From: an uncultured Halanaerobiales bacterium
GTDB lineage: Bacteria; Bacillota; Halanaerobiia; Halanaerobiales; M55B127
DNA length: 64,000 nt
NCBI GenBank assembly: GCA_964526845.1
Contig: CAZGMM010000001.1
Location: 1,970 to 65,969 of the forward strand
Direction of reading: 5' to 3'
Of the stretch, positions 1 to 64,000 are shown in pieces (position 1 is the first letter of the stretch; each line of letters starts with the position of its first letter). The notes beneath the pieces are model-generated. The model was not told the origin of the DNA and ran no database searches. It saw nothing but the letters and a program-made list of their open reading frames with translations. The position numbers and the translations under genes were made by a program.

Positions 1-500
1 TAAAACTGATTGCAGGTCCAACTGATCTAGAAGTACCGCTTACAGTGGATTTTGAGAGTATCAATAGTGCAGAAGACTTATATAACTCTGTGATGTCTGA
101 TTTCACTAGTTATGATATTATAGTAATGGGGGCAGCAGTAGCTGATTTTACACCTGAAAACTTGGCCGAAGACAAGATTAAAAAGAGCACTGAGGATTAT
201 TTTATCCTGGAATTGAAAAAGACCAAGGATATTTTAAAACAAATCAGTACTACTAAAAGAGAAAATCAAACCATCGTTGGCTTTGCAGCTGAAAGCAGAA
301 ATTTAGTTGAAAATGCTAAAGCAAAGATGGATAAAAAAGATATGGATATGGTTGTAGCAAACGATATTAAAAATAAAGATATCTTTGGTAGTGATGAAAG
401 CGAAGTTATCATAATAACCGAAGATAAGCAGATAGATGTTTCAAGATCGTCTAAGGAAGAGATTGCCGATAAAATTTATGATATATTGTTAGAAAAATAA
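1..500 (+). CDS. coaBC: C-terminal part of phosphopantothenoylcysteine decarboxylase/phosphopantothenate-cysteine ligase (5' end outside the window; codon phase starts at nt 3)
   Basis: The frame is open from the window edge to the TAA at 498-500. The pattern VMGAAVADF...IVGFAAE...VANDI is typical of the CoaB ligase domain. Confidence 0.8.
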   Translation, partial: KLIAGPTDLEVPLTVDFESINSAEDLYNSVMSDFTSYDIIVMGAAVADFTPENLAEDKIKKSTEDYFILELKKTKDILKQISTTKRENQTIVGFAAESRNLVENAKAKMDKKDMDMVVANDIKNKDIFGSDESEVIIITEDKQIDVSRSSKEEIADKIYDILLEK

Positions 501-512
501 ATACTTCAAATT

Positions 513-546
513 TACCGCTCTTAAGGGGCGGTTTTTATTTTTTATA
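513..546 (+). terminator. Rho-independent terminator after coaBC
   Basis: ACCGC/GCGGT stem (514-518 / 528-532) followed by a long T tract. Confidence 0.6.
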
Positions 547-613
547 TGCAGGAAATTAACAAGACTTAAATAATATATATTATAGTATATGTTAAGGAAA
601 GGAGTAAACTTCA

Positions 614-2002
614 ATGTTAAATAAAAATACTATAGAAGAGACAATAAATACCGCTTTAGCAGAAGGGGGAGATTTTGCTGAGGTTTTCGTGGAGAATAAA
701 GTTATAAATTCCATCAATCTTGTTAATGGCAAGATAGATAGTGCCAATACGGGGATTGACTATGGGGTAGGTATTAGGGTAATTAAGGGTACAAATGAAA
801 TATATGTTTATACCAATAAGGATAAAAAAGATAACTTACTGAAGCTGGCCAAAAAGGCTGCTTCAATGTTTGATAAAACTAAAAAAGATAATATTAAATT
901 AAAGTATGTTGATTATAAAAACCTGCATCCCATAACTATCATGCCGGCTGATGTCGATCAGATTGAAAAAGTAAATTTGATCAAAAAAGCTTATCGGGCA
1001 GCTGATGGTTATGATGAGTTAATTACACAGGTTGTAGTGGGTTTGACTGATTATACCCAAAATGTTCAGATTGCCAATTCAGAAGGGGTCTTGGTTGAAG
1101 ATGAAAGAACCAGGGTAAGGCTTGGTATCCAGGCAGTAGCCACTTTACAGGATGAAAAACAGACCGGTTACCTGGGTCCGGGCGGCCATATGGGGTTTGA
1201 ATTCTTTGATGAAATAAATGTAGAGCAACAGGCCGAAGATGCGGCTCGTATGGCGGTAACTATGATTAAGGCCGGTCACGCTCCCCAGGGTAAAATGCCG
1301 GTTATCATAGATAATAAATTTGGGGGCGTAATATTTCATGAGGCTTGTGGACACGGCCTGGAAGCAACCTCAGTTGCAAAAAATAATTCGGTTTTTGCTA
1401 ATAAATTGGGAGAAAAGATTGCCAGTGAAAAAGTAACATCTATTGATGACGGGACCTTACCAAATGCCTGGGGCTCCCAAAATTTTGATGATGAAGGGCA
1501 TACAACACAGCGTAATGTGTTGATTGAAAAGGGAGTTTTAAAGGGGTATATGATTGATTATTTAAACGGCCGTCGACTTGATATGGAACCAACCGGTTCC
1601 GGTCGCCGCCAGTCCTACCGTTATTCACCCACCTCCCGTATGACAAATACTTTTATCGATAATGGGAAACATTCTAAAGAAGACATTATTTCTCAAACCG
1701 AGTATGGTCTTTATGCAAAACAAATGGGCGGTGGCTCTGTAAACACCGCCACCGGCGAATTTAATTTTAATGTGAGAGAAGGATATATTGTAAAAGACGG
1801 TACTATTGAAAAGCCGGTTCGTGGTGCAACTTTAATTGGAAAAGGAGCAGATATCTTAAAAAAGATAGATCTAGTTGGTAATAATTTAGATTTGGCAGAA
1901 GGTATGTGTGGTTCCTTAAGTGGCAGTGTACCGGCCGGGGTAGGCCAGCCGACGATCAGAGTATCGGAATTAACCGTTGGGGGAAGAGGTGGAACTGAGT
2001 AA
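614..2002 (+). CDS. tldD: TldD-family metalloprotease
   Basis: 462 aa with an HEACGH (HExxxH) zinc motif. RBS AAGGAAAGGAG lies upstream. It overlaps the partner gene at ATGA-type junction 2002. Confidence 0.9.
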   Translation: MLNKNTIEETINTALAEGGDFAEVFVENKVINSINLVNGKIDSANTGIDYGVGIRVIKGTNEIYVYTNKDKKDNLLKLAKKAASMFDKTKKDNIKLKYVDYKNLHPITIMPADVDQIEKVNLIKKAYRAADGYDELITQVVVGLTDYTQNVQIANSEGVLVEDERTRVRLGIQAVATLQDEKQTGYLGPGGHMGFEFFDEINVEQQAEDAARMAVTMIKAGHAPQGKMPVIIDNKFGGVIFHEACGHGLEATSVAKNNSVFANKLGEKIASEKVTSIDDGTLPNAWGSQNFDDEGHTTQRNVLIEKGVLKGYMIDYLNGRRLDMEPTGSGRRQSYRYSPTSRMTNTFIDNGKHSKEDIISQTEYGLYAKQMGGGSVNTATGEFNFNVREGYIVKDGTIEKPVRGATLIGKGADILKKIDLVGNNLDLAEGMCGSLSGSVPAGVGQPTIRVSELTVGGRGGTE

Positions 2003-3348
2003 TGGAATTAAATACATTTATGAAAGAAATTTTAAAAAGAGCAGATAAAAATGAATTTGATAATAGTGAGATATATTTAAATAAATCTGAGAACTTTGAA
2101 TTTAGATTATATAAGGGTGAAGTTGATTATTACCAAGAGAACGAAGAGTATGGGGTGGGTTTTAGAGGCGAATATCAGGATAAAATGGGTTATTCCTATA
2201 CAGAACGAATTGATCGATCCATAATAGATACGGTTTTAAAAAATGCTAAAAGTAATGCTCAAATCATGGATGAAGAGGAAGAAGAGATCTTTTCTGGCGA
2301 TGAAAGCTATAAAGAGTTGCCAGCTTTAACGGGCATCTATGAGTTTGATAGAGAAAAAAAGATTGAACTTTTAAAAACTATAGAAAAAAATATATATGAT
2401 TTAGATGACAGGATAAGGAATATCAACTACTGTATATATGCGGATGAAAAGACCGGGGAACAGATTTTAAATAATAAAGATTTAGAGTTAATTTATGAAA
2501 ATGATATCGCCTATATTTATATTTCTATAATTGCGGAAGAAAAGGGCGAGGTTCATACTTCTACTAATTATAAGTTATTTAGGGACATCAAGGAAGTGGA
2601 TCCGGATAAATTTGCTCAACAAGTAGTAGAGGATGCCGTCAGTCAGTTTGGGGCAGAAACAGTAAAATCGGGCTCTTACCCTATAATTTTAAGAAATGAA
2701 GTTTTTATTGATATTTTATCTACTTTCAGTTCTACTTTCTCAGCTGAAAATGTGCAGAAGGGTCTCTCCTTATTTAAAGATAAATTAGGAGAAAAGGTGG
2801 CAGCTGCTAAGGTAAATATAGTTGACGATCCCTTTTATGAAAAAGGATATAGAAGGACTCCCTTTGATTCAGAGGGGTCGGCAGCGAAATATAAAGAGGT
2901 AATTAAAGATGGTGAACTTACCACCTATCTCCATAATTTAAAAACTGCTAAAAAAAGTAATACGAAAACAACCGGTAACGCTTACCGTTCATCTCATAAA
3001 AGCAAGATAAGTATTTCTCCCACCAATATGTACTTACAAAAAGGGGAATATACTTTTAAACAACTATTAAAAGAAATGAAAGAAGGCTTAGTTATTGAGG
3101 ATGTACAGGGACTGCACTCAGGTGCAAACCAGGTTTCGGGTGATTTTTCCCTTTCAGCCCGCGGCTTTTATGTGCAAGATGGTAATATTGATAAACCGGT
3201 TGAACAGATCACAATATCTGGTAACTTTTTACAGTTGTTAAAAGATATCAAACTTATTGGTGATGACTTTAAAATGGGTCTTCCCAGTAGTGGGCATATT
3301 GGTTCGGCCTCAGTTTTGATAAAAAGTTTGGATGTTTCAGGCTCTTAG
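2002..3348 (+). CDS. pmbA: PmbA/TldE-family protease partner subunit
   Basis: 448 aa of TldD/PmbA-family length and C-terminal Gly-rich pattern. It has no HExxxH and is translationally coupled to tldD. Confidence 0.85.
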   Translation: MELNTFMKEILKRADKNEFDNSEIYLNKSENFEFRLYKGEVDYYQENEEYGVGFRGEYQDKMGYSYTERIDRSIIDTVLKNAKSNAQIMDEEEEEIFSGDESYKELPALTGIYEFDREKKIELLKTIEKNIYDLDDRIRNINYCIYADEKTGEQILNNKDLELIYENDIAYIYISIIAEEKGEVHTSTNYKLFRDIKEVDPDKFAQQVVEDAVSQFGAETVKSGSYPIILRNEVFIDILSTFSSTFSAENVQKGLSLFKDKLGEKVAAAKVNIVDDPFYEKGYRRTPFDSEGSAAKYKEVIKDGELTTYLHNLKTAKKSNTKTTGNAYRSSHKSKISISPTNMYLQKGEYTFKQLLKEMKEGLVIEDVQGLHSGANQVSGDFSLSARGFYVQDGNIDKPVEQITISGNFLQLLKDIKLIGDDFKMGLPSSGHIGSASVLIKSLDVSGS

Positions 3349-3353
3349 CTTAA

Positions 3354-3382
3354 TTGACACAGTTTTATCTATATGCTAAACT
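3354..3382 (+). promoter_or_regulatory. Sigma-A type promoter for metK
   Basis: TTGACA (3354-3359), 17-nt spacer, TAAACT (3377-3382). Confidence 0.5.
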
Positions 3383-3418
3383 TTAAGTATTAATAAATAT
3401 ATAAATGAAGGTGGTATA

Positions 3419-4594
3419 ATGGCAAAAAATTACTTGATGACTTCAGAATCTGTAACTGAAGGTCATCCCGACAAAGTAGCAGACAAGATATCTGATAGTA
3501 TTTTAGACGAAATCTTGAAGAATGATAAGGATGCAAGGGTCGCCTGTGAAACCTTTGTAACAACAGGCTTGGCCTTTATTTCCGGTGAGATAACAACAGA
3601 TTGTTATGTAGATGTTACCGATATAACCAGACAGACCATCATGGATATCGGTTATGATAGAGCAAAATATGGTTTTGATGGTGAAACCTGTGGTGTGATT
3701 ACTTCTATTAAAGAACAGTCCGCTGATATTGCTTTAGGGGTTAATCATTCTATTGAGTCCAAAGAAGGTAGAAACGAGGAACAGATTGGGGCCGGTGACC
3801 AGGGCATCATGTACGGATATGCAACAAATGAAACCGAAGAATATATGCCTTTACCAATCACCCTGGCCCATAAATTAGCCCGTCGCTTAGCCTTAGTTAG
3901 GAAAAAGGATATTGTTGATTACTTAAGACCTGATGGAAAAACCCAGGTCACTATAGAGTATGAAGATGATAAACCGAAAAGGGTAGATAAAGTATTAATT
4001 TCAGCCCAACACCATCCGGAAGTAGCTCAGGAGACTATAAAAAGAGATCTGTGTGAATTTGTAATAAAAAAGATAATTCCGGCTGATATGCTGGATAAAC
4101 AAACTGAAATATTGATAAATCCGACCGGTAGATTTGTGATCGGGGGACCCCATGGTGATGCAGGTTTAACTGGTCGTAAGATAATTGTTGATACTTATGG
4201 TGGTACTGCCCGTCATGGTGGTGGTGCTTTTTCAGGAAAAGATCCTACCAAAGTGGATAGATCTGCTTCCTATGCTGCCCGTTATATTGCTAAAAATATT
4301 GTGGCAGCCGGGTTAGCCGAAAAATGTGAAGTACAACTATCTTATGCTATCGGAGTAGCCCATCCTTTATCTGTGATGGTGGAAACATTCAACACTTCTA
4401 AAGTAAGTGAAGAAAGACTAGTTAAGGTCATTAAGGATAATTTTGTTTTAACTCCTGGTGGGATAATTGATAAATTTGATTTAATGAGACCAATCTACAG
4501 CCAGATCACAAACTATGGTCATTTTGGTAGATTGGATTTAGATCTTCCCTGGGAAGAGTTAGATAAAGTAGAAACTATTAAAAATAAAGTATAA
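3419..4594 (+). CDS. metK: S-adenosylmethionine synthetase
   Basis: 391 aa with GHPDK, GAGDQG and GGGAFSGKD motifs. RBS GAAGGTGG. Confidence 0.97.
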
Positions 4595-4606
4595 AATATA
4601 TTTTTT

Positions 4607-4634
4607 ACCGGAGGAGTTGTTTCCTTCGGTTTTG
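4607..4634 (+). terminator. Hairpin / weak terminator after metK
   Basis: ACCGGAGGA / TCCTTCGGT stem with one G-U pair, followed by a short TTT. Confidence 0.4.
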
Positions 4635-4658
4635 CCTTGCCTATAAGAGGTGGAAATT

Positions 4659-5708
4659 ATGAAAACACAAGAAAGTAGAATAGACCGACAGACTATATTT
4701 AAGGGTTTAAGAATGGCAGTGGTATTAAGTTTATTGATCTCTGCTATTATTATAGTAATTACAATTGATGAAAATACTTTGGAAAGAGTCCTTAAAAACA
4801 TGGATATGAAATATCTCTGGATAATTATGGGGTTGATCTTAATTAATATTGCCTCGGCCGGTCAGAGATTAAAAGTAATGATCTCATCTGTAGATAAAAA
4901 ATTGAGTTTAAAGGACTGTATGATTATCCATATTTCAGGAGCTTTCGTTTCTAATGTTACTCCTTTTGCAAGTGGGGGAGGCCCGTTTCAAATTTATTTT
5001 CTCCATAAGAAGGGAGTTAATGTGGGCAAAGCTTCTACAGCGGTTGTCACTAATTTTTTATTAAGATTATTTTACTTTGGTATTCTCACTCCCATTTTTT
5101 TGATATTTTTTAATGAATATATTTCGGCGGGAGTACTACCCGATTATATATTTTATTTAGCATTTGGAATGGGTGTGTTAATCTCTGTAGGTATTATTTT
5201 ACTTACCTTAGTACCACAAATTGGTGATAAATTAACAGATTATATCCTGAATATTAACAAGATAAATAATTTTATTAAAAAAAGCTATAAAGCTAAAAGA
5301 TGGCTGGTCAAAAGCAGGAGAGAATTAAGAGACTTTAGAAGGTCTTTTGGTATCTTAAGAAAAAATAAGAAGAGCTTATTTTGGGGCGCCTTTTATACCA
5401 TTGTGTTCTGGAGCAGTATGTTTATGATCATGCCTGTGGTTTTAATGTCCTTTGGGGCGGAACCCCATTTTCTACAGGCCTACATAATGCAGACAATTTT
5501 TTATCTGATGCTGCCTTATTCACCAACTCCAGGTGCAAGTGGTGTAGCAGAAATTGGGTTCGCTTCCTTATTTGTGGCTTTTATCCCCAGTGATATTGTA
5601 GGGCTGGTCACCTTCGGCTGGAGATTATTTACCTTTTATACAATCCTGGTTATCGGCGGTATTTTCGCCTTAAGAGAAATAAGTAAAAGAAGGAATAATG
5701 ATGAATAA
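4659..5708 (+). CDS. Polytopic membrane protein, flippase-like / LPG-synthase transmembrane-domain family (UPF0104-like)
   Basis: Multiple hydrophobic helices. I prefer the ATG at 4659 (RBS AAGAGG at 4645-4650) over the GTG at 4650 from the ORF track. Confidence 0.7.
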   Translation: MKTQESRIDRQTIFKGLRMAVVLSLLISAIIIVITIDENTLERVLKNMDMKYLWIIMGLILINIASAGQRLKVMISSVDKKLSLKDCMIIHISGAFVSNVTPFASGGGPFQIYFLHKKGVNVGKASTAVVTNFLLRLFYFGILTPIFLIFFNEYISAGVLPDYIFYLAFGMGVLISVGIILLTLVPQIGDKLTDYILNINKINNFIKKSYKAKRWLVKSRRELRDFRRSFGILRKNKKSLFWGAFYTIVFWSSMFMIMPVVLMSFGAEPHFLQAYIMQTIFYLMLPYSPTPGASGVAEIGFASLFVAFIPSDIVGLVTFGWRLFTFYTILVIGGIFALREISKRRNNDE

Positions 5709-7935
5709 ATATGCTGAAGTAATTGTTGATTTACCTGTACCTAAATTTGACAAAATATATGACTATGTTGTACCGGAAGAACTTGTAGATAAACTGAAGG
5801 TAGGCATGGCTGTTAAGGTTAAGTTTGGAAAGCGAAAAATAAGGGCTTTTGTCTTAAATATAAAAGATGAAACCGAGGTTGAAAAAGATAAATTAAAAGA
5901 GATAGATAGCCTTATTACAAATGAAATATTTTTTAAAGAAAGTGATTTAAAACTATATAAATGGATAAGTGAATTTTACTGTGCACTTTTAATCAGTGTA
6001 ATTAAAGCAGCTGTTCCTACAGCTGTTTTTAAAGGTAAGATAAGTAAAAAAACGGTTAAAGTTGTAAGATTAAAATTAGAAAAAAAGCAAATATATAAAA
6101 AGCTTAAGGAGCTTGAGACCCGCGCTCCCAGTCAATTTAAGGTTTTAAATTATTTTAAAGAGAATGAAAACGAAGAAATTGAAGTAAAAAAACTTTTAGA
6201 TAAATTAGATGTATATCGGGGGGCGGTAAATTCCCTGGTAAAAAAAGATTATCTAGAATATACAGAAAACATAGAAAGAAGGATTCCCTATAAGGATTAT
6301 GATAGTGAGCTTAAAGCAGAATTACAACCCACTAAAGCACAGGCCGAAGTACTTCAAACCATCAATAATAACCTATTTGAGCCCCAAAGTAATACCTACC
6401 TTCTGCATGGGGTAACAGGGTCGGGTAAAACAGAAGTCTACATGCAGTTAATTAAAGAGGTATTACAGGCCGATCAAGGAGCTATTTTATTAGTACCGGA
6501 AATATCATTAACTCCTTTAATGGTGAAACGTTTTTATAGTCGCTTTGGTGAACAAATAGCTGTTTTACATTCTGCCTTATCATCGGGAGAGAGATATGAT
6601 GAATGGCGGAATATAAAAAGGGGTAAAGCTAACATTGTAATTGGGGCCCGTTCGGCGATCTTTGCACCGGTTAAAGATCTCGGCCTAATTATTATCGATG
6701 AAGAACATGAAAATTCCTATAAACAGGGTAATCATCCTTATTACCATGCACGTGAAGTTGCCCAAAAAAGGGCTGAAATAAATAATGTTGATCTGGTTTT
6801 AGGTTCGGCGACACCTTCTTTAGAAAGTTATTATAAAGCTAAAAAAGGAGATTACACTTATCTTTCTCTACCAGTTAGAATCGACAACAAAGAAATGCCC
6901 CCGGTTGAAGTTATAGATATGACGGAAGAATTAAAAAAGGGGAACCCATCTATTTTTAGCAGTAAATTAGAGGATGGTTTAAAAGATACCTTAAATAAAG
7001 GTGAGCAAGCCATCTTATTTTTAAATCGCAGGGGCTATTCCAGTTTTGTTTTATGTCGAAGTTGTGGTGAGGTCATAAAATGTGATAACTGTGATATTTC
7101 GATGACCTACCACCAGGGGAAAGATAAATTAATCTGTCATTATTGTGGGGCAACCCGTGATATTCCAAAATATTGTCCGAACTGCAGCAGCAAGTATATT
7201 AAGGATTTTGGTATCGGAACCGAAAGGATAGAAAAGGAAGTTAAAAAATTACTGCCTGAGGCTGAAGTGGCCAGGATGGACCACGATACTACCACTAGAA
7301 AAGGATCTCATCGGAGGATTTTAAATAAGTTAGAAAATAATGAAATTGATATTTTAATTGGTACTCAGATGGTGGCAAAAGGCCATGACTATCCTAATAT
7401 ATCCTTGGTAGGTGTTATCACAGCCGACACTATGATGAATCTACCTGATTTTAGATCTTCCGAAAGAACCTTTCAATTATTAACTCAGGTAGCAGGCCGG
7501 ACAGGCCGTGGTAAAAAGAAAGGGGTTGTAGCTATTCAGACCTATAATCCCGATCATTACAGCATTTTAGCGGCTAAAGAACATGATTATCAATATTTTT
7601 ACAAAAAGGAAATTGTACTTCGTAAAGCACTGCAGTATCCGCCTTTTACAAATCTAGTTAACATTACAATAACACATAAAAAGAAAAATAAAGCTGAAAA
7701 AGCTGCAAAAAAGTTGTATAATCATATAAAAGATTATAAAATAAAGAAGATAATTGGACCTTCCCCGGCTCCGATTGAAAGGATCAGGGGTAGGTATAGG
7801 GTCCAGTTGTTATTAAAGTTCGACGACCTTGATACCAGAACAAGTGTATTAAAAAAACTTAAAGATCAATTCTTAAAAAAGATTAGTATGAATGTAAAGT
7901 ATAATATTGATGTGGATCCAATATCGATGTTATAA
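5698..7935 (+). CDS. priA: Primosomal protein N' (replication restart helicase PriA)
   Basis: 745 aa with Walker A GVTGSGKT, an IIDEEH box, and Cys-rich zinc fingers CRSCG..CDNC..CHYCG..CPNC. Confidence 0.95.
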   Translation: MMNKYAEVIVDLPVPKFDKIYDYVVPEELVDKLKVGMAVKVKFGKRKIRAFVLNIKDETEVEKDKLKEIDSLITNEIFFKESDLKLYKWISEFYCALLISVIKAAVPTAVFKGKISKKTVKVVRLKLEKKQIYKKLKELETRAPSQFKVLNYFKENENEEIEVKKLLDKLDVYRGAVNSLVKKDYLEYTENIERRIPYKDYDSELKAELQPTKAQAEVLQTINNNLFEPQSNTYLLHGVTGSGKTEVYMQLIKEVLQADQGAILLVPEISLTPLMVKRFYSRFGEQIAVLHSALSSGERYDEWRNIKRGKANIVIGARSAIFAPVKDLGLIIIDEEHENSYKQGNHPYYHAREVAQKRAEINNVDLVLGSATPSLESYYKAKKGDYTYLSLPVRIDNKEMPPVEVIDMTEELKKGNPSIFSSKLEDGLKDTLNKGEQAILFLNRRGYSSFVLCRSCGEVIKCDNCDISMTYHQGKDKLICHYCGATRDIPKYCPNCSSKYIKDFGIGTERIEKEVKKLLPEAEVARMDHDTTTRKGSHRRILNKLENNEIDILIGTQMVAKGHDYPNISLVGVITADTMMNLPDFRSSERTFQLLTQVAGRTGRGKKKGVVAIQTYNPDHYSILAAKEHDYQYFYKKEIVLRKALQYPPFTNLVNITITHKKKNKAEKAAKKLYNHIKDYKIKKIIGPSPAPIERIRGRYRVQLLLKFDDLDTRTSVLKKLKDQFLKKISMNVKYNIDVDPISML

Positions 7936-7955
7936 TATTTAAAGAGGTGATAAAG

Positions 7956-8426
7956 ATGGCAGTACTTCCCATAAGAGAGATTGGTGATCCAGTCTTACGC
8001 AGTAGAGCAAAAGAAGTAAAAGAGATTACTGATAAAACTAGAGAATTAATAGATAATATGATAGATTCAATGGAAGCAGAGGAAGGTATTGGTTTAGCGG
8101 CCCCACAGATTGGGGTTCTGCAGAGAGTTATAATTGTTGAAATAGAAGAAGACCTTAAGGTAACTATAAACCCCGTTGCAGTTAAAAAGAAAGGGGAAGC
8201 GGTTGCCGAAGAAGGCTGTTTAAGTGTGCCCGGCAAAACTGGACTTGTAAAAAGGGCAGAAGAAGTTACAATCAAAGGCCTTAACGAGCAAGGCGAAGAA
8301 GTCAAATATGAATTAGAAGGACTAAAAGCAAGGGCCTTCTTACATGAGATAGATCATTTAAATGGTATCCTTTTTGTAGATAGGGCAATAGAAGTAAAAG
8401 ATGAAGAACCCGAAATGGTGGAGTGA
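7956..8426 (+). CDS. def: Peptide deformylase
   Basis: EGCLSVPG and HEIDHLNG motifs. The ATG at 7956 follows RBS AAGAGGTG. Confidence 0.95.
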   Translation: MAVLPIREIGDPVLRSRAKEVKEITDKTRELIDNMIDSMEAEEGIGLAAPQIGVLQRVIIVEIEEDLKVTINPVAVKKKGEAVAEEGCLSVPGKTGLVKRAEEVTIKGLNEQGEEVKYELEGLKARAFLHEIDHLNGILFVDRAIEVKDEEPEMVE

Positions 8427-8435
8427 TTAAAAAAA

Positions 8436-9383
8436 ATGAAGATTATATTTACGGGTACCCCGGACTTTGCCGTACCGAGTCTAAAAGAATTAGTAAAAGA
8501 AGATAAAATAAATATTGAGGCAGTTATAACACAACCTGATAAAAGAAGGGGCAGGGGTAAAAAGGTTAGGTATACTCCTGTTAAAAAAGAAGCTTTAAAA
8601 CATGATATAGAAGTATTACAGCCCGAAAATATAAACGATGATGATTTTATAAAGAAGTTAAATAAAAGAGATATAGACTTAATGGTGGTAGTTGCTTATG
8701 GGCAGATTTTATCAAAAGAGCTGCTTGAACTACCCCGGACAGGCTGTATCAACCTACACGCCTCCTTACTACCTGAATATAGGGGTTCTAGTCCTATACA
8801 ACAGGCGATAATGGATGGTAAAGATTTTACCGGAGTTACCACTATGTTTATGGATGAAGGACTTGATACCGGTGATATAATATACCAAAAACCGGTTGCA
8901 ATAAAAGAAGAATATAATGCCGGTGACCTGCATGATAAACTGGCCGAAGTCGGTGCTAAACTGTTAAGAGAAACGGTTGTTAAGCTAAAAGAAGGTTCAG
9001 TACCCCGACTTAGTCAAACAGAAGATAAAGCTAGTTACACCGGCCAATTAAGTAAAGAAGACGGTCTTATAGATTGGCAAAAGTCCAGTCAGGACTTATA
9101 TTACTTTGTAAAAGCCATGAATCCCTGGCCGGGCTCTTTTACCTACCTTGACGGTAAATTATTAAAGATTTTTGAAGTAAAACCGGTAGATGATAATACA
9201 GATAAAAAACCTGGTACAGTTATAAAAGCTGTGCCGGAGGAAGGTTTATACATTCAAACAGGTAAAGGTCTTTTAAAAATTGAAAAGTTACAATTAGCGG
9301 GTAAAAAAAGAATGTCTACACCAGATTTTTTAAGAGGATATGAGATAGAGGAAGGAACTAGGTTAGAAAGCCAAAAGGAGTGA
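8436..9383 (+). CDS. fmt: Methionyl-tRNA formyltransferase
   Basis: 315 aa with an HASLLPEYRG motif, located in a def-fmt pair. Confidence 0.95.
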   Translation: MKIIFTGTPDFAVPSLKELVKEDKINIEAVITQPDKRRGRGKKVRYTPVKKEALKHDIEVLQPENINDDDFIKKLNKRDIDLMVVVAYGQILSKELLELPRTGCINLHASLLPEYRGSSPIQQAIMDGKDFTGVTTMFMDEGLDTGDIIYQKPVAIKEEYNAGDLHDKLAEVGAKLLRETVVKLKEGSVPRLSQTEDKASYTGQLSKEDGLIDWQKSSQDLYYFVKAMNPWPGSFTYLDGKLLKIFEVKPVDDNTDKKPGTVIKAVPEEGLYIQTGKGLLKIEKLQLAGKKRMSTPDFLRGYEIEEGTRLESQKE

Positions 9384-9389
9384 TCTATT

Positions 9390-10076
9390 ATGTTTTTTTA
9401 TGATCCCACAGTTTTAATGTTAATACCCGTGTTGTTAATTGCAATGTATGCTCAATATAAAGTCAAAAGTACTTTTAATAAGTATTCGGAAATAAATACA
9501 AATGTAAATCGGACCGCTGCTGATATCGTCAGCGAGCTTTTAGCAAAAAACGGTATCAAGGATGTAAGTATTAAAAGAATCGAGGGAGAATTAAGTGACC
9601 ATTATGACCCCCGGAATAAAGTGTTAAATTTATCCCAAAGTATTTATAATAGTAAATCTATAGCTGCTATTGGGGTGGCGGCCCATGAGGCCGGCCATGC
9701 TATCCAGGATGCAAAGGGCTATACTCCCCTGCAGATCAGGGCTAAGATAGTACCTGCTGCCAGTATAGGTTCTAATTGGGGATTACCAATGGCTATTATC
9801 GGATTTTTCCTTCAATCCCAGTTTATGATCGCCCTCGGTTTTATTATGTTTTTAGGGGCCTTTGTATTTCATTTAGTTACCCTGCCTGTTGAATTTAATG
9901 CTAGTAATAGAGCATTAACGATGCTTAAAAGAAACAACATTTTGAACCAGAAAGAATTAAAGGGTGCTAAAAAGGTCCTGCGGGCAGCTGCTTTCACTTA
10001 TGTTTCCGCTACTTTAGTGGCCTTGGTAAATCTGCTGAGGATAGTTGTATTATTTGGAATGGGTAGCGATGAATAA
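9390..10076 (+). CDS. Membrane zinc metallopeptidase (YugP-like)
   Basis: HEAGHAIQD (HExxH) motif flanked by transmembrane helices. Confidence 0.8.
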   Translation: MFFYDPTVLMLIPVLLIAMYAQYKVKSTFNKYSEINTNVNRTAADIVSELLAKNGIKDVSIKRIEGELSDHYDPRNKVLNLSQSIYNSKSIAAIGVAAHEAGHAIQDAKGYTPLQIRAKIVPAASIGSNWGLPMAIIGFFLQSQFMIALGFIMFLGAFVFHLVTLPVEFNASNRALTMLKRNNILNQKELKGAKKVLRAAAFTYVSATLVALVNLLRIVVLFGMGSDE

Positions 10077-11127
10077 AAAGCATATCTTAAGTTTTGATTT
10101 AAATGGTTTAAAAAAAGAATTTCAACAAAAAGATATAGCTTTGTATAGAGCCGAACAGGTTTTTAACTGGATATATCAAAATGGTGTATTAAATTTTGAT
10201 GAGATGTCCAATTTACCGGCCGATTTAATAAAAAGATTAAATAATAAATATGTAATTTCAAAGTTTTCTTTGGACAAAAAACTGATAGCTGAAGACGGGA
10301 CCCAGAAGTACCTCTGGAAAACGGCTGATGATAAATTATTAGAAAGTGTCTTTTTACCATATTATGATGAAAATAGATATTCGATCTGTGTCTCCAGCCA
10401 GATTGGTTGTTCAATAGGCTGTAAATTTTGTGCGACCGGGATCGGTGGTTTAAAGAGAGATCTAACCGCGGGAGAAATTATTGAACAGATCCTGAAAATA
10501 CAGATTGATATAAGTGAAGACCAATATAAAGATACCCCGATAACAAATATCGTTTTTATGGGAATGGGGGAACCCTTTTTAAATTATGACAATGTAAGCC
10601 AGGCTGTTTCGATTTTAAATGATAAAAAGGGCTTAAATATCGGCATGAGGAAAATGACAATTTCTACTTCCGGTATTATTGACAAGATAACAAGGTTAGC
10701 TGATGAAAATCAGCAGATCGGTCTGGCTATTTCTTTAAATGCCCCTAATGATGAGCTCAGGGATTATTTAATGCCCATTAATAAAAAATATGATTTAGAT
10801 AAATTAATGGAGGCCGTCCAATACTATATCGATAAAACTAACCGTAGGGTAACCTTTGAGTATGTATTGATGAAAGGAATTAATGATAAAAAAGTTCATG
10901 CCGGACAGTTAGTTTCACTGTTAAAAAATAAGTTGGTTCATGTCAATTTAATTCCGGTCAACCCTGTACCGGAATTAAATATTGAACGGCCCAGTAAAAA
11001 GATTATCAACTATTTTAAAGATAATTTGGAAAAACACAATATTCCTGTTACCATTAGAATTGAAAAAGGTACTAATATAAAAGCAGCTTGTGGACAACTG
11101 CGTGCTAGTTATCAAAATGGAGGTTAA
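10069..11127 (+). CDS. rlmN: 23S rRNA/tRNA adenine-C2 methyltransferase, radical SAM
   Basis: CSIGCKFCATG (CxxxCxxC) motif. I prefer the ATG at 10069, which overlaps the upstream stop, to the ORF-track start at 10045. Confidence 0.9.
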   Translation: MNKKHILSFDLNGLKKEFQQKDIALYRAEQVFNWIYQNGVLNFDEMSNLPADLIKRLNNKYVISKFSLDKKLIAEDGTQKYLWKTADDKLLESVFLPYYDENRYSICVSSQIGCSIGCKFCATGIGGLKRDLTAGEIIEQILKIQIDISEDQYKDTPITNIVFMGMGEPFLNYDNVSQAVSILNDKKGLNIGMRKMTISTSGIIDKITRLADENQQIGLAISLNAPNDELRDYLMPINKKYDLDKLMEAVQYYIDKTNRRVTFEYVLMKGINDKKVHAGQLVSLLKNKLVHVNLIPVNPVPELNIERPSKKIINYFKDNLEKHNIPVTIRIEKGTNIKAACGQLRASYQNGG

Positions 11128-11129
11128 TC

Positions 11130-11840
11130 ATGAGTTTTCATATCTTTACCAATATCGGGAATAAAAGACAAAAAAATGAAGATAGTTATCTAATACTTCA
11201 ACCTGAGGAAAAGACTGCAGTACTGGCTGTTGCCGATGGTATGGGGGGCCATAATGCTGGTGAAGTTGCCAGTGAAATTGCAATTGAGAGTATAAGAGAT
11301 TATACGTTTGAATTCGATCAGGAGATTATTCCTCAGATAAAGTCTGTGATAACAGAGGCTAACCAAAATATTAGGGATTGTTCTCAGGATTATGAAAATT
11401 ACCAGGATATGGGAACCACCCTTACCTTGGCAATATTAAAAGATAATCAACTATATTATGGTCATGTTGGGGATAGTAGGATTTATCTTTTCAATGGTGA
11501 TCTAAACCAAATTACCACTGACCATTCCCTCGTAAATGATTTAATTAAAAATAAATCAATTAGTCCGGATGAAGCTTTTGATCACCCCAAGAAAAACATT
11601 ATTACTCAGGCTTTAGGTATTGATAAAGATTTGGAAATTCAAACTGATAAAGTATATATATCAAAGGAAGACATCATTATGTTGTGCACAGATGGTTTAA
11701 GTGATATGATTAGATTTGAAAATATTCAGGAGATATTCAAAAAGGATAAATCTATAAAAGAGATAATTGAAGAGTTAGGTTCAAAAGCGTTAACAAATGG
11801 TGGTACTGATAATATTACAATTATAATGGGAAAGTTATAA
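11130..11840 (+). CDS. PP2C-family Ser/Thr phosphatase (Stp/PrpC)
   Basis: ADGMGGH and GGTDNIT motifs. It lies immediately upstream of the PASTA kinase. Confidence 0.9.
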   Translation: MSFHIFTNIGNKRQKNEDSYLILQPEEKTAVLAVADGMGGHNAGEVASEIAIESIRDYTFEFDQEIIPQIKSVITEANQNIRDCSQDYENYQDMGTTLTLAILKDNQLYYGHVGDSRIYLFNGDLNQITTDHSLVNDLIKNKSISPDEAFDHPKKNIITQALGIDKDLEIQTDKVYISKEDIIMLCTDGLSDMIRFENIQEIFKKDKSIKEIIEELGSKALTNGGTDNITIIMGKL

Positions 11841-11857
11841 TTCTATGAGGTGTCAAT

Positions 11858-13813
11858 ATGATTGGTAAATTATTAAATGACAGATATAAAATTAAAAAAC
11901 AGAGAGGCAGCGGTGGTATGGCCTTGGTATATGAAGCACAGGATATACTACTTGATCGTAAAGTAGCTATAAAAATGCTTCGCCCAGAATTTGTTTCAGA
12001 TGAAGACTTTATCAACAAATTTCGCCATGAAGCCAAAGCCGTGGCAAGAATAACCCACCCGAACGTGGTTAGTATATATGATATTGTTGAAAGTGAAGAG
12101 AGCCTTTATCTAGTAATGGAATATATTGAAGGCAAAGATCTAAAAAGCCTTATTAAAGAAAGAGGCCAACTATCTGTAGTGGAAGCTTTAGACATTGCCA
12201 ACCAGGTAACAGCCGGGGTGGAAGTGGCCCATGAAAACAATATTGTACATTGTGATATTAAACCTCATAATATATTAATTACTGATAATAACCAGGTAAA
12301 GGTTACAGACTTTGGTATTGCCAGAGCTGTATCTTCTTCTACAATGACAATTACAGATACTATAATGGGCAGCGCCCATTATTTTTCTCCTGAACAGGCT
12401 CAGGGGAAAGAAATAAATACATATTCAGATATTTATTCTATTGGGGTTGTATTATATGAGATGCTTTCCGGCCGGGTACCTTTTAAAGGGGAAAGCCCTA
12501 TTTCGGTAGCATTAAAGCACATTCAAAAAGAGCCCAAAGAATTAAAGGAAGTTTTTCCTTCTGTACCAGAAGAAGTTAACCAACTGGTGATGAAAACTCT
12601 TTCTAAAGAGCCAGAAGATAGGCAGGAAAGTGCTTCCCAGTTAAGGGAAGAAATTATCATGGCTATAAAAAATATTGAAGCTAGTGACCAGTTTAAGGAA
12701 GAAAAAACAGGTGAAGAAGATAGTCAAACTAAGATTCTAAATAAATCAGAGATCAAAAAAGAAGGTTTAGAAAAAGAAAAAGGACAGGATAAAAAAGATA
12801 ATTCTAAAACATTAGAAACCGATAAAAGTTTCTTCACACCTGAGAAAAAGAAGGGTTCTAAGTTAAATAAATGGGTGATCTGGGCGTTAGTAGTAGTTAT
12901 TTTGGCGTCTGCTTCCGTGTTTGGACTTGTATATTTCTTTAAAGTATATACTGAGGTCCCGATTGTTAAGGTTCCAAATTTAGTAGAAAAAGAATTTAGT
13001 GAAGCAGAGGATATTGCTGCCCAACAGGGTTTGGACCTTGAAAAATCGGAGGAAGCAGTATTTCATAATGATATTAAAGAAGGATATATAGTTACCCAGG
13101 AACCGAAACCAGGTGAACGTATCAAACAGACCAGAAATGTAGTTGTCACGGTAAGTAAAGGACCTAAAATTGTTGAACTACCTGATTTCAATAATAGGCC
13201 GCTAAGAGAGGCTGAAGTAATTTTAGATAACCTCGGCCTGTCTTTACAAGAAGTAAGTTATGAATATAGTGAACAGTACCGAGAAAATTATATAATTTCA
13301 CAAAGTCCTGAACCGGGCAGCGAAACTGAAATAAATACTCAAGTGAAACTAGTGGTTAGTAAAGGACCTAAACCTATCATGGTAACTATGCCGTCCCTTT
13401 TAGGGATAGATAAAGAGAGGGCCTTTAACTTAATAAAAAGAAATGGATTAAAAGTAGGAAAATTAAATTACGGAAAATCTACCAGATATGAAGAAGGTTT
13501 AATTATGAACCAGCAATATGAGGCAGGCGAAAATGTACCGGAAAATTCCACGGTAGATCTTGGTATTAGTACTGGTTTGGTCAATAAAGGTGATTTCCAA
13601 GAACATAAAACCAATATCGGTATCAGTATTGTGGGTAGTAATAATCAGGAAATCAAAATTGTGGTAAAAGATAGTAATGGTGAAGAAGTCGCTTATCAAA
13701 AAACTCATAGTCCCGGCGAATACGTTAATGAAACGATATATAGTGTGGGACCAACCGTCCTGGAAATATATAGGGATGGGGAGTTAATAAAATCAAAAGA
13801 AATCGGCGCTTAA
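11858..13813 (+). CDS. prkC: Ser/Thr protein kinase with transmembrane helix and PASTA repeats
   Basis: HCDIKPHNIL and DFGIA kinase motifs, a central transmembrane segment, and three PASTA-like repeats (VPNL..., LPDF..., MPSLLG...). Confidence 0.93.
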   Translation: MIGKLLNDRYKIKKQRGSGGMALVYEAQDILLDRKVAIKMLRPEFVSDEDFINKFRHEAKAVARITHPNVVSIYDIVESEESLYLVMEYIEGKDLKSLIKERGQLSVVEALDIANQVTAGVEVAHENNIVHCDIKPHNILITDNNQVKVTDFGIARAVSSSTMTITDTIMGSAHYFSPEQAQGKEINTYSDIYSIGVVLYEMLSGRVPFKGESPISVALKHIQKEPKELKEVFPSVPEEVNQLVMKTLSKEPEDRQESASQLREEIIMAIKNIEASDQFKEEKTGEEDSQTKILNKSEIKKEGLEKEKGQDKKDNSKTLETDKSFFTPEKKKGSKLNKWVIWALVVVILASASVFGLVYFFKVYTEVPIVKVPNLVEKEFSEAEDIAAQQGLDLEKSEEAVFHNDIKEGYIVTQEPKPGERIKQTRNVVVTVSKGPKIVELPDFNNRPLREAEVILDNLGLSLQEVSYEYSEQYRENYIISQSPEPGSETEINTQVKLVVSKGPKPIMVTMPSLLGIDKERAFNLIKRNGLKVGKLNYGKSTRYEEGLIMNQQYEAGENVPENSTVDLGISTGLVNKGDFQEHKTNIGISIVGSNNQEIKIVVKDSNGEEVAYQKTHSPGEYVNETIYSVGPTVLEIYRDGELIKSKEIGA

Positions 13814-13827
13814 CTGGGAGGTTTTTA

Positions 13828-14691
13828 ATGGAAGGTATAATAACTAAAACACTGGGTGGATTCTTTTTTGTCAAGACAAATAATGGTGTATATAAATGTC
13901 GGATTAGAGGCAAAATACAAAAGAAGGTCTATCCCGGTGATGTAGCTGAAATTAATTTAGAAGACAAGATAGTAGAGTCTGTTAAAGAAAGGGAAAACCT
14001 TTTAATGAGGCCCAAAGTTGCAAATGTAGAACAGGTTATTGTATTACATTCTTTAAAGAAACCACCCTTTGATAAAAAATTACTGGATAGATTTATTTTA
14101 ATGGTCGAGTCTTCTAATTTAAAACCTCTAGTTGTTTTTAATAAAATTGATTTAGTTGATAATTTAGAAGAAGTCAAAGAAGAACTTCAAATTTATAAAA
14201 ATATTGGATATGATGTTTTCTATATTAGTGCCAAAAAACACATCGGTCTAAATGAACTATACAAAAAGTTAGAAAACAACATTTCGGTTATAGCTGGCCC
14301 CAGTGGCAGTGGTAAGTCTACTTTGATAAATAGTATTGTTGAAGATATAGAACTACCGACCAGAGAAGTAAGTAAAAAATCAAATCGTGGTAAACATACT
14401 ACCAAACATATAGAGTTAATTACATTACCCAGCCGGGGTTTTGTGGCTGATACGCCGGGCTTCACCAGTATAGAGATAGAAAATATTGATTCCTCGGATT
14501 TAAAATATTATTTTCCCGAGTTTGAAGAGTATGAAAACAGTTGCAAATTTAGCACCTGTAGTCATACTCATGAACCAGGCTGTAAAGTAAAAGAAGCATT
14601 AGAAGCGGGTTTAATTTCACAAGATCGCTACAATAGTTATGAAGATATATATAAAGAACTCCAGCAGAAAGAGGATGATTTATATGGTTAA
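13828..14691 (+). CDS. rsgA: Ribosome small-subunit biogenesis GTPase
   Basis: GPSGSGKSTL P-loop and a C-terminal Zn cluster CKFSTCSHTHEPGC. Confidence 0.93.
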   Translation: MEGIITKTLGGFFFVKTNNGVYKCRIRGKIQKKVYPGDVAEINLEDKIVESVKERENLLMRPKVANVEQVIVLHSLKKPPFDKKLLDRFILMVESSNLKPLVVFNKIDLVDNLEEVKEELQIYKNIGYDVFYISAKKHIGLNELYKKLENNISVIAGPSGSGKSTLINSIVEDIELPTREVSKKSNRGKHTTKHIELITLPSRGFVADTPGFTSIEIENIDSSDLKYYFPEFEEYENSCKFSTCSHTHEPGCKVKEALEAGLISQDRYNSYEDIYKELQQKEDDLYG

Positions 14692-15331
14692 TTTTGCACC
14701 CTCCATTCTAGCTTCTGATTTCAGTAAATTAAAAAAAGAAGTTGAAAGTGTGAAAGACGCTAAGTACCTTCATTTAGATATTATGGATGGTAGATTTGTG
14801 CCCAATATTACCTATGGACCCTTAGTAGTTAAAGCGATCAGACCATATAGTGAGAATATTTTTGATACCCATCTTATGATTGTAGAGCCTGAAAAATATA
14901 TTAAAGATTTTGCTGAAGCTGGTAGTGATATCATTACAGTACATGTAGAGGCGACTGATCACGTTCATAGAGCAATTCAAATGATAAAAAATGAAGGTTG
15001 TCAGGCTGGAGTTACGTTAAACCCAGCCACTTCTTTGACAACTATAGAAAATATTATTGATGATGTGGATTTGGTTTTAATCATGTCTGTCAATCCCGGC
15101 TTTGGGGGACAAAAATTTATTCCCCAGATGCTTGATAAAGTAAAAAGGTTAAGGAAAATGATTGATGAAAGAAATACAGAAACTTTAATTGAAATTGATG
15201 GTGGTATTAACTTTGATAATGTAAAAGAGGTCGTGGAGGCCGGAGTTGATATCATAGTAAGTGGTTCTACCATTTTTAAAGGTAAGCCAGCCCAGAATTT
15301 AAAAAAATTTAGAAGAATTCTAAAAGGTTAG
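14684..15331 (+). CDS. rpe: Ribulose-phosphate 3-epimerase
   Basis: HLDIMDGRFVPN motif. I prefer the ATG at 14684 (RBS AGAAAGAGGA), which overlaps the rsgA stop. Confidence 0.93.
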   Translation: MVNFAPSILASDFSKLKKEVESVKDAKYLHLDIMDGRFVPNITYGPLVVKAIRPYSENIFDTHLMIVEPEKYIKDFAEAGSDIITVHVEATDHVHRAIQMIKNEGCQAGVTLNPATSLTTIENIIDDVDLVLIMSVNPGFGGQKFIPQMLDKVKRLRKMIDERNTETLIEIDGGINFDNVKEVVEAGVDIIVSGSTIFKGKPAQNLKKFRRILKG

Positions 15332-15984
15332 TGATCATTGTGAAAGAAGTATTGGTTGTATTAAATGGTGTATATAAAGACCAAAGAGAAAAATATCAAG
15401 AGATTGTAAATTCCTTTGAGAATATTATTGCCGTTGATGGCGGCTATAAATTTTTAAAGAAATTTGTAGATACAGAACCCGATACCTTGATTGGAGATTT
15501 TGATTCTATTGATAGGGATTCTGTAATGTTAAAAGATTTTAACGGTGAAATATATGAATTTCCTAGTGATAAAGATAAAACCGATGGAGAATTATCTATT
15601 GATTACTGTGTGAAAAACGGTTTAAATAAAATCAGTTTTATAGGTGCCACCGGGGGGAGAATTGACCAGCAGTTTGGCAATTTGTTACTTTTAGAATATG
15701 CATTAAATAGTGATATTGATGCTAAAATAATTGAACCGGGCTTAGAGGTTGGTTTAATCGATAATAAAAAAATAATTGATGACAAAAAGGGGAATATCCT
15801 TTCACTTTTTTCTATCACTGATCAAGTTTTAATTAAAAACTTAAAAGGCTGTAAGTATGAATTAGATAATTACTGGTTAGAAAGAGCCAGCAGTCGGGGG
15901 TTAAGTAATATAATAAATGCAAATAAAGCAGTAATTGAAGTAGATTCAGGGAGATTATTATACTTCGTCTGTGAAAAATGTTAA
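15331..15984 (+). CDS. Thiamine pyrophosphokinase
   Basis: GDFDS motif, ~217 aa, in the conserved rpe-TPK position. Confidence 0.8.
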   Translation: MIIVKEVLVVLNGVYKDQREKYQEIVNSFENIIAVDGGYKFLKKFVDTEPDTLIGDFDSIDRDSVMLKDFNGEIYEFPSDKDKTDGELSIDYCVKNGLNKISFIGATGGRIDQQFGNLLLLEYALNSDIDAKIIEPGLEVGLIDNKKIIDDKKGNILSLFSITDQVLIKNLKGCKYELDNYWLERASSRGLSNIINANKAVIEVDSGRLLYFVCEKC

Positions 15985-15997
15985 GGGAGAATATTTT

Positions 15998-16828
15998 ATG
16001 AGAAAAATTGATAGTGAAATTATAACAAAAGAGATAACGGAAGCAGTCCAGACTGCTAATTTCTCTCTTAATAGGGATATGTATAACAGATTAGAACAGG
16101 CAGTCAAAAAAGAAAAATCACCCCTGGGCAAAAGCGTTTTAAAAGAACTCATAGAAAATGCAAAAATTGCTGAAAAAGAAAAGATACCGATCTGTCAGGA
16201 TACAGGTATTGTAGTTGTTTTTGTTGAAATAGGTAATGAAGTATATATAGAAGGAAGTATAGAAGAAGCTATAAACTATGGGGTTAAAATAGGTTATAAT
16301 GAAGGATATCTTAGAAAATCCGTAGTTGAAACTCCCTTTCGAAGAGAAAATACTGATGATAATACACCTGCTGTGATTTACACTGAGAATGTACCGGGAG
16401 ATAAACTGAAGTTAAATGTATTAATCAAAGGTGCGGGCAGTGAAAACATGAGTAAAATAAAGATGTTTAATCCAACTGCTGATAAAAAAGATATTCAAAA
16501 ATTTATAATTGATGTCGTGCTAAATGCAGGTGCTAATGCCTGTCCACCCTATATTCTAGGGATTGGTATTGGGGGAACTTTTGAAAAGGCTGCCTATCTA
16601 TCCAAGAAAGCCTTATTAAAAAAAGAAAGTAAAGATGAGAAGATCAATCAATTTGAAGAAGAGATATTAAGGGAAGTTAATAAAACGGGGATTGGTCCGG
16701 CCGGATTAGGCGGTAAAATAACGGCCCTGGATGTTAAAATTTTAACCTATCCCTGTCACATCGCTTCTTTACCTGTTGCAGTAAATATCAACTGTCATGT
16801 TTCCCGACATTTTTCAATTGAAATTTAG
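15998..16828 (+). CDS. Fe-S type hydro-lyase (class I fumarate/tartrate dehydratase), alpha subunit
   Basis: PICQDTG motif. The ATG at 15998 follows AAGGGAG. Confidence 0.88.
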   Translation: MRKIDSEIITKEITEAVQTANFSLNRDMYNRLEQAVKKEKSPLGKSVLKELIENAKIAEKEKIPICQDTGIVVVFVEIGNEVYIEGSIEEAINYGVKIGYNEGYLRKSVVETPFRRENTDDNTPAVIYTENVPGDKLKLNVLIKGAGSENMSKIKMFNPTADKKDIQKFIIDVVLNAGANACPPYILGIGIGGTFEKAAYLSKKALLKKESKDEKINQFEEEILREVNKTGIGPAGLGGKITALDVKILTYPCHIASLPVAVNINCHVSRHFSIEI

Positions 16829-16838
16829 GGGGAAAAAG

Positions 16839-17387
16839 ATGAAATTAGAAACTCCTTTAACAGAAAAAAAGGTTAAAAAATTACGGGCTGGAGATAAGGT
16901 AGAACTGAGTGGTTATATTTATACCGCAAGGGACCAGGCCCATAAGAAGCTTAATGATTTAATAAAAAGAAATAAAAAGCTTCCCATTGATCTTAAAGAT
17001 GCAGTAATATATTATACAGGTCCAGCTCCGGCCCGAGAAGGTCAGGTTATTGGTTCCTGTGGACCTACCACCAGTTATAGAATGGATGAGTATACGCCTG
17101 CTCTATTAGAACAGGGTCTAAGAGGTATGATAGGAAAAGGACCCCGGTCTGAGGAAGTAAAAAAAGCAATCAAAAAGAATAAAGCAGTCTATTTTGCGGC
17201 GGTAGGTGGGGCAGCTGCCCTCCTGTCGAAAAGTATAATAGAATCTAAAATTGTTGCCTATCCCGAATTGCAAACTGAAGCTATCCGTCTTCTTAAAGTA
17301 AAGAAATTTCCCGTGGTTGTAATCAATGATATTTACGGGCAAGATTTATATGAAATAGGGCAAAACAAATATAAAGAACTGGGGTAA
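16839..17387 (+). CDS. Fe-S type hydro-lyase (class I fumarate/tartrate dehydratase), beta subunit
   Basis: ~183 aa with a GPTTSYRMD-type pattern. The ATG at 16839 follows GGGGGAAAAAG. Confidence 0.85.
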   Translation: MKLETPLTEKKVKKLRAGDKVELSGYIYTARDQAHKKLNDLIKRNKKLPIDLKDAVIYYTGPAPAREGQVIGSCGPTTSYRMDEYTPALLEQGLRGMIGKGPRSEEVKKAIKKNKAVYFAAVGGAAALLSKSIIESKIVAYPELQTEAIRLLKVKKFPVVVINDIYGQDLYEIGQNKYKELG

Positions 17388-17391
17388 TCGC

Positions 17392-18612
17392 ATGGATACA
17401 AAAGAAGAAGCCTTAAAATTACACAAAAAATTAAAAGGAAAATTAAGTATTAAAAGCAAGCAAAAGATCAAAAACAAAAGGGATTTAAGCTTATTATATA
17501 CGCCCGGTGTAGCTGAAGCCTGTCAACAAATTTATAAAGATGAAGAAAGTATTTATGATTATACTATTAAAAATAATAGTGTGGCAATTGTTTCCGATGG
17601 TAGTGCCGTATTGGGTTTAGGAGATATTGGTCCGAAAGCAGCTCTACCTGTTATGGAAGGAAAAGCCGTTCTTTTTAAAGAATTTGCTAATGTAGATGCC
17701 TATCCTTTATGTATTACACGCAGAAATGTGAATGAATTTGTCCAAAATATAGTTAATCTCCGTCATTCTTTCGGTGGTATTAATTTAGAAGATATTAAAG
17801 CCCCTTATTGTTTTGAAATTGAAGAGAAACTTAAAGCAAAAACTGATATTCCGATTTTTCATGATGACCAGCATGGAACTGCAATTGTAGTTTTAGCTGG
17901 TTTATTTAATGCCCTCAAATTAGCAGATAAAAAAATAGAAGAGGTCAAGATCATAATTACAGGGGCAGGAGCGGCCGGTTTTGCAGTAACTAAATTACTT
18001 AAAACTGCCGGTGCTAAAAATATTAAAGTACTGGACTCCAAAGGGTTAGTATATAAGGGTAGAAAAAGTAATAATGAATACAATGAAAAACTAGCCGAGA
18101 TGACTGAAAGTAAAAAAGAAGGTAAATTAGAAGAAGCAATAAAAGGTTCAGACGTATTTATTGGGGTTTCCACAGCCGGTATATTAAAACCCGATATGGT
18201 GAAAACAATGAAAGAGAAGCCGATAATATTTGCCCTGGCTAATCCGGAGCCTGAAATCAACCCCAAAGAAGCCTATCAGGCGGGTGCTTTTATTGTAGCT
18301 ACAGGTCGTTCGGATTATCCGAATCAGATCAATAATGTTTTGGCTTTTCCCGGAGTTTTCAGGGGTGTTTTAGATGCAAGAGCTAGTGAGATCAATGAAA
18401 AGATGAAGTTAAAAGCAGCAGAAAAGATTGCTGAAATTGTGAAAGATAATTTAGATAAGGAAAATATAATACCGGAGGTATTTAATAAAGAGGTAGCTTA
18501 TGTAACTGCCCTGGCAGTTGCTGAAGAAGCGGTTAAAACTGGTGTAGCTCATCAGGATTTAACTTTAGAGGTAATCAAAGAAAAAGTTAAAAATAATTTA
18601 AGCAAAAAATAA
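17392..18612 (+). CDS. NAD(P)-dependent malic enzyme (short form)
   Basis: [13 protein letters not shown] and GAGAAG motifs, 406 aa. Confidence 0.9.
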
Positions 18613-18661
18613 AAAGGAGTTTATCCATTACTCATGAATAAACCCCATCATTAAATATCTA

Positions 18662-18892
18662 TTAATATGCACGTTTTACTTTACCTGCTTTCAAACAACT
18701 TGTACAGACTGTTATTTTCTTTTTCTTACCATCTACGATTGCTTTGACTTTTTGAAGGTTAGGTTTTTGGGTGCGGCTGGTTACACTTGTTACATTACGA
18801 CCGACTCCACCTTTTTTCTTAGCTTTACCTCTTCTTCTTACTCTATTTGCATTATTGCTACCTTTACCACATATCTCGCAATATTTAGCCAT
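18662..18892 (-). CDS. rpmB: 50S ribosomal protein L28 (Cys-containing form with an internal basic insertion)
   Basis: MAKYCEICGK...NLQKVKAIVDGKKKKITVCTSCLKAGKVKR, with two CxxC pairs. Confidence 0.9.
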   Translation of the reverse strand: MAKYCEICGKGSNNANRVRRRGKAKKKGGVGRNVTSVTSRTQKPNLQKVKAIVDGKKKKITVCTSCLKAGKVKRAY

Positions 18893-18992
18893 TTGTTACA
18901 CCTCCTGTATCTTATATAACTTTTCAGTCAAATATTATTTTAACACACAACTTATGGTTGTGACAAGTATTTATTGTTATATTTTAAGAATG

Positions 18993-19021
18993 TTGCAAGA
19001 TTTATTAATATATAGTAAAAT
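18993..19021 (+). promoter_or_regulatory. Sigma-A type promoter for the asp23-yloV-degV-recG operon
   Basis: TTGCAA (18993-18998), 17-nt spacer, TAAAAT (19016-19021). Confidence 0.5.
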
Positions 19022-19050
19022 AACGATGTATATAAAGAGAGGTGAGAATC

Positions 19051-19416
19051 ATGGTAAAAGAGATTAATACCGAATATGGTAAGATATTAATAGCTGAAGA
19101 AGTCATAGAGACTATAGCCGGCTTATCTGCAATGGAATGCTATGGTCTTGTAGGGATGTCTTCTAAAAACATGCAGGATGGAATTGCAGATCTCCTTGGC
19201 TGGGATAATTTAAGTAAAGGTGTTTCTGTAGAAATTGAAGAAGATGCAGTTAATATCATTTTAAATATTGTAGTAGAATATGGAACCAATATCCATGAAG
19301 TTGCAAATAATATTATTGAACGAGTTAAATATACGCTCAAAAACAGAGTAGGTATAGAAGTAGATAGTATCGAGATAAACGTCCAAGGAGTGAGAATAGG
19401 TAATGGCACAGAATGA
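19051..19416 (+). CDS. Asp23/Gls24-family protein (YloU-like)
   Basis: ~122 aa of the Asp23 family. The ATG at 19051 follows GAGAGGTGAG. It lies upstream of the DAK2 protein, as in yloU-yloV. Confidence 0.85.
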   Translation: MVKEINTEYGKILIAEEVIETIAGLSAMECYGLVGMSSKNMQDGIADLLGWDNLSKGVSVEIEEDAVNIILNIVVEYGTNIHEVANNIIERVKYTLKNRVGIEVDSIEINVQGVRIGNGTE

Positions 19417-21094
19417 GGAAATTAAAGTAATAAACGGTGAAATATTTAAAAATATGTGCTATGGCGCACTAAATAGACTTGAAGAGCAGCAGTCCTATAT
19501 TGATTCTTTAAATGTTTTTCCCGTACCAGATGGAGATACGGGAACAAATATGTTATTAACTTTTAAGGAAGCCATTGAAAACCTTGATAAAACCAAATCG
19601 GAAAGAATTGATAAGTTAACTCAGGCCCTTTCCAAAGGAGCGCTAATGGGAGCCAGGGGTAACTCCGGCGTGATTTTATCTCAGCTGTTAAGGGGATTTT
19701 CAGAAGCAAATAAACAGAATAGGGTAATGAGAAATGACGACCTTATAAATTCTTTATCACAGGCTTCTAAAATTGCCTATCAAGGTGTTTTAAAACCCGT
19801 TGAAGGTACAATATTAACAGTGGCCAGAAAAGCGGCCCGTAGAGCAGAAAACCTAGAAGATGAAAAAGATATTAATGTTCTCTTAGAGAAAGTTATTGAG
19901 ACTGCCCACAAGGCTTTAAATAAAACACCTGACCAGCTTCCTCAACTAAAAGAAGCAGGGGTTGTAGATGCAGGTGGGCAGGGTTATTTAACTATATTAG
20001 AAGGTATGAAAGCTGGACTAACCGGTAAAGTAGAGGTTAGAGAAGAAGTTAAAGAAAAAAGAGAAGTTGAAGAAAAAGTAGCTGAAGAATTAAAGTACGG
20101 TTACTGTACTCAGACCTTAATCAATGTTAAAGAACAAAATGTTAACATCGATGAAATCAAAAATGATATCGAACAGTTTGGAGATTCCCTAATGGTAGTG
20201 GGAGATGAGGATATCGTTAAGGTCCATATTCATACCAACCATCCCGGTATAATCTTAGAATATGCCCTAAAAACGGGTAGTCTTAGAGATATTAAGATTG
20301 ACAATATGAGAATGCAAAATGCTGAAATGAGAAAAAAACATGAAGAAGAACAAAAAGAAGATTTTGAACAACTCAAAGATCAGAGTACTGAAGTTTATGA
20401 AGAAAAACTGATTAAAAGTGCTAAGAGCGAACAGCTGAATCGTAAAGTTGGTATTATAGCGGTAGCAAAGGGAAAAGGAATTAAAAATATCCTTATGGAA
20501 TTGGGAGTTGACTTAATTATTGACGGTGGACAATCTATGAATCCTAGTATCAATGATTTTGTAGAAGCCGTCGAACAGATGGACCAGGAAAAGGTAATTA
20601 TCTTCCCTAATAATAAGAATATAATTTCAGCCGCCCAACAGGCTTCTTCTTTATCAGATAAAGAAATTAAAGTTGTAGAAACAAAAGCAATACCAGAAGC
20701 AATTGCTGCTTTATTAGTTTTTAATGATAATAAAGAATTAGCCGAGTTAAAAAGTTCAATGGAAGAAGAAATTAGTTATGTAAAAACAATCGAAATAACT
20801 AATGCGGTTAAAGACTCCAAAGTAAATGGTTTTGAAATAAATGAAGATGATGTAATAGGTATTGTGAATGGAGATATTAAAGCAGTTGGGAATAGTGACA
20901 TAGAGGTAATAAGCGATTTAATAGATGAAGTATGGGAAGATGAAGATTTAATCACTATTTATTATGGTGATGGAGCCAGCCAACAGGATGCAGAAGAGAT
21001 CAAAAAGAAGTTCCAAGCCAAATCTAAAGAAGCAGAAGTTGAAATTTATAAAGGAGGCCAACCTCTTTACCCATATATTATATCTATGGAATAA
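19403..21094 (+). CDS. DAK2-domain protein (YloV / fatty-acid kinase FakA-like)
   Basis: DGDTGTNM and GARGNSG motifs of the DhaL/DAK2 domain, 563 aa. Confidence 0.88.
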   Translation: MAQNEEIKVINGEIFKNMCYGALNRLEEQQSYIDSLNVFPVPDGDTGTNMLLTFKEAIENLDKTKSERIDKLTQALSKGALMGARGNSGVILSQLLRGFSEANKQNRVMRNDDLINSLSQASKIAYQGVLKPVEGTILTVARKAARRAENLEDEKDINVLLEKVIETAHKALNKTPDQLPQLKEAGVVDAGGQGYLTILEGMKAGLTGKVEVREEVKEKREVEEKVAEELKYGYCTQTLINVKEQNVNIDEIKNDIEQFGDSLMVVGDEDIVKVHIHTNHPGIILEYALKTGSLRDIKIDNMRMQNAEMRKKHEEEQKEDFEQLKDQSTEVYEEKLIKSAKSEQLNRKVGIIAVAKGKGIKNILMELGVDLIIDGGQSMNPSINDFVEAVEQMDQEKVIIFPNNKNIISAAQQASSLSDKEIKVVETKAIPEAIAALLVFNDNKELAELKSSMEEEISYVKTIEITNAVKDSKVNGFEINEDDVIGIVNGDIKAVGNSDIEVISDLIDEVWEDEDLITIYYGDGASQQDAEEIKKKFQAKSKEAEVEIYKGGQPLYPYIISME

Positions 21095-21116
21095 ACTTTA
21101 AGTGAGGGGATTATTT

Positions 21117-22004
21117 ATGAAAATAGGTATTTTAACTGACAGTACTTGTGATCTACCGGATAATATTTTAGAAGAGTATAATATAGAATTTGTACCATTG
21201 ACAGTTAGAATTGGTGAGGAACAGTATAAGGATAAGACAGAAATTACCTCTCAACAGTTCTTTAAAAGGATAAAACAGGCTGATGTAATGCCCTCTACTT
21301 CACAGCCCTCAGCCGGTGAATTCGAACAAAAATACAGGGAGATGAACAGAGAGTATGACCATATATTATCAATTCATCTCTCCAGTCATTTGAGTGGCAC
21401 AAAACAGTCAGCCCAATTAGCGATACAGGAAAACCCTGACTATAATATAACATTAATTGATTCTAAATCAGCTTCAATGGGCTTGGGCTTTCTTGTTATA
21501 TTGACTGCTAAATTAGTTGAAAAAGGATTGGAATTAGAAAATATAGTAGATATTATAAAAAAGGCAAGAGAAGATTTAGAAATTTATTTAACAGTTGATA
21601 ATCTCTCATACTTACAAAAAGGGGGCAGAATCAATAAAGCTGAATCCTTTATAGGTAATTTAATTAACTTAAAACCGGTCTTGAAGTTAGATTTTAATTC
21701 AACCAGTGTTGAACCAATTGATAAAATCAGGGGCAGAAAAAATACCCATCAAAGATTATTGGAATTTGTAGATGATTACTTGAATAAAAACCTGGAATCC
21801 CCTGGACAGTATTGGTTTGGTTTTCTTTATGGGGAAGAAGAATATGCAGCTAATTTTAAAGAAAAATTTAGTGCTAAAATAGAAGAAGCAAATGTTAGAT
21901 ATACTTATTATGAAAATAATGTAGGACCCGTAATCGGCAGTCACACTGGTCCGACAGTTTATGGTATAATTCTTTTTAAGGGTGGTAAATATTTAGATGA
22001 GTAA
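21117..22004 (+). CDS. DegV-family fatty-acid-binding protein (FakB-like)
   Basis: N-terminus MKIGILTDSTCDLP and length are typical of DegV. Confidence 0.88.
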   Translation: MKIGILTDSTCDLPDNILEEYNIEFVPLTVRIGEEQYKDKTEITSQQFFKRIKQADVMPSTSQPSAGEFEQKYREMNREYDHILSIHLSSHLSGTKQSAQLAIQENPDYNITLIDSKSASMGLGFLVILTAKLVEKGLELENIVDIIKKAREDLEIYLTVDNLSYLQKGGRINKAESFIGNLINLKPVLKLDFNSTSVEPIDKIRGRKNTHQRLLEFVDDYLNKNLESPGQYWFGFLYGEEEYAANFKEKFSAKIEEANVRYTYYENNVGPVIGSHTGPTVYGIILFKGGKYLDE

Positions 22005-24051
22005 AACAAGTGAAGAGGAAATTAGGTATTTAAAAGGGGTAGGTCCTAAGTTTGAAAAGAGATTAAACAATCTGGGGATATACTCTTTAAAAGATCTATT
22101 TTACTACTTTCCCCGCGATTATGAAGACAGGGGAGATTTCAAGGAAATTAGATTTATTAGACCCGGTCAGGCGGTCAGTATCCAGGCTGAAGTATTAAAT
22201 AAGGAATTAATAAGACGCGGTAGATATAAATCTATCTTCAAGGTAACCTTTTCCGATGGGACAGATACAGTCATCTGTACCTGGTTTAATCAAGCCTACT
22301 TAAAAGATGTATTTGAAAAAGGTAAGAAGTTTAATCTTTATGGAGAATTAAATGAAAACAGTTACCATCAATATAATAAAAAAGAAATAGTAAATCCAGT
22401 TTATGAAGAAATCAAAGAAGACTCTCCAACCATTCATACTGGCAGGGTAGTACCTATTTATCCTCTAACAGAAGGAATAACTCAAAAAAGAATAAGGTAT
22501 ATAATATATCAGGCTTTGCAGAAATATTTAAAAAATCTCAATGATTTCTTGCCTGATTATATTATTGATAAGTATAATTATATTGAAATTAGAAATGCAA
22601 TCTTCAACATGCACTTTCCCCAGGATAGAAAGACCTTTGTCCAGGCCAGAAATAGGTTAGCCTTCCAGGAGCTCTTTCTATTTCAAATAGTGATGCTTAA
22701 AAGGAAGAAAGACTATCGAAAACAAAAGGGGATAAAGCACTCTAAGACAGCCGGGCTGATTGACGATTTTTTAAATCAACTGCATTTTGATTTAACTGAT
22801 GCACAGAAAAATGTCTGGCAGCAGATAAAAGTAGACATGGAGAATAAGCATCCTATGCAGAGATTACTGCAGGGGGATGTAGGTTCTGGAAAAACAATAG
22901 TTGCCGTCATGTCCCTAATAAAAACTATAAAAAGCGGTTACCAGGGGATTTTAATGGCCCCCACGGAAATTTTAGCCGATCAGCATTACATAAAAATTAA
23001 AAAGATACTAAAAAATTTTGATTATAATATTGAACTATTAATTGGTAGTATAAAAGGTAAAAAAAGAGAAGAAATTACAGATAAAATAAAAAATAGTGAG
23101 TCAGATTTAATAATTGGGACCCATGCCCTCTTTCAAAAAGATATTGATTATTCAAATATAGGATTAATTGTAATTGATGAACAGCATAGGTTCGGAGTTG
23201 AACAGAGGTATCAGTTAAAACAAAAAGGTGACAATCCCGACTTGTTAGTTATGACCGCCACGCCCATACCGAGATCTTTAGCCTTAACCCTTTATGGGGA
23301 TTTAGACCTCTCTATCATTGATGAAATGCCGCCCGGTCGGAAACCGGTTATCACAACCTGGCGCACCGAAAAAAGTCGTGGTAAGATATATAATTTTGTC
23401 AAAGATAAAATAGATGAGGGCGAACAAGTCTATGTGGTCTGTCCTTTAATTGAGCCTTCAGAAGATTTAGATGCATATTCAGTTGAAGAAATCAAAAAAA
23501 TGTTAGAAGAAACTTATTTATCTAATTATAGCATTAAAGCCATGCATGGTCAGCTCAGTAATGATGAGAAAAATAGGATAATGAGTGATTTTGTAAATCA
23601 AAAAATAGATGTCTTAATTTCTACAACTGTAATTGAAGTTGGTGTTGATGTTAAAACTGCCAATGTTATGGTTATTGAAAATGCAGAAAGATTCGGATTA
23701 GCGCAGCTCCACCAACTGAGGGGAAGGGTAGGCAGGAGTGAAAGTCAGGCCTACTGTATTATGATTGCCAACCCCAAGACAGAGGAAGCTAAAAAAAGGT
23801 TAGAAGTTATGACAGAGACCAATGATGGATTTAAAATATCGGAAGCAGATCTTGAAATAAGAGGTCCGGGTGAATTTTTTGGCACAAAACAACATGGAGT
23901 TACTGATTTACAGGTAGCTGATATCTTAAAGGATACCAAGATTTTGGCCAAAGCTAACCGGGAAGCAAATGAATTAACCAATCAAAAAGATTGGGCCTTA
24001 AAATATGATAAGTTAGCTGAAAAGTTAAAGGAACTAGAAATAATTATTTAG
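21997..24051 (+). CDS. recG: ATP-dependent DNA helicase RecG
   Basis: GDVGSGKT and DEQHRFG motifs, 684 aa. Confidence 0.95.
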   Translation: MSKTSEEEIRYLKGVGPKFEKRLNNLGIYSLKDLFYYFPRDYEDRGDFKEIRFIRPGQAVSIQAEVLNKELIRRGRYKSIFKVTFSDGTDTVICTWFNQAYLKDVFEKGKKFNLYGELNENSYHQYNKKEIVNPVYEEIKEDSPTIHTGRVVPIYPLTEGITQKRIRYIIYQALQKYLKNLNDFLPDYIIDKYNYIEIRNAIFNMHFPQDRKTFVQARNRLAFQELFLFQIVMLKRKKDYRKQKGIKHSKTAGLIDDFLNQLHFDLTDAQKNVWQQIKVDMENKHPMQRLLQGDVGSGKTIVAVMSLIKTIKSGYQGILMAPTEILADQHYIKIKKILKNFDYNIELLIGSIKGKKREEITDKIKNSESDLIIGTHALFQKDIDYSNIGLIVIDEQHRFGVEQRYQLKQKGDNPDLLVMTATPIPRSLALTLYGDLDLSIIDEMPPGRKPVITTWRTEKSRGKIYNFVKDKIDEGEQVYVVCPLIEPSEDLDAYSVEEIKKMLEETYLSNYSIKAMHGQLSNDEKNRIMSDFVNQKIDVLISTTVIEVGVDVKTANVMVIENAERFGLAQLHQLRGRVGRSESQAYCIMIANPKTEEAKKRLEVMTETNDGFKISEADLEIRGPGEFFGTKQHGVTDLQVADILKDTKILAKANREANELTNQKDWALKYDKLAEKLKELEIII

Positions 24052-24065
24052 GTAGGGATTTTCAA

Positions 24066-24611
24066 ATGAGAGTAATTGCGGGCAAAGCAGGTGGAATTAG
24101 ATTAAAAAGCATAGATACCAAAGAAGTTAGACCTACCTTAGATAGGGTTAAGGAAGCTGTATTTAGTATGATTTTACCATATTTCCCTTTCGAGGAGGGT
24201 TTAGATTTATTTGCTGGGTTTGGCAGCTTGGGATTAGAAGCGTCCAGTCGCGGCACAAAGCATGTTACTTTTATCGAAAAGAACAGACGATATGCTGATA
24301 TTATTAGAGAAAATATTAAAAAATGCGGGTTTGAAGAGAGCTGTGATGTAATGACAGAAAATGTTTTCACCTATACTCAAACCGTTAATAAAAAGCATGA
24401 CATAGTATTTTTAGATCCACCCTATAAAAATAATATGGTTAATAAGACACTCCGTTCCCTAATTAATAATGAGTTGTTAAGGGCAGGAGCCTTGATTATA
24501 GTGGAGCATCATAGGGATGAAGAGATTGATGAATTTAAAGAATTTAAAATTTTAAAGGATAGAAATTACAATGAAACAGTAATTAAAGTATATTTTTATG
24601 AGGGGGAATAG
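24066..24611 (+). CDS. rsmD: 16S rRNA (guanine966-N2)-methyltransferase
   Basis: FLDPPY motif, 181 aa, in the rsmD-coaD pair. Confidence 0.9.
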   Translation: MRVIAGKAGGIRLKSIDTKEVRPTLDRVKEAVFSMILPYFPFEEGLDLFAGFGSLGLEASSRGTKHVTFIEKNRRYADIIRENIKKCGFEESCDVMTENVFTYTQTVNKKHDIVFLDPPYKNNMVNKTLRSLINNELLRAGALIIVEHHRDEEIDEFKEFKILKDRNYNETVIKVYFYEGE

Positions 24612-24614
24612 TAT

Positions 24615-25100
24615 ATGTTAGATAGGGTTGTATATCCAGGTAGTTTTGATCCGGTTACAAAAGGACATCTAAATATAATAAAAAGAGCATCCAATATTTT
24701 TGATGAAGTAATTGTAGCGGTGTTCCAAAATCCCAATAAAGACCCCATTTTTTCTATGGAAGAAAGGGTTCGTCTTTTAAAGGAAACCACCAATGATATT
24801 AACAGTGTTAAAATCGATTCCTTTACTGGACTTACCACCAAATATGTAAAATCAAAAAATGCCTGTGCAATCATAAGGGGATTAAGGGCCGTATCTGATT
24901 TTGAAGGTGAATTCCAGATGGCCTCCATGAATAAAGAATTGGACCCTGAAATCGAAACTATATTTTTAATGACAGATTCTAAATATGCTTTCTTAAGTTC
25001 CAGTATTGTCAAAGAAGTAGCCCAATTTGGCGGGGAAATGGACAATGTTGTTCCCAAACCGGTAAAAAAAGCCCTACTAGAAAAATATGGTACAGAGTAA
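24615..25100 (+). CDS. coaD: Phosphopantetheine adenylyltransferase
   Basis: [12 protein letters not shown] motif, 161 aa. Confidence 0.95.
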
Positions 25101-25129
25101 TACATACTTAAAGAAGGAGTGGATAGAAT

Positions 25130-26143
25130 ATGAGGAAAGACAAATTAACCAAAGGAATAGGTATCTTAATTGTATTATTTATAATTATTAACTTCATACC
25201 CACTCCCTATTATGTGATGTCACCCGGGATTGCAGAGGAGTTAGGACCTATCATTACAGTTGAAGATGGTCATAAAACTAATATTAAAGGAAGTTTCTTA
25301 TTAACAGCGGTAGGAAGTCAAAAAGCTACGGTCTGGGATTATATATATGTTAAAACTTTTAATCCGCCCGGCTTTGAACTTGAAATACTATCTGAACAGC
25401 TGCCGGAAGGTATAGATATGGAAAAATATCTACAGATGATGTCTGATTTGATGGAAGAAAGTAAGATGACCGCAGAGGCGGTTGCATTAAGAAAGTTAGG
25501 ATATGAGGTTAAAGTACAGGGGGAAGGCGTAGAAATAATAGAAGTTTTGGAAGCGAGTCAAGCTTATAATGAATTAAAAAATGGAGATATAATAAAAAGT
25601 ATAGATGGTCAGAAAGTCGAGATTGCCTCGGAAGCAGTTGATATTATTAGAAACAGAGAAGTAGGCGATAAGGTTAATATTGAAGTTATAAGAGATAATG
25701 AGAGACGAGCCTTTACGATTGAAACTATTGAACTGCCCGAAAGCCCGGGCAAACCTTCTATCGGGATCTTAATCCGTACCAAAAATTTAGATTATGAATT
25801 TCCCATTCAGGTAAGTTATGATACCGGTAATATAGTGGGACCTTCTGCCGGCGGTATGTTCGCTTTAGAAATCTATAACCAGTTAGTGGAAGAAGATTTA
25901 ACAGACGGAAAGCGAATAGCCGGTACAGGAACTATCAATTTAGAAGGTGAAATTGGCCAAATAGACGGCATAGTTCAAAAAATTATAGCAGCAGAGAGTG
26001 CAAAAGCAGAAATATTTATTGTGCCACAAGAAAACTATGAAAAGGCTAAAACTGTGGAGACAGATTTAAAATTGGTCCCAGTAGAAACCTTTGATGATGC
26101 AATTGAATTTTTAAAATCTCAAAATTTAGATAAAGCAGCCTAA
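25130..26143 (+). CDS. YlbL-like membrane-anchored PDZ / Lon-type S16 serine protease
   Basis: N-terminal transmembrane helix, a central PDZ-like region, and GPSAGGMF (Lon Ser motif). Confidence 0.8.
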   Translation: MRKDKLTKGIGILIVLFIIINFIPTPYYVMSPGIAEELGPIITVEDGHKTNIKGSFLLTAVGSQKATVWDYIYVKTFNPPGFELEILSEQLPEGIDMEKYLQMMSDLMEESKMTAEAVALRKLGYEVKVQGEGVEIIEVLEASQAYNELKNGDIIKSIDGQKVEIASEAVDIIRNREVGDKVNIEVIRDNERRAFTIETIELPESPGKPSIGILIRTKNLDYEFPIQVSYDTGNIVGPSAGGMFALEIYNQLVEEDLTDGKRIAGTGTINLEGEIGQIDGIVQKIIAAESAKAEIFIVPQENYEKAKTVETDLKLVPVETFDDAIEFLKSQNLDKAA

Positions 26144-27411
26144 AAATATTTAATCACCTTTTTAGTGAAGTCCAGATTAGCCTTTCTATAACTGGCGTTC
26201 TGGTATAAAAGGTTATAAACATTAGTTGCATAGATATCCAAACTAAGTGAATTTTTTAAAAGATTATCAGAATCAAAAGTTAAATTATTAAGATGATCAG
26301 AGGGATTAATAATAATGGGGAGGTTAGATTTTTTACTCATTTTTGATAATAGGTCTTTACCTTTTTGATTAAAGCCCAGGATTCTAATATAAGATGGCCC
26401 TTTATAATCATGATTATTTATGATATCTTTATTAATGTCGAATAATATATTTAGTAAAACCCTTTGAAATCTAGTTTTTGTATATGAGCGAGTATTTATG
26501 GAAGCCATCAACTGTTTATAATTACCGCTATTATTAGCGGCATTTTTGATGCGAACTGCTAAATCTTGATTTATATCATGTATTTTCGCAAGCTGTACAA
26601 TATTTAATTTTCTTATTTTAGCAAGCAGGATTAGACCTAAATTTCCTTTTTTAATAGGTATTTTATTATCGGCTATTTCTTTTTTTAAAATTTTATAAGT
26701 GGTGGCAGGAATTTTTTCTTTTATACTATCTAATTCATTATCGTTGAGAGAATTTCTTATAGCTGTAGCACTTACATAGTGATCTGTTTTTTCTTCAGAA
26801 TAATATTTTTGGCCGACCCTTTTTATTGTATCTACTTTCAAATTTAAATTTAATCTTTGTTTGGCTTTTAGGTATTCAATACCTAAAATATTATTGGAAC
26901 CATTTAAGATCGCGAATATATTATGCTTTGACCAGTATTCACTATCATTTTTTAATTTTACTAAATCGAGTAAGGCATTTTTACGGGCGGCCGGGAAACC
27001 GGATCCTTCTTTTAAATAGTTTTTCAATCTTTGCTCATAATACTGATTATTTTCTAACAAAAGGGAAGCTATGTTTTTTAAGATATCGATATCACCATGT
27101 TCACTGCCAAATACTACGTTGTCAACCAAATTGGTTTGAGCCAGCAGCTGCATGGCTGATTGGGCGAAATATTCCGCACTGCGGATGCTAAAGCACAACG
27201 GCAGCTCTATTAAGAGATCTACACCATTTTCTAGTGCCATTTTGGTCCGATTCCATTTATCACAGACAGCCGGGGTGCCCCGTTGTGTAAAATGGCCGGA
27301 CATTACCGCAATAATATAATCAGAGTTTGTAATTTCCCTTGCTTTATTGATATGATATTGATGTCCCTTGTGAAAGGGGTTGTATTCTACAATAATGCCT
27401 GTTACTTTCAT
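26140..27411 (-). CDS. tmcAL: tRNA(Met) cytidine acetate ligase (YlbM/TmcAL-type nucleotidyltransferase)
   Basis: EYNPFHKGH (HxGH) motif. I prefer the ATG at 27411, preceded by AAAGGTGG. Its stop overlaps the convergent ylbL stop. Confidence 0.8.
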   Translation of the reverse strand: MKVTGIIVEYNPFHKGHQYHINKAREITNSDYIIAVMSGHFTQRGTPAVCDKWNRTKMALENGVDLLIELPLCFSIRSAEYFAQSAMQLLAQTNLVDNVVFGSEHGDIDILKNIASLLLENNQYYEQRLKNYLKEGSGFPAARKNALLDLVKLKNDSEYWSKHNIFAILNGSNNILGIEYLKAKQRLNLNLKVDTIKRVGQKYYSEEKTDHYVSATAIRNSLNDNELDSIKEKIPATTYKILKKEIADNKIPIKKGNLGLILLAKIRKLNIVQLAKIHDINQDLAVRIKNAANNSGNYKQLMASINTRSYTKTRFQRVLLNILFDINKDIINNHDYKGPSYIRILGFNQKGKDLLSKMSKKSNLPIIINPSDHLNNLTFDSDNLLKNSLSLDIYATNVYNLLYQNASYRKANLDFTKKVIKYF

Positions 27412-27555
27412 TTTAACCACCTTTTGTTAAAATTTAATAGTTTCAATAATATATTATCAGAAAATATCCATAATAACAAAGTCTAATTTATATTAAATTT
27501 ACATATAGAATTTCACACATTATTGTAATATAATACTAACTGAGGAGTGATATAA

Positions 27556-28554
27556 ATGGATGTAATGAAGGAATTTAAAAACAAAGCGCGAGAAAGTAAA
27601 AAAACGATAGTTTTACCGGAAGGTTATGAACCTAGAATGATTAAGGCTCTTCCTAAAATAAAAGGAGAAAATCTTGCCGATATTATTTTGCTGGGGGAAG
27701 AAGATAAAATAAGAGAAATTGCCGAGCAAGAACAAGTTCAACTTCCCGATGTTCAAATTATTAATCCGGCAAAATCAGATCTGAAAGATGATTTTGCAGA
27801 TGAATTTTATGAGTTGCGTAAACATAAAGGGATAAGTAGGGACGATGCTTTAGATAAAATAGTTAACCCTTTATACTTTGGTGTAATGTTAGTACATACT
27901 GAAAAAGCGGATGGGATGGTAGCTGGTTCTATTAATGCTACGGGAGATGTCTTAAGACCTGCTTTACAAATTGTAAAAACAAAAGAAAATATTTCGGTTG
28001 TTTCAGGCGCCATGATTATGGATGTGCCTGATACTGAATATGGCCATAAAGGAATATTTATTTTTTCCGATGTAGCCGTTAATCCGAACCCGGATGCAAA
28101 ACAGTTAGCTGAAATTGCAGTTTCTTCTGCCGATACAGCTAGTCTATTACCCGGCCTGGATCCAGTAGTTGCAATGCTTTCCTTTTCAACTAAAGGTAGT
28201 GCTAAACATGAACTGGCCGATAAGGTCATTGAAGCTACCGGGCTGGCCCAAAAAATGGCACCCGAACTTCCGATCGATGGAGAAATGCAGGCTGACGCTG
28301 CATTAGTACCAGAAGTAGGGGAGCAAAAATCACCTGATAGTGATGTGGCCGGTCGAGCAAATGTTTTAGTATTTCCAGACCTACAGGCTGGAAATATTGG
28401 ATATAAATTAGTGCAGAGATTAGCCAAGGCAAGTGCAATTGGGCCTATCTTACAGGGCATGGCTAAACCTGTCAATGATCTTTCCAGAGGTTGTTCAGTG
28501 GAAGATATTGTAAATGTAGTAGCAATTACTGCAGCACAAGCTCAAAATCTTTAA
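27556..28554 (+). CDS. pta: Phosphate acetyltransferase
   Basis: 332 aa with short-form Pta pattern, directly upstream of ackA. Confidence 0.93.
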   Translation: MDVMKEFKNKARESKKTIVLPEGYEPRMIKALPKIKGENLADIILLGEEDKIREIAEQEQVQLPDVQIINPAKSDLKDDFADEFYELRKHKGISRDDALDKIVNPLYFGVMLVHTEKADGMVAGSINATGDVLRPALQIVKTKENISVVSGAMIMDVPDTEYGHKGIFIFSDVAVNPNPDAKQLAEIAVSSADTASLLPGLDPVVAMLSFSTKGSAKHELADKVIEATGLAQKMAPELPIDGEMQADAALVPEVGEQKSPDSDVAGRANVLVFPDLQAGNIGYKLVQRLAKASAIGPILQGMAKPVNDLSRGCSVEDIVNVVAITAAQAQNL

Positions 28555-28584
28555 AAAAATTAAATCAATAGGGGGAATAAAACA

Positions 28585-29784
28585 ATGAAAGTTTTAGTAT
28601 TAAACAGTGGTAGTTCATCTATTAAATTTCAACTATTTAATATGGAAGAAGAGAGAGTTTTAGCTAAAGGACTTGTAGAAAGAATTGGAATCGAAGATTC
28701 AGCTATTGAATATGAAAACGACAATGGTCAGGAAGTAGAAAAAGATATCGATATTGCCAACCATAAAGAAGGAATTGAACATGTAATAGAAATTCTTTTA
28801 GATCCTGAAGTAGGAGTTTTAGAGGATATTGATGAAATTAATGCTGTCGGTCATAGAGTGGTCCACGGGGGAGAAAAATTTGCCCAGTCCACATTGATCA
28901 CAGATGAAGTTATTGAAAAGATCGAAGAGGTTACTCCTTTGGCACCCTTACATAATCCTCACAATCTATCAGGGATTAAGGTTTGTAAAGAGTTGTTACC
29001 AGGTAAACCTCAGGTTGGTGTTTTTGATACTGCTTTCCATCAAACAATGCCGGAAGAAGCATATATCTATGCGATCCCTTATGAATATTATGAAGATTAT
29101 GGAGTAAGACGTTATGGTTTCCATGGTACTTCTCATAAATATGTTTCAAATAGATGTGCAGAATTGATGGACAAAGATGCTGAAGATACAAAGATTATCA
29201 CCTGTCACTTGGGTAATGGAGCATCAATCGCAGCCGTTGATGGAGGAGATTCTGTAGATACCAGTATGGGTATGACACCTTTAGAAGGATTAGTAATGGG
29301 CACCAGAAGTGGTGACATTGATCCCGCAATAATTCCTTTCTTAATGGAAAAAGAAGACCTTGACACAAAAGAGATAGATAATATCTTAAATAAAGAAAGC
29401 GGCTTATTAGGAGTTTCCGGTGTAAGTAATGACTCCCGTGATGTAAGACAAGCTGCTGATAATGGTAACCATAGAGCCGCCCTGGCCGATAAAGTATTTA
29501 ACTATAGAGTACGTAAATATATTGGAGCCTATATGGCTGCTTTAAATGGTGTTGATGCAATTGTATTTACCGGTGGTATTGGTGAAAATGCTGGTGGGGT
29601 AAGAGAACACATTCTTGAGAAAATGGATAATCTAGGTATCGACTTAGATACTCAGGCGAATAAAGTTAGAGGAGAAGAGAAAGAGATTACAACACCTGAA
29701 TCAGATATTAAGGTATTTGTAATTCCTACCAATGAAGAGTTAGTTATTGCGAGAGATACCAAAGAAATAGTAGAAAATCAATAA
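28585..29784 (+). CDS. ackA: Acetate kinase
   Basis: MKVLVLNSGSSSIKFQLF N-terminus, 399 aa. Confidence 0.96.
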   Translation: MKVLVLNSGSSSIKFQLFNMEEERVLAKGLVERIGIEDSAIEYENDNGQEVEKDIDIANHKEGIEHVIEILLDPEVGVLEDIDEINAVGHRVVHGGEKFAQSTLITDEVIEKIEEVTPLAPLHNPHNLSGIKVCKELLPGKPQVGVFDTAFHQTMPEEAYIYAIPYEYYEDYGVRRYGFHGTSHKYVSNRCAELMDKDAEDTKIITCHLGNGASIAAVDGGDSVDTSMGMTPLEGLVMGTRSGDIDPAIIPFLMEKEDLDTKEIDNILNKESGLLGVSGVSNDSRDVRQAADNGNHRAALADKVFNYRVRKYIGAYMAALNGVDAIVFTGGIGENAGGVREHILEKMDNLGIDLDTQANKVRGEEKEITTPESDIKVFVIPTNEELVIARDTKEIVENQ

Positions 29785-29789
29785 ATTAC

Positions 29790-29819
29790 TTGACAATGAT
29801 TTATGAAATTTTATATAAT
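29790..29819 (+). promoter_or_regulatory. Strong sigma-A type promoter for yceD-rpmF
   Basis: TTGACA (29790-29795), 18-nt spacer, TATAAT (29814-29819). Confidence 0.65.
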
Positions 29820-29851
29820 TAACTCTGGTTAACATACAGAGGTGAAGAAAA

Positions 29852-30322
29852 GTGATTTTAGATCTTAGTGATTTAATGGAAGTAGGGAGTAAGAGGGAGT
29901 ATGTAAAAGAACTTGATATTGATCATATAGACTTTCGGAATAAGGAAATTGAAATTGAAGGTCCTTTAAAAGTTAATTTAGATGTATTAAAAGCAGAAAA
30001 TTCATTTGTATTAACCGGACAAATTGAAGGTAACTTGATCTTAGAGTGCAGCAGATGTCTCAAAGAATTTTCTTATCCAATCGAAGTTGAAATCAGCGAT
30101 GAGTTATTTATTGAAGATATTGAGGATTTACACAATGTTAATGTTTTTCCAATCTTGGTAAGTGATATTATCTTAGAGATTCCAATCAAGCCCCTTCATG
30201 ATGAAGACTGTAAAGGCCTTTGCTCAGTATGTGGGCAAGACTTAAATGAAGGTGAATGTGATTGTGAAGAAGAGATAGTTGACCCGAGGCTGGCTAAACT
30301 AAAAGATTTCAAACAAAAATAG
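29852..30322 (+). CDS. yceD: DUF177 (YceD-like) protein
   Basis: CSRC...CKGLCSVCGQDLNEGECDC Cys motifs, conserved upstream of rpmF. GTG start. Confidence 0.85.
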   Translation: MILDLSDLMEVGSKREYVKELDIDHIDFRNKEIEIEGPLKVNLDVLKAENSFVLTGQIEGNLILECSRCLKEFSYPIEVEISDELFIEDIEDLHNVNVFPILVSDIILEIPIKPLHDEDCKGLCSVCGQDLNEGECDCEEEIVDPRLAKLKDFKQK

Positions 30323-30347
30323 AAGAAAGAATGGGAGGTGTTAGGAT

Positions 30348-30521
30348 ATGGCGGTTCCAAAGAAACGAACTTCTAAATCCAGAAAGAGAAAACGTCGCAC
30401 TCACTGGAAATTAAAATCTCCAAATTTAGTAGAGTGTCCGGAATGTAATGAATTAATATTATCACACCGAGCATGTCCAAGCTGCGGATATTATAAAGGT
30501 GAAAAAGTAATTAACACTTAA
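30348..30521 (+). CDS. rpmF: 50S ribosomal protein L32 (not in the ORF track, 57 aa)
   Basis: My own translation gives [23 protein letters not shown]...[33 protein letters not shown]. Confidence 0.93.
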
Positions 30522-30530
30522 GTCAAATCA

Positions 30531-30567
30531 AGGTAGGTCTAGCTAAAAAGGACCTGCCTTTTTTTAT
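30531..30567 (+). terminator. Rho-independent terminator after rpmF
   Basis: AGGTAGGTC / GACCTGCCT stem (one G-U pair) followed by T7. Confidence 0.7.
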
Positions 30568-30647
30568 TATACATAAAAAAATTTAGTAATTAAGTAGGAA
30601 TATTAATTTAAATATATAATATATAATTATAGTCCAGAAAGAAGGAG

Positions 30648-31655
30648 ATGATGGTTTTGAAAATAGCAGTAGATGCGATGGGCGGTGACAAAGCTCCCGA
30701 AGAAATTATTAAGGGGGTTGTCAAAGCTGTAAATGAATTCAAAGATATTAAATGCATTTTAACCGGTAAAGAAAATAAGATAAACAGTATATTAGAACAA
30801 TTAAATTATAATAAGGAATCTGTTGAAGTTGTTGATGCAAAACAAACTGTATCAATGGCAGATAAACCATCAAAGGTTCTCCGCAGAAAAAAAGATTCTT
30901 CTTTAGTAGTTGGGACTAACTTAGTAAAAGAAAATAAGGCAGATGCCTTGATCTCAGCCGGTAATACGGGGGCAGTCATGGCAGCTGGTATATTTAATAT
31001 AGGCCGGGTTTCAGAAGTAAAAAGACCTCCTATAGCAACTGTATTTCCTTCTAAAATAGGGAAGACGGTTGTCTTAGATGCAGGGGCAAATGTTGACTCT
31101 AAACCTCAACATCTGATACAATTTGCAATAATGGGTCAAATATATGCAGAACAGGTATTGAATATAAATAATCCGAGAGTGGGGCTTTTAAGTATAGGTG
31201 AAGAAAAAGAAAAGGGTAACAAATTAAATGCTGAATCCTATGAATTAATGGAGGAAGAAGACAGAATAGATAACTTTATAGGGAATGTAGAAGGTAGAGA
31301 TATTTTTAACGGAAGCTGTGATGTAATTGTTTGTGATGGTTTTGTAGGCAATATTGTTTTGAAAACCACGGAAGGTGTAGCTTCCTATGTATTTGATTTA
31401 TTAAAAGATACCCTAACCAGTAACTTAAAGGCAAAAATTGGAGCCCTTCTTTTAAAAGATGAATTAAAAAAGATGAAAGATAAAGTTGACTATAGACAGT
31501 ACGGAGGAGCCCCTTTATTGGGTCTTAACGGGCTTGTAATAATAAGCCATGGTAGTTCCGATGAAAAGGCAATATATGGGGCTATAAAGGTCGCTAGAGA
31601 AGCAGTTAAAAATAATGTGGTAGAAATAATTGAAAGTAAACTTGAAACTGAATAA
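30648..31655 (+). CDS. plsX: Phosphate acyltransferase PlsX
   Basis: KIAVDAMGGD N-terminus, 335 aa. Confidence 0.95.
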   Translation: MMVLKIAVDAMGGDKAPEEIIKGVVKAVNEFKDIKCILTGKENKINSILEQLNYNKESVEVVDAKQTVSMADKPSKVLRRKKDSSLVVGTNLVKENKADALISAGNTGAVMAAGIFNIGRVSEVKRPPIATVFPSKIGKTVVLDAGANVDSKPQHLIQFAIMGQIYAEQVLNINNPRVGLLSIGEEKEKGNKLNAESYELMEEEDRIDNFIGNVEGRDIFNGSCDVIVCDGFVGNIVLKTTEGVASYVFDLLKDTLTSNLKAKIGALLLKDELKKMKDKVDYRQYGGAPLLGLNGLVIISHGSSDEKAIYGAIKVAREAVKNNVVEIIESKLETE

Positions 31656-31673
31656 ATTAAACGGGAGTGAATA

Positions 31674-32627
31674 ATGATGTATCTTGATACCAGAATATGT
31701 GATTTATTTGATATAAAACATCCAATTTTACAGGGGGGTATGGCCTGGGTAGCCACAGGAGAGCTGGCTGCTGCAGTATCTAAGGCCGGCGGCTTGGGTA
31801 TTATTGGAGCTGGAAATGCTCCCAAAAATGTAATAAAAGAAGAAATTAAAAAAGTAAAAGATGTTACAGATAACAACTTTGCAGTTAATATTATGCTTTT
31901 ATCTCCTTTTGTTGATGATATAGTAGATTTAGTAATTGAAGAAGAGGTGCCTGTAGTAACTACAGGAGCTGGTAATCCCGGTAAATATATAAAAAGGTTT
32001 AAAGCCAATAATATTAAAGTGGTGCCTGTTGTTTCTTCTGTCGCCCTTGCTAAAAGGCTAGTGAGATCAGGGGTTGATGCAGTCATAGCAGAAGGAATGG
32101 AAGCAGGCGGTCATATTGGTGATTTAACTACTATGACAATGATACCGCAACTTGTAGATGCAATTGATGTGCCTGTGATTGCAGCAGGTGGTATTGCCGA
32201 TGGTAGGGGCTTAGCAGCCGTCTTATCTTTAGGAGCAGCCGGAGTACAGATGGGAACTAGATTCGTATGTGCCGAAGAATGTACAGCCCATGAAAAATAT
32301 AAGAAAGCCATTATTTCTGCAAGAGATAGGGATGCAGTGGTAACCGGTCGTAGCACCGGTCATCCGGTCCGAAATTTAAAAAACAAATTAACCCGAAAAA
32401 TAGATAATATGGAAAAAGAAGGTGTCGATAAAGAAACAATTGAAGAAATGGGTTCTGGTAAATTAAGAGAAGCAGTTCGGGAAGGTAACATAGATACTGG
32501 TAGTGTTATGGCAGGACAGATTGCTGGAATGATAGATGAGAGTAAGTCGGTCCAAGAAATTATAGATGATATTATAAACGAAACAATTGAAATTATAAAT
32601 AAAAACAAAGATTATATAAGAGAATAA
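31674..32627 (+). CDS. fabK: Enoyl-ACP reductase II (FMN, NMO family)
   Basis: PILQGGMAWV...GGLGIIGAG pattern, located in the fab cluster. Confidence 0.85.
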   Translation: MMYLDTRICDLFDIKHPILQGGMAWVATGELAAAVSKAGGLGIIGAGNAPKNVIKEEIKKVKDVTDNNFAVNIMLLSPFVDDIVDLVIEEEVPVVTTGAGNPGKYIKRFKANNIKVVPVVSSVALAKRLVRSGVDAVIAEGMEAGGHIGDLTTMTMIPQLVDAIDVPVIAAGGIADGRGLAAVLSLGAAGVQMGTRFVCAEECTAHEKYKKAIISARDRDAVVTGRSTGHPVRNLKNKLTRKIDNMEKEGVDKETIEEMGSGKLREAVREGNIDTGSVMAGQIAGMIDESKSVQEIIDDIINETIEIINKNKDYIRE

Positions 32628-32752
32628 TATTCTCTTTTCTGATATAAAATTTTGTGGTTAAATTAAAGGAGGTTGATAAGGGCAAAAACAGGTGGTCGTT
32701 GAGGTCTTTTTTTAAACAATTATCAAAGCAAGCAAGAAAGGTGGATATATAA

Positions 32753-33742
32753 ATGAGAAGAGCAACTATAACAGGCTGGGGAAAATATTTACCCCCAAAT
32801 GTTATGACTAATAAAGACTTAGAAAAGATAGTTGATACAACCGATGAATGGATCCAAAAGAGAACTGGTATCAAAAAAAGAAGAATAGCAGATGAAGATA
32901 CTGCTACCTCTGATTTGGCTTTAGAAGCATCAAAAGCTGCCCTTGAAAAAGCTAATTTAGACCCTAAAGAGCTAGATTTAATAATTGTTTCAACAGTTAC
33001 CCCGGATATGGCTTTTCCAGCCACAGCCTGTATAATTCAGGATAAAATAGGGGCAGAAAAGGCAGCTGCCTTTGATTTAGAAGCGGGTTGTTCAGGTTTT
33101 GTTTATGGTTTAAGTGTAGGAGCCCAGTTTATTGAAAGTGGACTATATGATAATGTATTAGTTATTGGAGCTGAAACACTCTCCAAAATTACGGACTGGG
33201 ATGATAGAAATACCTGTGTCCTTTTTGGTGATGGAGCCGGAGCAGCTGTTTTACAACCCACAGAAAAAGGTGGTTTTCTTTCCTTTGATCTGGGTTCAGA
33301 CGGTAGTGGTGCCGATGCCCTCTATATGGAAGCAGGTGGTTCCAAGAAACCGGCCAGCCTAGAAACCGTAAAAAACAGGCAGCATTATATCCGGATGGAA
33401 GGTAATCCGGTATTTAAGTTTGCTGTTAAAACTATGAAAAATGCTTCAAAAGATGTACTAAAAAAAGCAAACCTTACAACTGATGATATAGATTTATTGA
33501 TTCCACATCAGGCTAACACCCGTATAATTAAATCGGCCCGTCGTAGGCTGAAATTAGATGAGGAAGAAGTATATGTTAATTTACCGGAAGTAGGTAATAC
33601 TTCCAGTGCATCCGTTGCTATAGCACTGACTGAAGCAGTTGAAAAAGGTAAAATCCAAAACGGAGACCATGTTTTATTAGTTGCCTTTGGAGCAGGTCTC
33701 ACCTGGGCAGCTGGCGTGTTAGAGTGGAATCAAAATATTTAA
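32753..33742 (+). CDS. fabH: 3-oxoacyl-ACP synthase III
   Basis: LEAGCSGFVYGL contains the active-site Cys. 329 aa. Confidence 0.95.
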   Translation: MRRATITGWGKYLPPNVMTNKDLEKIVDTTDEWIQKRTGIKKRRIADEDTATSDLALEASKAALEKANLDPKELDLIIVSTVTPDMAFPATACIIQDKIGAEKAAAFDLEAGCSGFVYGLSVGAQFIESGLYDNVLVIGAETLSKITDWDDRNTCVLFGDGAGAAVLQPTEKGGFLSFDLGSDGSGADALYMEAGGSKKPASLETVKNRQHYIRMEGNPVFKFAVKTMKNASKDVLKKANLTTDDIDLLIPHQANTRIIKSARRRLKLDEEEVYVNLPEVGNTSSASVAIALTEAVEKGKIQNGDHVLLVAFGAGLTWAAGVLEWNQNI

Positions 33743-33760
33743 ATAGGAGAGTGAGCTACA

Positions 33761-34690
33761 ATGAGTGAGAATATAGCTTTTGTATTTCCTGGTCAGGGAT
33801 CTCAGTATGTGGAAATGGGCAAAGATTTCTATGATAACTTTGCAGTGGCCAGAGAATACTTTGATAAAGCAAATCAGGTATTAGATATAGATTTAAAGAA
33901 ATTATGTTTTGAAGGACCGGAAGCAGAGTTAACCGAAACTCAAAATACCCAACCTGCTATCTTTACGGTTAGTATGATAGCTTATGAAATATTAAAAGAT
34001 AAGGGTGTTGAACCTTCCATGGTAGCGGGACATAGTTTAGGAGAATATGCTGCCCTTTGTGCTGCCGGGGTATTTGATTTTGAGACCGGTTTAAAGTTAG
34101 TAAGAAGAAGAGGGGAGTTAATGGCCTCAGCTGTTTCGGATGGTTCTAAGGGAACTATGGCAGCTATTATTGCGTTAGACCGCGAAAAAATTGAAGAGAT
34201 ATGTGAGGAAGTTGAGGGAGTTTGTGAACTGGCAAATATTAATTCCCCGATGCAGATTGTGATATCAGGTGAAGAAGAAGCTGTTCATGCAGCCATGCAA
34301 AAAGCTGATGAAGCAGGTGCAAAGAAGGTTGTAGAACTAAATGTCAGCTCAGCTTTTCACTCTCAGCTTATGGAACCTGCTAAAAATAAGCTTAAAGAAT
34401 ATATACAAAGTATGGAATTTAATGATCCCCGAGTTCCCGTTATTGCCAACAGTACAGCCGATTTTGTAAAAAACAAAGAGGAAATCGTGTCTGCCTTGGA
34501 AAAGCAGTTAACAAATCCAGTTAGGTGGGTAGAAAGCATGGAACTTATGGGTGAAAATGGTATAGAACGTGCTTTAGAAGTTGGACCAGGGAGAGTACTA
34601 AAGTCATTGATGAGAAGAATAGACCGATCTATTAAAACATACAATATACAGGATAATGCTAGTTTAGAAAAAGCAATGAAAAAAATATAA
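33761..34690 (+). CDS. fabD: Malonyl-CoA:ACP transacylase
   Basis: GHSLGEY motif, 309 aa. Confidence 0.95.
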
Positions 34691-34709
34691 ATCAGGAGGT
34701 AAATTTGTT

Positions 34710-35954
34710 ATGAGTAATAGAGTTGTAATTACAGGACTGGGTGTTGTATCTTCACTTGGTATGGAGGTAGACGAGTTCTGGAATAATATTATAAATGGTA
34801 AGTCTGGTATTTCTAAAATTGAAGGTTTTGACCCGGAAGGATATTCTAGTCAGATTGCATCGGAAATAAAGGATTTTGATCCCGGTGATTATATCGACCG
34901 GAAAGACGCCAAAAGAATGGCAAAATTTACCCAATATGCAGTTTATGCAGCCATGAAAGCATTGGAAAATGCCGGGTTAGAAGTTACTGATGATATTGCC
35001 AATGATACCGGTGTCATAATTGGTTCAGGTATTGGTGGTATTGAAGTATTTGAAAAACAGATGGAAAGATTAGTAAAAAGAGGGCCCCGTAGAATCAGTC
35101 CTTTCTTTATTCCCATGATGATCTCAAACATGGCAGCCGGACAGGTGGCAATTTATGCAAATGCCAAGGGTCCGAACAGCAATGAGGTAACTGCCTGTGC
35201 GTCTGGTACCCATTCGATAGGTGAATCTATGGAGATTATCAAAAGAGGGGATGCCAAGGTGATGATTTCCGGTGGAGCTGAAGCTTCTATTACACCTTCA
35301 GCAGTAGCTGGTTTCAGTAATATGAAGGCCCTTTCTACCCGTAATGATGAACCAACCAAAGCCAGTCGTCCTTTTGATAAAGAAAGAGATGGTTTTGTAA
35401 TAGGTGAAGGGAGCGGAATATTAGTTCTGGAAGATTATGAATTTGCTAAAAAACGGGGAGCTAATATTATAGCTGAAATAAGCGGCTATGGAATGTCTGC
35501 TGATGCCTATCATATGACCCAACCTGCTCCCGGGGGAGAAGGAGCTTATAGGGCGATGGAAATGGCTGTGAATAAGGCTAATGTAGAATATGAAGATATT
35601 GGATACATTAATGCCCATGGTACTTCCACACCCTTTAATGATAAACTTGAAACTCAGGCTATCAAAGATTTATTTAAAGAACAGGCCCAAAACCTCGCTG
35701 TCAGTTCGACAAAATCAATGACAGGTCATTTATTAGGAGCTGCGGGAGGAATAGAAGCAATTGCATCCGCTTTAGCCATAAAGAATGATATATTACCTCC
35801 AACAGTTAACTATGAAAATGAAGATCCAGAATGTGACTTAGACTATGTTCCCAATGAAGCCAGAGAAGTCAATGATCTAAAAGCGGTCTTATCTAATTCA
35901 TTTGGTTTTGGTGGACAAAATGCATGTATAGTATTGAATAAAATAAACGAATAA
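34710..35954 (+). CDS. fabF: 3-oxoacyl-ACP synthase II
   Basis: ACASGTH contains the active-site Cys; HGTSTP and GHLLGAAG motifs are present. 414 aa. Confidence 0.95.
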
Positions 35955-35970
35955 TCTAAACATAAAAAAA

Positions 35971-36004
35971 AATAAGGTACGGGTTTTTTGACCCGTACCT
36001 TATT
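35971..36004. terminator. Perfect 14-bp hairpin between convergent fabF and the nitroreductase gene
   Basis: AATAAGGTACGGGT / ACCCGTACCTTATT with a 6-nt loop. An A8 tract lies 5' of it, which reads as a T tract for the minus-strand transcript. Confidence 0.75.
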
Positions 36005-36027
36005 AAATATTTTGATAAATATTTATT

Positions 36028-36510
36028 TTAGAATTCTTCCCAGTTAATTACTTCATCTAGTTCTTTTTTATCGGGATGAGGATTTTCTGCGGGATAACCA
36101 ACCGTTACCATCGAAATTAACTTATATTTTTCTGGTACATTTAAAAGTTTTTTAACTTCTTGGGTATATGGTTTACCATAACTTCCAATCCAGCAAGTAC
36201 CGAGACCAAGTTCTTTCGCTGCTAGTAAGATATAAGTAGTTGCGTTAGACCCATCTTCAAGATGGTGTTTTACATCTTCTGCAAAAACCGCTATACAGGC
36301 GGGAAATTCCTTGCCCTGATCGATAAAATTTTCGAGAGTTTCTATCTTATCTTCTTCTGTCACGACAACAAACTGCCAGGGTTGAACATTGTTTGCAGTA
36401 GGTGCATAACGGGCAGTTTCAACTATTTTTTCTAATTTATTCTTTTCAACTTTTTGATCTTTAAATTCTCTAATTGCTCTTCTAGATTTTAATAATTTAA
36501 TACCTTCCAA
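36028..36510 (-). CDS. Nitroreductase-family flavoprotein
   Basis: 160 aa; RRAIREF...PTANNVQPWQF pattern of the NfnB/nitroreductase fold. Confidence 0.85.
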   Translation of the reverse strand: MEGIKLLKSRRAIREFKDQKVEKNKLEKIVETARYAPTANNVQPWQFVVVTEEDKIETLENFIDQGKEFPACIAVFAEDVKHHLEDGSNATTYILLAAKELGLGTCWIGSYGKPYTQEVKKLLNVPEKYKLISMVTVGYPAENPHPDKKELDEVINWEEF

Positions 36511-36737
36511 AATAATATCCCCCTCTTTTTTTGTTATGTACTTTGAACCATATCCATTATATTAGATAATCTTTGTGAATACATTAGAAAATATAACGAA
36601 AAATGTTACATAAAATTGTTTATATTTACAAAAGGAAAAAGAGGAATATAGTGAGAATTAATATATAGGGGTAATATTTGAAATAATTACCATAATAATC
36701 TTTTAAACTATTAATAGGAGGTGAGGAGAGAGTATAA

Positions 36738-36772
36738 ATTAATATCATATTAAATACAGATTAATATCATAT
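36738..36772 (+). promoter_or_regulatory. Two identical 13-nt direct repeats just upstream of the permease RBS (candidate operator)
   Basis: ATTAATATCATAT occurs at 36738-36750 and again at 36760-36772, a 22-nt period. Confidence 0.35.
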
Positions 36773-36797
36773 CTTATTTTTAAAGGAGGAATAATTA

Positions 36798-38045
36798 ATG
36801 GAATCACGAGAAGAACAAGCTGTAAGGGATGTTAGTAAGCTTCCCAGATCGCAAGCGATCTTTCTTGGTTTACAGCACGCATTAGCAATGTTCGGAGCTA
36901 CCATTTTAGTACCAATCTTAACAGGCTTACATGTAAGTGTAGCCTTATTTACTGCAGGTGTTGGTACCTGGCTATTTCACTTCATTACAAAGAAAAAGGT
37001 GCCTGCCTATCTAGGTTCTTCATTTGCATTCATTGCACCTATATCATTAGTTATTGAACAGCACGGTGGCATTCCCGCCGCTCAGGGTGGTATTATAGCT
37101 GCTGGTCTTATTTATGCTGTTGTTGCATTTATCATTTATAAAGTAGGACCTAGTTTAATTAAGAAGATATTCCCACCAGTTGTTACTGGTCCAGTTATTA
37201 TACTAATCGGTACTATCTTAGCTCCAACTGCAATTGATATGTCAACCGGTAGTACACTTAATGTTGTTGTCGCTATTGCAGCTTTAGCTGGTGCAGTAAT
37301 TGCTGCTATCTTTGCCAAAGGATTCTTTAAACTTGTTCCTATTATTGTTGGTTTGGTAACTGGTTATATCGTAGCGGTAATTGTAGGAATGGTAGACTTT
37401 TCACCAGTTGTGAATAATGCTTGGATTGGTCTACCTGATTTTACAGTCCCGGCTATTAATATTACAGCCATTACCATTATAGCTCCCGTTGCAATAGTAT
37501 CAATGGTTGAGCACGTTGGAGATATCTTAGCTATTAGTGAAACCATTGGTAAGGGAAGAGAACTAGTTACCGATCCTGGTATTCATAGAACCATGCTTGG
37601 TGATGGTATGGCAACCGCACTTGCTGGTATATTCGGCGGACCACCAAACACCACCTATGGTGAAAACACTGGTGTACTAGCTATTACTAAGGTATATGAC
37701 CCAGTTGTTATGAGAATTGGTGCTACCTTTGCAATCGCTATGGCTATTGTTCCTAAGTTCGGGGGACTAATTGAAACTATTCCTAATCCTGTTATTGGTG
37801 GTATTTCATTCCTCCTATATGGAATGATTGCTACTATCGGTATTAGGACCTTAGTTGAAAGCCAAACCGACCTTAAGATTTCAAGAAACTTAGTAATCGT
37901 TGCAACAGTTATTGTCTTGGGTCTTGGTGGCGCTACACTTCAACTTGGAAGAGTAGAATTTTCTAGTTTAGCACTTGCAGCTCTTGCCGGTGTTGTCTTG
38001 AACCTAATTCTTCCTGGTGGAGAAGAAGAATTTGCTCAAACGTAA
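36798..38045 (+). CDS. NCS2/NAT-family nucleobase permease, UraA/PyrP (uracil)-like
   Basis: 415 aa with LQHALAMFGATILVP, AYLGSSFAF and TTYGENTGVLAITKVY motifs. It matches E. coli UraA closely along its length, as I recall that sequence. Confidence 0.88.
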   Translation: MESREEQAVRDVSKLPRSQAIFLGLQHALAMFGATILVPILTGLHVSVALFTAGVGTWLFHFITKKKVPAYLGSSFAFIAPISLVIEQHGGIPAAQGGIIAAGLIYAVVAFIIYKVGPSLIKKIFPPVVTGPVIILIGTILAPTAIDMSTGSTLNVVVAIAALAGAVIAAIFAKGFFKLVPIIVGLVTGYIVAVIVGMVDFSPVVNNAWIGLPDFTVPAINITAITIIAPVAIVSMVEHVGDILAISETIGKGRELVTDPGIHRTMLGDGMATALAGIFGGPPNTTYGENTGVLAITKVYDPVVMRIGATFAIAMAIVPKFGGLIETIPNPVIGGISFLLYGMIATIGIRTLVESQTDLKISRNLVIVATVIVLGLGGATLQLGRVEFSSLALAALAGVVLNLILPGGEEEFAQT

Positions 38046-38111
38046 AAACAAATTAAATATCATAAAGATATAATAGTTAAGTTAATAATAAACTTATAAT
38101 AATTAACAATA

Positions 38112-38141
38112 AAGGCAACCTTCTGGGTTGCCTTTTTTTAT
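38112..38141 (+). terminator. Rho-independent terminator after the permease
   Basis: GGCAACC / GGTTGCC stem followed by T7. Confidence 0.7.
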
Positions 38142-38210
38142 TCAATACTTACAAACAACAAAATAATTAAGAAAAAAATGTTGTGAGTTCTTCCATATTG
38201 AGTTTATCTG

Positions 38211-38219
38211 TGTTATAAT
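38211..38219 (+). promoter_or_regulatory. Extended -10 promoter element for the pucR-like operon
   Basis: TGtTATAAT at 38211-38219. The -35 region is weak (TTCCAT). Confidence 0.45.
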
Positions 38220-38266
38220 GCTATATGTATTATTCACAAATAAACTTTCTCAGGATGGTGAAATTG

Positions 38267-39940
38267 ATGAAAGAGTTAATTGGAATAACTATGGCAGATG
38301 CTTTGAACCTAGAAAAGATGAAAGAAGTCGAGGTTTTAGCTGGTGAAAAAGGTTTAGACCGTCATATTACCAAAGTAAATATTATGGAAGTTCCCGATAT
38401 TGTAGACTGGGTTAAAGAGGGGGAACTTTTATTTACCACCCTTTATTCCATTAAAGATGATGAAAAAGCTTTAAAAAACCTCGTTCCTAATTTAGCCAAG
38501 AAGAATTTAGCCGGCCTGGGTATTAAACCGGGAAGGTATATCAATGAAATACCTTCATTTATGGTTGAGCAGGCTGAGCTGCATAACTTTCCTTTACTTA
38601 AAATTCCTTATGATTTTTCCTTTTCAGAATTTATCAACCCTATTCTAAGTGAAATTCTTAATGTTCAGACCAGATTTTTAGAAAAAACTTTAAATATTCA
38701 TGAAGTACTTACCAATACTGTACTATATGAAAATGGACTGGATAGATTGTCTACAGTTTTAGTAGATATGATTAAAAATCCAGTTTTAATCACAGATTCT
38801 AATGTGACGATGATGTCCTATTCCATACCGGATGAATACAGTGGTGAGATTACAAAAGAGGATCTTATGGAAACGGTTGCTATCAATGGTAAAAGAGAAA
38901 CTGAAGAAGAGATCTACGGTTACCGCTGTAAGAAAAAACAGGTAAATTTAAATGGGAAAGAATTGGACTTAATAAAAATACCCATAATTACTCCCAATAG
39001 TCATTTTGGTTATTTATTTGCCTGGGAATATGGTAAAAGCGCTAATAAGTTAGATCTATCCACCCTTAAGTGGGCAAGTACTATTGCTGCCCTAGATATT
39101 TTAAATACCCGTTCTCTGACTAATGTTGAGTTAAAATATAAGAATGAATTAATCTATGATATTTTAAAAGGTAAACTCAATAATAAACAAACTATTGTCA
39201 ATCGCGGTCAGAATATGGGCATGCAATTGGATAAAGGTTTCTCAGTTGTAGTTTTTGAATTAAAAGATCTCATCAATAAAAAGTTTACAAATAAGGGCCT
39301 TTTAAATGAAAATTTACAAAAGGCGTACTTAGAATCTGCTAAAAGAATAGTTGATGAAGATATCATTATGGGAGATTTGGGCACTTACTTAATCACTCTT
39401 TATCCAGATCAAGAAAAAGATAAAGAAGCTATAGAAGAGTTTGCTCAGAAAGTATTAAATGTTATAGATAAAGAAGATAGAGAGTTAGTAACAGTGGGAG
39501 TAGGTAATCATAAAAATGATATTATTAACCTCTATGAAAGTTACTCTCAGGCCAAAAGAACTATCAATGTGGCAAGTAAACTAAATAAAGAAGATCAGGT
39601 ATTCTTCTTTGATGACTTAGGTGTATATAAGTTACTTTACAAAATCGATAAAGAAGAAAAAAATAGTTTCTTAGAAAATTCCATAATACCATTATTAAAG
39701 TACGATAAGGCCCATAATACAGAGCTATTAAAGACACTAAAAGCCTATTTTGAGGAGAATGGAAATCTGACCAATGTGGCCAAAAAAATATATATACACT
39801 ATAATACAGTCCATTACAGATTAAAAAGGATCGAAAAGATAACAGGCCTTAGTTTAGAGAATCCAGATGACAAATTAAACCTTGAAATTGCTTTAAAAAT
39901 GCTGAACTTTACAGATATTCTGGGTGGGGAAAATGCATGA
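38267..39940 (+). CDS. PucR-family (purine catabolism regulator-like) transcriptional regulator
   Basis: N-terminal PucR-type sensory domain and a C-terminal HTH (NVAKKIYIHYNTVHYRLKRIEKITG). I prefer the ATG at 38267 because the ORF-track start at 38225 lies at or inside the predicted promoter. Confidence 0.85.
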   Translation: MKELIGITMADALNLEKMKEVEVLAGEKGLDRHITKVNIMEVPDIVDWVKEGELLFTTLYSIKDDEKALKNLVPNLAKKNLAGLGIKPGRYINEIPSFMVEQAELHNFPLLKIPYDFSFSEFINPILSEILNVQTRFLEKTLNIHEVLTNTVLYENGLDRLSTVLVDMIKNPVLITDSNVTMMSYSIPDEYSGEITKEDLMETVAINGKRETEEEIYGYRCKKKQVNLNGKELDLIKIPIITPNSHFGYLFAWEYGKSANKLDLSTLKWASTIAALDILNTRSLTNVELKYKNELIYDILKGKLNNKQTIVNRGQNMGMQLDKGFSVVVFELKDLINKKFTNKGLLNENLQKAYLESAKRIVDEDIIMGDLGTYLITLYPDQEKDKEAIEEFAQKVLNVIDKEDRELVTVGVGNHKNDIINLYESYSQAKRTINVASKLNKEDQVFFFDDLGVYKLLYKIDKEEKNSFLENSIIPLLKYDKAHNTELLKTLKAYFEENGNLTNVAKKIYIHYNTVHYRLKRIEKITGLSLENPDDKLNLEIALKMLNFTDILGGENA

Positions 39941-40769
39941 TTATGTGATTGAAGGAAATCTGGTAGATGAAAATTATGGCTTAACAGGCCGGATAATAAG
40001 TAAATTTGACCATGTAATAAATATTAAAACCGATGAGCACAAAGGCTTTGCAGTAACTGATAGTAAGGTCGTCCTGGCCCCCTACCATGTAAGTATACCA
40101 GATTATATTTTCAGAAAAATAATAGGTAAAGTCAAAAAAAACACTAAAATACAGATAAACAGTCATGAAATAGTATATAATAAAAGAAAATTCACTTATG
40201 AAAAAAAGCATATTTTTAAAGGGGAAATAAAGGATTGTTCTGTTATAAAAAGAGGAGAGTTAATAGATTGGACTGAGAAAGTTATAAAAGATACGGTTGG
40301 ATTAGGAAGTTTAGACCAAACCATTTTAAAGTATCAAAAAATTATTAATAATTTAGATGGTCATGATTTAACAGTTTTACAACATGAATTTTACAAAAAA
40401 TTAAAAAATATAATAGAAGGAAAAACCTCTATCAATGAGTTAATCGGATTGGGTATTGGGCTAACGCCCACTGGTGATGATTTCATAGTAGGTTATTTAT
40501 CAGCGGTAGAAGCTAATTTAATAGAAGATAAACTAAATATAGTTAATCAAATAAGTGTTGGTGAGATCTTTGATAAAACTACCAGGGTAAGTGCCCTACA
40601 TTTAAAGGGAGCCCTAAACCACAAGTATAATGAAAAATTAGTTGATATCTACAAAAATTTAAAACAAGGTAGAGAACAATATATTAAATATGCCAAAAAG
40701 CTAATAAAGGTTGGTAATAGTTCCGGTTTAGATATGCTAACCGGCATTTATTGGGGTCTAATTATGTAA
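39933..40769 (+). CDS. ylbF: DUF2877 protein (E. coli YlbF-like transcarbamylase component)
   Basis: GLGIGLTPTGDDFIVGYL and KVGNSSGLDMLTG match the conserved GLTPxxDD and GHTSGxD blocks of YlbF as I recall them. It overlaps the regulator stop. An alternative GTG start is at 39924. Confidence 0.75.
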   Translation: MHDYVIEGNLVDENYGLTGRIISKFDHVINIKTDEHKGFAVTDSKVVLAPYHVSIPDYIFRKIIGKVKKNTKIQINSHEIVYNKRKFTYEKKHIFKGEIKDCSVIKRGELIDWTEKVIKDTVGLGSLDQTILKYQKIINNLDGHDLTVLQHEFYKKLKNIIEGKTSINELIGLGIGLTPTGDDFIVGYLSAVEANLIEDKLNIVNQISVGEIFDKTTRVSALHLKGALNHKYNEKLVDIYKNLKQGREQYIKYAKKLIKVGNSSGLDMLTGIYWGLIM

Positions 40770-40891
40770 AATTACAACAAAAATATAAAAATATTGTTAA
40801 AAAATAACAAAGGTAAATGGTTCTAAATTATTGAAATTATTATATTGGAAAAAGAGAAAATTACCATAAATATATCAAGGGAGGGACACAG

Positions 40892-42436
40892 TTGAAAGAT
40901 AAAATTCAAGAACTAAAGGAAAAAAGAGAAAAGATTGCTAAAGGTGGCGGTGAAAAAAGAATTGAAAAGCAGCACAATAAAGGTAAATTAACCGCCCGTG
41001 AAAGAATTGATAAGTTATTTGATGAGGGCAGTTTTCAAGAAATAGGGATGTTTGTAGAACATCACTCACAAGACTTAGGTATGGATGAAAAAGAGATTCC
41101 GGCCGATGGTGTAATCACCGGCCAAGGAACTATTGATGGTAGATCAGTTTATGTTTACGCCCAGGACTTTACCACCATGGGTGGATCGTTGGGCGAGATG
41201 CATGCTAAAAAGATCTGTAAAGTTATGGATTTAGCCAAAAAATCAGGTTCTCCATTTATTGCCCTTCTAGACTCTGGTGGAGCAAGAATTCAGGAAGGTG
41301 TTAATTCACTGAAAGGTTATGGAGAAATCTTTAAAAGAAATACCGAAAATTCCGGCGTAATTCCTCAAATATCAGTAATATTAGGCCCCTGTGCCGGTGG
41401 AGCCGTATATTCTCCCGCTATTACTGACTTTGTCTTCATGGTCGACCATACTTCTAAGATGTTCATTACCGGACCTCAGGTTGTTAAATCTGTTACCGGT
41501 GAAGAAGTAAGTGCCGAAGAATTAGGGGGAGGTTCAACCCATAATGAAGTAAGTGGGGTGGCTCACTTCCTGGCAGATAATGAAGAACACAGTTTTGAAC
41601 AAATTAGAAGATTAATTTCTTTTATCCCCAATAACAATTTAGAAGGTGCTCCCGTTGTGGAAACCGATGATTCTCCGGAAAGAGTGGAAGAAGAATTAAA
41701 AGATATCGTACCTATTAATCCAAATAAAGCATATGATATTAGAAATGTAATAGAACTAATTGTAGATGATCAGGATTTCTTTGAAGTTCATAAGTACTAC
41801 GCTAAAAATATTGTAGTCGGTTTTGCCCGTTTAAACGGACGTTCTGTTGGTATTATCGCCAACCAACCAAGTTTTAAAGCGGGAACTTTAGATATAGATT
41901 CCTCTGACAAAGCGGCCAGGTTTATCAGATTCTGTGATTCATTTAATATCCCGATTTTATCATTTACCGATGTGCCTGGTTACTTACCTGGTGTTGAACA
42001 GGAATACGGTGGAGTAATCAGACACGGAGCAAAATTACTATATGCTTATTCAGAAGCCACCGTACCTATGATTAATGTTATCTTAAGAAAGGCCTACGGT
42101 GGAGCCTATATAGCCATGAGCAGTAGACATCTTGGTGCTGACTATGTATTCGCATGGCCAAATGCTGAAATCGCTGTTATGGGTCCACAGGGTGCTGCTA
42201 ATATCATCTTCCGAAAAGAAATTAAAAATGCTGAAAACCCAGAAGAAAAAAGACAGGAAAAGATTGAAGAATACCGAGAAAGTTTTGCAAATCCCTATCG
42301 GGCAGCAGCTGAAGGTTATGTAGATGATGTAATAGATCCCCGTAATACCAGACCAAGAATTATCATGGCCTTAGAATCAGTAATAGGTAAAAGAGAAAGT
42401 CAGCCCAACAAAAAACACGGTAATATACCTTTATAG
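40892..42436 (+). CDS. mmdA: Acyl-CoA carboxyltransferase, methylmalonyl-CoA decarboxylase alpha-subunit type
   Basis: 514 aa. Pattern typical of MmdA and propionyl-CoA carboxylase beta (GKLTARERI..., GGARIQEG, PCAGGAVYSPA, RKAYGGAY). TTG start follows AGGGAGGG. Confidence 0.9.
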   Translation: MKDKIQELKEKREKIAKGGGEKRIEKQHNKGKLTARERIDKLFDEGSFQEIGMFVEHHSQDLGMDEKEIPADGVITGQGTIDGRSVYVYAQDFTTMGGSLGEMHAKKICKVMDLAKKSGSPFIALLDSGGARIQEGVNSLKGYGEIFKRNTENSGVIPQISVILGPCAGGAVYSPAITDFVFMVDHTSKMFITGPQVVKSVTGEEVSAEELGGGSTHNEVSGVAHFLADNEEHSFEQIRRLISFIPNNNLEGAPVVETDDSPERVEEELKDIVPINPNKAYDIRNVIELIVDDQDFFEVHKYYAKNIVVGFARLNGRSVGIIANQPSFKAGTLDIDSSDKAARFIRFCDSFNIPILSFTDVPGYLPGVEQEYGGVIRHGAKLLYAYSEATVPMINVILRKAYGGAYIAMSSRHLGADYVFAWPNAEIAVMGPQGAANIIFRKEIKNAENPEEKRQEKIEEYRESFANPYRAAAEGYVDDVIDPRNTRPRIIMALESVIGKRESQPNKKHGNIPL

Positions 42437-42458
42437 AATATAAAAAGGAGGCATTAAT

Positions 42459-42875
42459 GTGAATCCTCTCGAGCTTTTAAGAGACCCCAGTTTAGTGCAA
42501 TCGATGACCTTAAGTGAAAAGTTAATTTCGGGTCTACAGGTGGCTATATTAGGAATGGTAATAGTATTTTTTATACTATTTCTGTTAATGGTTGTCTTGA
42601 AGATACTTAAGAAGATCTTTTATTCAGAAAAGATGGACTTTAAAGAAGATTCAACCCAAATACAACCGAAAGTCCCTGATGTAGAACTTGAGTTAGATCA
42701 TAAAGAAGAAAAAGTAGCAGCTATTATGGCTGCCATAATGAGTCTTGAAGGTACAGGTGGAAAAAGCAAATTTAGAATAAGAAAGATTACAAGAGTTAAA
42801 GACGATGTGCCGATTTGGGGCCGAGTAGCCCGCGGCGGCGGAATATCAGAAAATAATAAAGGAGAGTTATTATGA
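42459..42875 (+). CDS. mmdD: OadG/MmdD-like small membrane-anchor subunit of a Na+-translocating decarboxylase
   Basis: Single N-terminal transmembrane helix and a VAAIMAAIM motif. GTG start follows AAGGAGG. Confidence 0.75.
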
Positions 42876-43303
42876 CTAGAAAATTTAAAGTAAAAGTTAA
42901 TGATGAATTATATGAAGTTGAAGTAGAAGAAGTCCAAAGTGAAGGTCAGACTGTAAGTACCCCAGAAACTCAAACTACTAAATCAGCTCCACAACCAAAA
43001 ACTAGTTCATCTGAAACCAAAAAGCAGAAACCAAAAACTACTTCTAAAGCTAAGAAGAAACCCAGAAAATCTGCCAGTCCGAGTGTAGGTAGTGGGACAG
43101 TAGAAGCTCCCATGACTGGTACAGTCTTGGAAGTTAAAGTGAATGAAGGCGACGAAGTAGCAAATGGAGACTTACTTTTGGTACTTGAAGCTATGAAGAT
43201 GGAAAATGAAGTATATGCACCAGCTTCTGGTAAGGTAACAGAGGTCAATGTAAGCGAAAATCAAAAAGTAGAAGCGGGCGAAGTATTAGTAGTTATAGAA
43301 TAA
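42872..43303 (+). CDS. mmdC: Biotin carboxyl carrier subunit
   Basis: C-terminal biotinyl domain with EAMKMENE, preceded by a Pro/Lys/Thr-rich linker. Confidence 0.9.
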
Positions 43304-43330
43304 GTCATAATATGTTAGGAGGTAAGAAAA

Positions 43331-44461
43331 TTGGTACAGGTTTTTATAGAATTTTTTAAAGGAACCGGGTTAATGGCTCTGGATATACCTCAGATAATTA
43401 TGATCATAATATCCTTAACCCTTTTATACCTTGGTATCGTAAAAAAATATGAACCCTTATTATTGGTACCGATAGCTTTTGGTATGCTTTTAGTGAATTT
43501 ACCGTTAACCAATTTGATGATTCATGCGGCAGACGGTAAACCGGCGGGACTATTTAGATATTTCTATATCGGAAATGCACTGGGCGTATTTCCACCCTTG
43601 ATCTTTATGGGGATCGGTGCGATGACGGATTTTGGACCTTTAATAGCTAACCCCAAAAGCCTATTATTGGGTGCAGCCGCTCAGTTTGGTATTTTCATAA
43701 CATTTTTAGGCGCCATTCTATTAGGGTTTACTGGACAACAGGCCGCACCGATTGGCATAATCGGCGGGGCTGATGGACCAACCGCAATTTATTTATCCGG
43801 GCAGTTAGCTCCCGAATATTTGGGTGCAATTGCAATTGCGGCCTATTCATATATGGCTTTAGTGCCGGTTATTCAACCACCGATAATAAAAGCATTAACC
43901 AGCAAAAAAGAAAGAAAAATAAAGATGCAGCAGTTAAGACCAGTTTCCAAAACAGAAAAAATATTATTCCCGATCCTGGTCACAATAGTAGTATTACTTT
44001 TACTACCAGATGCTGCTCCTTTAATTGGAATGTTGATGCTTGGTAATCTATTTAAAGAAAGCGGAGTTGTAGATCGCTTAAGTGAAACCGCACAAAATTC
44101 ATTAATAAATATAGTAACAATATTATTGGGAGTTGCCGTTGGTGCAAGTGCTTCAGCCGATAAATTTTTACAGGTAGACACAATCCAAATTTTAATTCTT
44201 GGAGTTGTAGCATTTTCCATAGGAACTACCACGGGAGTTATATTGGGTAAATTAATGAATAATTTCTCCTCCGATAAGATTAATCCTATGATCGGAGCTG
44301 CCGGTGTATCAGCTGTTCCGATGGCAGCTCGTGTAGTACAAAAGGAAGGTCAAAAAGCAGATTCATCTAACTTCCTTTTAATGCATGCCATGGGTCCTAA
44401 TGTAGCAGGAGTTATCGGTTCTGCCGTAGCTGCCGGTGTAATGATGTCAATCTTTGCTTAA
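43331..44461 (+). CDS. mmdB: Na+-translocating decarboxylase beta subunit (OadB/MmdB/GcdB family)
   Basis: 376 aa, polytopic membrane protein with GADGPTAIY and [15 protein letters not shown] blocks. TTG start follows AGGAGG. Confidence 0.9.
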
Positions 44462-44691
44462 GATAATATACAAAATATATGCTAAATATTTATGTAATAT
44501 TACAAAGGATTTTGTGATAGATATCAAGAAATTTGTTAAATAGTGCTAAAAAACGAAGAACCCATAAATTTTTTGAGCAGGCAGAGAGGGGTGGTATTGG
44601 ATAAGAGAGTTTTAAAGGTCTCACCCGTAACTTTGATTAAAAACAAACAAACCTAAACTTACAAAATAAAAATTTCAAGGAGGAATTAATA

Positions 44692-45420
44692 ATGTATAAG
44701 GAAAGTCCAGTTGAAGTATCTCAGGAAGAAATTACTTTTAAGGTAGAGGAGTTAGAACCATTTTTAAGTGCACCTCAATTAGACATGGCCACACCAAAGC
44801 CCTGTAAAATTGAATTAAAAGACGGTTCAACCATGTTGATTAGAGAAGTAAAAGATGAAGAAATTCCAATGTTATTAGACTATGTAAAGAAATTCATGGA
44901 AAAAGGTGCAAAAGACTTTTATGATATCGTAGGTGCGAGAATTTATGCCGAGCTATTAGGATATTTAAGAAAACGTCTAAAAGATCCTTATCTCTTTGTA
45001 GGAGCTATTGACGGTGAAGTTGTAGGTTTTGCTAACGGCCGTGTTAGAGATGAAGATGTGAACATTTCACTCCACACCATGGCCTTCAAAAGAGGTTTAA
45101 GAATTGGTGCTACACTTTATTATAGAAAAATGGTATATGCTCTTGAAGAACAAGGTAATAAAGAAATGTGGTCAACTTTTGAAAGCTATAATGGCTTCAA
45201 ACGTTGGGGAGTAGGTATGGCTCAACCTTCTTATCCATTCCCAGAATACCAACATGAATTAGGTGGAGCAAGAGTATTCTATGTTGATCAACAGTACTGG
45301 CATGCTGCCGTTAAAGACTATGTAAAACAAATAGTAGGTAATGACCTATCATTCGATGTTTCAGATGAACTTCTCGAGAAAAATGAAAACTTAGTTATGC
45401 CAGAAGGAATTAACATCTAA
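44692..45420 (+). CDS. Hypothetical protein with a GNAT-like acyl-CoA N-acyltransferase core
   Basis: 242 aa; ...VGAIDGEVVGFANGRV...HTMAFKRGLRIGATLYYRKM... resembles GNAT motif A (R/Q-x-x-G-x-G/A). Strong RBS AAGGAGG. Confidence 0.5.
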   Translation: MYKESPVEVSQEEITFKVEELEPFLSAPQLDMATPKPCKIELKDGSTMLIREVKDEEIPMLLDYVKKFMEKGAKDFYDIVGARIYAELLGYLRKRLKDPYLFVGAIDGEVVGFANGRVRDEDVNISLHTMAFKRGLRIGATLYYRKMVYALEEQGNKEMWSTFESYNGFKRWGVGMAQPSYPFPEYQHELGGARVFYVDQQYWHAAVKDYVKQIVGNDLSFDVSDELLEKNENLVMPEGINI

Positions 45421-45446
45421 ACAGAATAAGGAATAACTTGTAAAAA

Positions 45447-45488
45447 AATCCCCACTCTGAGAGTATATTTTGGGGTGGGGATTCTTTA
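45447..45488 (+). terminator. Intercistronic hairpin (weak terminator or attenuator) between the GNAT-like gene and fdrA
   Basis: AATCCCCAC / GTGGGGATT stem with a poor T tract. Only ~18 nt remain before the fdrA RBS, so read-through is likely. Confidence 0.4.
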
Positions 45489-45506
45489 AAAAGGAGTTGT
45501 TAATAT

Positions 45507-47060
45507 ATGGCTAAAAAAGCTTTAGTTAAAGAAGGTACCTATTTTGACTCTGTTACTTTGATGTCAATTTCAAAAGATATTAAAGATTTGGATGGAGTTA
45601 ATGAGGCTACTATTGTAATGGGTACTGACGCTAACAAAGAAATACTAAATACAGCTGGTCTATTAGTACCAGAAGCAGAAGCTGCCAAGCCTAACGATCT
45701 GGTAATTGTAATAGATGGTGAAGAAGAAGTACTGGATAAAGCAATTGAAAAAACAAATGAAAGGCTAGCAGAACAAAAAGCTTCCTCTGATGAAGAAGAG
45801 GAATATAATCCTGGTTCTTTGGATGGAGCTTTAGATGCACAACCAGATTCTAACTTAGTAATCATATCAGTACCGGGAGAATATGCAGCCCGTGAAGCCA
45901 GAAAGGCTTTAAAAAGAGGTCTGCATGTCATGCTGTTTAGTGATAATGTACCGGTGGAAGATGAAATCGAACTCAAAAAAATGGCAACCGAAAAGAACCT
46001 TCTTTTAATGGGTCCGGACTGTGGTACCTCCATTATAAATGGAGCACCCTTAGCATTTGCTAATGTTGTCAGCAGAGGGCCTGTCGGTATTGTAGCCGCC
46101 TCTGGTACAGGTGCCCAGGCTGTTTCTTCACTTGTTGACAGACAGGGAGTTGGACTCACCCAGGTAATTGGAACTGGTGGACGCGACCTTAAATCAAAGG
46201 TTAAAGGTATTGAAATGATCAAGGATATGAAAGCTTTAGATAGAGATGAAAATACAGAAGTAATTGTATTAGTTTCTAAACCACCGGCTAAAGAAGTATC
46301 TGAAAAGATCATGGATGAAGTTAAGAAGCTTTCCAAACCTGTAATTGTAAACTTCTTAGGCGGAGATCCCGCAGTTGTAGAAGGAACCGATGCTATGTGG
46401 GCAGACACTTTAGAAGATGCTGCCCTGAAAGCAGCCGCCTTTATCAAAGGTGAAGAAGAAGTTTCAGCTGCCGGTTTAACTGAAGAAGAAGTTGCAGAGA
46501 TTGCAGCAGAAGAAACTGCTAAAATGAGTGACGAACAGAAATATCTAAGAGGTCTTTATACAGGTGGTACTTTATGTAGTGAAGCCGTTATTCTCTTAAC
46601 TGAAAAATACGGAGATATGTACTCTAATATACCATTAAAAGATGAATTAGCCTTAAAAGAGGACCTTAAGAGTATTGAAAATACAGTTATTGACCTTGGG
46701 GAAGATGAGTTTACGAGAGGTAAACCTCATCCGATGATTGAACCTTCCTTAAGAAACGATAGATTGGTAAAAGAAGCTGAAGATAAAGAGATTGCTGTTG
46801 TACTTCTCGATGTTGTTTTAGGTTATGGTTCACACATGGACCCGGCGGGAGAAGTTGCAAAGGCAATTAAAGAAGCAAAAGAAAAGGTCGCTGAACGCAG
46901 CGGTTATCTATCAGTTATCGCTTCTGTATGCGGTACTGAAAAAGATCCTCAAAATCTTCAGGCACAGGAAGAAAAATTACGTCAGGTTGGAGCTAAAGTA
47001 CTCCCCACAAATGTTCAGGCTGTGCGCGTAGTAAGTAAAATTTTAAGTGATCTAAATTAA
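45507..47060 (+). CDS. fdrA: FdrA-family protein (succinyl-CoA-synthetase-alpha-like, CoA-binding)
   Basis: 517 aa; YFDSVTLMSIS, MLFSDNVPVEDEIELK, LLMGPDCGTSIINGAPLAFAN, VSKPPA, and GLYTGGTLCSEA...FTRGKPHPMIEP match E. coli FdrA as I recall it. Confidence 0.88.
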   Translation: MAKKALVKEGTYFDSVTLMSISKDIKDLDGVNEATIVMGTDANKEILNTAGLLVPEAEAAKPNDLVIVIDGEEEVLDKAIEKTNERLAEQKASSDEEEEYNPGSLDGALDAQPDSNLVIISVPGEYAAREARKALKRGLHVMLFSDNVPVEDEIELKKMATEKNLLLMGPDCGTSIINGAPLAFANVVSRGPVGIVAASGTGAQAVSSLVDRQGVGLTQVIGTGGRDLKSKVKGIEMIKDMKALDRDENTEVIVLVSKPPAKEVSEKIMDEVKKLSKPVIVNFLGGDPAVVEGTDAMWADTLEDAALKAAAFIKGEEEVSAAGLTEEEVAEIAAEETAKMSDEQKYLRGLYTGGTLCSEAVILLTEKYGDMYSNIPLKDELALKEDLKSIENTVIDLGEDEFTRGKPHPMIEPSLRNDRLVKEAEDKEIAVVLLDVVLGYGSHMDPAGEVAKAIKEAKEKVAERSGYLSVIASVCGTEKDPQNLQAQEEKLRQVGAKVLPTNVQAVRVVSKILSDLN

Positions 47061-47074
47061 GGGGGAGAGATAAT

Positions 47075-48499
47075 ATGACTAAGAAACTAGAAGATCTATT
47101 TAAAGAAGATTTAAAAGTAATAAATATTGGTCTAGAATCTTTTGCCGAAAACTTAAAAGATGAAGGATATGATGCAGTCCAGGTCGATTGGAGACCACCC
47201 GCAGGTGGAGACAAAGAAATGGCTGCCTTATTAGATGAAATAGAAAAATTAAGTGATAAGATCGAGAAAGCTAATCAAGAAGCTGTGGAAAGAATACAAA
47301 AGAGTGAACCAGTGGTGGTAGATGTTCAGACCGCCAGAGATGTTCTACCTAATTTCGAAGATAAAATGATTCTTCATGCTGCTCCTCCCGAAAAATGGGA
47401 AGACATGTCCGGACCGATGCAGGGTGCTGCAATTGGGGCCTGTATCTATGAAGGCTGGGCAGACGATGAAGAATCTGCCAGAACGATGCTGGATGCGGGA
47501 GAAGTAACATTTGATCCGGCTCACCATCATAATGCTGTAGGACCTATGACAGGTATTGTATCACCATCGATGCCGGTCTGGGTTGTTGAAAATAAGACCT
47601 ATGGTAATACAGCTTATACAACCTTAAATGAAGGTCTTGGCAAAGTTTTAAGATTTGGTGCAAATGGACCAGAAGTAATCGAAAAGTTAAAATGGATGGA
47701 AAAAACATTAGGTCCTGCTTTAGGTGAAGCATTACGTCAAACTGAAGAAGGTATTAACTTAAAGAATATCACTTCCCAGGCTTTACACATGGGAGATGAA
47801 GTTCATAATAGAAATAAAGCGGCCACTTCTTTATTTATCAGAGAAATTACACCTTACCTCTTACAAACCAGTTATGATAATGATACAATAAAAGAAATAA
47901 TTAAATTTATGGGTGGCAACGAACACTTCTATCTCAACTTATCCATGCCTGCTTCCAAAGCGACCATGGATGCTGCTCACGGAATTGAATACAGTACAGT
48001 ACTCACCGCAATGGCTAGAAATGGTGTTCACTTCGGCATCAGAGTAAGCGGCTTAGGTGATGAATGGTTCGTAGGGGAAGCTCAAAAAGTTGACGGACTT
48101 TACTTCCCGGGTTATACTGAAGAAGATGCCTGCCGTGACTTAGGTGACAGTACAATTTCCGAAACTGCTGCGGTTGGTGGTTTTGCAATGGCTGCTGCCC
48201 CAGCTATAGTAGGATTTGTGGGAGGTACTGTTTCCGATTCAATTAGATTTACAAAAGATATGTATGAAATTACAATCGATGAAAATGAAAACTTCACAAT
48301 TCCACCTCTTAACTTTAGAGGTACACCGACTGGTATTGATTTACTCAAGATAATTGAAACTGGTATTTTACCAGCAATTAATACCGGTATTGCTCATAAA
48401 GAACCCGGAATTGGACAGATTGGAGCAGGCTTAGTAGATCCTCCCGAAGCGTGCTTTAGAAAGGCAATTAGGGCTTTTGCCCAAAAATATACTAAATAA
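47075..48499 (+). CDS. ylbE: DUF1116 protein (E. coli YlbE-like) with an N-terminal extension
   Basis: 474 aa; LHAAPP..W.DMSGPMQGA, HHNAVGPM, LNEGLGKVLRFGA, FYLNLSM and NTGIAHKEPGIGQIGAG match YlbE blocks. Confidence 0.85.
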   Translation: MTKKLEDLFKEDLKVINIGLESFAENLKDEGYDAVQVDWRPPAGGDKEMAALLDEIEKLSDKIEKANQEAVERIQKSEPVVVDVQTARDVLPNFEDKMILHAAPPEKWEDMSGPMQGAAIGACIYEGWADDEESARTMLDAGEVTFDPAHHHNAVGPMTGIVSPSMPVWVVENKTYGNTAYTTLNEGLGKVLRFGANGPEVIEKLKWMEKTLGPALGEALRQTEEGINLKNITSQALHMGDEVHNRNKAATSLFIREITPYLLQTSYDNDTIKEIIKFMGGNEHFYLNLSMPASKATMDAAHGIEYSTVLTAMARNGVHFGIRVSGLGDEWFVGEAQKVDGLYFPGYTEEDACRDLGDSTISETAAVGGFAMAAAPAIVGFVGGTVSDSIRFTKDMYEITIDENENFTIPPLNFRGTPTGIDLLKIIETGILPAINTGIAHKEPGIGQIGAGLVDPPEACFRKAIRAFAQKYTK

Positions 48500-48514
48500 A
48501 AAGGAGAGATTTTA

Positions 48515-49273
48515 ATGAAATTATATGATTTAACTCAAAAGATAGGTGTTTCTACCCCACCATGGCCTACTTATGAACCTCTGGAACTGAAATATTTCAA
48601 GCGTCTTTCAACTGAAAGAGTAAATGGTCAGATTATTAAAACTAGTAATCACATAGGTACTCACTTAGATGGTGAAAGACACTTCTGGACAGCTGGTAGA
48701 GACATGGCTAGTATTCCTCTCGAAGATCTATTTGGAGACGGAGTTATCGTTGATTTAAGCGATGCAGTAGAAGACTATGATATCTATACATCAGAAATGA
48801 TTGAAGAAAGAGTAGACGTAAAAGAGGGCGACATCCTCATTATCAATACTGGTTACCACAAATATGGATGGGACCAGCCAGAAGCTGATGAAGAAAGATA
48901 CTTCATGAAACATCCTGGTCCAAATATGGAATTTGCTTATTGGGCCATGGAGAAAAAGCTAAAATGGATCGGTGTTGACTGTGGTTCTGCTGATCACCCA
49001 ATGAATACAGTTTGTAAAAAGTTAAGACCTGATCTTGCAAAAGAAGCAGAAGAACACCTGGGCGCACCATTAGATGAAGTATTTTCACACCCAGAAAGCA
49101 GACAGCTAATGCACACTAAGTTATTCCCAGAAGGAATTATCCACGCAGAAAATATTGGCGGCGAAATCGATAAGCTGCTCAACAAGAGATGTAAAATCGG
49201 ATTCTTCCCCTGGAAAGGTGTTGACTTAGAGTCCAGTATTGGACGAGCTGTTGCTTTTGTAGAAGAAGAGTAA
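48515..49273 (+). CDS. Cyclase-family metal-dependent amidohydrolase (kynurenine formamidase / isatin hydrolase-like fold)
   Basis: 252 aa with the family signature HIGTHLDGERH (HxGTHxDxxxH). Confidence 0.75.
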   Translation: MKLYDLTQKIGVSTPPWPTYEPLELKYFKRLSTERVNGQIIKTSNHIGTHLDGERHFWTAGRDMASIPLEDLFGDGVIVDLSDAVEDYDIYTSEMIEERVDVKEGDILIINTGYHKYGWDQPEADEERYFMKHPGPNMEFAYWAMEKKLKWIGVDCGSADHPMNTVCKKLRPDLAKEAEEHLGAPLDEVFSHPESRQLMHTKLFPEGIIHAENIGGEIDKLLNKRCKIGFFPWKGVDLESSIGRAVAFVEEE

Positions 49274-49289
49274 ATATAAATAATAGGAT

Positions 49290-49327
49290 GGAATCCTGCT
49301 TACCGCAGGGTTCCTTTCTTTACTTTT
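49290..49327 (+). terminator. Hairpin / terminator after the cyclase-family gene
   Basis: GGAATCCTGC / GCAGGGTTCC stem (one G-U pair) followed by TTTCTTTACTTTT. Confidence 0.55.
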
Positions 49328-49356
49328 AAATAAATACAATATATGGAGGTATATTA

Positions 49357-50289
49357 ATGAAATTAACTATCGCATTAGGTGGAAATGCAATATTACAACC
49401 AGGCCAGGACGGAACTGCTGAAGAGCAGTTTACCAATGTTTTATCTACAAGTGAACAAATCGGTCAACTGGTAAATGATGGACACGAAGTAGTTATAACA
49501 CATGGTAATGGCCCCCAAGTAGGTAATATCTTAATTCAACAGGATAAAGCAAGAGAATCTGTCCCAGCGATGCCTCTTGATGTTTGTGGTTCACAGACAC
49601 AAGGTTTTATTGGCTATATGTTACAGAACAGCTTGCATAATGTTTTTGCTGAATTAGGTTTAGATCGCAATGTAGCAACAGTTGTTACTCAGGTATTAGT
49701 TGATAAAGAAGATAGTGCTTTTGATAATCCTACAAAACCGGTAGGACCATTTTATGATAAAGAACATGCTGATCAGATGATGGAAGAAAAAGGCGAAAAT
49801 TGGATAGAAGATAGTGGCAGAGGCTGGAGGAAAGTTGTACCTTCCCCTATCCCAGAAAAAATTATAGAAGCTCCCGTAATTAACGATCTAGTAAGAAATG
49901 GAGAAATAGTAATTGCCTCTGGAGGTGGCGGAATTCCAGTTGTAGAAGAAGACAATAAAATTCATGGTGTAGAAGCAGTAATCGATAAAGATAGGGCCGG
50001 CTGTCTTTTAGCCGAAGAAATAGATTCTGACATTTTCTTGGTATTAACTGATGTTTCTAACGCATATATTAATTATGGCGAAGAAGATGAAGAAGCTATT
50101 GGAGAAATTAGTGTTGAAGATATGGAAGAGCATATTGAGAAAGGTCATTTTGGCGAAGGTAGTATGAAGCCAAAAGTACAGGCTGCTGTAGACTTCGTTG
50201 AAAACGGTGGAGACATGGCCATCATAACTTCTATAGAAAAGGTAATAGAAGCTGTGCACGGTGATGCAGGTACAAGAATTACCAAATAG
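49357..50289 (+). CDS. arcC: Carbamate kinase
   Basis: 310 aa; ALGGNA N-terminus, THGNGPQVG, IASGGGGIPV. Confidence 0.93.
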   Translation: MKLTIALGGNAILQPGQDGTAEEQFTNVLSTSEQIGQLVNDGHEVVITHGNGPQVGNILIQQDKARESVPAMPLDVCGSQTQGFIGYMLQNSLHNVFAELGLDRNVATVVTQVLVDKEDSAFDNPTKPVGPFYDKEHADQMMEEKGENWIEDSGRGWRKVVPSPIPEKIIEAPVINDLVRNGEIVIASGGGGIPVVEEDNKIHGVEAVIDKDRAGCLLAEEIDSDIFLVLTDVSNAYINYGEEDEEAIGEISVEDMEEHIEKGHFGEGSMKPKVQAAVDFVENGGDMAIITSIEKVIEAVHGDAGTRITK

Positions 50290-50320
50290 TTTGAGATAAC
50301 GATGGAGGTGAACTATATTA

Positions 50321-51178
50321 ATGATGCTTAGTAAATTTGAGTATTTCAAGCCTAATAGCTTGGAAGAAGTATTTGAATTATTGGACACACAAGAAGGCGA
50401 ATACGCCTTATTAGCCGGCGGAACAGACTTATTTGTAGACATGAAACATAAAACTAGAAAACCTGATTATATTATTGATGTTAAAGGTATTGATGAGTTT
50501 AATAAAATTGAAGATAGAGATGATGAAGTGTTTATAGGCGGAACCATAACCTGTAATGAAATTATTGACAGTGAACTGATGAATGAAAACTTCAAAGTAC
50601 TAGTAGATGCTGCTTCCGAAGTAGCCGCTCATCAGGTTCGTAATAGAGCAACAGTTGTAGGAAACTTATGTACCACTTCACCCGGTGCTGATATGTTCCC
50701 ACCTTTATTAGTTCTTAACACAAAAGTTATAGTGGAAAGTAAAGAGGGGAGCAGAGAGATTCCTTTAGATCAATTTGCGACCGGAGTAAAACAAAATGCT
50801 TTACAAGATAAAGAAGTTGTGAAAGGCCTATTAGTAAAGAAACATGCTGCAGATGGAAGAGGAGCCTATATTAAGAAAAGAAGGACAAAAGGTCCGGACT
50901 TAAGTGCTGTAGGTGTAGCAGGATTTTTATCAGAAGAAGAAGGTTATCTTGCTTTTGCACTAGGTGCAGTTGCTCCAACTCCAATCTATCTCGATGTTAG
51001 TGATACATTCTTTAGTGATGGTTCTTTTGAAGAAAAACAGGATAAAATATTAGATACTATTTTAGAAAATATTAATCCTATCGATGATGTAAGAAGTACA
51101 AAAGAGTATAGAAAGAAGATGTCTCAAGTATATGCCAGAAGAATTCTTTCCAGATTATGGGAAGCAGGTGATAAATAA
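50321..51178 (+). CDS. Molybdenum hydroxylase FAD-binding (medium) subunit
   Basis: 285 aa of CoxM/XdhB type; LLAGGTDL motif. Confidence 0.88.
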   Translation: MMLSKFEYFKPNSLEEVFELLDTQEGEYALLAGGTDLFVDMKHKTRKPDYIIDVKGIDEFNKIEDRDDEVFIGGTITCNEIIDSELMNENFKVLVDAASEVAAHQVRNRATVVGNLCTTSPGADMFPPLLVLNTKVIVESKEGSREIPLDQFATGVKQNALQDKEVVKGLLVKKHAADGRGAYIKKRRTKGPDLSAVGVAGFLSEEEGYLAFALGAVAPTPIYLDVSDTFFSDGSFEEKQDKILDTILENINPIDDVRSTKEYRKKMSQVYARRILSRLWEAGDK

Positions 51179-51651
51179 TGAAAACCATTAATTTAACAGT
51201 TAACGGTAGAAATTTTGAATTAGAAGTACAGGACAATGAAATACTTCTCGATACCTTAAGAAAGCAGCTTAACTTCACTGGTGCAAAAGAAGGCTGTGGA
51301 GAAGGCGAATGTGGTGCTTGTACCGTCATTATGGACGGAGAAGCAGTAACAAGCTGTCTCATTTTGTCGGTAGAAGCAGACGGATCTGAAATAGAAACAA
51401 TTGAAGGACAATCAATAGGTGAAGACATTAGTGATATCCAGGAAGCATTTATCGAAGAAAATGCTATCCAATGTGGTTTTTGTACTCCTGGTATGGTAAT
51501 GTCTGCAAAAGCCTTACTAGATAGAAATCCAAATCCAACCGATGAAGAAATCGATATAGCTCTCTCAGGTAATATCTGCCGCTGTACAGGATATTATTCA
51601 ATTAGAGAAGCAGTAAAACGTGCAGCTGAAAAGAGGGGAGGTAACAAATAG
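51178..51651 (+). CDS. Molybdenum hydroxylase [2Fe-2S] (small) subunit
   Basis: GCGEGECGACTV, QCGFCTPG and CRCTGY motifs. Its start overlaps the upstream stop. Confidence 0.93.
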   Translation: MKTINLTVNGRNFELEVQDNEILLDTLRKQLNFTGAKEGCGEGECGACTVIMDGEAVTSCLILSVEADGSEIETIEGQSIGEDISDIQEAFIEENAIQCGFCTPGMVMSAKALLDRNPNPTDEEIDIALSGNICRCTGYYSIREAVKRAAEKRGGNK

Positions 51652-53975
51652 TGACTGAAGAAATGATTGGAAAAAGTGTTAAGAGAATTAAAGCTTTAGA
51701 AAAAGTAACAGGTGAAGCTACTTTTGTTCACGATATGGAAGTTCAGGGTATGCTCCATGCGAAAATGAAGTTAAGTCCCCATGCCCATGCTAAAATAGTC
51801 AATATAGATACTTCTGAGGCTGAAAAACTGCCCGGTGTATGGTCTGTATTAACCGGTAAGGATCTACCATATAAAGTTGGACTATACCTGGTTGATAAAG
51901 ATATATTAGCAGTTAATAAGGTAAGATACCAGGGTGAACCGGTAGCAGCAGTTGCAGCTGAAACTGAAGAAATTGCGGAAAAGGCAGTTGAATTAATAGA
52001 TGTTGAATATGAAGAATTAGAGGCAGCCTTAGATGTAAAAGAAGCTGCCAAAGAAGATGCCCCATTAGTACATGAAAACTTGGGTGAATTAGAGAGTGCC
52101 CCCGTTTTCTTCCCAAAACCAGGTACTAACATTGCTCACCATACTAAGATAAGAAAAGGTGATGTTGATAAAGGTTTTGAAGAAGCAGACTATATTGTAG
52201 AAAACGAATTTGAGTTACCAATGGTAGACCACACCGCAATGGAAACACATACTTCCATTGCACAGTGGAAAAAAGGTAAGAAGGTACAAATATGGACTTC
52301 TGCTCAGTCTCCCTTTGCTGTTAGAAACTTACTGGCAAATGGTTTACATTTAAACCATGAAGATATAGAGGTTAGAGTTCCTTATGTAGGCGGTGGATTC
52401 GGTGGTAAAGCCGGTATTCACTTTGAACCTCTGGTTACCTGCCTATCGAGAGCCTCTGATGGTAGACCCGTCAAGATTGTAATGTCTAGAGTACAGGAAT
52501 TTAACTCTGTACCCGTAAGACAGGGACTTTATTCCAAACTGAAAACTGGTGTCACCAAAGATGGTAAAATTGTTGCCCAGGAATCTGAATTCCTCTGGGA
52601 CAGTGGTGCTAACGCCGACTATGGTGTAAATGTAACAAGAGCAGCCGCTACTGCGGGAGCTGGTCCATATGAAATAGAAAATGTAAAACTGGATTCAAAA
52701 ACAGTCTATACAAACAAGATATTCGGTACAGCCTATAGAGGCTTCGGACACTTAGAGATCCTTTGGGCTGTTGAAAGACAGATGGACTTAGTGGCAGAAG
52801 AAATTGGGATGAGTCCATATGATATTAGAATGAAAAACGGCCTAAGAAGAGGCTCTGTAACTATTACCGGTGAACATATTGGTGATTCACACGGTAAAGT
52901 ATTAGAATGCCTTGAAAGGGTTGCAGAAGAAATAGATTATGATAATAGGGGTTCAGACGATCTACCGGAAGGTAAAAAACGCGGTAAGGGCTTGGCCTTA
53001 TTACACAAGGCGCCCGCGATGCCTACTAATACAGGTACGGCCGCCTTCCTTAAGTTCAATGAAAACGGCACCTTAAACTTAACTGTGTCCTTAGTTGACT
53101 ATGGTCAGGGAACCTATACAGCCCTGGCTCAAATCGTATCAGATCAGCTTGATATCCCAGTTGATAAGGTAAATGTTGTTTGGGAGCAAAATACTGATAC
53201 TAAGCCTTATGACTGGCAGACAGTTGCTTCTAAAGGACTCTTTATGTCCGGTAATGCAACAATTAAGGCCTGTGAAGATATGGCCCAACAACTAAAAGAA
53301 GTGGCATCTGAACCATTAAGATGTTCAGTTGAAGATCTAATTATCGAAGATGAAAAGGTAAAAATTAGACACCACCCCGATAAGTATATAACCTTTGAAG
53401 AACTAGCAATGGGTTATACTTATCCCAACGGTAATGCAATTGGTGGACCCCTAGTAGCAAGAGGTAACTATATTGCCCAGGGTCTAACCAATATCGATCC
53501 AGAAACAGGTCAGGGACTACCGGCCTTAGACTGGACCTATGGTGCCCATGGTGTAGAAGTTATCGTAGATGAAGAGACCGGGGAATTAAATGTAGTTAAG
53601 ATTGCTTCCGCCTTTGATGCTGGTAAAGTAATTAATGAAAAGAATGTTATCGGTCAAATTGAAGGTGGTGTAATTCAGGGTTATGGTTCTGCCGTGATGG
53701 AAGGTTACCAGTTCAGTGAAGACGGCCGATTATTGACCAATAGCTTTACTGATTATAAGGTACCTACTATTGCAGATATTCCAGAACTCACACCTATTAT
53801 TGTAGAAAATGCTCAGGAAGACGGTCCTTACGGGGCCCGCGGTGTAGCAGAACATCCCATGCTTTCTGTACCTTCTGCAGTAGGTAATGCTGTTCAGGAT
53901 GCAATCGGTGTTCACATTAAAGAAATGCCGGTCATTCCTGAAAAAATCTTCGAATTAATTCAAAAAGAAAAATAA
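51651..53975 (+). CDS. Molybdopterin-binding (large) subunit of an XDH-family hydroxylase, substrate unknown
   Basis: 774 aa; GGGFGGKAG, AYRGFGH and GARGVAEHP blocks. The GTG start overlaps the upstream stop. Confidence 0.9.
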   Translation: MTEEMIGKSVKRIKALEKVTGEATFVHDMEVQGMLHAKMKLSPHAHAKIVNIDTSEAEKLPGVWSVLTGKDLPYKVGLYLVDKDILAVNKVRYQGEPVAAVAAETEEIAEKAVELIDVEYEELEAALDVKEAAKEDAPLVHENLGELESAPVFFPKPGTNIAHHTKIRKGDVDKGFEEADYIVENEFELPMVDHTAMETHTSIAQWKKGKKVQIWTSAQSPFAVRNLLANGLHLNHEDIEVRVPYVGGGFGGKAGIHFEPLVTCLSRASDGRPVKIVMSRVQEFNSVPVRQGLYSKLKTGVTKDGKIVAQESEFLWDSGANADYGVNVTRAAATAGAGPYEIENVKLDSKTVYTNKIFGTAYRGFGHLEILWAVERQMDLVAEEIGMSPYDIRMKNGLRRGSVTITGEHIGDSHGKVLECLERVAEEIDYDNRGSDDLPEGKKRGKGLALLHKAPAMPTNTGTAAFLKFNENGTLNLTVSLVDYGQGTYTALAQIVSDQLDIPVDKVNVVWEQNTDTKPYDWQTVASKGLFMSGNATIKACEDMAQQLKEVASEPLRCSVEDLIIEDEKVKIRHHPDKYITFEELAMGYTYPNGNAIGGPLVARGNYIAQGLTNIDPETGQGLPALDWTYGAHGVEVIVDEETGELNVVKIASAFDAGKVINEKNVIGQIEGGVIQGYGSAVMEGYQFSEDGRLLTNSFTDYKVPTIADIPELTPIIVENAQEDGPYGARGVAEHPMLSVPSAVGNAVQDAIGVHIKEMPVIPEKIFELIQKEK

Positions 53976-53995
53976 GCAGCAATAAATTGTAGATT

Positions 53996-54029
53996 AACCG
54001 CTGTCTGTAAAAAGGCAGCGGTTTTTTTA
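53996..54029 (+). terminator. Rho-independent terminator ending the catabolic block
   Basis: AACCGCTG / CAGCGGTT stem followed by T7. Confidence 0.75.
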
Positions 54030-54038
54030 ATGAATAAC

Positions 54039-54067
54039 TTGAAATTTTAATAAATTTCATTTATAGT
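54039..54067 (+). promoter_or_regulatory. Sigma-A type promoter for the P-loop/Asp23-fabG-acpP operon
   Basis: TTGAAA (54039-54044), 17-nt spacer, TATAGT (54062-54067). It overlaps the palindrome GAAATTT-n4-AAATTTC. Confidence 0.55.
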
Positions 54068-54101
54068 AAATTTAAGAATATTTTTTTAAGGGGTGTAGAT
54101 A

Positions 54102-54911
54102 TTGTATGTATATGCACTGGTAGGTGTCAGTGGCTCAGGAAAAAGCCATAGAGCGGCTTTTGTGGCCGATAAATATGATATCCCTCTAATACTGGATGAC
54201 GGCCTTCTAATCTATAAAGGACGCGTTTTAGCGGGTAAATCAGCAAAGAGGGATAAAAGAAAGATCCAGGCGATTCGGACTGCCATCCTACTAGAGGAAG
54301 ATCATTTAAATGAAATAAAAGAAGCCCTAAAGGATGTAAATGAAGATAAAATACTAATCTTAGGTACTTCAATGCGGATGATAGAAAGAATTGTTGCCAA
54401 TTTGGAATTGGATGGAATAGATGAAATTATAAAAATAAATGATATTGCAGAAGAAGATGAAATTAAAAGAGCAATTGATACTAGAAAAAATGAAGGTAAA
54501 CATGTAATACCGGTTCCTAAGATTGAAGTAAAATCAAGATTCCCCGGCTATTTTATTCATTCCCTTGAACTGTTTTTTGGCAAAGGCAAGGGCTCGATAA
54601 AAAAAGAGAAGACAATTGTGAGACCGAAATTTTCTTATTTTGGTAACCTAGTAATATACAACCATGTGATTCGGGATCTGATTTCTTTTGAACTTTCCAA
54701 AGAAAAGATTATAATAGAAGTAAATTCAATCCATATTGAAAAAGAAGATAATGAAATTTGTGTTAACATCGAAATTATATTAAAATATGGTGTAGAGATA
54801 GTTGAATACATAAATTCCCTGCAGGTAAAACTAAATGAATCAATTGAAAAGTTTACAGGACTTTATCTAGACAACTTGAATTTTTATGTTAGTTCCCTAT
54901 ATGTCGAATAA
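54102..54911 (+). CDS. Hypothetical fusion protein: N-terminal P-loop NTPase plus C-terminal Asp23-like domain
   Basis: Walker A GVSGSGKS at residues 8-15. The C-terminal ~100 aa resemble Asp23/Gls24 (GNLVIYNHVIRDLI...VNIEIILKYGVEIVEYINSLQVKLNESIEKFTG). TTG start follows AAGGGGTG. Confidence 0.55.
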   Translation: MYVYALVGVSGSGKSHRAAFVADKYDIPLILDDGLLIYKGRVLAGKSAKRDKRKIQAIRTAILLEEDHLNEIKEALKDVNEDKILILGTSMRMIERIVANLELDGIDEIIKINDIAEEDEIKRAIDTRKNEGKHVIPVPKIEVKSRFPGYFIHSLELFFGKGKGSIKKEKTIVRPKFSYFGNLVIYNHVIRDLISFELSKEKIIIEVNSIHIEKEDNEICVNIEIILKYGVEIVEYINSLQVKLNESIEKFTGLYLDNLNFYVSSLYVE

Positions 54912-54926
54912 TGAGGAGATGATAGC

Positions 54927-55670
54927 TTGTTACTCAAAGACCAGGTTGCTGTCGTAACCGGTAGTTCCCGCGGTATCGGGGCAGCTACTGCTATCAAACT
55001 GGCTGAAGAAGGCGCAGATGTTGTTGTAAATTATAATAATGATAAGGATAGTGCAGAACAGACAGCTCAAAAGATCAGAGACTTAGGTAGAAAAGCTTTA
55101 GTAATTCAGGGTAATGTGGCTGAGATGGATGACGCAAAAAATTTAATTAAATCGACTGTCAAAGAATTTGATAAAATTGATATTCTAATCAATAATGCCG
55201 GTATCACAAAAGACGGACTCCTTTTAAGAATGAAGGAAAAAGACTTTAATGATGTTATTAATGTAAATTTACAGGGTACTTTCAACTGTACAAAGCAGGC
55301 GATCCGTTACATGATGAAACAGCGTCATGGTAAAATAGTGAATTTAAGTTCTGTAGTTGGATTAATGGGTAATGCCGGACAGTCTAATTATTCAGCTTCT
55401 AAAGCAGGGATAGTCGGTTTTACTAAGTCGGTGGCAAGAGAAGTGTCCAAAAGGGGTATTAATGTAAATGCAGTCGCCCCCGGTTATATTAACACTGATA
55501 TGACAGAAGAACTTCCTGCTAAAGTAAAAGAAGATATGTTAAAAAATATTCCCTTAGATAGATTTGGTGAAGTAGAAGATGTGGCAAATGTAATAATGTT
55601 TTTGGTTTCTCCATTAGCTAATTACGTAAATGGACAAACTATAAATATCGATGGAGGAATGTTAATGTGA
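54927..55670 (+). CDS. fabG: 3-oxoacyl-ACP reductase
   Basis: TGSSRGIG, NNAG and YSASKAG motifs. TTG start follows GAGGAG. Confidence 0.93.
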   Translation: MLLKDQVAVVTGSSRGIGAATAIKLAEEGADVVVNYNNDKDSAEQTAQKIRDLGRKALVIQGNVAEMDDAKNLIKSTVKEFDKIDILINNAGITKDGLLLRMKEKDFNDVINVNLQGTFNCTKQAIRYMMKQRHGKIVNLSSVVGLMGNAGQSNYSASKAGIVGFTKSVAREVSKRGINVNAVAPGYINTDMTEELPAKVKEDMLKNIPLDRFGEVEDVANVIMFLVSPLANYVNGQTINIDGGMLM

Positions 55671-55683
55671 AAGGGGGTGAAAA

Positions 55684-55920
55684 ATGATGGCAGATGTATT
55701 TGATAGAATAGTGAAGGTAGTATCTGAAGAGCTTGCAATTTCTGAAGATGAAATCACTGAAGATGCCTCATTTATTGATGATCTTGGTGCTGATTCATTA
55801 GATGTTGTAGAATTAATTATGGCATTGGAAGAGGAATTTGATATTGAAATTCCTGATGAAGACGCTGAAGAGATCGCAACTGTATCTGACGCAGTTGATT
55901 ATATAGAGGAAAATCTTTAA
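55684..55920 (+). CDS. acpP: Acyl carrier protein
   Basis: [12 protein letters not shown] contains the phosphopantetheine Ser motif. 78 aa. Confidence 0.95.
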
Positions 55921-55943
55921 ACTTTAAATATAAGAATTTAAGG

Positions 55944-55980
55944 GGGGTATAATACATATCCATTATTATACCCCTTTTTG
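55944..55980 (+). terminator. Rho-independent terminator after acpP
   Basis: GGGGTATAATA / TATTATACCCC stem followed by T5. Confidence 0.75.
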
Positions 55981-56016
55981 AAAAGAAATAATGATGACAG
56001 GTGTGGTGAAACTTAG

Positions 56017-56724
56017 ATGACAGAATATTATTCAGTTGACAAGCTGGTAGAATTAGAGTCTAAATTAAATATTAAATTCAGTAATAAGAAATTACTCCGC
56101 AGGGCTTTAACCCATAAGTCATTTGCAAATGAGAATGCTGAACTGCAGATTAAGGATAATGAAAGATTAGAGTTTTTGGGAGACTCGGTTTTAAGTTTAT
56201 CGATCAGTACTTATATTTTTAATAAGTATGATGATTATAAAGAAGGAAAACTGGCCAAGATAAGGTCGGTCATAGTTAGCGCTCCGGTTTTAGCTGAAAA
56301 AGCTTCCGAATTGAATTTAGGCAAGTTTTTACTGCTTGGTAAAGGAGAAGAATTATCCGGGGGTAGAAACAGGGATTCAATTTTAGCAGATACCATGGAA
56401 GCTATTTTAGGTGCTATTTATCTGGATAAAGGTTTTGATTTTGCCTTTGAATTTATCATTAACAATTTTAAATCATTTATATATGAAGTTGATAACGGTA
56501 ATTATATTCAGGATTATAAAACGATGTTACAGGAAGTAATCCAAAAAAATAGTAATGATAGACCCGAATATGAAGTTGTGAAAGAAAAAGGGCCTGACCA
56601 TAATAAAGAATTTTATGTAGTTGTAAATTTTGAAAAGAGAGAACTTGGTTTTGGAAAGGGTAAAAGCAAGAAAGAAGCTGAACAAGAAGCAGCTAAGCAT
56701 GCTCTAAAGCAATTAGATAAGTGA
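56017..56724 (+). CDS. rnc: Ribonuclease III
   Basis: ERLEFLGDS signature and a C-terminal dsRBD. 235 aa. Confidence 0.95.
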   Translation: MTEYYSVDKLVELESKLNIKFSNKKLLRRALTHKSFANENAELQIKDNERLEFLGDSVLSLSISTYIFNKYDDYKEGKLAKIRSVIVSAPVLAEKASELNLGKFLLLGKGEELSGGRNRDSILADTMEAILGAIYLDKGFDFAFEFIINNFKSFIYEVDNGNYIQDYKTMLQEVIQKNSNDRPEYEVVKEKGPDHNKEFYVVVNFEKRELGFGKGKSKKEAEQEAAKHALKQLDK

Positions 56725-56733
56725 TCCTAACAT

Positions 56734-56762
56734 ATACACCCCGTTTGAGGGTGTATTTTTAT
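56734..56762 (+). terminator. Rho-independent terminator after rnc
   Basis: ATACACCC / GGGTGTAT stem followed by T5. Confidence 0.7.
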
Positions 56763-56780
56763 TGAAAGAGGGGATTAGGC

Positions 56781-57157
56781 ATGTATACTATAAGAGGTGC
56801 AATTACAGTAGAAAACAATCAAGAAGATAAGATCTTAAAAGCAGTTAAAGATTTAATTAATGAAATAGTTAAAGTAAATAATCTAGAAAAAGATGATATA
56901 ATAAGTTTTATCTTTTCCACAACCGAAGATCTGGACTCTGTTTATCCCGGCCAGGGGGTAAGGGAGTTGGGTTTTCAAAGAACCTCTATTATGTGTCTAC
57001 AGGAGATGTATGTTGAAGGTTCACTTGAAAAATGTATAAGAGTTAGGTTTTTATAAATGATGATAAAGACAAAGAGGATATCCACCATATATATCTGAAA
57101 AAGGCTAAAAATTTAAGAAAAGATCTTAATTATTTGGCAGAGGAGCCAAACCGATGA
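56781..57157 (+). pseudogene. aroH: AroH-type chorismate mutase interrupted by a 1-nt frameshift in a T5 run (57048-57052)
   Basis: Frame 1 gives MYTIRGAITVE...CIRVRFL*. The -1 frame continues as (F)INDDKDKEDIHHIYLKKAKNLRKDL...*, which aligns with the AroH C-terminus (IRHVYLEKVVVLRPDL in B. subtilis, as I recall it). The restored stop overlaps the next gene's ATG. Confidence 0.8.
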
Positions 57158-58146
57158 TTATTATATATGAAGGAAAAAATGAAAATTATATAAATCTCTT
57201 GGATTTCCTAAAGGATGAAGATATTAATTATTTAAAAAGGGAAAGAGACAACCTTATTGCCATAATAATAATTTCTGATATCGGAAAAAAGTTTGTAAAT
57301 ATAATAAGGACAACCTATAAACCAGATAATATATTAGAGGAAGATGAAGCACATCAGTTTCTAGACAGAACCCGCTTTATTGAAATTGACGGTAAAAAAG
57401 CCTTTCAACAGACTGACTTTGAAATTATCGCGGGTCCCTGTTCGGTAGAAAATAAAGTTCAGATGGAAGAAATAGGGCAAACCCTTTTTGATTTAAATAT
57501 CGAATATATAAGGGGAGGGGCCTTTAAACCCCGCACTTCCCCTTATCAATTCCAGGGCTTAGAAGAGAAAGGACTACAGCTATTAAAAGCCGAGGCCCAA
57601 AAACACGGTTTTAAGATAGTTACAGAGGTAATGGATACAGATAAAATAACAGTAGTAAGTGAGTATTCCGATATCTTACAGATCGGATCTAGAAACATGT
57701 ATAACTACAGTTTACTTAAAGAAGTCGGGAAAACAGATAAACCGGTTCTTTTAAAAAGAGGCATGAGTGCTACCTATGAAGAGTTCATAATGGCTGCTGA
57801 ATACATCTATAGGCAGGGAAATAAGAATATAATTCTCTGTGAGAGGGGGATAAGAACCTTTGCCGAGAAGACAAGATTTACACTTGATCTAATGGCAGTC
57901 CCTATCTTAAAAAAATTGAGCGATTACCCGATTATAGTAGATCCCAGCCATGGAACCGGTAGATGGGATTTAATTCAGCCGGCCGCAGCTGCTGCTTTAA
58001 CTCTGGGAGCCCAGGGAGTAATGGTTGAAATTCATCCCGAACCTGACCTGGCTTTAAGTGATGGTTATCAATCCCTGAACTTAAGTAATTTTAAAAAGTT
58101 AGTAAAAAATATCAAAAATCAAACAAAGAAATCAGGTCTTAAATAA
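57154..58146 (+). CDS. 3-deoxy-7-phosphoheptulonate (DAHP) synthase, type I-beta, with an N-terminal ferredoxin-like regulatory domain
   Basis: IIAGPCSVE, GGAFKPRTSPY.FQGL, KRG and DPSH motifs. The ~85-aa N-terminal extension resembles that of Thermotoga DAHPS. Confidence 0.9.
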   Translation: MIIIYEGKNENYINLLDFLKDEDINYLKRERDNLIAIIIISDIGKKFVNIIRTTYKPDNILEEDEAHQFLDRTRFIEIDGKKAFQQTDFEIIAGPCSVENKVQMEEIGQTLFDLNIEYIRGGAFKPRTSPYQFQGLEEKGLQLLKAEAQKHGFKIVTEVMDTDKITVVSEYSDILQIGSRNMYNYSLLKEVGKTDKPVLLKRGMSATYEEFIMAAEYIYRQGNKNIILCERGIRTFAEKTRFTLDLMAVPILKKLSDYPIIVDPSHGTGRWDLIQPAAAAALTLGAQGVMVEIHPEPDLALSDGYQSLNLSNFKKLVKNIKNQTKKSGLK

Positions 58147-58147
58147 G

Positions 58148-59446
58148 ATGGTTAAAAATATAAAAAGAAGATCAAATCAAAAGATAAAAGGAGAGCTTTA
58201 TCCTCCCCCTGATAAATCAATAACACACCGAAGTATAATTTTCGCCTCTATCGGGGAAGGCAGCTCAAGAATATATAACCCTTTAGAAGCAGACGACTGT
58301 TTAAAAACCCTACGAGCTTTTAAAGGAATGGGAGTTCAAATAACAAAGGAAGATAATTTTTATCTTTTAAAAGGAAATGGTTTGTCTGGTTTAACTCCAC
58401 CGGCCGATAAGATCGATTGTGGTAATTCCGGTACCACTATGCGGCTGTTAAGTGGACTACTGGCCGGACAAGAGGGCAGCTTTGTATTAACTGGTGATCA
58501 GTCCCTAAAAAATAGACCTATGAAAAGGATCTTGCATCCTTTAAGAAGGATGGGAGCAGATATAAAAGCACAAAAGGAAGATAACTATGCACCTTTGACA
58601 ATTAAAGGTAGTAAACTTTCAGCTATTAACTATAAATTACCGGTGGCCAGTGCCCAACTCAAATCAGCTTTGCTTTTAGCTAACCTTTATACAGCCGGTA
58701 AGATGGTATTAAAAGAACCGAAAGTTTCGCGAGACCATACTGAAATAATCATGGAAAGTTTAGGTTTAGATATCAAAAGAAAAGATCTTAAAATTGAGTT
58801 TAATTCCACCCATAATATTAAAGTACCAAATAATGAATATAGGATACCGGGGGATTTTTCCCAGGCGGCCTATTTTATGACAGCGGCCCTCCTTATTCCC
58901 GGTAGTGAACTTTTGATAAAAAGTGTCAACCTAAATCCGACCAGGACCGGTTTTTTACAAGTTATTATTGAGATGGGGGCAGAGATAGAAATCGCTAATA
59001 AAAAGAAGGTAAATGGTGAATTAATTGGAGATATAGTGGTTAAGCACAGTGAATTAGAAGGGGTAAATGTAAACGAAGATTTTATACCATCTATGATCGA
59101 TGAAATACCCTTGATTGCCGTTTTAGCCCTTAAAGCAACCGGTAAAACGACTATAAGATCTGCTGAGGAATTAAGAGTAAAAGAAAGTGATAGGCTGGTT
59201 GTCTTAAAGAATGCTTTTGATATTTTAAATTTGGATATAAATACCTTTGAAGATGGTTTTGAAATAAAAGGACCACAAAAGATAGAGGAAAGTGGTGTTT
59301 TAGACCCTAAAATGGACCATAGGATGGCCATGACATTGTCAGTTTTAGGGTTAATAGCAAAGTATGGAATTGGGTTGCAGGATACCTCTTGTATTAACAA
59401 TTCTTTTCCGAGATTTTTTGACAAATTAGATCAAATATTATATTAA
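58148..59446 (+). CDS. aroA: 3-phosphoshikimate 1-carboxyvinyltransferase (EPSP synthase)
   Basis: PPDKSITHR and CGNSGTTMRLL motifs. 432 aa. Confidence 0.95.
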   Translation: MVKNIKRRSNQKIKGELYPPPDKSITHRSIIFASIGEGSSRIYNPLEADDCLKTLRAFKGMGVQITKEDNFYLLKGNGLSGLTPPADKIDCGNSGTTMRLLSGLLAGQEGSFVLTGDQSLKNRPMKRILHPLRRMGADIKAQKEDNYAPLTIKGSKLSAINYKLPVASAQLKSALLLANLYTAGKMVLKEPKVSRDHTEIIMESLGLDIKRKDLKIEFNSTHNIKVPNNEYRIPGDFSQAAYFMTAALLIPGSELLIKSVNLNPTRTGFLQVIIEMGAEIEIANKKKVNGELIGDIVVKHSELEGVNVNEDFIPSMIDEIPLIAVLALKATGKTTIRSAEELRVKESDRLVVLKNAFDILNLDINTFEDGFEIKGPQKIEESGVLDPKMDHRMAMTLSVLGLIAKYGIGLQDTSCINNSFPRFFDKLDQILY

Positions 59447-59465
59447 ATATAAATGAGGTGGTAAA

Positions 59466-60128
59466 TTGACAACTTCAGTGGCTATTGATGGTCCAGCCGG
59501 GGCAGGTAAGAGTACTGTAGCTAAAAAGCTGGCCGAAAAATTAAACTTTACATATTTAGATAGTGGTGCCATGTATAGGGCTGTGACTTTAGCGGCTTTA
59601 GAGAATGGTGTTGATGTTAATAATAAAGAGAAGTTAAAAAGATTGGTTAAAGATCTAAGTATTGATATTGAATATAAAAATAATAATTTTAAAATTTTCA
59701 TGGATGACCAGGATATTACAAATGAAATTAGGACAGAAAAAGTTGATAATAATGTTTCTGCCGTAGCTAAGATAAAAGCTGTCCGGGATGAACTTGTTAA
59801 AAAACAAAGAATGATTGCCCAAACTAAAGATATAGTAATGGACGGGAGAGATATTGGAACCAGAGTCTTACCTCAGGCCGACTATAAGTTTTATATAACA
59901 GCTACTGTCAAGGAAAGGGCCAAACGAAGGTATAAAGACGTTGTTAATAGAGGAGAAGATAAGTCTTTTAAGGAAGTCCAACAAGAGATAATAAGGCGGG
60001 ATAGAATAGATTCCAACCGGCAGTATTCTCCGCTTAAAAAAGCTGAGGATGCGGTTGTAATAGATACAACTGATCTAAATAAGGAGCAGGTTTTAGAAAA
60101 AATATTAAGTATAATAAAAGGGGAGTAG
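59466..60128 (+). CDS. cmk: Cytidylate kinase
   Basis: IAIDGPAGAGKST P-loop. TTG start follows GAGGTGG. Confidence 0.93.
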   Translation: MTTSVAIDGPAGAGKSTVAKKLAEKLNFTYLDSGAMYRAVTLAALENGVDVNNKEKLKRLVKDLSIDIEYKNNNFKIFMDDQDITNEIRTEKVDNNVSAVAKIKAVRDELVKKQRMIAQTKDIVMDGRDIGTRVLPQADYKFYITATVKERAKRRYKDVVNRGEDKSFKEVQQEIIRRDRIDSNRQYSPLKKAEDAVVIDTTDLNKEQVLEKILSIIKGE

Positions 60129-60133
60129 TTAGA

Positions 60134-60727
60134 ATGGGAAATGTAATCTATTGGCTGGGTTATGTATTAGTTAACCTATATTTAAAAATAGTGCACCACT
60201 GGCGGGTGAAAGGAAGAAAAAATGTACCTAAAAAAGGTCCATTAATAGTAGTATCAAACCATGTAAGTTATCTAGACCCCCCCATAGTTGGGTGTGCTGT
60301 GAATAGACACCTGCATTTTATGGCCAAACAGGAACTATTTGATAAGAAATGGTTCGGCTTTATCCTGCGTCAAATCGGAAGCTTCCCTGTCAAAAGAGGA
60401 ACGCCTGATAAAAAAGCAATCCGCCGTTCTTTAGAGATATTAAAAAATGGGAAAGTACTTTGTATGTTTCCAGAAGGCACCCGGATAAAGGGTGATAAGT
60501 TAGGTGATGCTAAACCAGGAGTTACTTTAATTGCACTAATGAGTGAAAGTCCTCTCCTCCCGGTCGGTATTAAACATTCAGATGATGATTCTCCCTTAAA
60601 AGTATCAGTGGGGAAACCATTTACTTTAGATCAATATTATGATAAAAAACTTTCGCGTGAAGAAAAATCAGAAGTAGGCGAATTAATCATGAAAAAAATC
60701 AAAGAAGAACTTGATTCAATTGAATAA
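60134..60727 (+). CDS. plsC: 1-acyl-sn-glycerol-3-phosphate acyltransferase
   Basis: NHVSYLDP (HX4D) and FPEGTR motifs. Confidence 0.9.
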   Translation: MGNVIYWLGYVLVNLYLKIVHHWRVKGRKNVPKKGPLIVVSNHVSYLDPPIVGCAVNRHLHFMAKQELFDKKWFGFILRQIGSFPVKRGTPDKKAIRRSLEILKNGKVLCMFPEGTRIKGDKLGDAKPGVTLIALMSESPLLPVGIKHSDDDSPLKVSVGKPFTLDQYYDKKLSREEKSEVGELIMKKIKEELDSIE

Positions 60728-60862
60728 TTATTTGCCTTTTTGAAAAAAATATGTTATTTTATAAATATCTATGAGCAAGTAACATCAAGCTCATTTAGGG
60801 AAAAAAGTTGTTTAGGTGATTGTTGTACAGGTCTTGTTTTGTTGTTCTGGAAGGAGGTGAAG

Positions 60863-63190
60863 GTGCTGGAGATAATAACTACGGATGAGGCTGGCTTTTG
60901 TTTTGGAGTAAAAAGAGCTATAGAAATAGTAAAAGAGGCTGTTGCAAGCACCGAGAAAAAAGTTTATACTTTAGGTCCTTTAATACACAACCCACAAGTA
61001 GTCGAAGATTTAAGACAAAAGGGCGTATATTTAGCGGAAAGTATTGATGAGATCGATGATGGTATATTAGTCATCAGAACACATGGAGTAGAACCTAAAG
61101 TATTAGATAAAGCTCAGGAAAAGGGTTTAAATATTATAGATGCAACATGTCCCTTTGTCAAAAATGCTCATAAATATGCAAAAGAGCTGGTTGAAACAGG
61201 TTATCAAACCTTTATCTTCGGAGACAGAAACCATCCGGAAGTAAAAGGAATTTTCGGTCATACAGACAATAAGGGGATAATTATTGAATCTGTCGAGGAC
61301 ATACAAGAAATAGAACTTAGTGAAAACATCGGACTAGTTGCCCAAACTACCCAATCTTATGAAGATTATTTGAAAATAATAAGCTACTTATTACCAAAAG
61401 CAAAAGAACTTAAAATATTCAATACGATTTGTAATACGACGGGAAATCGACAGCAAGCTGCTAAAGAATTAGCCAAAAAGGTTGATGTGATGTATGTTAT
61501 TGGTGGACATAATAGTGCCAATACGAAACGTTTAGCAGAAATAAGTGCTAATACCGATACACCAACCTTTCACATAGAGACAGTTGATGAAATCAACTGG
61601 GAAAATATTAAAAATGTAAATAAAATTGGAATTACCGCAGGGGCATCGACCCCTGACTGGATAATCAAGGAGGTCTTGGAAATTATGTCTGAAGAAAAAA
61701 AAGAAGTTGAAGGAAAAGAACAGGAAGAATTAGAAGAGCAGGTAGAAGAACAGGTAGAAGAACCTACCGAAGAAGAAATTGAAAAAGAAGCAGAAGAAAT
61801 CGTAGAAGAAGCAAAAGAAGAAGTAGAGGAGGAAGAAGCCCAAGAAGAAACAGAGGAAGTTGAAGAAAAAGCAGAAGAACCTGAAGAAGAAGCAGAGGAA
61901 TCTGAAGAAGAAGCAGAGGAATCTGTTGAACCAGCTGCCGAAGCTGAAGAAAAAGTAGAAACAGAGGAAGCTGAAGAAGCAGCCGAGGAAGCTGAAGAAG
62001 AAAGCGAAGCTAAAGAATTCAATTACAGCGATAACGATATCGCTGATCTTAAAAAAGGTCAGAAAGTTACAGGTACTGTAGTAGAAATAAATGATGATGG
62101 AGTTTATGTGGATGTAGGATATAAAACAGACGGCTTTATTCCTAAAGAAGAACTTAACCATCGTAAAGTAAATGATCCACGCGATATAGTAGAAGAAGAT
62201 GAAGAGATTGAAGTTATCATCTTAACCCTAGAAAACGAAGAAGGAAATATGATTTTATCCAAGAAAAAGGCTGATTATGAAAAAGCCTGGGAAAGAATCA
62301 TAGAAGCTTATGAGAATGATGAAATAATTGAAGCAGAAGTTACAAAAGAAGTTAAGGGTGGTTTAGTTGTTGATGTAGGAGTTAGAGGATTTATTCCCGC
62401 TTCTCATGTTGCTGTTGGTTACGTTGAAGATCTCAGCAAATATGTAGGAGATACTCTTAGATTGAAAGTGATTGAAGTTGAAAGAGATAAAAATAATGTA
62501 GTTCTTTCTGCCAAAAAGGTTATCGAAGAAGAAAGGGCGGAAAAGAAAGAAGAAACTCTTGAAAACTTAGAAGAAGGCGATACAGTAAAAGGTACAGTAA
62601 CTAAGTTAGTAGACTTCGGTGCTTTTATCGACCTTGGTGGAATTGAAGGCTTACTTCACATTTCTGAAATGTCCTGGGGTAGAATCGAACATCCTTCTGA
62701 AGTATTAGACGAAGGAGAAGAAGTGGAAGTTAAAGTTCTGGGAGTAAATAAAGAAGACGAAAGAATTTCTCTCGGACTCAAACAATTAATGCCTGATCCC
62801 TGGGAAGAATTTGCCAGAAAGCATTATGAAGGAGAAAAGATTGAAGGTAAGATCACTAAGCTAGTAGACTTCGGTGCCTTTATGGAAGTTGCAGATGGTA
62901 TTGAAGGTCTTATCCATATTTCTCAATTATCACAAAAGCATGTCGAAACCCCGGATGAAGTAGTAGAAGCTGGCGAAACCCGCAAAGCTGAAATAATCAA
63001 TATAGATCCGGAACAAAGAAGAATTGGCTTAAGCCTTAAAGGTCTCGAAGGAAAACAAGAAAAAGAAGAAAAGAAAGAGAAAAAAGATAAGAAAAAACCA
63101 GAAGCTGAAGGTAAAGAAGAAGAAGAAACCTCTTCTGGTGCTACAATTCAGGAATTAGTAGGCGATATCTTCGATAAAGAAGAAGAATAA
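60863..63190 (+). CDS. ispH: Fusion protein: 4-hydroxy-3-methylbut-2-enyl diphosphate reductase (IspH) + acidic linker + four S1 RNA-binding domains
   Basis: The N-terminus GFCFGVKRAI...HNP and CPFV are typical of IspH. The C-terminal half has repeated S1 motifs (G.V..L..FGAF..). I prefer the GTG at 60863 (RBS AAGGAGG at 60851-60857) over the TTG at 60740. Confidence 0.88.
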   Translation: MLEIITTDEAGFCFGVKRAIEIVKEAVASTEKKVYTLGPLIHNPQVVEDLRQKGVYLAESIDEIDDGILVIRTHGVEPKVLDKAQEKGLNIIDATCPFVKNAHKYAKELVETGYQTFIFGDRNHPEVKGIFGHTDNKGIIIESVEDIQEIELSENIGLVAQTTQSYEDYLKIISYLLPKAKELKIFNTICNTTGNRQQAAKELAKKVDVMYVIGGHNSANTKRLAEISANTDTPTFHIETVDEINWENIKNVNKIGITAGASTPDWIIKEVLEIMSEEKKEVEGKEQEELEEQVEEQVEEPTEEEIEKEAEEIVEEAKEEVEEEEAQEETEEVEEKAEEPEEEAEESEEEAEESVEPAAEAEEKVETEEAEEAAEEAEEESEAKEFNYSDNDIADLKKGQKVTGTVVEINDDGVYVDVGYKTDGFIPKEELNHRKVNDPRDIVEEDEEIEVIILTLENEEGNMILSKKKADYEKAWERIIEAYENDEIIEAEVTKEVKGGLVVDVGVRGFIPASHVAVGYVEDLSKYVGDTLRLKVIEVERDKNNVVLSAKKVIEEERAEKKEETLENLEEGDTVKGTVTKLVDFGAFIDLGGIEGLLHISEMSWGRIEHPSEVLDEGEEVEVKVLGVNKEDERISLGLKQLMPDPWEEFARKHYEGEKIEGKITKLVDFGAFMEVADGIEGLIHISQLSQKHVETPDEVVEAGETRKAEIINIDPEQRRIGLSLKGLEGKQEKEEKKEKKDKKKPEAEGKEEEETSSGATIQELVGDIFDKEEE
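61739..61762 (+). repeat. Perfect tandem 12-nt duplication inside the acidic linker
   Basis: CAGGTAGAAGAA x2, encoding QVEE twice. Confidence 0.9.
61883..61924 (+). repeat. Perfect tandem 21-nt duplication inside the acidic linker
   Basis: GAAGAAGAAGCAGAGGAATCT x2, encoding EEEAEES twice. Confidence 0.9.
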
Positions 63191-63217
63191 CGTAAAATAA
63201 ATAGATGAAATTATGGG

Positions 63218-63259
63218 CCTTACTATTCACTTTAAAGAATAGTAAGGTCTTTATTTTTG
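63218..63259 (+). terminator. Rho-independent terminator after ispH-S1
   Basis: CCTTACTATTC / GAATAGTAAGG 11-bp stem followed by a T-rich tract. Confidence 0.75.
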
Positions 63260-63275
63260 TTAATAGCATAGTATA

Positions 63276-63304
63276 TTGCTAAGGCTTCAAAGATATGTTA
63301 TTAT
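63276..63304 (+). promoter_or_regulatory. Sigma-A type promoter for the DUF512 gene
   Basis: TTGCTA (63276-63281), 17-nt spacer, TATTAT (63299-63304). Confidence 0.45.
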
Positions 63305-63329
63305 TTTATGTAGCAGGAGGAAAGCAAAA

Positions 63330-64000
63330 ATGATTGAAGTAACTAATGTAAAAGAAAATAGTACAGCAGATAAACTAGGCATTGAAGCCGGTGATAAAAT
63401 ATTATCTGTTAATAATAAGGAAATAAAGGACTATATAGATTATAACTATCAGGTTGCCGAATTTAACTTTAAATTAAAGGTTAAAAAGAAAAATGGTAAA
63501 ATTAAAAACTATGATGTCCAGAGGAAATATGATGAGAAACTCGGGATAGAGTTCGAAGAAATAGTTTTTGATGGTTTGAATAAATGTAAGAATAAATGTA
63601 TATTCTGCTTTGTGGACCAACAGCCGCCTGATTTACGTCAAACTTTAAACATTAAGGATGATGATTACAGGTTTTCCTTTTTACAGGGCAGTTATATCAC
63701 CCTGACAAATTTATCCGATAAAGATATTGAACGGATTGTTAAGTATAACTTAAGTCCTTTAAATATTTCGGTTCATACTACTGATCCCCAGCTGCGCGAA
63801 TATATGATGAAAAATCCCAAGGCCAAAGATATAATAAATCAATTAGATTACTTGAGTGAAAATGGTATCAACTTCAATACACAGATTGTTCTTTGTCCGG
63901 ATATTAATGATAAAGAGAAATTAAATGAATCCATTAGTGATTTAAGTCAATATTATCCACATATATTATCGCTGGCAGTAGTACCGGTCGGGTTAACAAA
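63330..64000 (+). CDS. DUF512-type PDZ + radical-SAM-like protein (3' end outside the window)
   Basis: My own translation from the ATG at 63330 (RBS AGGAGG) stays open to the window edge. It shows a PDZ-like N-terminus (GIEAGDKILSVNN) and CKNKCIFCF (CxxxCxxC). Confidence 0.75.
   Translation, partial: MIEVTNVKENSTADKLGIEAGDKILSVNNKEIKDYIDYNYQVAEFNFKLKVKKKNGKIKNYDVQRKYDEKLGIEFEEIVFDGLNKCKNKCIFCFVDQQPPDLRQTLNIKDDDYRFSFLQGSYITLTNLSDKDIERIVKYNLSPLNISVHTTDPQLREYMMKNPKAKDIINQLDYLSENGINFNTQIVLCPDINDKEKLNESISDLSQYYPHILSLAVVPVGLT

Follow-up and report, generated by a model that had tools for sequence, protein, structure and literature searches.

The open reading frame (ORF) at positions 51651-53975 of the window (the whole stretch of 64,000 nucleotides that was analysed) is, judging from its domains and alignments, the catalytic subunit of a three-subunit hydroxylase (Mo-pterin, FAD, and 2Fe-2S) of the XOR family, and its sequence places it in a large, widespread, and uncharacterised clade of that family. 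Gene context and chemical logic suggest that this enzyme is a uracil/thymine dehydrogenase making barbiturate, which would then be converted to ureidomalonate, carbamoyl phosphate (yielding ATP), and malonamate; we give this reading a probability of roughly 55%. If true, the enzyme may start a hitherto undescribed route by which bacteria subsist on uracil or thymine without oxygen; we found no paper on the proposed route.

The Mo Subunit and its Substrate Pocket

The Mo subunit and the features of its pocket are as follows (residues of bovine XOR in parentheses).

51651..53975, + strand: Mo-cofactor (large) subunit of an XOR-family hydroxylase, 774 aa (translation, Pfam, alignments, AF2 model)
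52389..52412, + strand: GGGFGGKA motif, whose last codon GCC (52410-52412) encodes Ala254 in the bovine Glu802 column (alignments)
52620..52655, + strand: predicted helix, residues 323-335, with Y324 (L873), N327 (S876), R330 (E879), A331 (R880), and A335 (H884) (alignments, AF2)
52737..52751, + strand: R363-G-F365-G-H367 (R912-G-F914-G-G) (alignments)
53850..53855, + strand: catalytic Glu734 (E1261), followed by the clade-specific His735 (alignments)

The translation contains YVGGGFGGKAGIHFE, GTAYRGFGH, and YGARGVAEHP, and its three Pfam domains (Ald_Xan_dh_C, MoCoBD_1, and MoCoBD_2) make up a complete Mo-hydroxylase large subunit; the hammerhead and both MoCoBD domains, with FAD and 2Fe-2S subunits encoded next to them, are the hallmarks of the superfamily. 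Its catalytic set is also present [Glu734 (Glu1261), Gln219 (Gln767), Arg363 (Arg912), and the GGGFG loop at Gly247-Gly252], and the AF2 model (pLDDT 82) superimposes on XOR-family structures with TM scores of 0.80-0.85. In fold and in the three redox modules the enzyme resembles bovine XOR and the XDH of Rhodobacter capsulatus, and Gln767, the GGGFGGK loop, Arg912, Phe914, and the catalytic Glu1261 of bovine XOR are all kept; identity to bovine XOR is 26%.

Pocket columns were read from alignments with bovine XOR (by MAFFT), 4-hydroxybenzoyl-CoA reductase (4-HBCR), quinoline 2-oxidoreductase (QOR), nicotinate dehydrogenase (NDH), and Escherichia coli XdhA and XdhD, and from a profile HMM of the clade to which bovine XOR was aligned (residues 741-1285, recovered by PDB search, numbering checked); the HMM-bovine alignment as printed covers the Gln767, Glu802, and Arg880 region and ends before the Glu1261 region. 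The first-pass annotation had noted that the purine-binding Glu (bovine Glu802) does not follow GGGFGGK, and this was borne out: both MAFFT and the HMM put Ala254 in that column, and this Ala is not noise because FGGKAGIH is found in all 120 of the closest database homologues (55-100% identity). Gln219 was aligned with bovine Gln767 by both methods. The catalytic Glu in GARGVAEHP, which the annotation had described as retained, is Glu734 (aligned with Glu1261 by MAFFT), with His735 in place of bovine Pro1262.

The annotation had also taken the Arg of AYRGFGH for bovine Arg880, which was a mistake: Arg363 aligns with bovine Arg912 (AFRGFGG), and Phe365 with Phe914 (MAFFT and HMM). This cofactor-contacting Arg is common to almost every reference aligned, and it is uninformative on the substrate because 4-HBCR, QOR, and E. 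coli XdhA have it too. The true Arg880 column (SIMERALFH in the bovine enzyme) holds Ala331, and a clade-invariant Arg330 lies one column earlier (bovine Glu879); there are 20 ungapped residues between the anchors around this column in both proteins, and MAFFT and the profile HMM gave an identical register. Because Ala254 and Ala331 occupy the Glu802 and Arg880 columns, neither xanthine-binding residue is present by alignment. The Phe914/Phe1009 sandwich is incomplete as well: Phe365 is kept, and the Phe1009 loop is shortened to KAPAMPT, so that the column is a gap (MAFFT), Pro455 (HMM), or set against a bovine Ile in another alignment, but never Phe. The pocket signature reads Q219, A254, Y324, N327, R330, A331, R363, F365, H367, P455-A-M457, E734, and H735.

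The Mo subunit missed all NCBIfam equivalog cut-offs; the scores were 531 for XdhA_XDHase (cut-off 780; top hit by score), 530 bits for 4-HBCR alpha (994.55), 503 for PRK09970 (916), 456 for pucD (784), and 350 for xanthine_xdhB (TIGR02965; 849.5). Homologues of XdhC, YqeC, and MocA were not found in the 64-kb window by tblastn at E ≤ 1 (queries were the copies of a related cluster), in agreement with the annotation as regards an XdhC-type maturation gene. A canonical XDH of the bovine XOR or R. capsulatus XdhB type was rejected on the missing Glu802, Arg880, and Phe1009, the scores below cut-off, and the lack of XdhC in the window. At the Glu802 and Arg880 columns, Gln and Ala are found in E. 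coli XdhA, an enzyme said to produce urate from purines by oxidation (PMC12507026); the Glu802/Arg880 rule is not universal, and the missing Glu alone is therefore insufficient to exclude a xanthine dehydrogenase.

The Gene Cluster

The Mo subunit is the last gene of a cluster in which the following features were recognised.

36798..38045, + strand: NCS2 nucleobase permease, uracil (UraA) type (NCBIfam, NAT motif, UraA alignment)
38225..39940, + strand: PucR-family transcriptional regulator (Pfam PucR, GGDEF_2, and HTH_30)
39924..40769, + strand: AllH-like subunit (DUF2877; Pfam AllH, 80 bits)
40892..44461, + strand: Na+-translocating (methyl)malonyl-CoA decarboxylase genes (Pfam, NCBIfam), comprising the next four
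40892-42436, + strand: decarboxylase carboxyltransferase (Pfam; NCBIfam mmdA 899 bits, cut-off 999 not reached)
42459-42875, + strand: decarboxylase gamma (Pfam)
42872-43303, + strand: decarboxylase biotin carrier (Pfam)
43331-44461, + strand: decarboxylase beta pump (Pfam; NCBIfam Na_pump_decarbB 538 bits, cut-off 191)
44692..45420, + strand: p242, a conserved 242-aa GNAT-fold protein (AF2, Foldseek)
45507..47060, + strand: AllF/FdrA-like subunit (NCBIfam FdrA 538 bits, cut-off 433)
47075..48499, + strand: AllG-like subunit, oxamate-carbamoyltransferase homologue (Pfam AllG, 326 bits)
48515..49273, + strand: cyclase-family (PF04199) metal-dependent amidohydrolase (Pfam Cyclase, 118 bits)
49357..50289, + strand: carbamate kinase (carbamoyl phosphate + ADP -> ATP; NCBIfam arcC 437 bits, cut-off 358)
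50321..51178, + strand: FAD-binding medium subunit, 285 aa (Pfam FAD_binding_5 and CO_deh_flav_C)
51178..51651, + strand: [2Fe-2S] small subunit, 157 aa (Pfam Fer2 and Fer2_2)
53996..54023, + strand: terminator-like hairpin closing the operon, 21 bases past the stop codon of the Mo subunit

AllFGH of E. coli is an experimentally proven oxalurate/oxamate carbamoyltransferase that works with the carbamate kinase AllK (PMC11326118). As in that system of anaerobic allantoin degradation, all three subunits and a carbamate kinase (39% identical to AllK) are encoded here, beside the Mo enzyme, but identity is only 38% for AllF and 47% for AllG, and AllH was detectable by Pfam only. Unlike in the E. 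coli allECD-allFGHK region, allB, allC, allD, and allE are not nearby, and a Mo hydroxylase, a cyclase-family hydrolase, and a uracil-type permease are found instead. The HxGTHxDxxxH motif of the cyclase-family protein lines up with the metal sites of kynurenine formamidase and 1r61. No Pfam or NCBIfam family matched p242 above threshold; the Foldseek matches of its AF2 model were all GNAT acyltransferases, and it is 41% identical to proteins of the Moorella and Hydrogenedentes clusters.

Distribution of the Clade and of its Neighbours

At least 515 species genomes, mostly of anaerobes, carry the clade, as recovered with the eight-residue pattern FGGKAGIH together with PYDWQTVA. A 20-site pocket signature is invariant across all members aligned (56-100% identity), and is also present in both tandem paralogues of a Halanaerobium MAG. 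Phylogenetic placement, a check that the first-pass annotation had proposed, sets the clade apart: in an NJ tree it is monophyletic and separate from bovine XOR, E. coli XdhA and XdhD, 4-HBCR, and QOR.

Linkage was counted in 38 loci whose Mo genes are flanked by 8 kb or more on either side. The [2Fe-2S] and FAD subunits adjoin the Mo subunit in all 38; AllG and the cyclase are each present in 30, AllF in 28, p242 in 18, a thiolase plus DUF35 in 14, the permease in 12, and the decarboxylase (Mmd) in seven, and in eight loci neither AllFG nor cyclase lies near the Mo genes. An AllH ORF cluster was found in 35 of 80 loci. Carbamate kinase is another frequent neighbour, as is one of three alternatives: the Na+-pumping (methyl)malonyl-CoA decarboxylase, the thiolase/DUF35 pair, or an amidase with a CoA-transferase. 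Moorella, Thermoanaerobacteraceae, and Hydrogenedentes share this module, the PucR-family regulator recurs in Moorella and Clostridium clusters, and Mmd genes adjoin clade Mo genes in Spirochaetes and Sporomusa loci too. Amidase and CoA-transferase III variants are found at other loci; a relative of 91% identity lacks p242 and has CoA-transferase III and CN_hydrolase instead. On its own, p242 occurs in a Caldisericia genome. XdhC is present in the clusters of some relatives (L003 and L083), and MocA-like genes adjoin 13 related loci.

Comparison with Characterised Enzymes

The nearest solved relatives are NDH of Eubacterium barkeri (3HRD), 4-HBCR of Thauera (1RM6), and QOR of Pseudomonas (1T3Q). 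None of them has the Glu802 residue either: NDH has Leu there, 4-HBCR has Thr, and QOR has Ala. The Mo subunit is 30-34% identical to 4-HBCR and QOR, and the bacterial dinucleotide form of the Mo cofactor is presumably common to all three and the clade. NDH differs in keeping Arg at the Arg880 column and in dividing its Mo subunit between two chains, L (about 425 aa) and M (about 330 aa), and 4-HBCR in the extra [4Fe-4S] cluster of its FAD subunit and in working reductively; unlike the clade, none of the three is linked to AllFGH, cyclase, or uracil permease.

We regard it as very improbable that the enzyme attacks an aromatic or pyridine ring as these relatives do, with unrelated genes as its neighbours. 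Among PDB entries, 4-HBCR alpha gives the best match over the full length (339 bits, 33.5% identity, TM 0.84), NDH tops the active-site segment (99 bits), and QOR likewise reads GGGFGQKA, but AllFGH and cyclase are linked to the Mo genes in 30 of the 38 loci, over many phyla, which cannot be chance, and Pfam showed no benzoyl-CoA or nicotinate-fermentation genes in the cluster. 4-HBCR itself was rejected, since both its equivalogs were missed (beta 118, cut-off 404.55; alpha as above) and the 285-aa FAD subunit has only two Cys, and so no 4-HBCR-type [4Fe-4S] insertion. NDH of the E. barkeri type was rejected on its fermentation context, absent here, and on the single 774-aa ORF, which spans both 3hrd_A and 3hrd_B.

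E. coli XdhA and XdhD also belong to the XOR family and serve nucleobase metabolism, in a host that is facultatively anaerobic, and like the clade they lack Glu802 (Gln instead) and Arg880. They stand on a separate branch of the tree, have other pocket residues, and are encoded near ygeW/ygeX/ssnA/ygfK; XdhA is 29% identical to the Mo subunit. Because both are tied to purine/urate metabolism (PMC12507026), the missing residues alone do not exclude purines. The enzyme might be conceived as a divergent xanthine/hypoxanthine (or urate-reducing) dehydrogenase of purine catabolism, with the AllFGH homologue and carbamate kinase processing oxalurate or another purine-derived ureide, as in the allantoin fermentation of E. 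coli. In favour of this idea, AllFGH is known solely from purine/allantoin metabolism, the cluster includes a PucR-family regulator, and XdhA_XDHase gave the top NCBIfam score. We nevertheless consider this improbable, because all XDH equivalog scores are far under cut-off, the tree parts the clade from XdhA and XdhD, and the permease belongs with uracil rather than xanthine/urate transporters (the latter have Gln in the NAT motif). Moreover, known purine routes have no use for a biotin-dependent (methyl)malonyl-CoA decarboxylase, no allantoin-pathway gene able to supply oxalurate was found in the window by Pfam, and allantoinase, allantoate amidohydrolase, ureidoglycine hydrolase, and ureidoglycolate dehydrogenase are all absent from the cluster here and from the Moorella, Thermoanaerobacteraceae, and Hydrogenedentes clusters.

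The first-pass annotation had preferred an enzyme hydroxylating a different N-heterocycle, for instance a pyrimidine, over a canonical xanthine dehydrogenase. The pocket, the equivalog scores, the clade, and the gene neighbourhood all favour that view, which is better supported now than by the evidence then offered.

The Proposed Uracil/Thymine Route

The conserved gene neighbourhood, in our analysis, supports pyrimidines as the substrates. In aerobes, the oxidative pyrimidine pathway comprises uracil/thymine dehydrogenase, barbiturase, and ureidomalonase. The purified dehydrogenase of Rhodococcus is reportedly a Mo/FAD/FeS heteromer, and to our knowledge no sequence has been assigned to EC 1.17.99.4, which is defined by activity. 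As in the route of Rhodococcus, Mycobacterium, and Corynebacterium, uracil would be converted to barbiturate and ring-opened to ureidomalonate. Uracil would enter via the UraA-type permease, and the Mo enzyme would hydroxylate it at C6, the only ring C-H beside a nitrogen, giving barbiturate (5-methylbarbiturate from thymine). The conserved Gln219/Glu734 apparatus would drive this step in a pocket in which the Glu802/Arg880/Phe1009 set is replaced by the clade-specific Ala254, Tyr324, Asn327, Arg330, His367, Pro455, and His735, and the electrons would exit through the FeS and FAD subunits.

The hosts of the clade are mostly anaerobes, unlike those of the aerobic pathway, and the later steps would also differ. 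The ring would be opened to ureidomalonate by the cyclase-family metal hydrolase rather than by an AtzD-type barbiturase; this role is a guess, because no AtzD-family homologue was found by Pfam among the cluster proteins. Instead of being hydrolysed to urea and malonate (Pfam revealed no hydrolytic ureidomalonase beside the dehydrogenase among the cluster proteins), the ureide would undergo phosphorolysis. Ureidomalonate is an N-acylurea one CH2, hence one carbon, larger than the oxalurate used by E. coli AllFGH, and the AllFGH-like enzyme would follow the same scheme as its counterpart (N-acylurea + Pi -> carbamoyl phosphate + amide), releasing carbamoyl phosphate for ATP formation by carbamate kinase, and malonamate. 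The C3 amide would then become (methyl)malonyl-CoA, to be decarboxylated by the Na+-pumping decarboxylase, whose genes, embedded in the cluster, point to a C3 product. In the window p242 may link the amide to CoA chemistry; relatives would use the amidase and CoA-transferase.

Permeases and the Choice of Substrate

Genetic links to uracil uptake or supply are found both in the window, as the UraA-type permease, and in a relative, the Halanaerobium MAG, as codB (cytosine permease, 438 bits, cut-off 326) and a codA-like (cytosine-deaminase-like) gene beside the cluster. The best NCBIfam match of the window permease is uracil permease (392 bits, cut-off 477), ahead of xanthine permease (223). Its NAT motif, ENTGVLAITK, is of the Glu type, and all 16 cluster permeases have Glu, not Gln, there. 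The window permease is 39.7% identical to UraA versus 26% to XanQ, and keeps the UraA residues F73, E241, and E290, with H245 replaced by Asp. The Moorella cluster permease passes the uracil-permease cut-off of 477 with 650 bits, shares 59% identity with E. coli UraA, and has F73, E241, H245, and E290 all conserved.

Several observations count against the uracil/thymine reading: the window permease falls below the uracil cut-off and has the H245 to Asp change, the eight loci noted above have no AllFG or cyclase close by, the operon-like run with codB and the codA-like gene holds a different Mo paralogue (40% identity, another pocket signature), the cluster has no AtzD-family homologue, and p242 is found by itself in the Caldisericia genome. 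It is conceivable, though we think it unlikely, that a UraA-like carrier brings in some other nucleobase-like N-heterocycle (for example a substituted or modified pyrimidine, or another cyclic ureide precursor), whose ring-opened N-acylurea is still phosphorolysed by the AllFGH-like enzyme. The conserved set of Mo enzyme, cyclase, AllFGH, and carbamate kinase determines the kind of chemistry but does not single out one substrate. The first and third of these observations would suit such a compound, and the two tandem clade paralogues and two cyclases of the Halanaerobium MAG suggest more than one substrate. The clade-wide invariant pocket, tandem paralogues included, argues instead for one substrate class, the Moorella permease has all the uracil-site residues, and the C4-C5-C6 fragment of uracil or thymine is in keeping with the malonyl/methylmalonyl-CoA decarboxylase; these two pyrimidines are the substrates that we continue to prefer. 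The codB-linked Mo paralogue of Halanaerobium could itself be the uracil enzyme.

The molybdenum hydroxylase genes in the window

The 774-aa product of ORF 51651–53975 carries YVGGGFGGKAGIHFE, GTAYRGFGH, and YGARGVAEHP, and its hammerhead, MoCoBD_1, and MoCoBD_2 domains identify it as the large (Mo) subunit of a xanthine-oxidase-family molybdenum hydroxylase. The Mo genes form the end of a run of same-strand genes in the window.

Features of the gene run (position, strand, description)
36798–38045, +, NCS2 permease, start of the run
38225–39940, +, PucR regulator
39924–40769, +, AllH-like protein
40892–44461, +, Na+-translocating (methyl)malonyl-CoA decarboxylase (Mmd), four genes, between the AllH-like gene and the remaining allFG-like genes
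44692–45420, +, p242, a protein of 242 aa
45507–47060, +, AllF/FdrA-like protein
47075–48499, +, AllG-like protein
48515–49273, +, cyclase-family hydrolase, HxGTHxDxxxH metal motif intact
49357–50289, +, carbamate kinase
50321–51178, +, FAD subunit, upstream of the [2Fe-2S] gene
51178–51651, +, [2Fe-2S] subunit, directly upstream of the Mo gene
51651–53975, +, Mo subunit, 774 aa, GTG start codon overlapping the stop codon of the [2Fe-2S] gene
53996–54023, strong terminator-like hairpin 3' of the Mo gene

The AllF- and AllG-like proteins show 38 and 47% identity to their Escherichia coli counterparts, respectively, and the FAD subunit, which contains two Cys, does not have the [4Fe-4S] insertion of the 4-hydroxybenzoyl-CoA reductase (4-HBCR) type. 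No homologs of XdhC, YqeC, or MocA were found in the window, which for XdhC agrees with the first-pass annotation; yqeC, a marker of selenium-dependent hydroxylases, was present in the cluster of one relative. Terminator-like hairpins also occur inside the run, at 49290–49314 (between the cyclase and carbamate kinase genes) and at 38111–38135 (after the permease gene), and may act as transcription-unit dividers or attenuators.

An uncharacterized clade of the xanthine oxidase family

The Mo subunit missed every NCBIfam equivalog cut-off (score/cut-off: XdhA, 531/780; 4-HBCR alpha, 530/995; PucD, 456/784; XdhB, 350/849.5). Its best solved relatives were 4-HBCR (339 bits, 33.5% identity), quinoline oxidoreductase (QOR), and CoxL, its identity to bovine xanthine oxidoreductase (XOR) was 26%, and its active-site segment was closest to that of nicotinate dehydrogenase; Foldseek gave TM scores of 0.80–0.85 to every family member, with no ranking of the closest. 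The nearest database proteins (94% identity) belong to Halanaerobiales, the order to which they assign the host. Homologs of 55–62% identity, all under generic names, were seen in Moorella, Thermoanaerobacteraceae, Clostridium, Sporomusa, Spirochaetota, Ignavibacteria, Sumerlaeota, Eisenbacteria, Hydrogenedentes, and others. When a single genome per species was scanned, at least 515 genomes had a relative, and in a neighbor-joining tree the clade was monophyletic and apart from XdhA/XdhD, 4-HBCR, QOR, and bovine XOR. Twenty sites of the pocket and cofactor shell show no variation among proteins of 56–100% identity (Q219, A254, E259, Y324, N327, R330, A331, R363, F365, H367, E369, W372, K453-A-P-A-M-P458, E734, and H735), and FGGKAGIH was present in 120/120 homologs among the matches listed. 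The invariant pocket signature Ala254, Tyr324, Asn327, Arg330, His367, and His735 offers a direct handle for annotation and mutagenesis.

Active-site residues compared with bovine XOR

Residues 741–1285 of bovine XOR were recovered by a PDB search, with the letters at Q767, E802, R880, H884, R912, F914, F1009, and E1261 verified, and were aligned by MAFFT with E. coli XdhA, 4-HBCR, QOR, and 11 homologs; in a second alignment, a profile HMM of the clade was matched to the bovine fragment, its printed output ending before the Glu1261 region. The MAFFT alignment placed Gln219 in the Gln767 column, Ala254 in the Glu802 column, and Glu734 in the Glu1261 column, and the first two assignments were reproduced independently by the profile HMM. 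The first-pass annotation was thus right that the xanthine-binding Glu is missing and that the catalytic Glu is kept. Its third assignment, that Arg880 is retained, has to be revised: by the bovine sequence and by both alignments, the Arg of AYRGFGH (Arg363) corresponds to bovine Arg912 of AFRGFGG, with Phe365 corresponding to Phe914. Because an equivalent of Arg363 is found in every aligned relative but E. coli XdhD, this residue carries no substrate information.

The column of bovine Arg880 (SIMERALFH) is occupied by Ala331, and the invariant Arg330 lies one residue before it, in the Glu879 column. Since the segment between the flanking anchors has 20 residues in both the clade protein and bovine XOR and aligns without gaps, this offset looks real in the alignment. 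Residues 323–335 form a predicted helix in the AlphaFold model (pLDDT 82), which places Arg330 roughly 100 degrees off the Arg880 face and roughly 60 degrees off Asn327, the equivalent of the channel residue Ser876; on this model, Arg330 might reach the pocket despite the offset. The loop that carries Phe1009 in bovine XOR is shorter in the clade protein (KAPAMPT) and has no Phe; Phe1009 aligns to a gap (MAFFT) or to Pro455 (HMM). Judging from these alignments, the corrected residue picture lies further from a xanthine enzyme than first supposed. The only conserved Glu nearby, E259, five residues after Ala254, is an unlikely substitute in the pocket, as QOR, 4-HBCR, and XdhA of E. coli share it and it is thus a family-wide feature.

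The Glu802/Arg880 rule has limits of its own. E. coli XdhA and XdhD both have Gln in the Glu802 column and no Arg in the Arg880 column (loci L005 2346–4604 and L092 6317–9187), while XdhA reportedly converts purines to urate and XdhD reportedly reduces urate (PMC12507026), so the textbook rule misses some purine-active bacterial members. The Glu802 column holds Ala in QOR, Leu in nicotinate dehydrogenase, and Thr in 4-HBCR. Given the residues of all these enzymes, the missing Glu by itself would set the protein apart from the eukaryote/Rhodobacter type and from nothing else.

Conserved neighborhood in other genomes

In Moorella thermoacetica the gene order is AllH-AllF-AllG-cyclase-FAD-FeS-Mo-permease-PucR, with the three hydroxylase subunit genes at L001 8684–12346, and the same gene set occurs in other orders in one Thermoanaerobacteraceae genome and one Hydrogenedentes genome. 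In the set of 38 related loci flanked on each side by 8 kb or more, AllG and the cyclase were each linked in 30/38, AllF in 28/38, p242 in 18/38, a thiolase with DUF35 in 14/38, the permease in 12/38, and Mmd in 7/38; the 8/38 loci in which the Mo genes stand alone fit poorly. Mmd adjoins the clade's Mo genes in Halanaerobiales, Spirochaetes (L015, L046, and L055), and Sporomusa (L041). Clustering of the ORFs of 80 loci recovered AllH in 35/80, a MocA-like cytidylyltransferase in 13, amidase-signature enzymes in 7, CoA-transferase III in 6, and CN_hydrolase in 4. Another ORF cluster (u264) was rejected as a conserved neighbor; in at least some loci it is apparently a shadow ORF lying antisense to the FeS gene.

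A Halanaerobium MAG (L090 4751–22346, on the same contig as L006) has two tandem FAD-FeS-Mo sets with identical clade signatures and two cyclase genes. Next come an MCP carrying a Bmp domain, genes for an Asp23-like protein and IclR, a cytosine permease scoring above its cut-off, an amidohydrolase resembling cytosine deaminase, and a third Mo hydroxylase. The cytosine permease and cytosine-deaminase-like genes thus lie just downstream of the clade genes; the Mo enzyme following codB and the codA-like gene fits poorly, as it is another paralog (40% identity) with a different pocket signature (S254, H327, T330, and Y365). The tandem clade copies and paired cyclases of this MAG are also an awkward fit.

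Substrate evidence and proposed pathway

The M. thermoacetica permease scored 650 bits on the uracil-permease equivalog, for which the cut-off is 477. It shares 59% identity with E. coli UraA and retains F73, E241, H245, and E290, the uracil-binding residues of UraA. For the window permease, the uracil-permease model was also the best, at 392 bits (below the cut-off of 477), compared with 223 bits for xanthine permease. The NAT motif residue is Glu in 16/16 cluster permeases and Gln in XanQ and UacT. Judging from these scores and residues, the cluster transporter is of the uracil type.

Experiments have established that AllFGH is the oxamic transcarbamylase (oxalurate + Pi <-> carbamoyl phosphate + oxamate), with the carbamate kinase AllK as its partner (PMC11326118). 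Enzymes forming oxalurate from allantoin were found neither in the window nor in the Moorella, Thermoanaerobacteraceae, or Hydrogenedentes clusters. From what was directly observed, namely the features of the sequence, its clade, and the conserved linkage, we tentatively propose, at a probability of about 45%, that the clade is the sequence-orphan uracil/thymine dehydrogenase. Combined with a cyclase-family "barbiturase," an AllFGH-type ureidomalonate phosphorylase, carbamate kinase, and a (methyl)malonyl-CoA module, it would then constitute a widespread, undescribed fermentative route of pyrimidine oxidation in anaerobes. Energy would be conserved twice: carbamoyl phosphate would yield ATP, and the C3 fragment a Na+ gradient or acetyl-CoA.

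The site that Mo hydroxylases attack is a ring C-H adjoining nitrogen; in uracil, this is C6, so that hydroxylation of uracil, the putative substrate alongside thymine, would yield barbiturate. By established enzymology, the reaction would take place at the Mo=O/OH center, Glu734 acting as the base. On hydrolysis, barbiturate yields ureidomalonate, the homolog of oxalurate longer by one carbon, and the cyclase-family protein would be the hydrolase that opens the ring. The AllFGH-like enzyme would then phosphorolyze ureidomalonate to carbamoyl phosphate and malonamate, carbamate kinase would presumably convert carbamoyl phosphate to ATP, and malonamate may become a CoA ester, malonyl from uracil and methylmalonyl from thymine, for the decarboxylase. 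A malonyl or methylmalonyl fragment (C4-C5-C6 of uracil or thymine) would make sense of the operon-embedded biotin-dependent (methyl)malonyl-CoA decarboxylase, and of the alternative amidase and CoA-transferase modules as well. Glycine and formiminoglycine, the reported products of the xanthinase gene cluster pathway, do not match the malonyl-CoA module.

The current explanation for anaerobic pyrimidine breakdown is the reductive (Pyd) route. To our knowledge, only aerobes are known to use the oxidative route, which passes through barbiturate, and we know of no gene assigned to its first enzyme. No paper on this cluster or on an anaerobic barbiturate route was found in a literature search that covered few subscription journals. 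If real, the pathway would combine known enzyme types in a new way, and would provide a sequence for an orphan EC number, a function for a gene cluster of at least 515 species genomes in many anaerobic phyla, and a second physiological substrate for AllFGH-type transcarbamoylases. Nucleic-acid pyrimidines would also become a plausible source of energy, beyond nitrogen, in anoxic sediments, hypersaline mats, and digesters.

p242 and the C3 module

p242 matched no Pfam or NCBIfam family above threshold and has 1310 homologs at E ≤ 1e-5, with about 60% identity across distant phyla, often beside the Mo/AllFGH cluster; its occurrence away from such clusters, alone in a Caldisericia genome (L089), fits poorly. 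Because it has a GNAT fold, p242 is probably acyl-CoA-binding. The 91%-identity relative L008 has no p242 and carries CoA-transferase III and CN_hydrolase genes after its Mo gene, while the window has p242 and neither of the pair; from this swap and the GNAT fold we suspect, speculatively, that p242 stands in for the pair. In many genomes, the decarboxylase is replaced by p242, thiolase, and DUF35 (OB_ChsH2) (M. thermoacetica L001 15898–18103; L007 6701–8939; 14/38 loci).

The chromosomal island

The stretch from the permease to the Mo subunit is a catabolic island (35954–54927) lying within a fatty-acid-synthesis operon. On one side is fabF, whose end at 35954 precedes a terminator (35971–36004); on the other are fabG, which begins at 54927, and then rnc. 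The island occupies the same chromosomal site in L008. A foreign origin was rejected, the GC content being 0.31–0.41 throughout with no clear break. The sole opposite-strand gene candidate in the island is a minus-strand 160-aa ORF (36028–36510) between the fabF terminator and the permease gene. Directly 3' of the Mo operon, a 269-aa ORF (54102–54911) combines a P-loop-like sequence at the N-terminus (GVSGSGKS) with an Asp23 domain at the C-terminus, and its position is kept in Halanaerobiales relatives (L008; the Asp23 gene in L090). Elsewhere in the window, an 816-aa ORF (60740–63190) appears by eye to be a fusion of an IspH/LytB domain with ribosomal-protein-S1 repeats, the two being joined by a long low-complexity linker rich in Glu.
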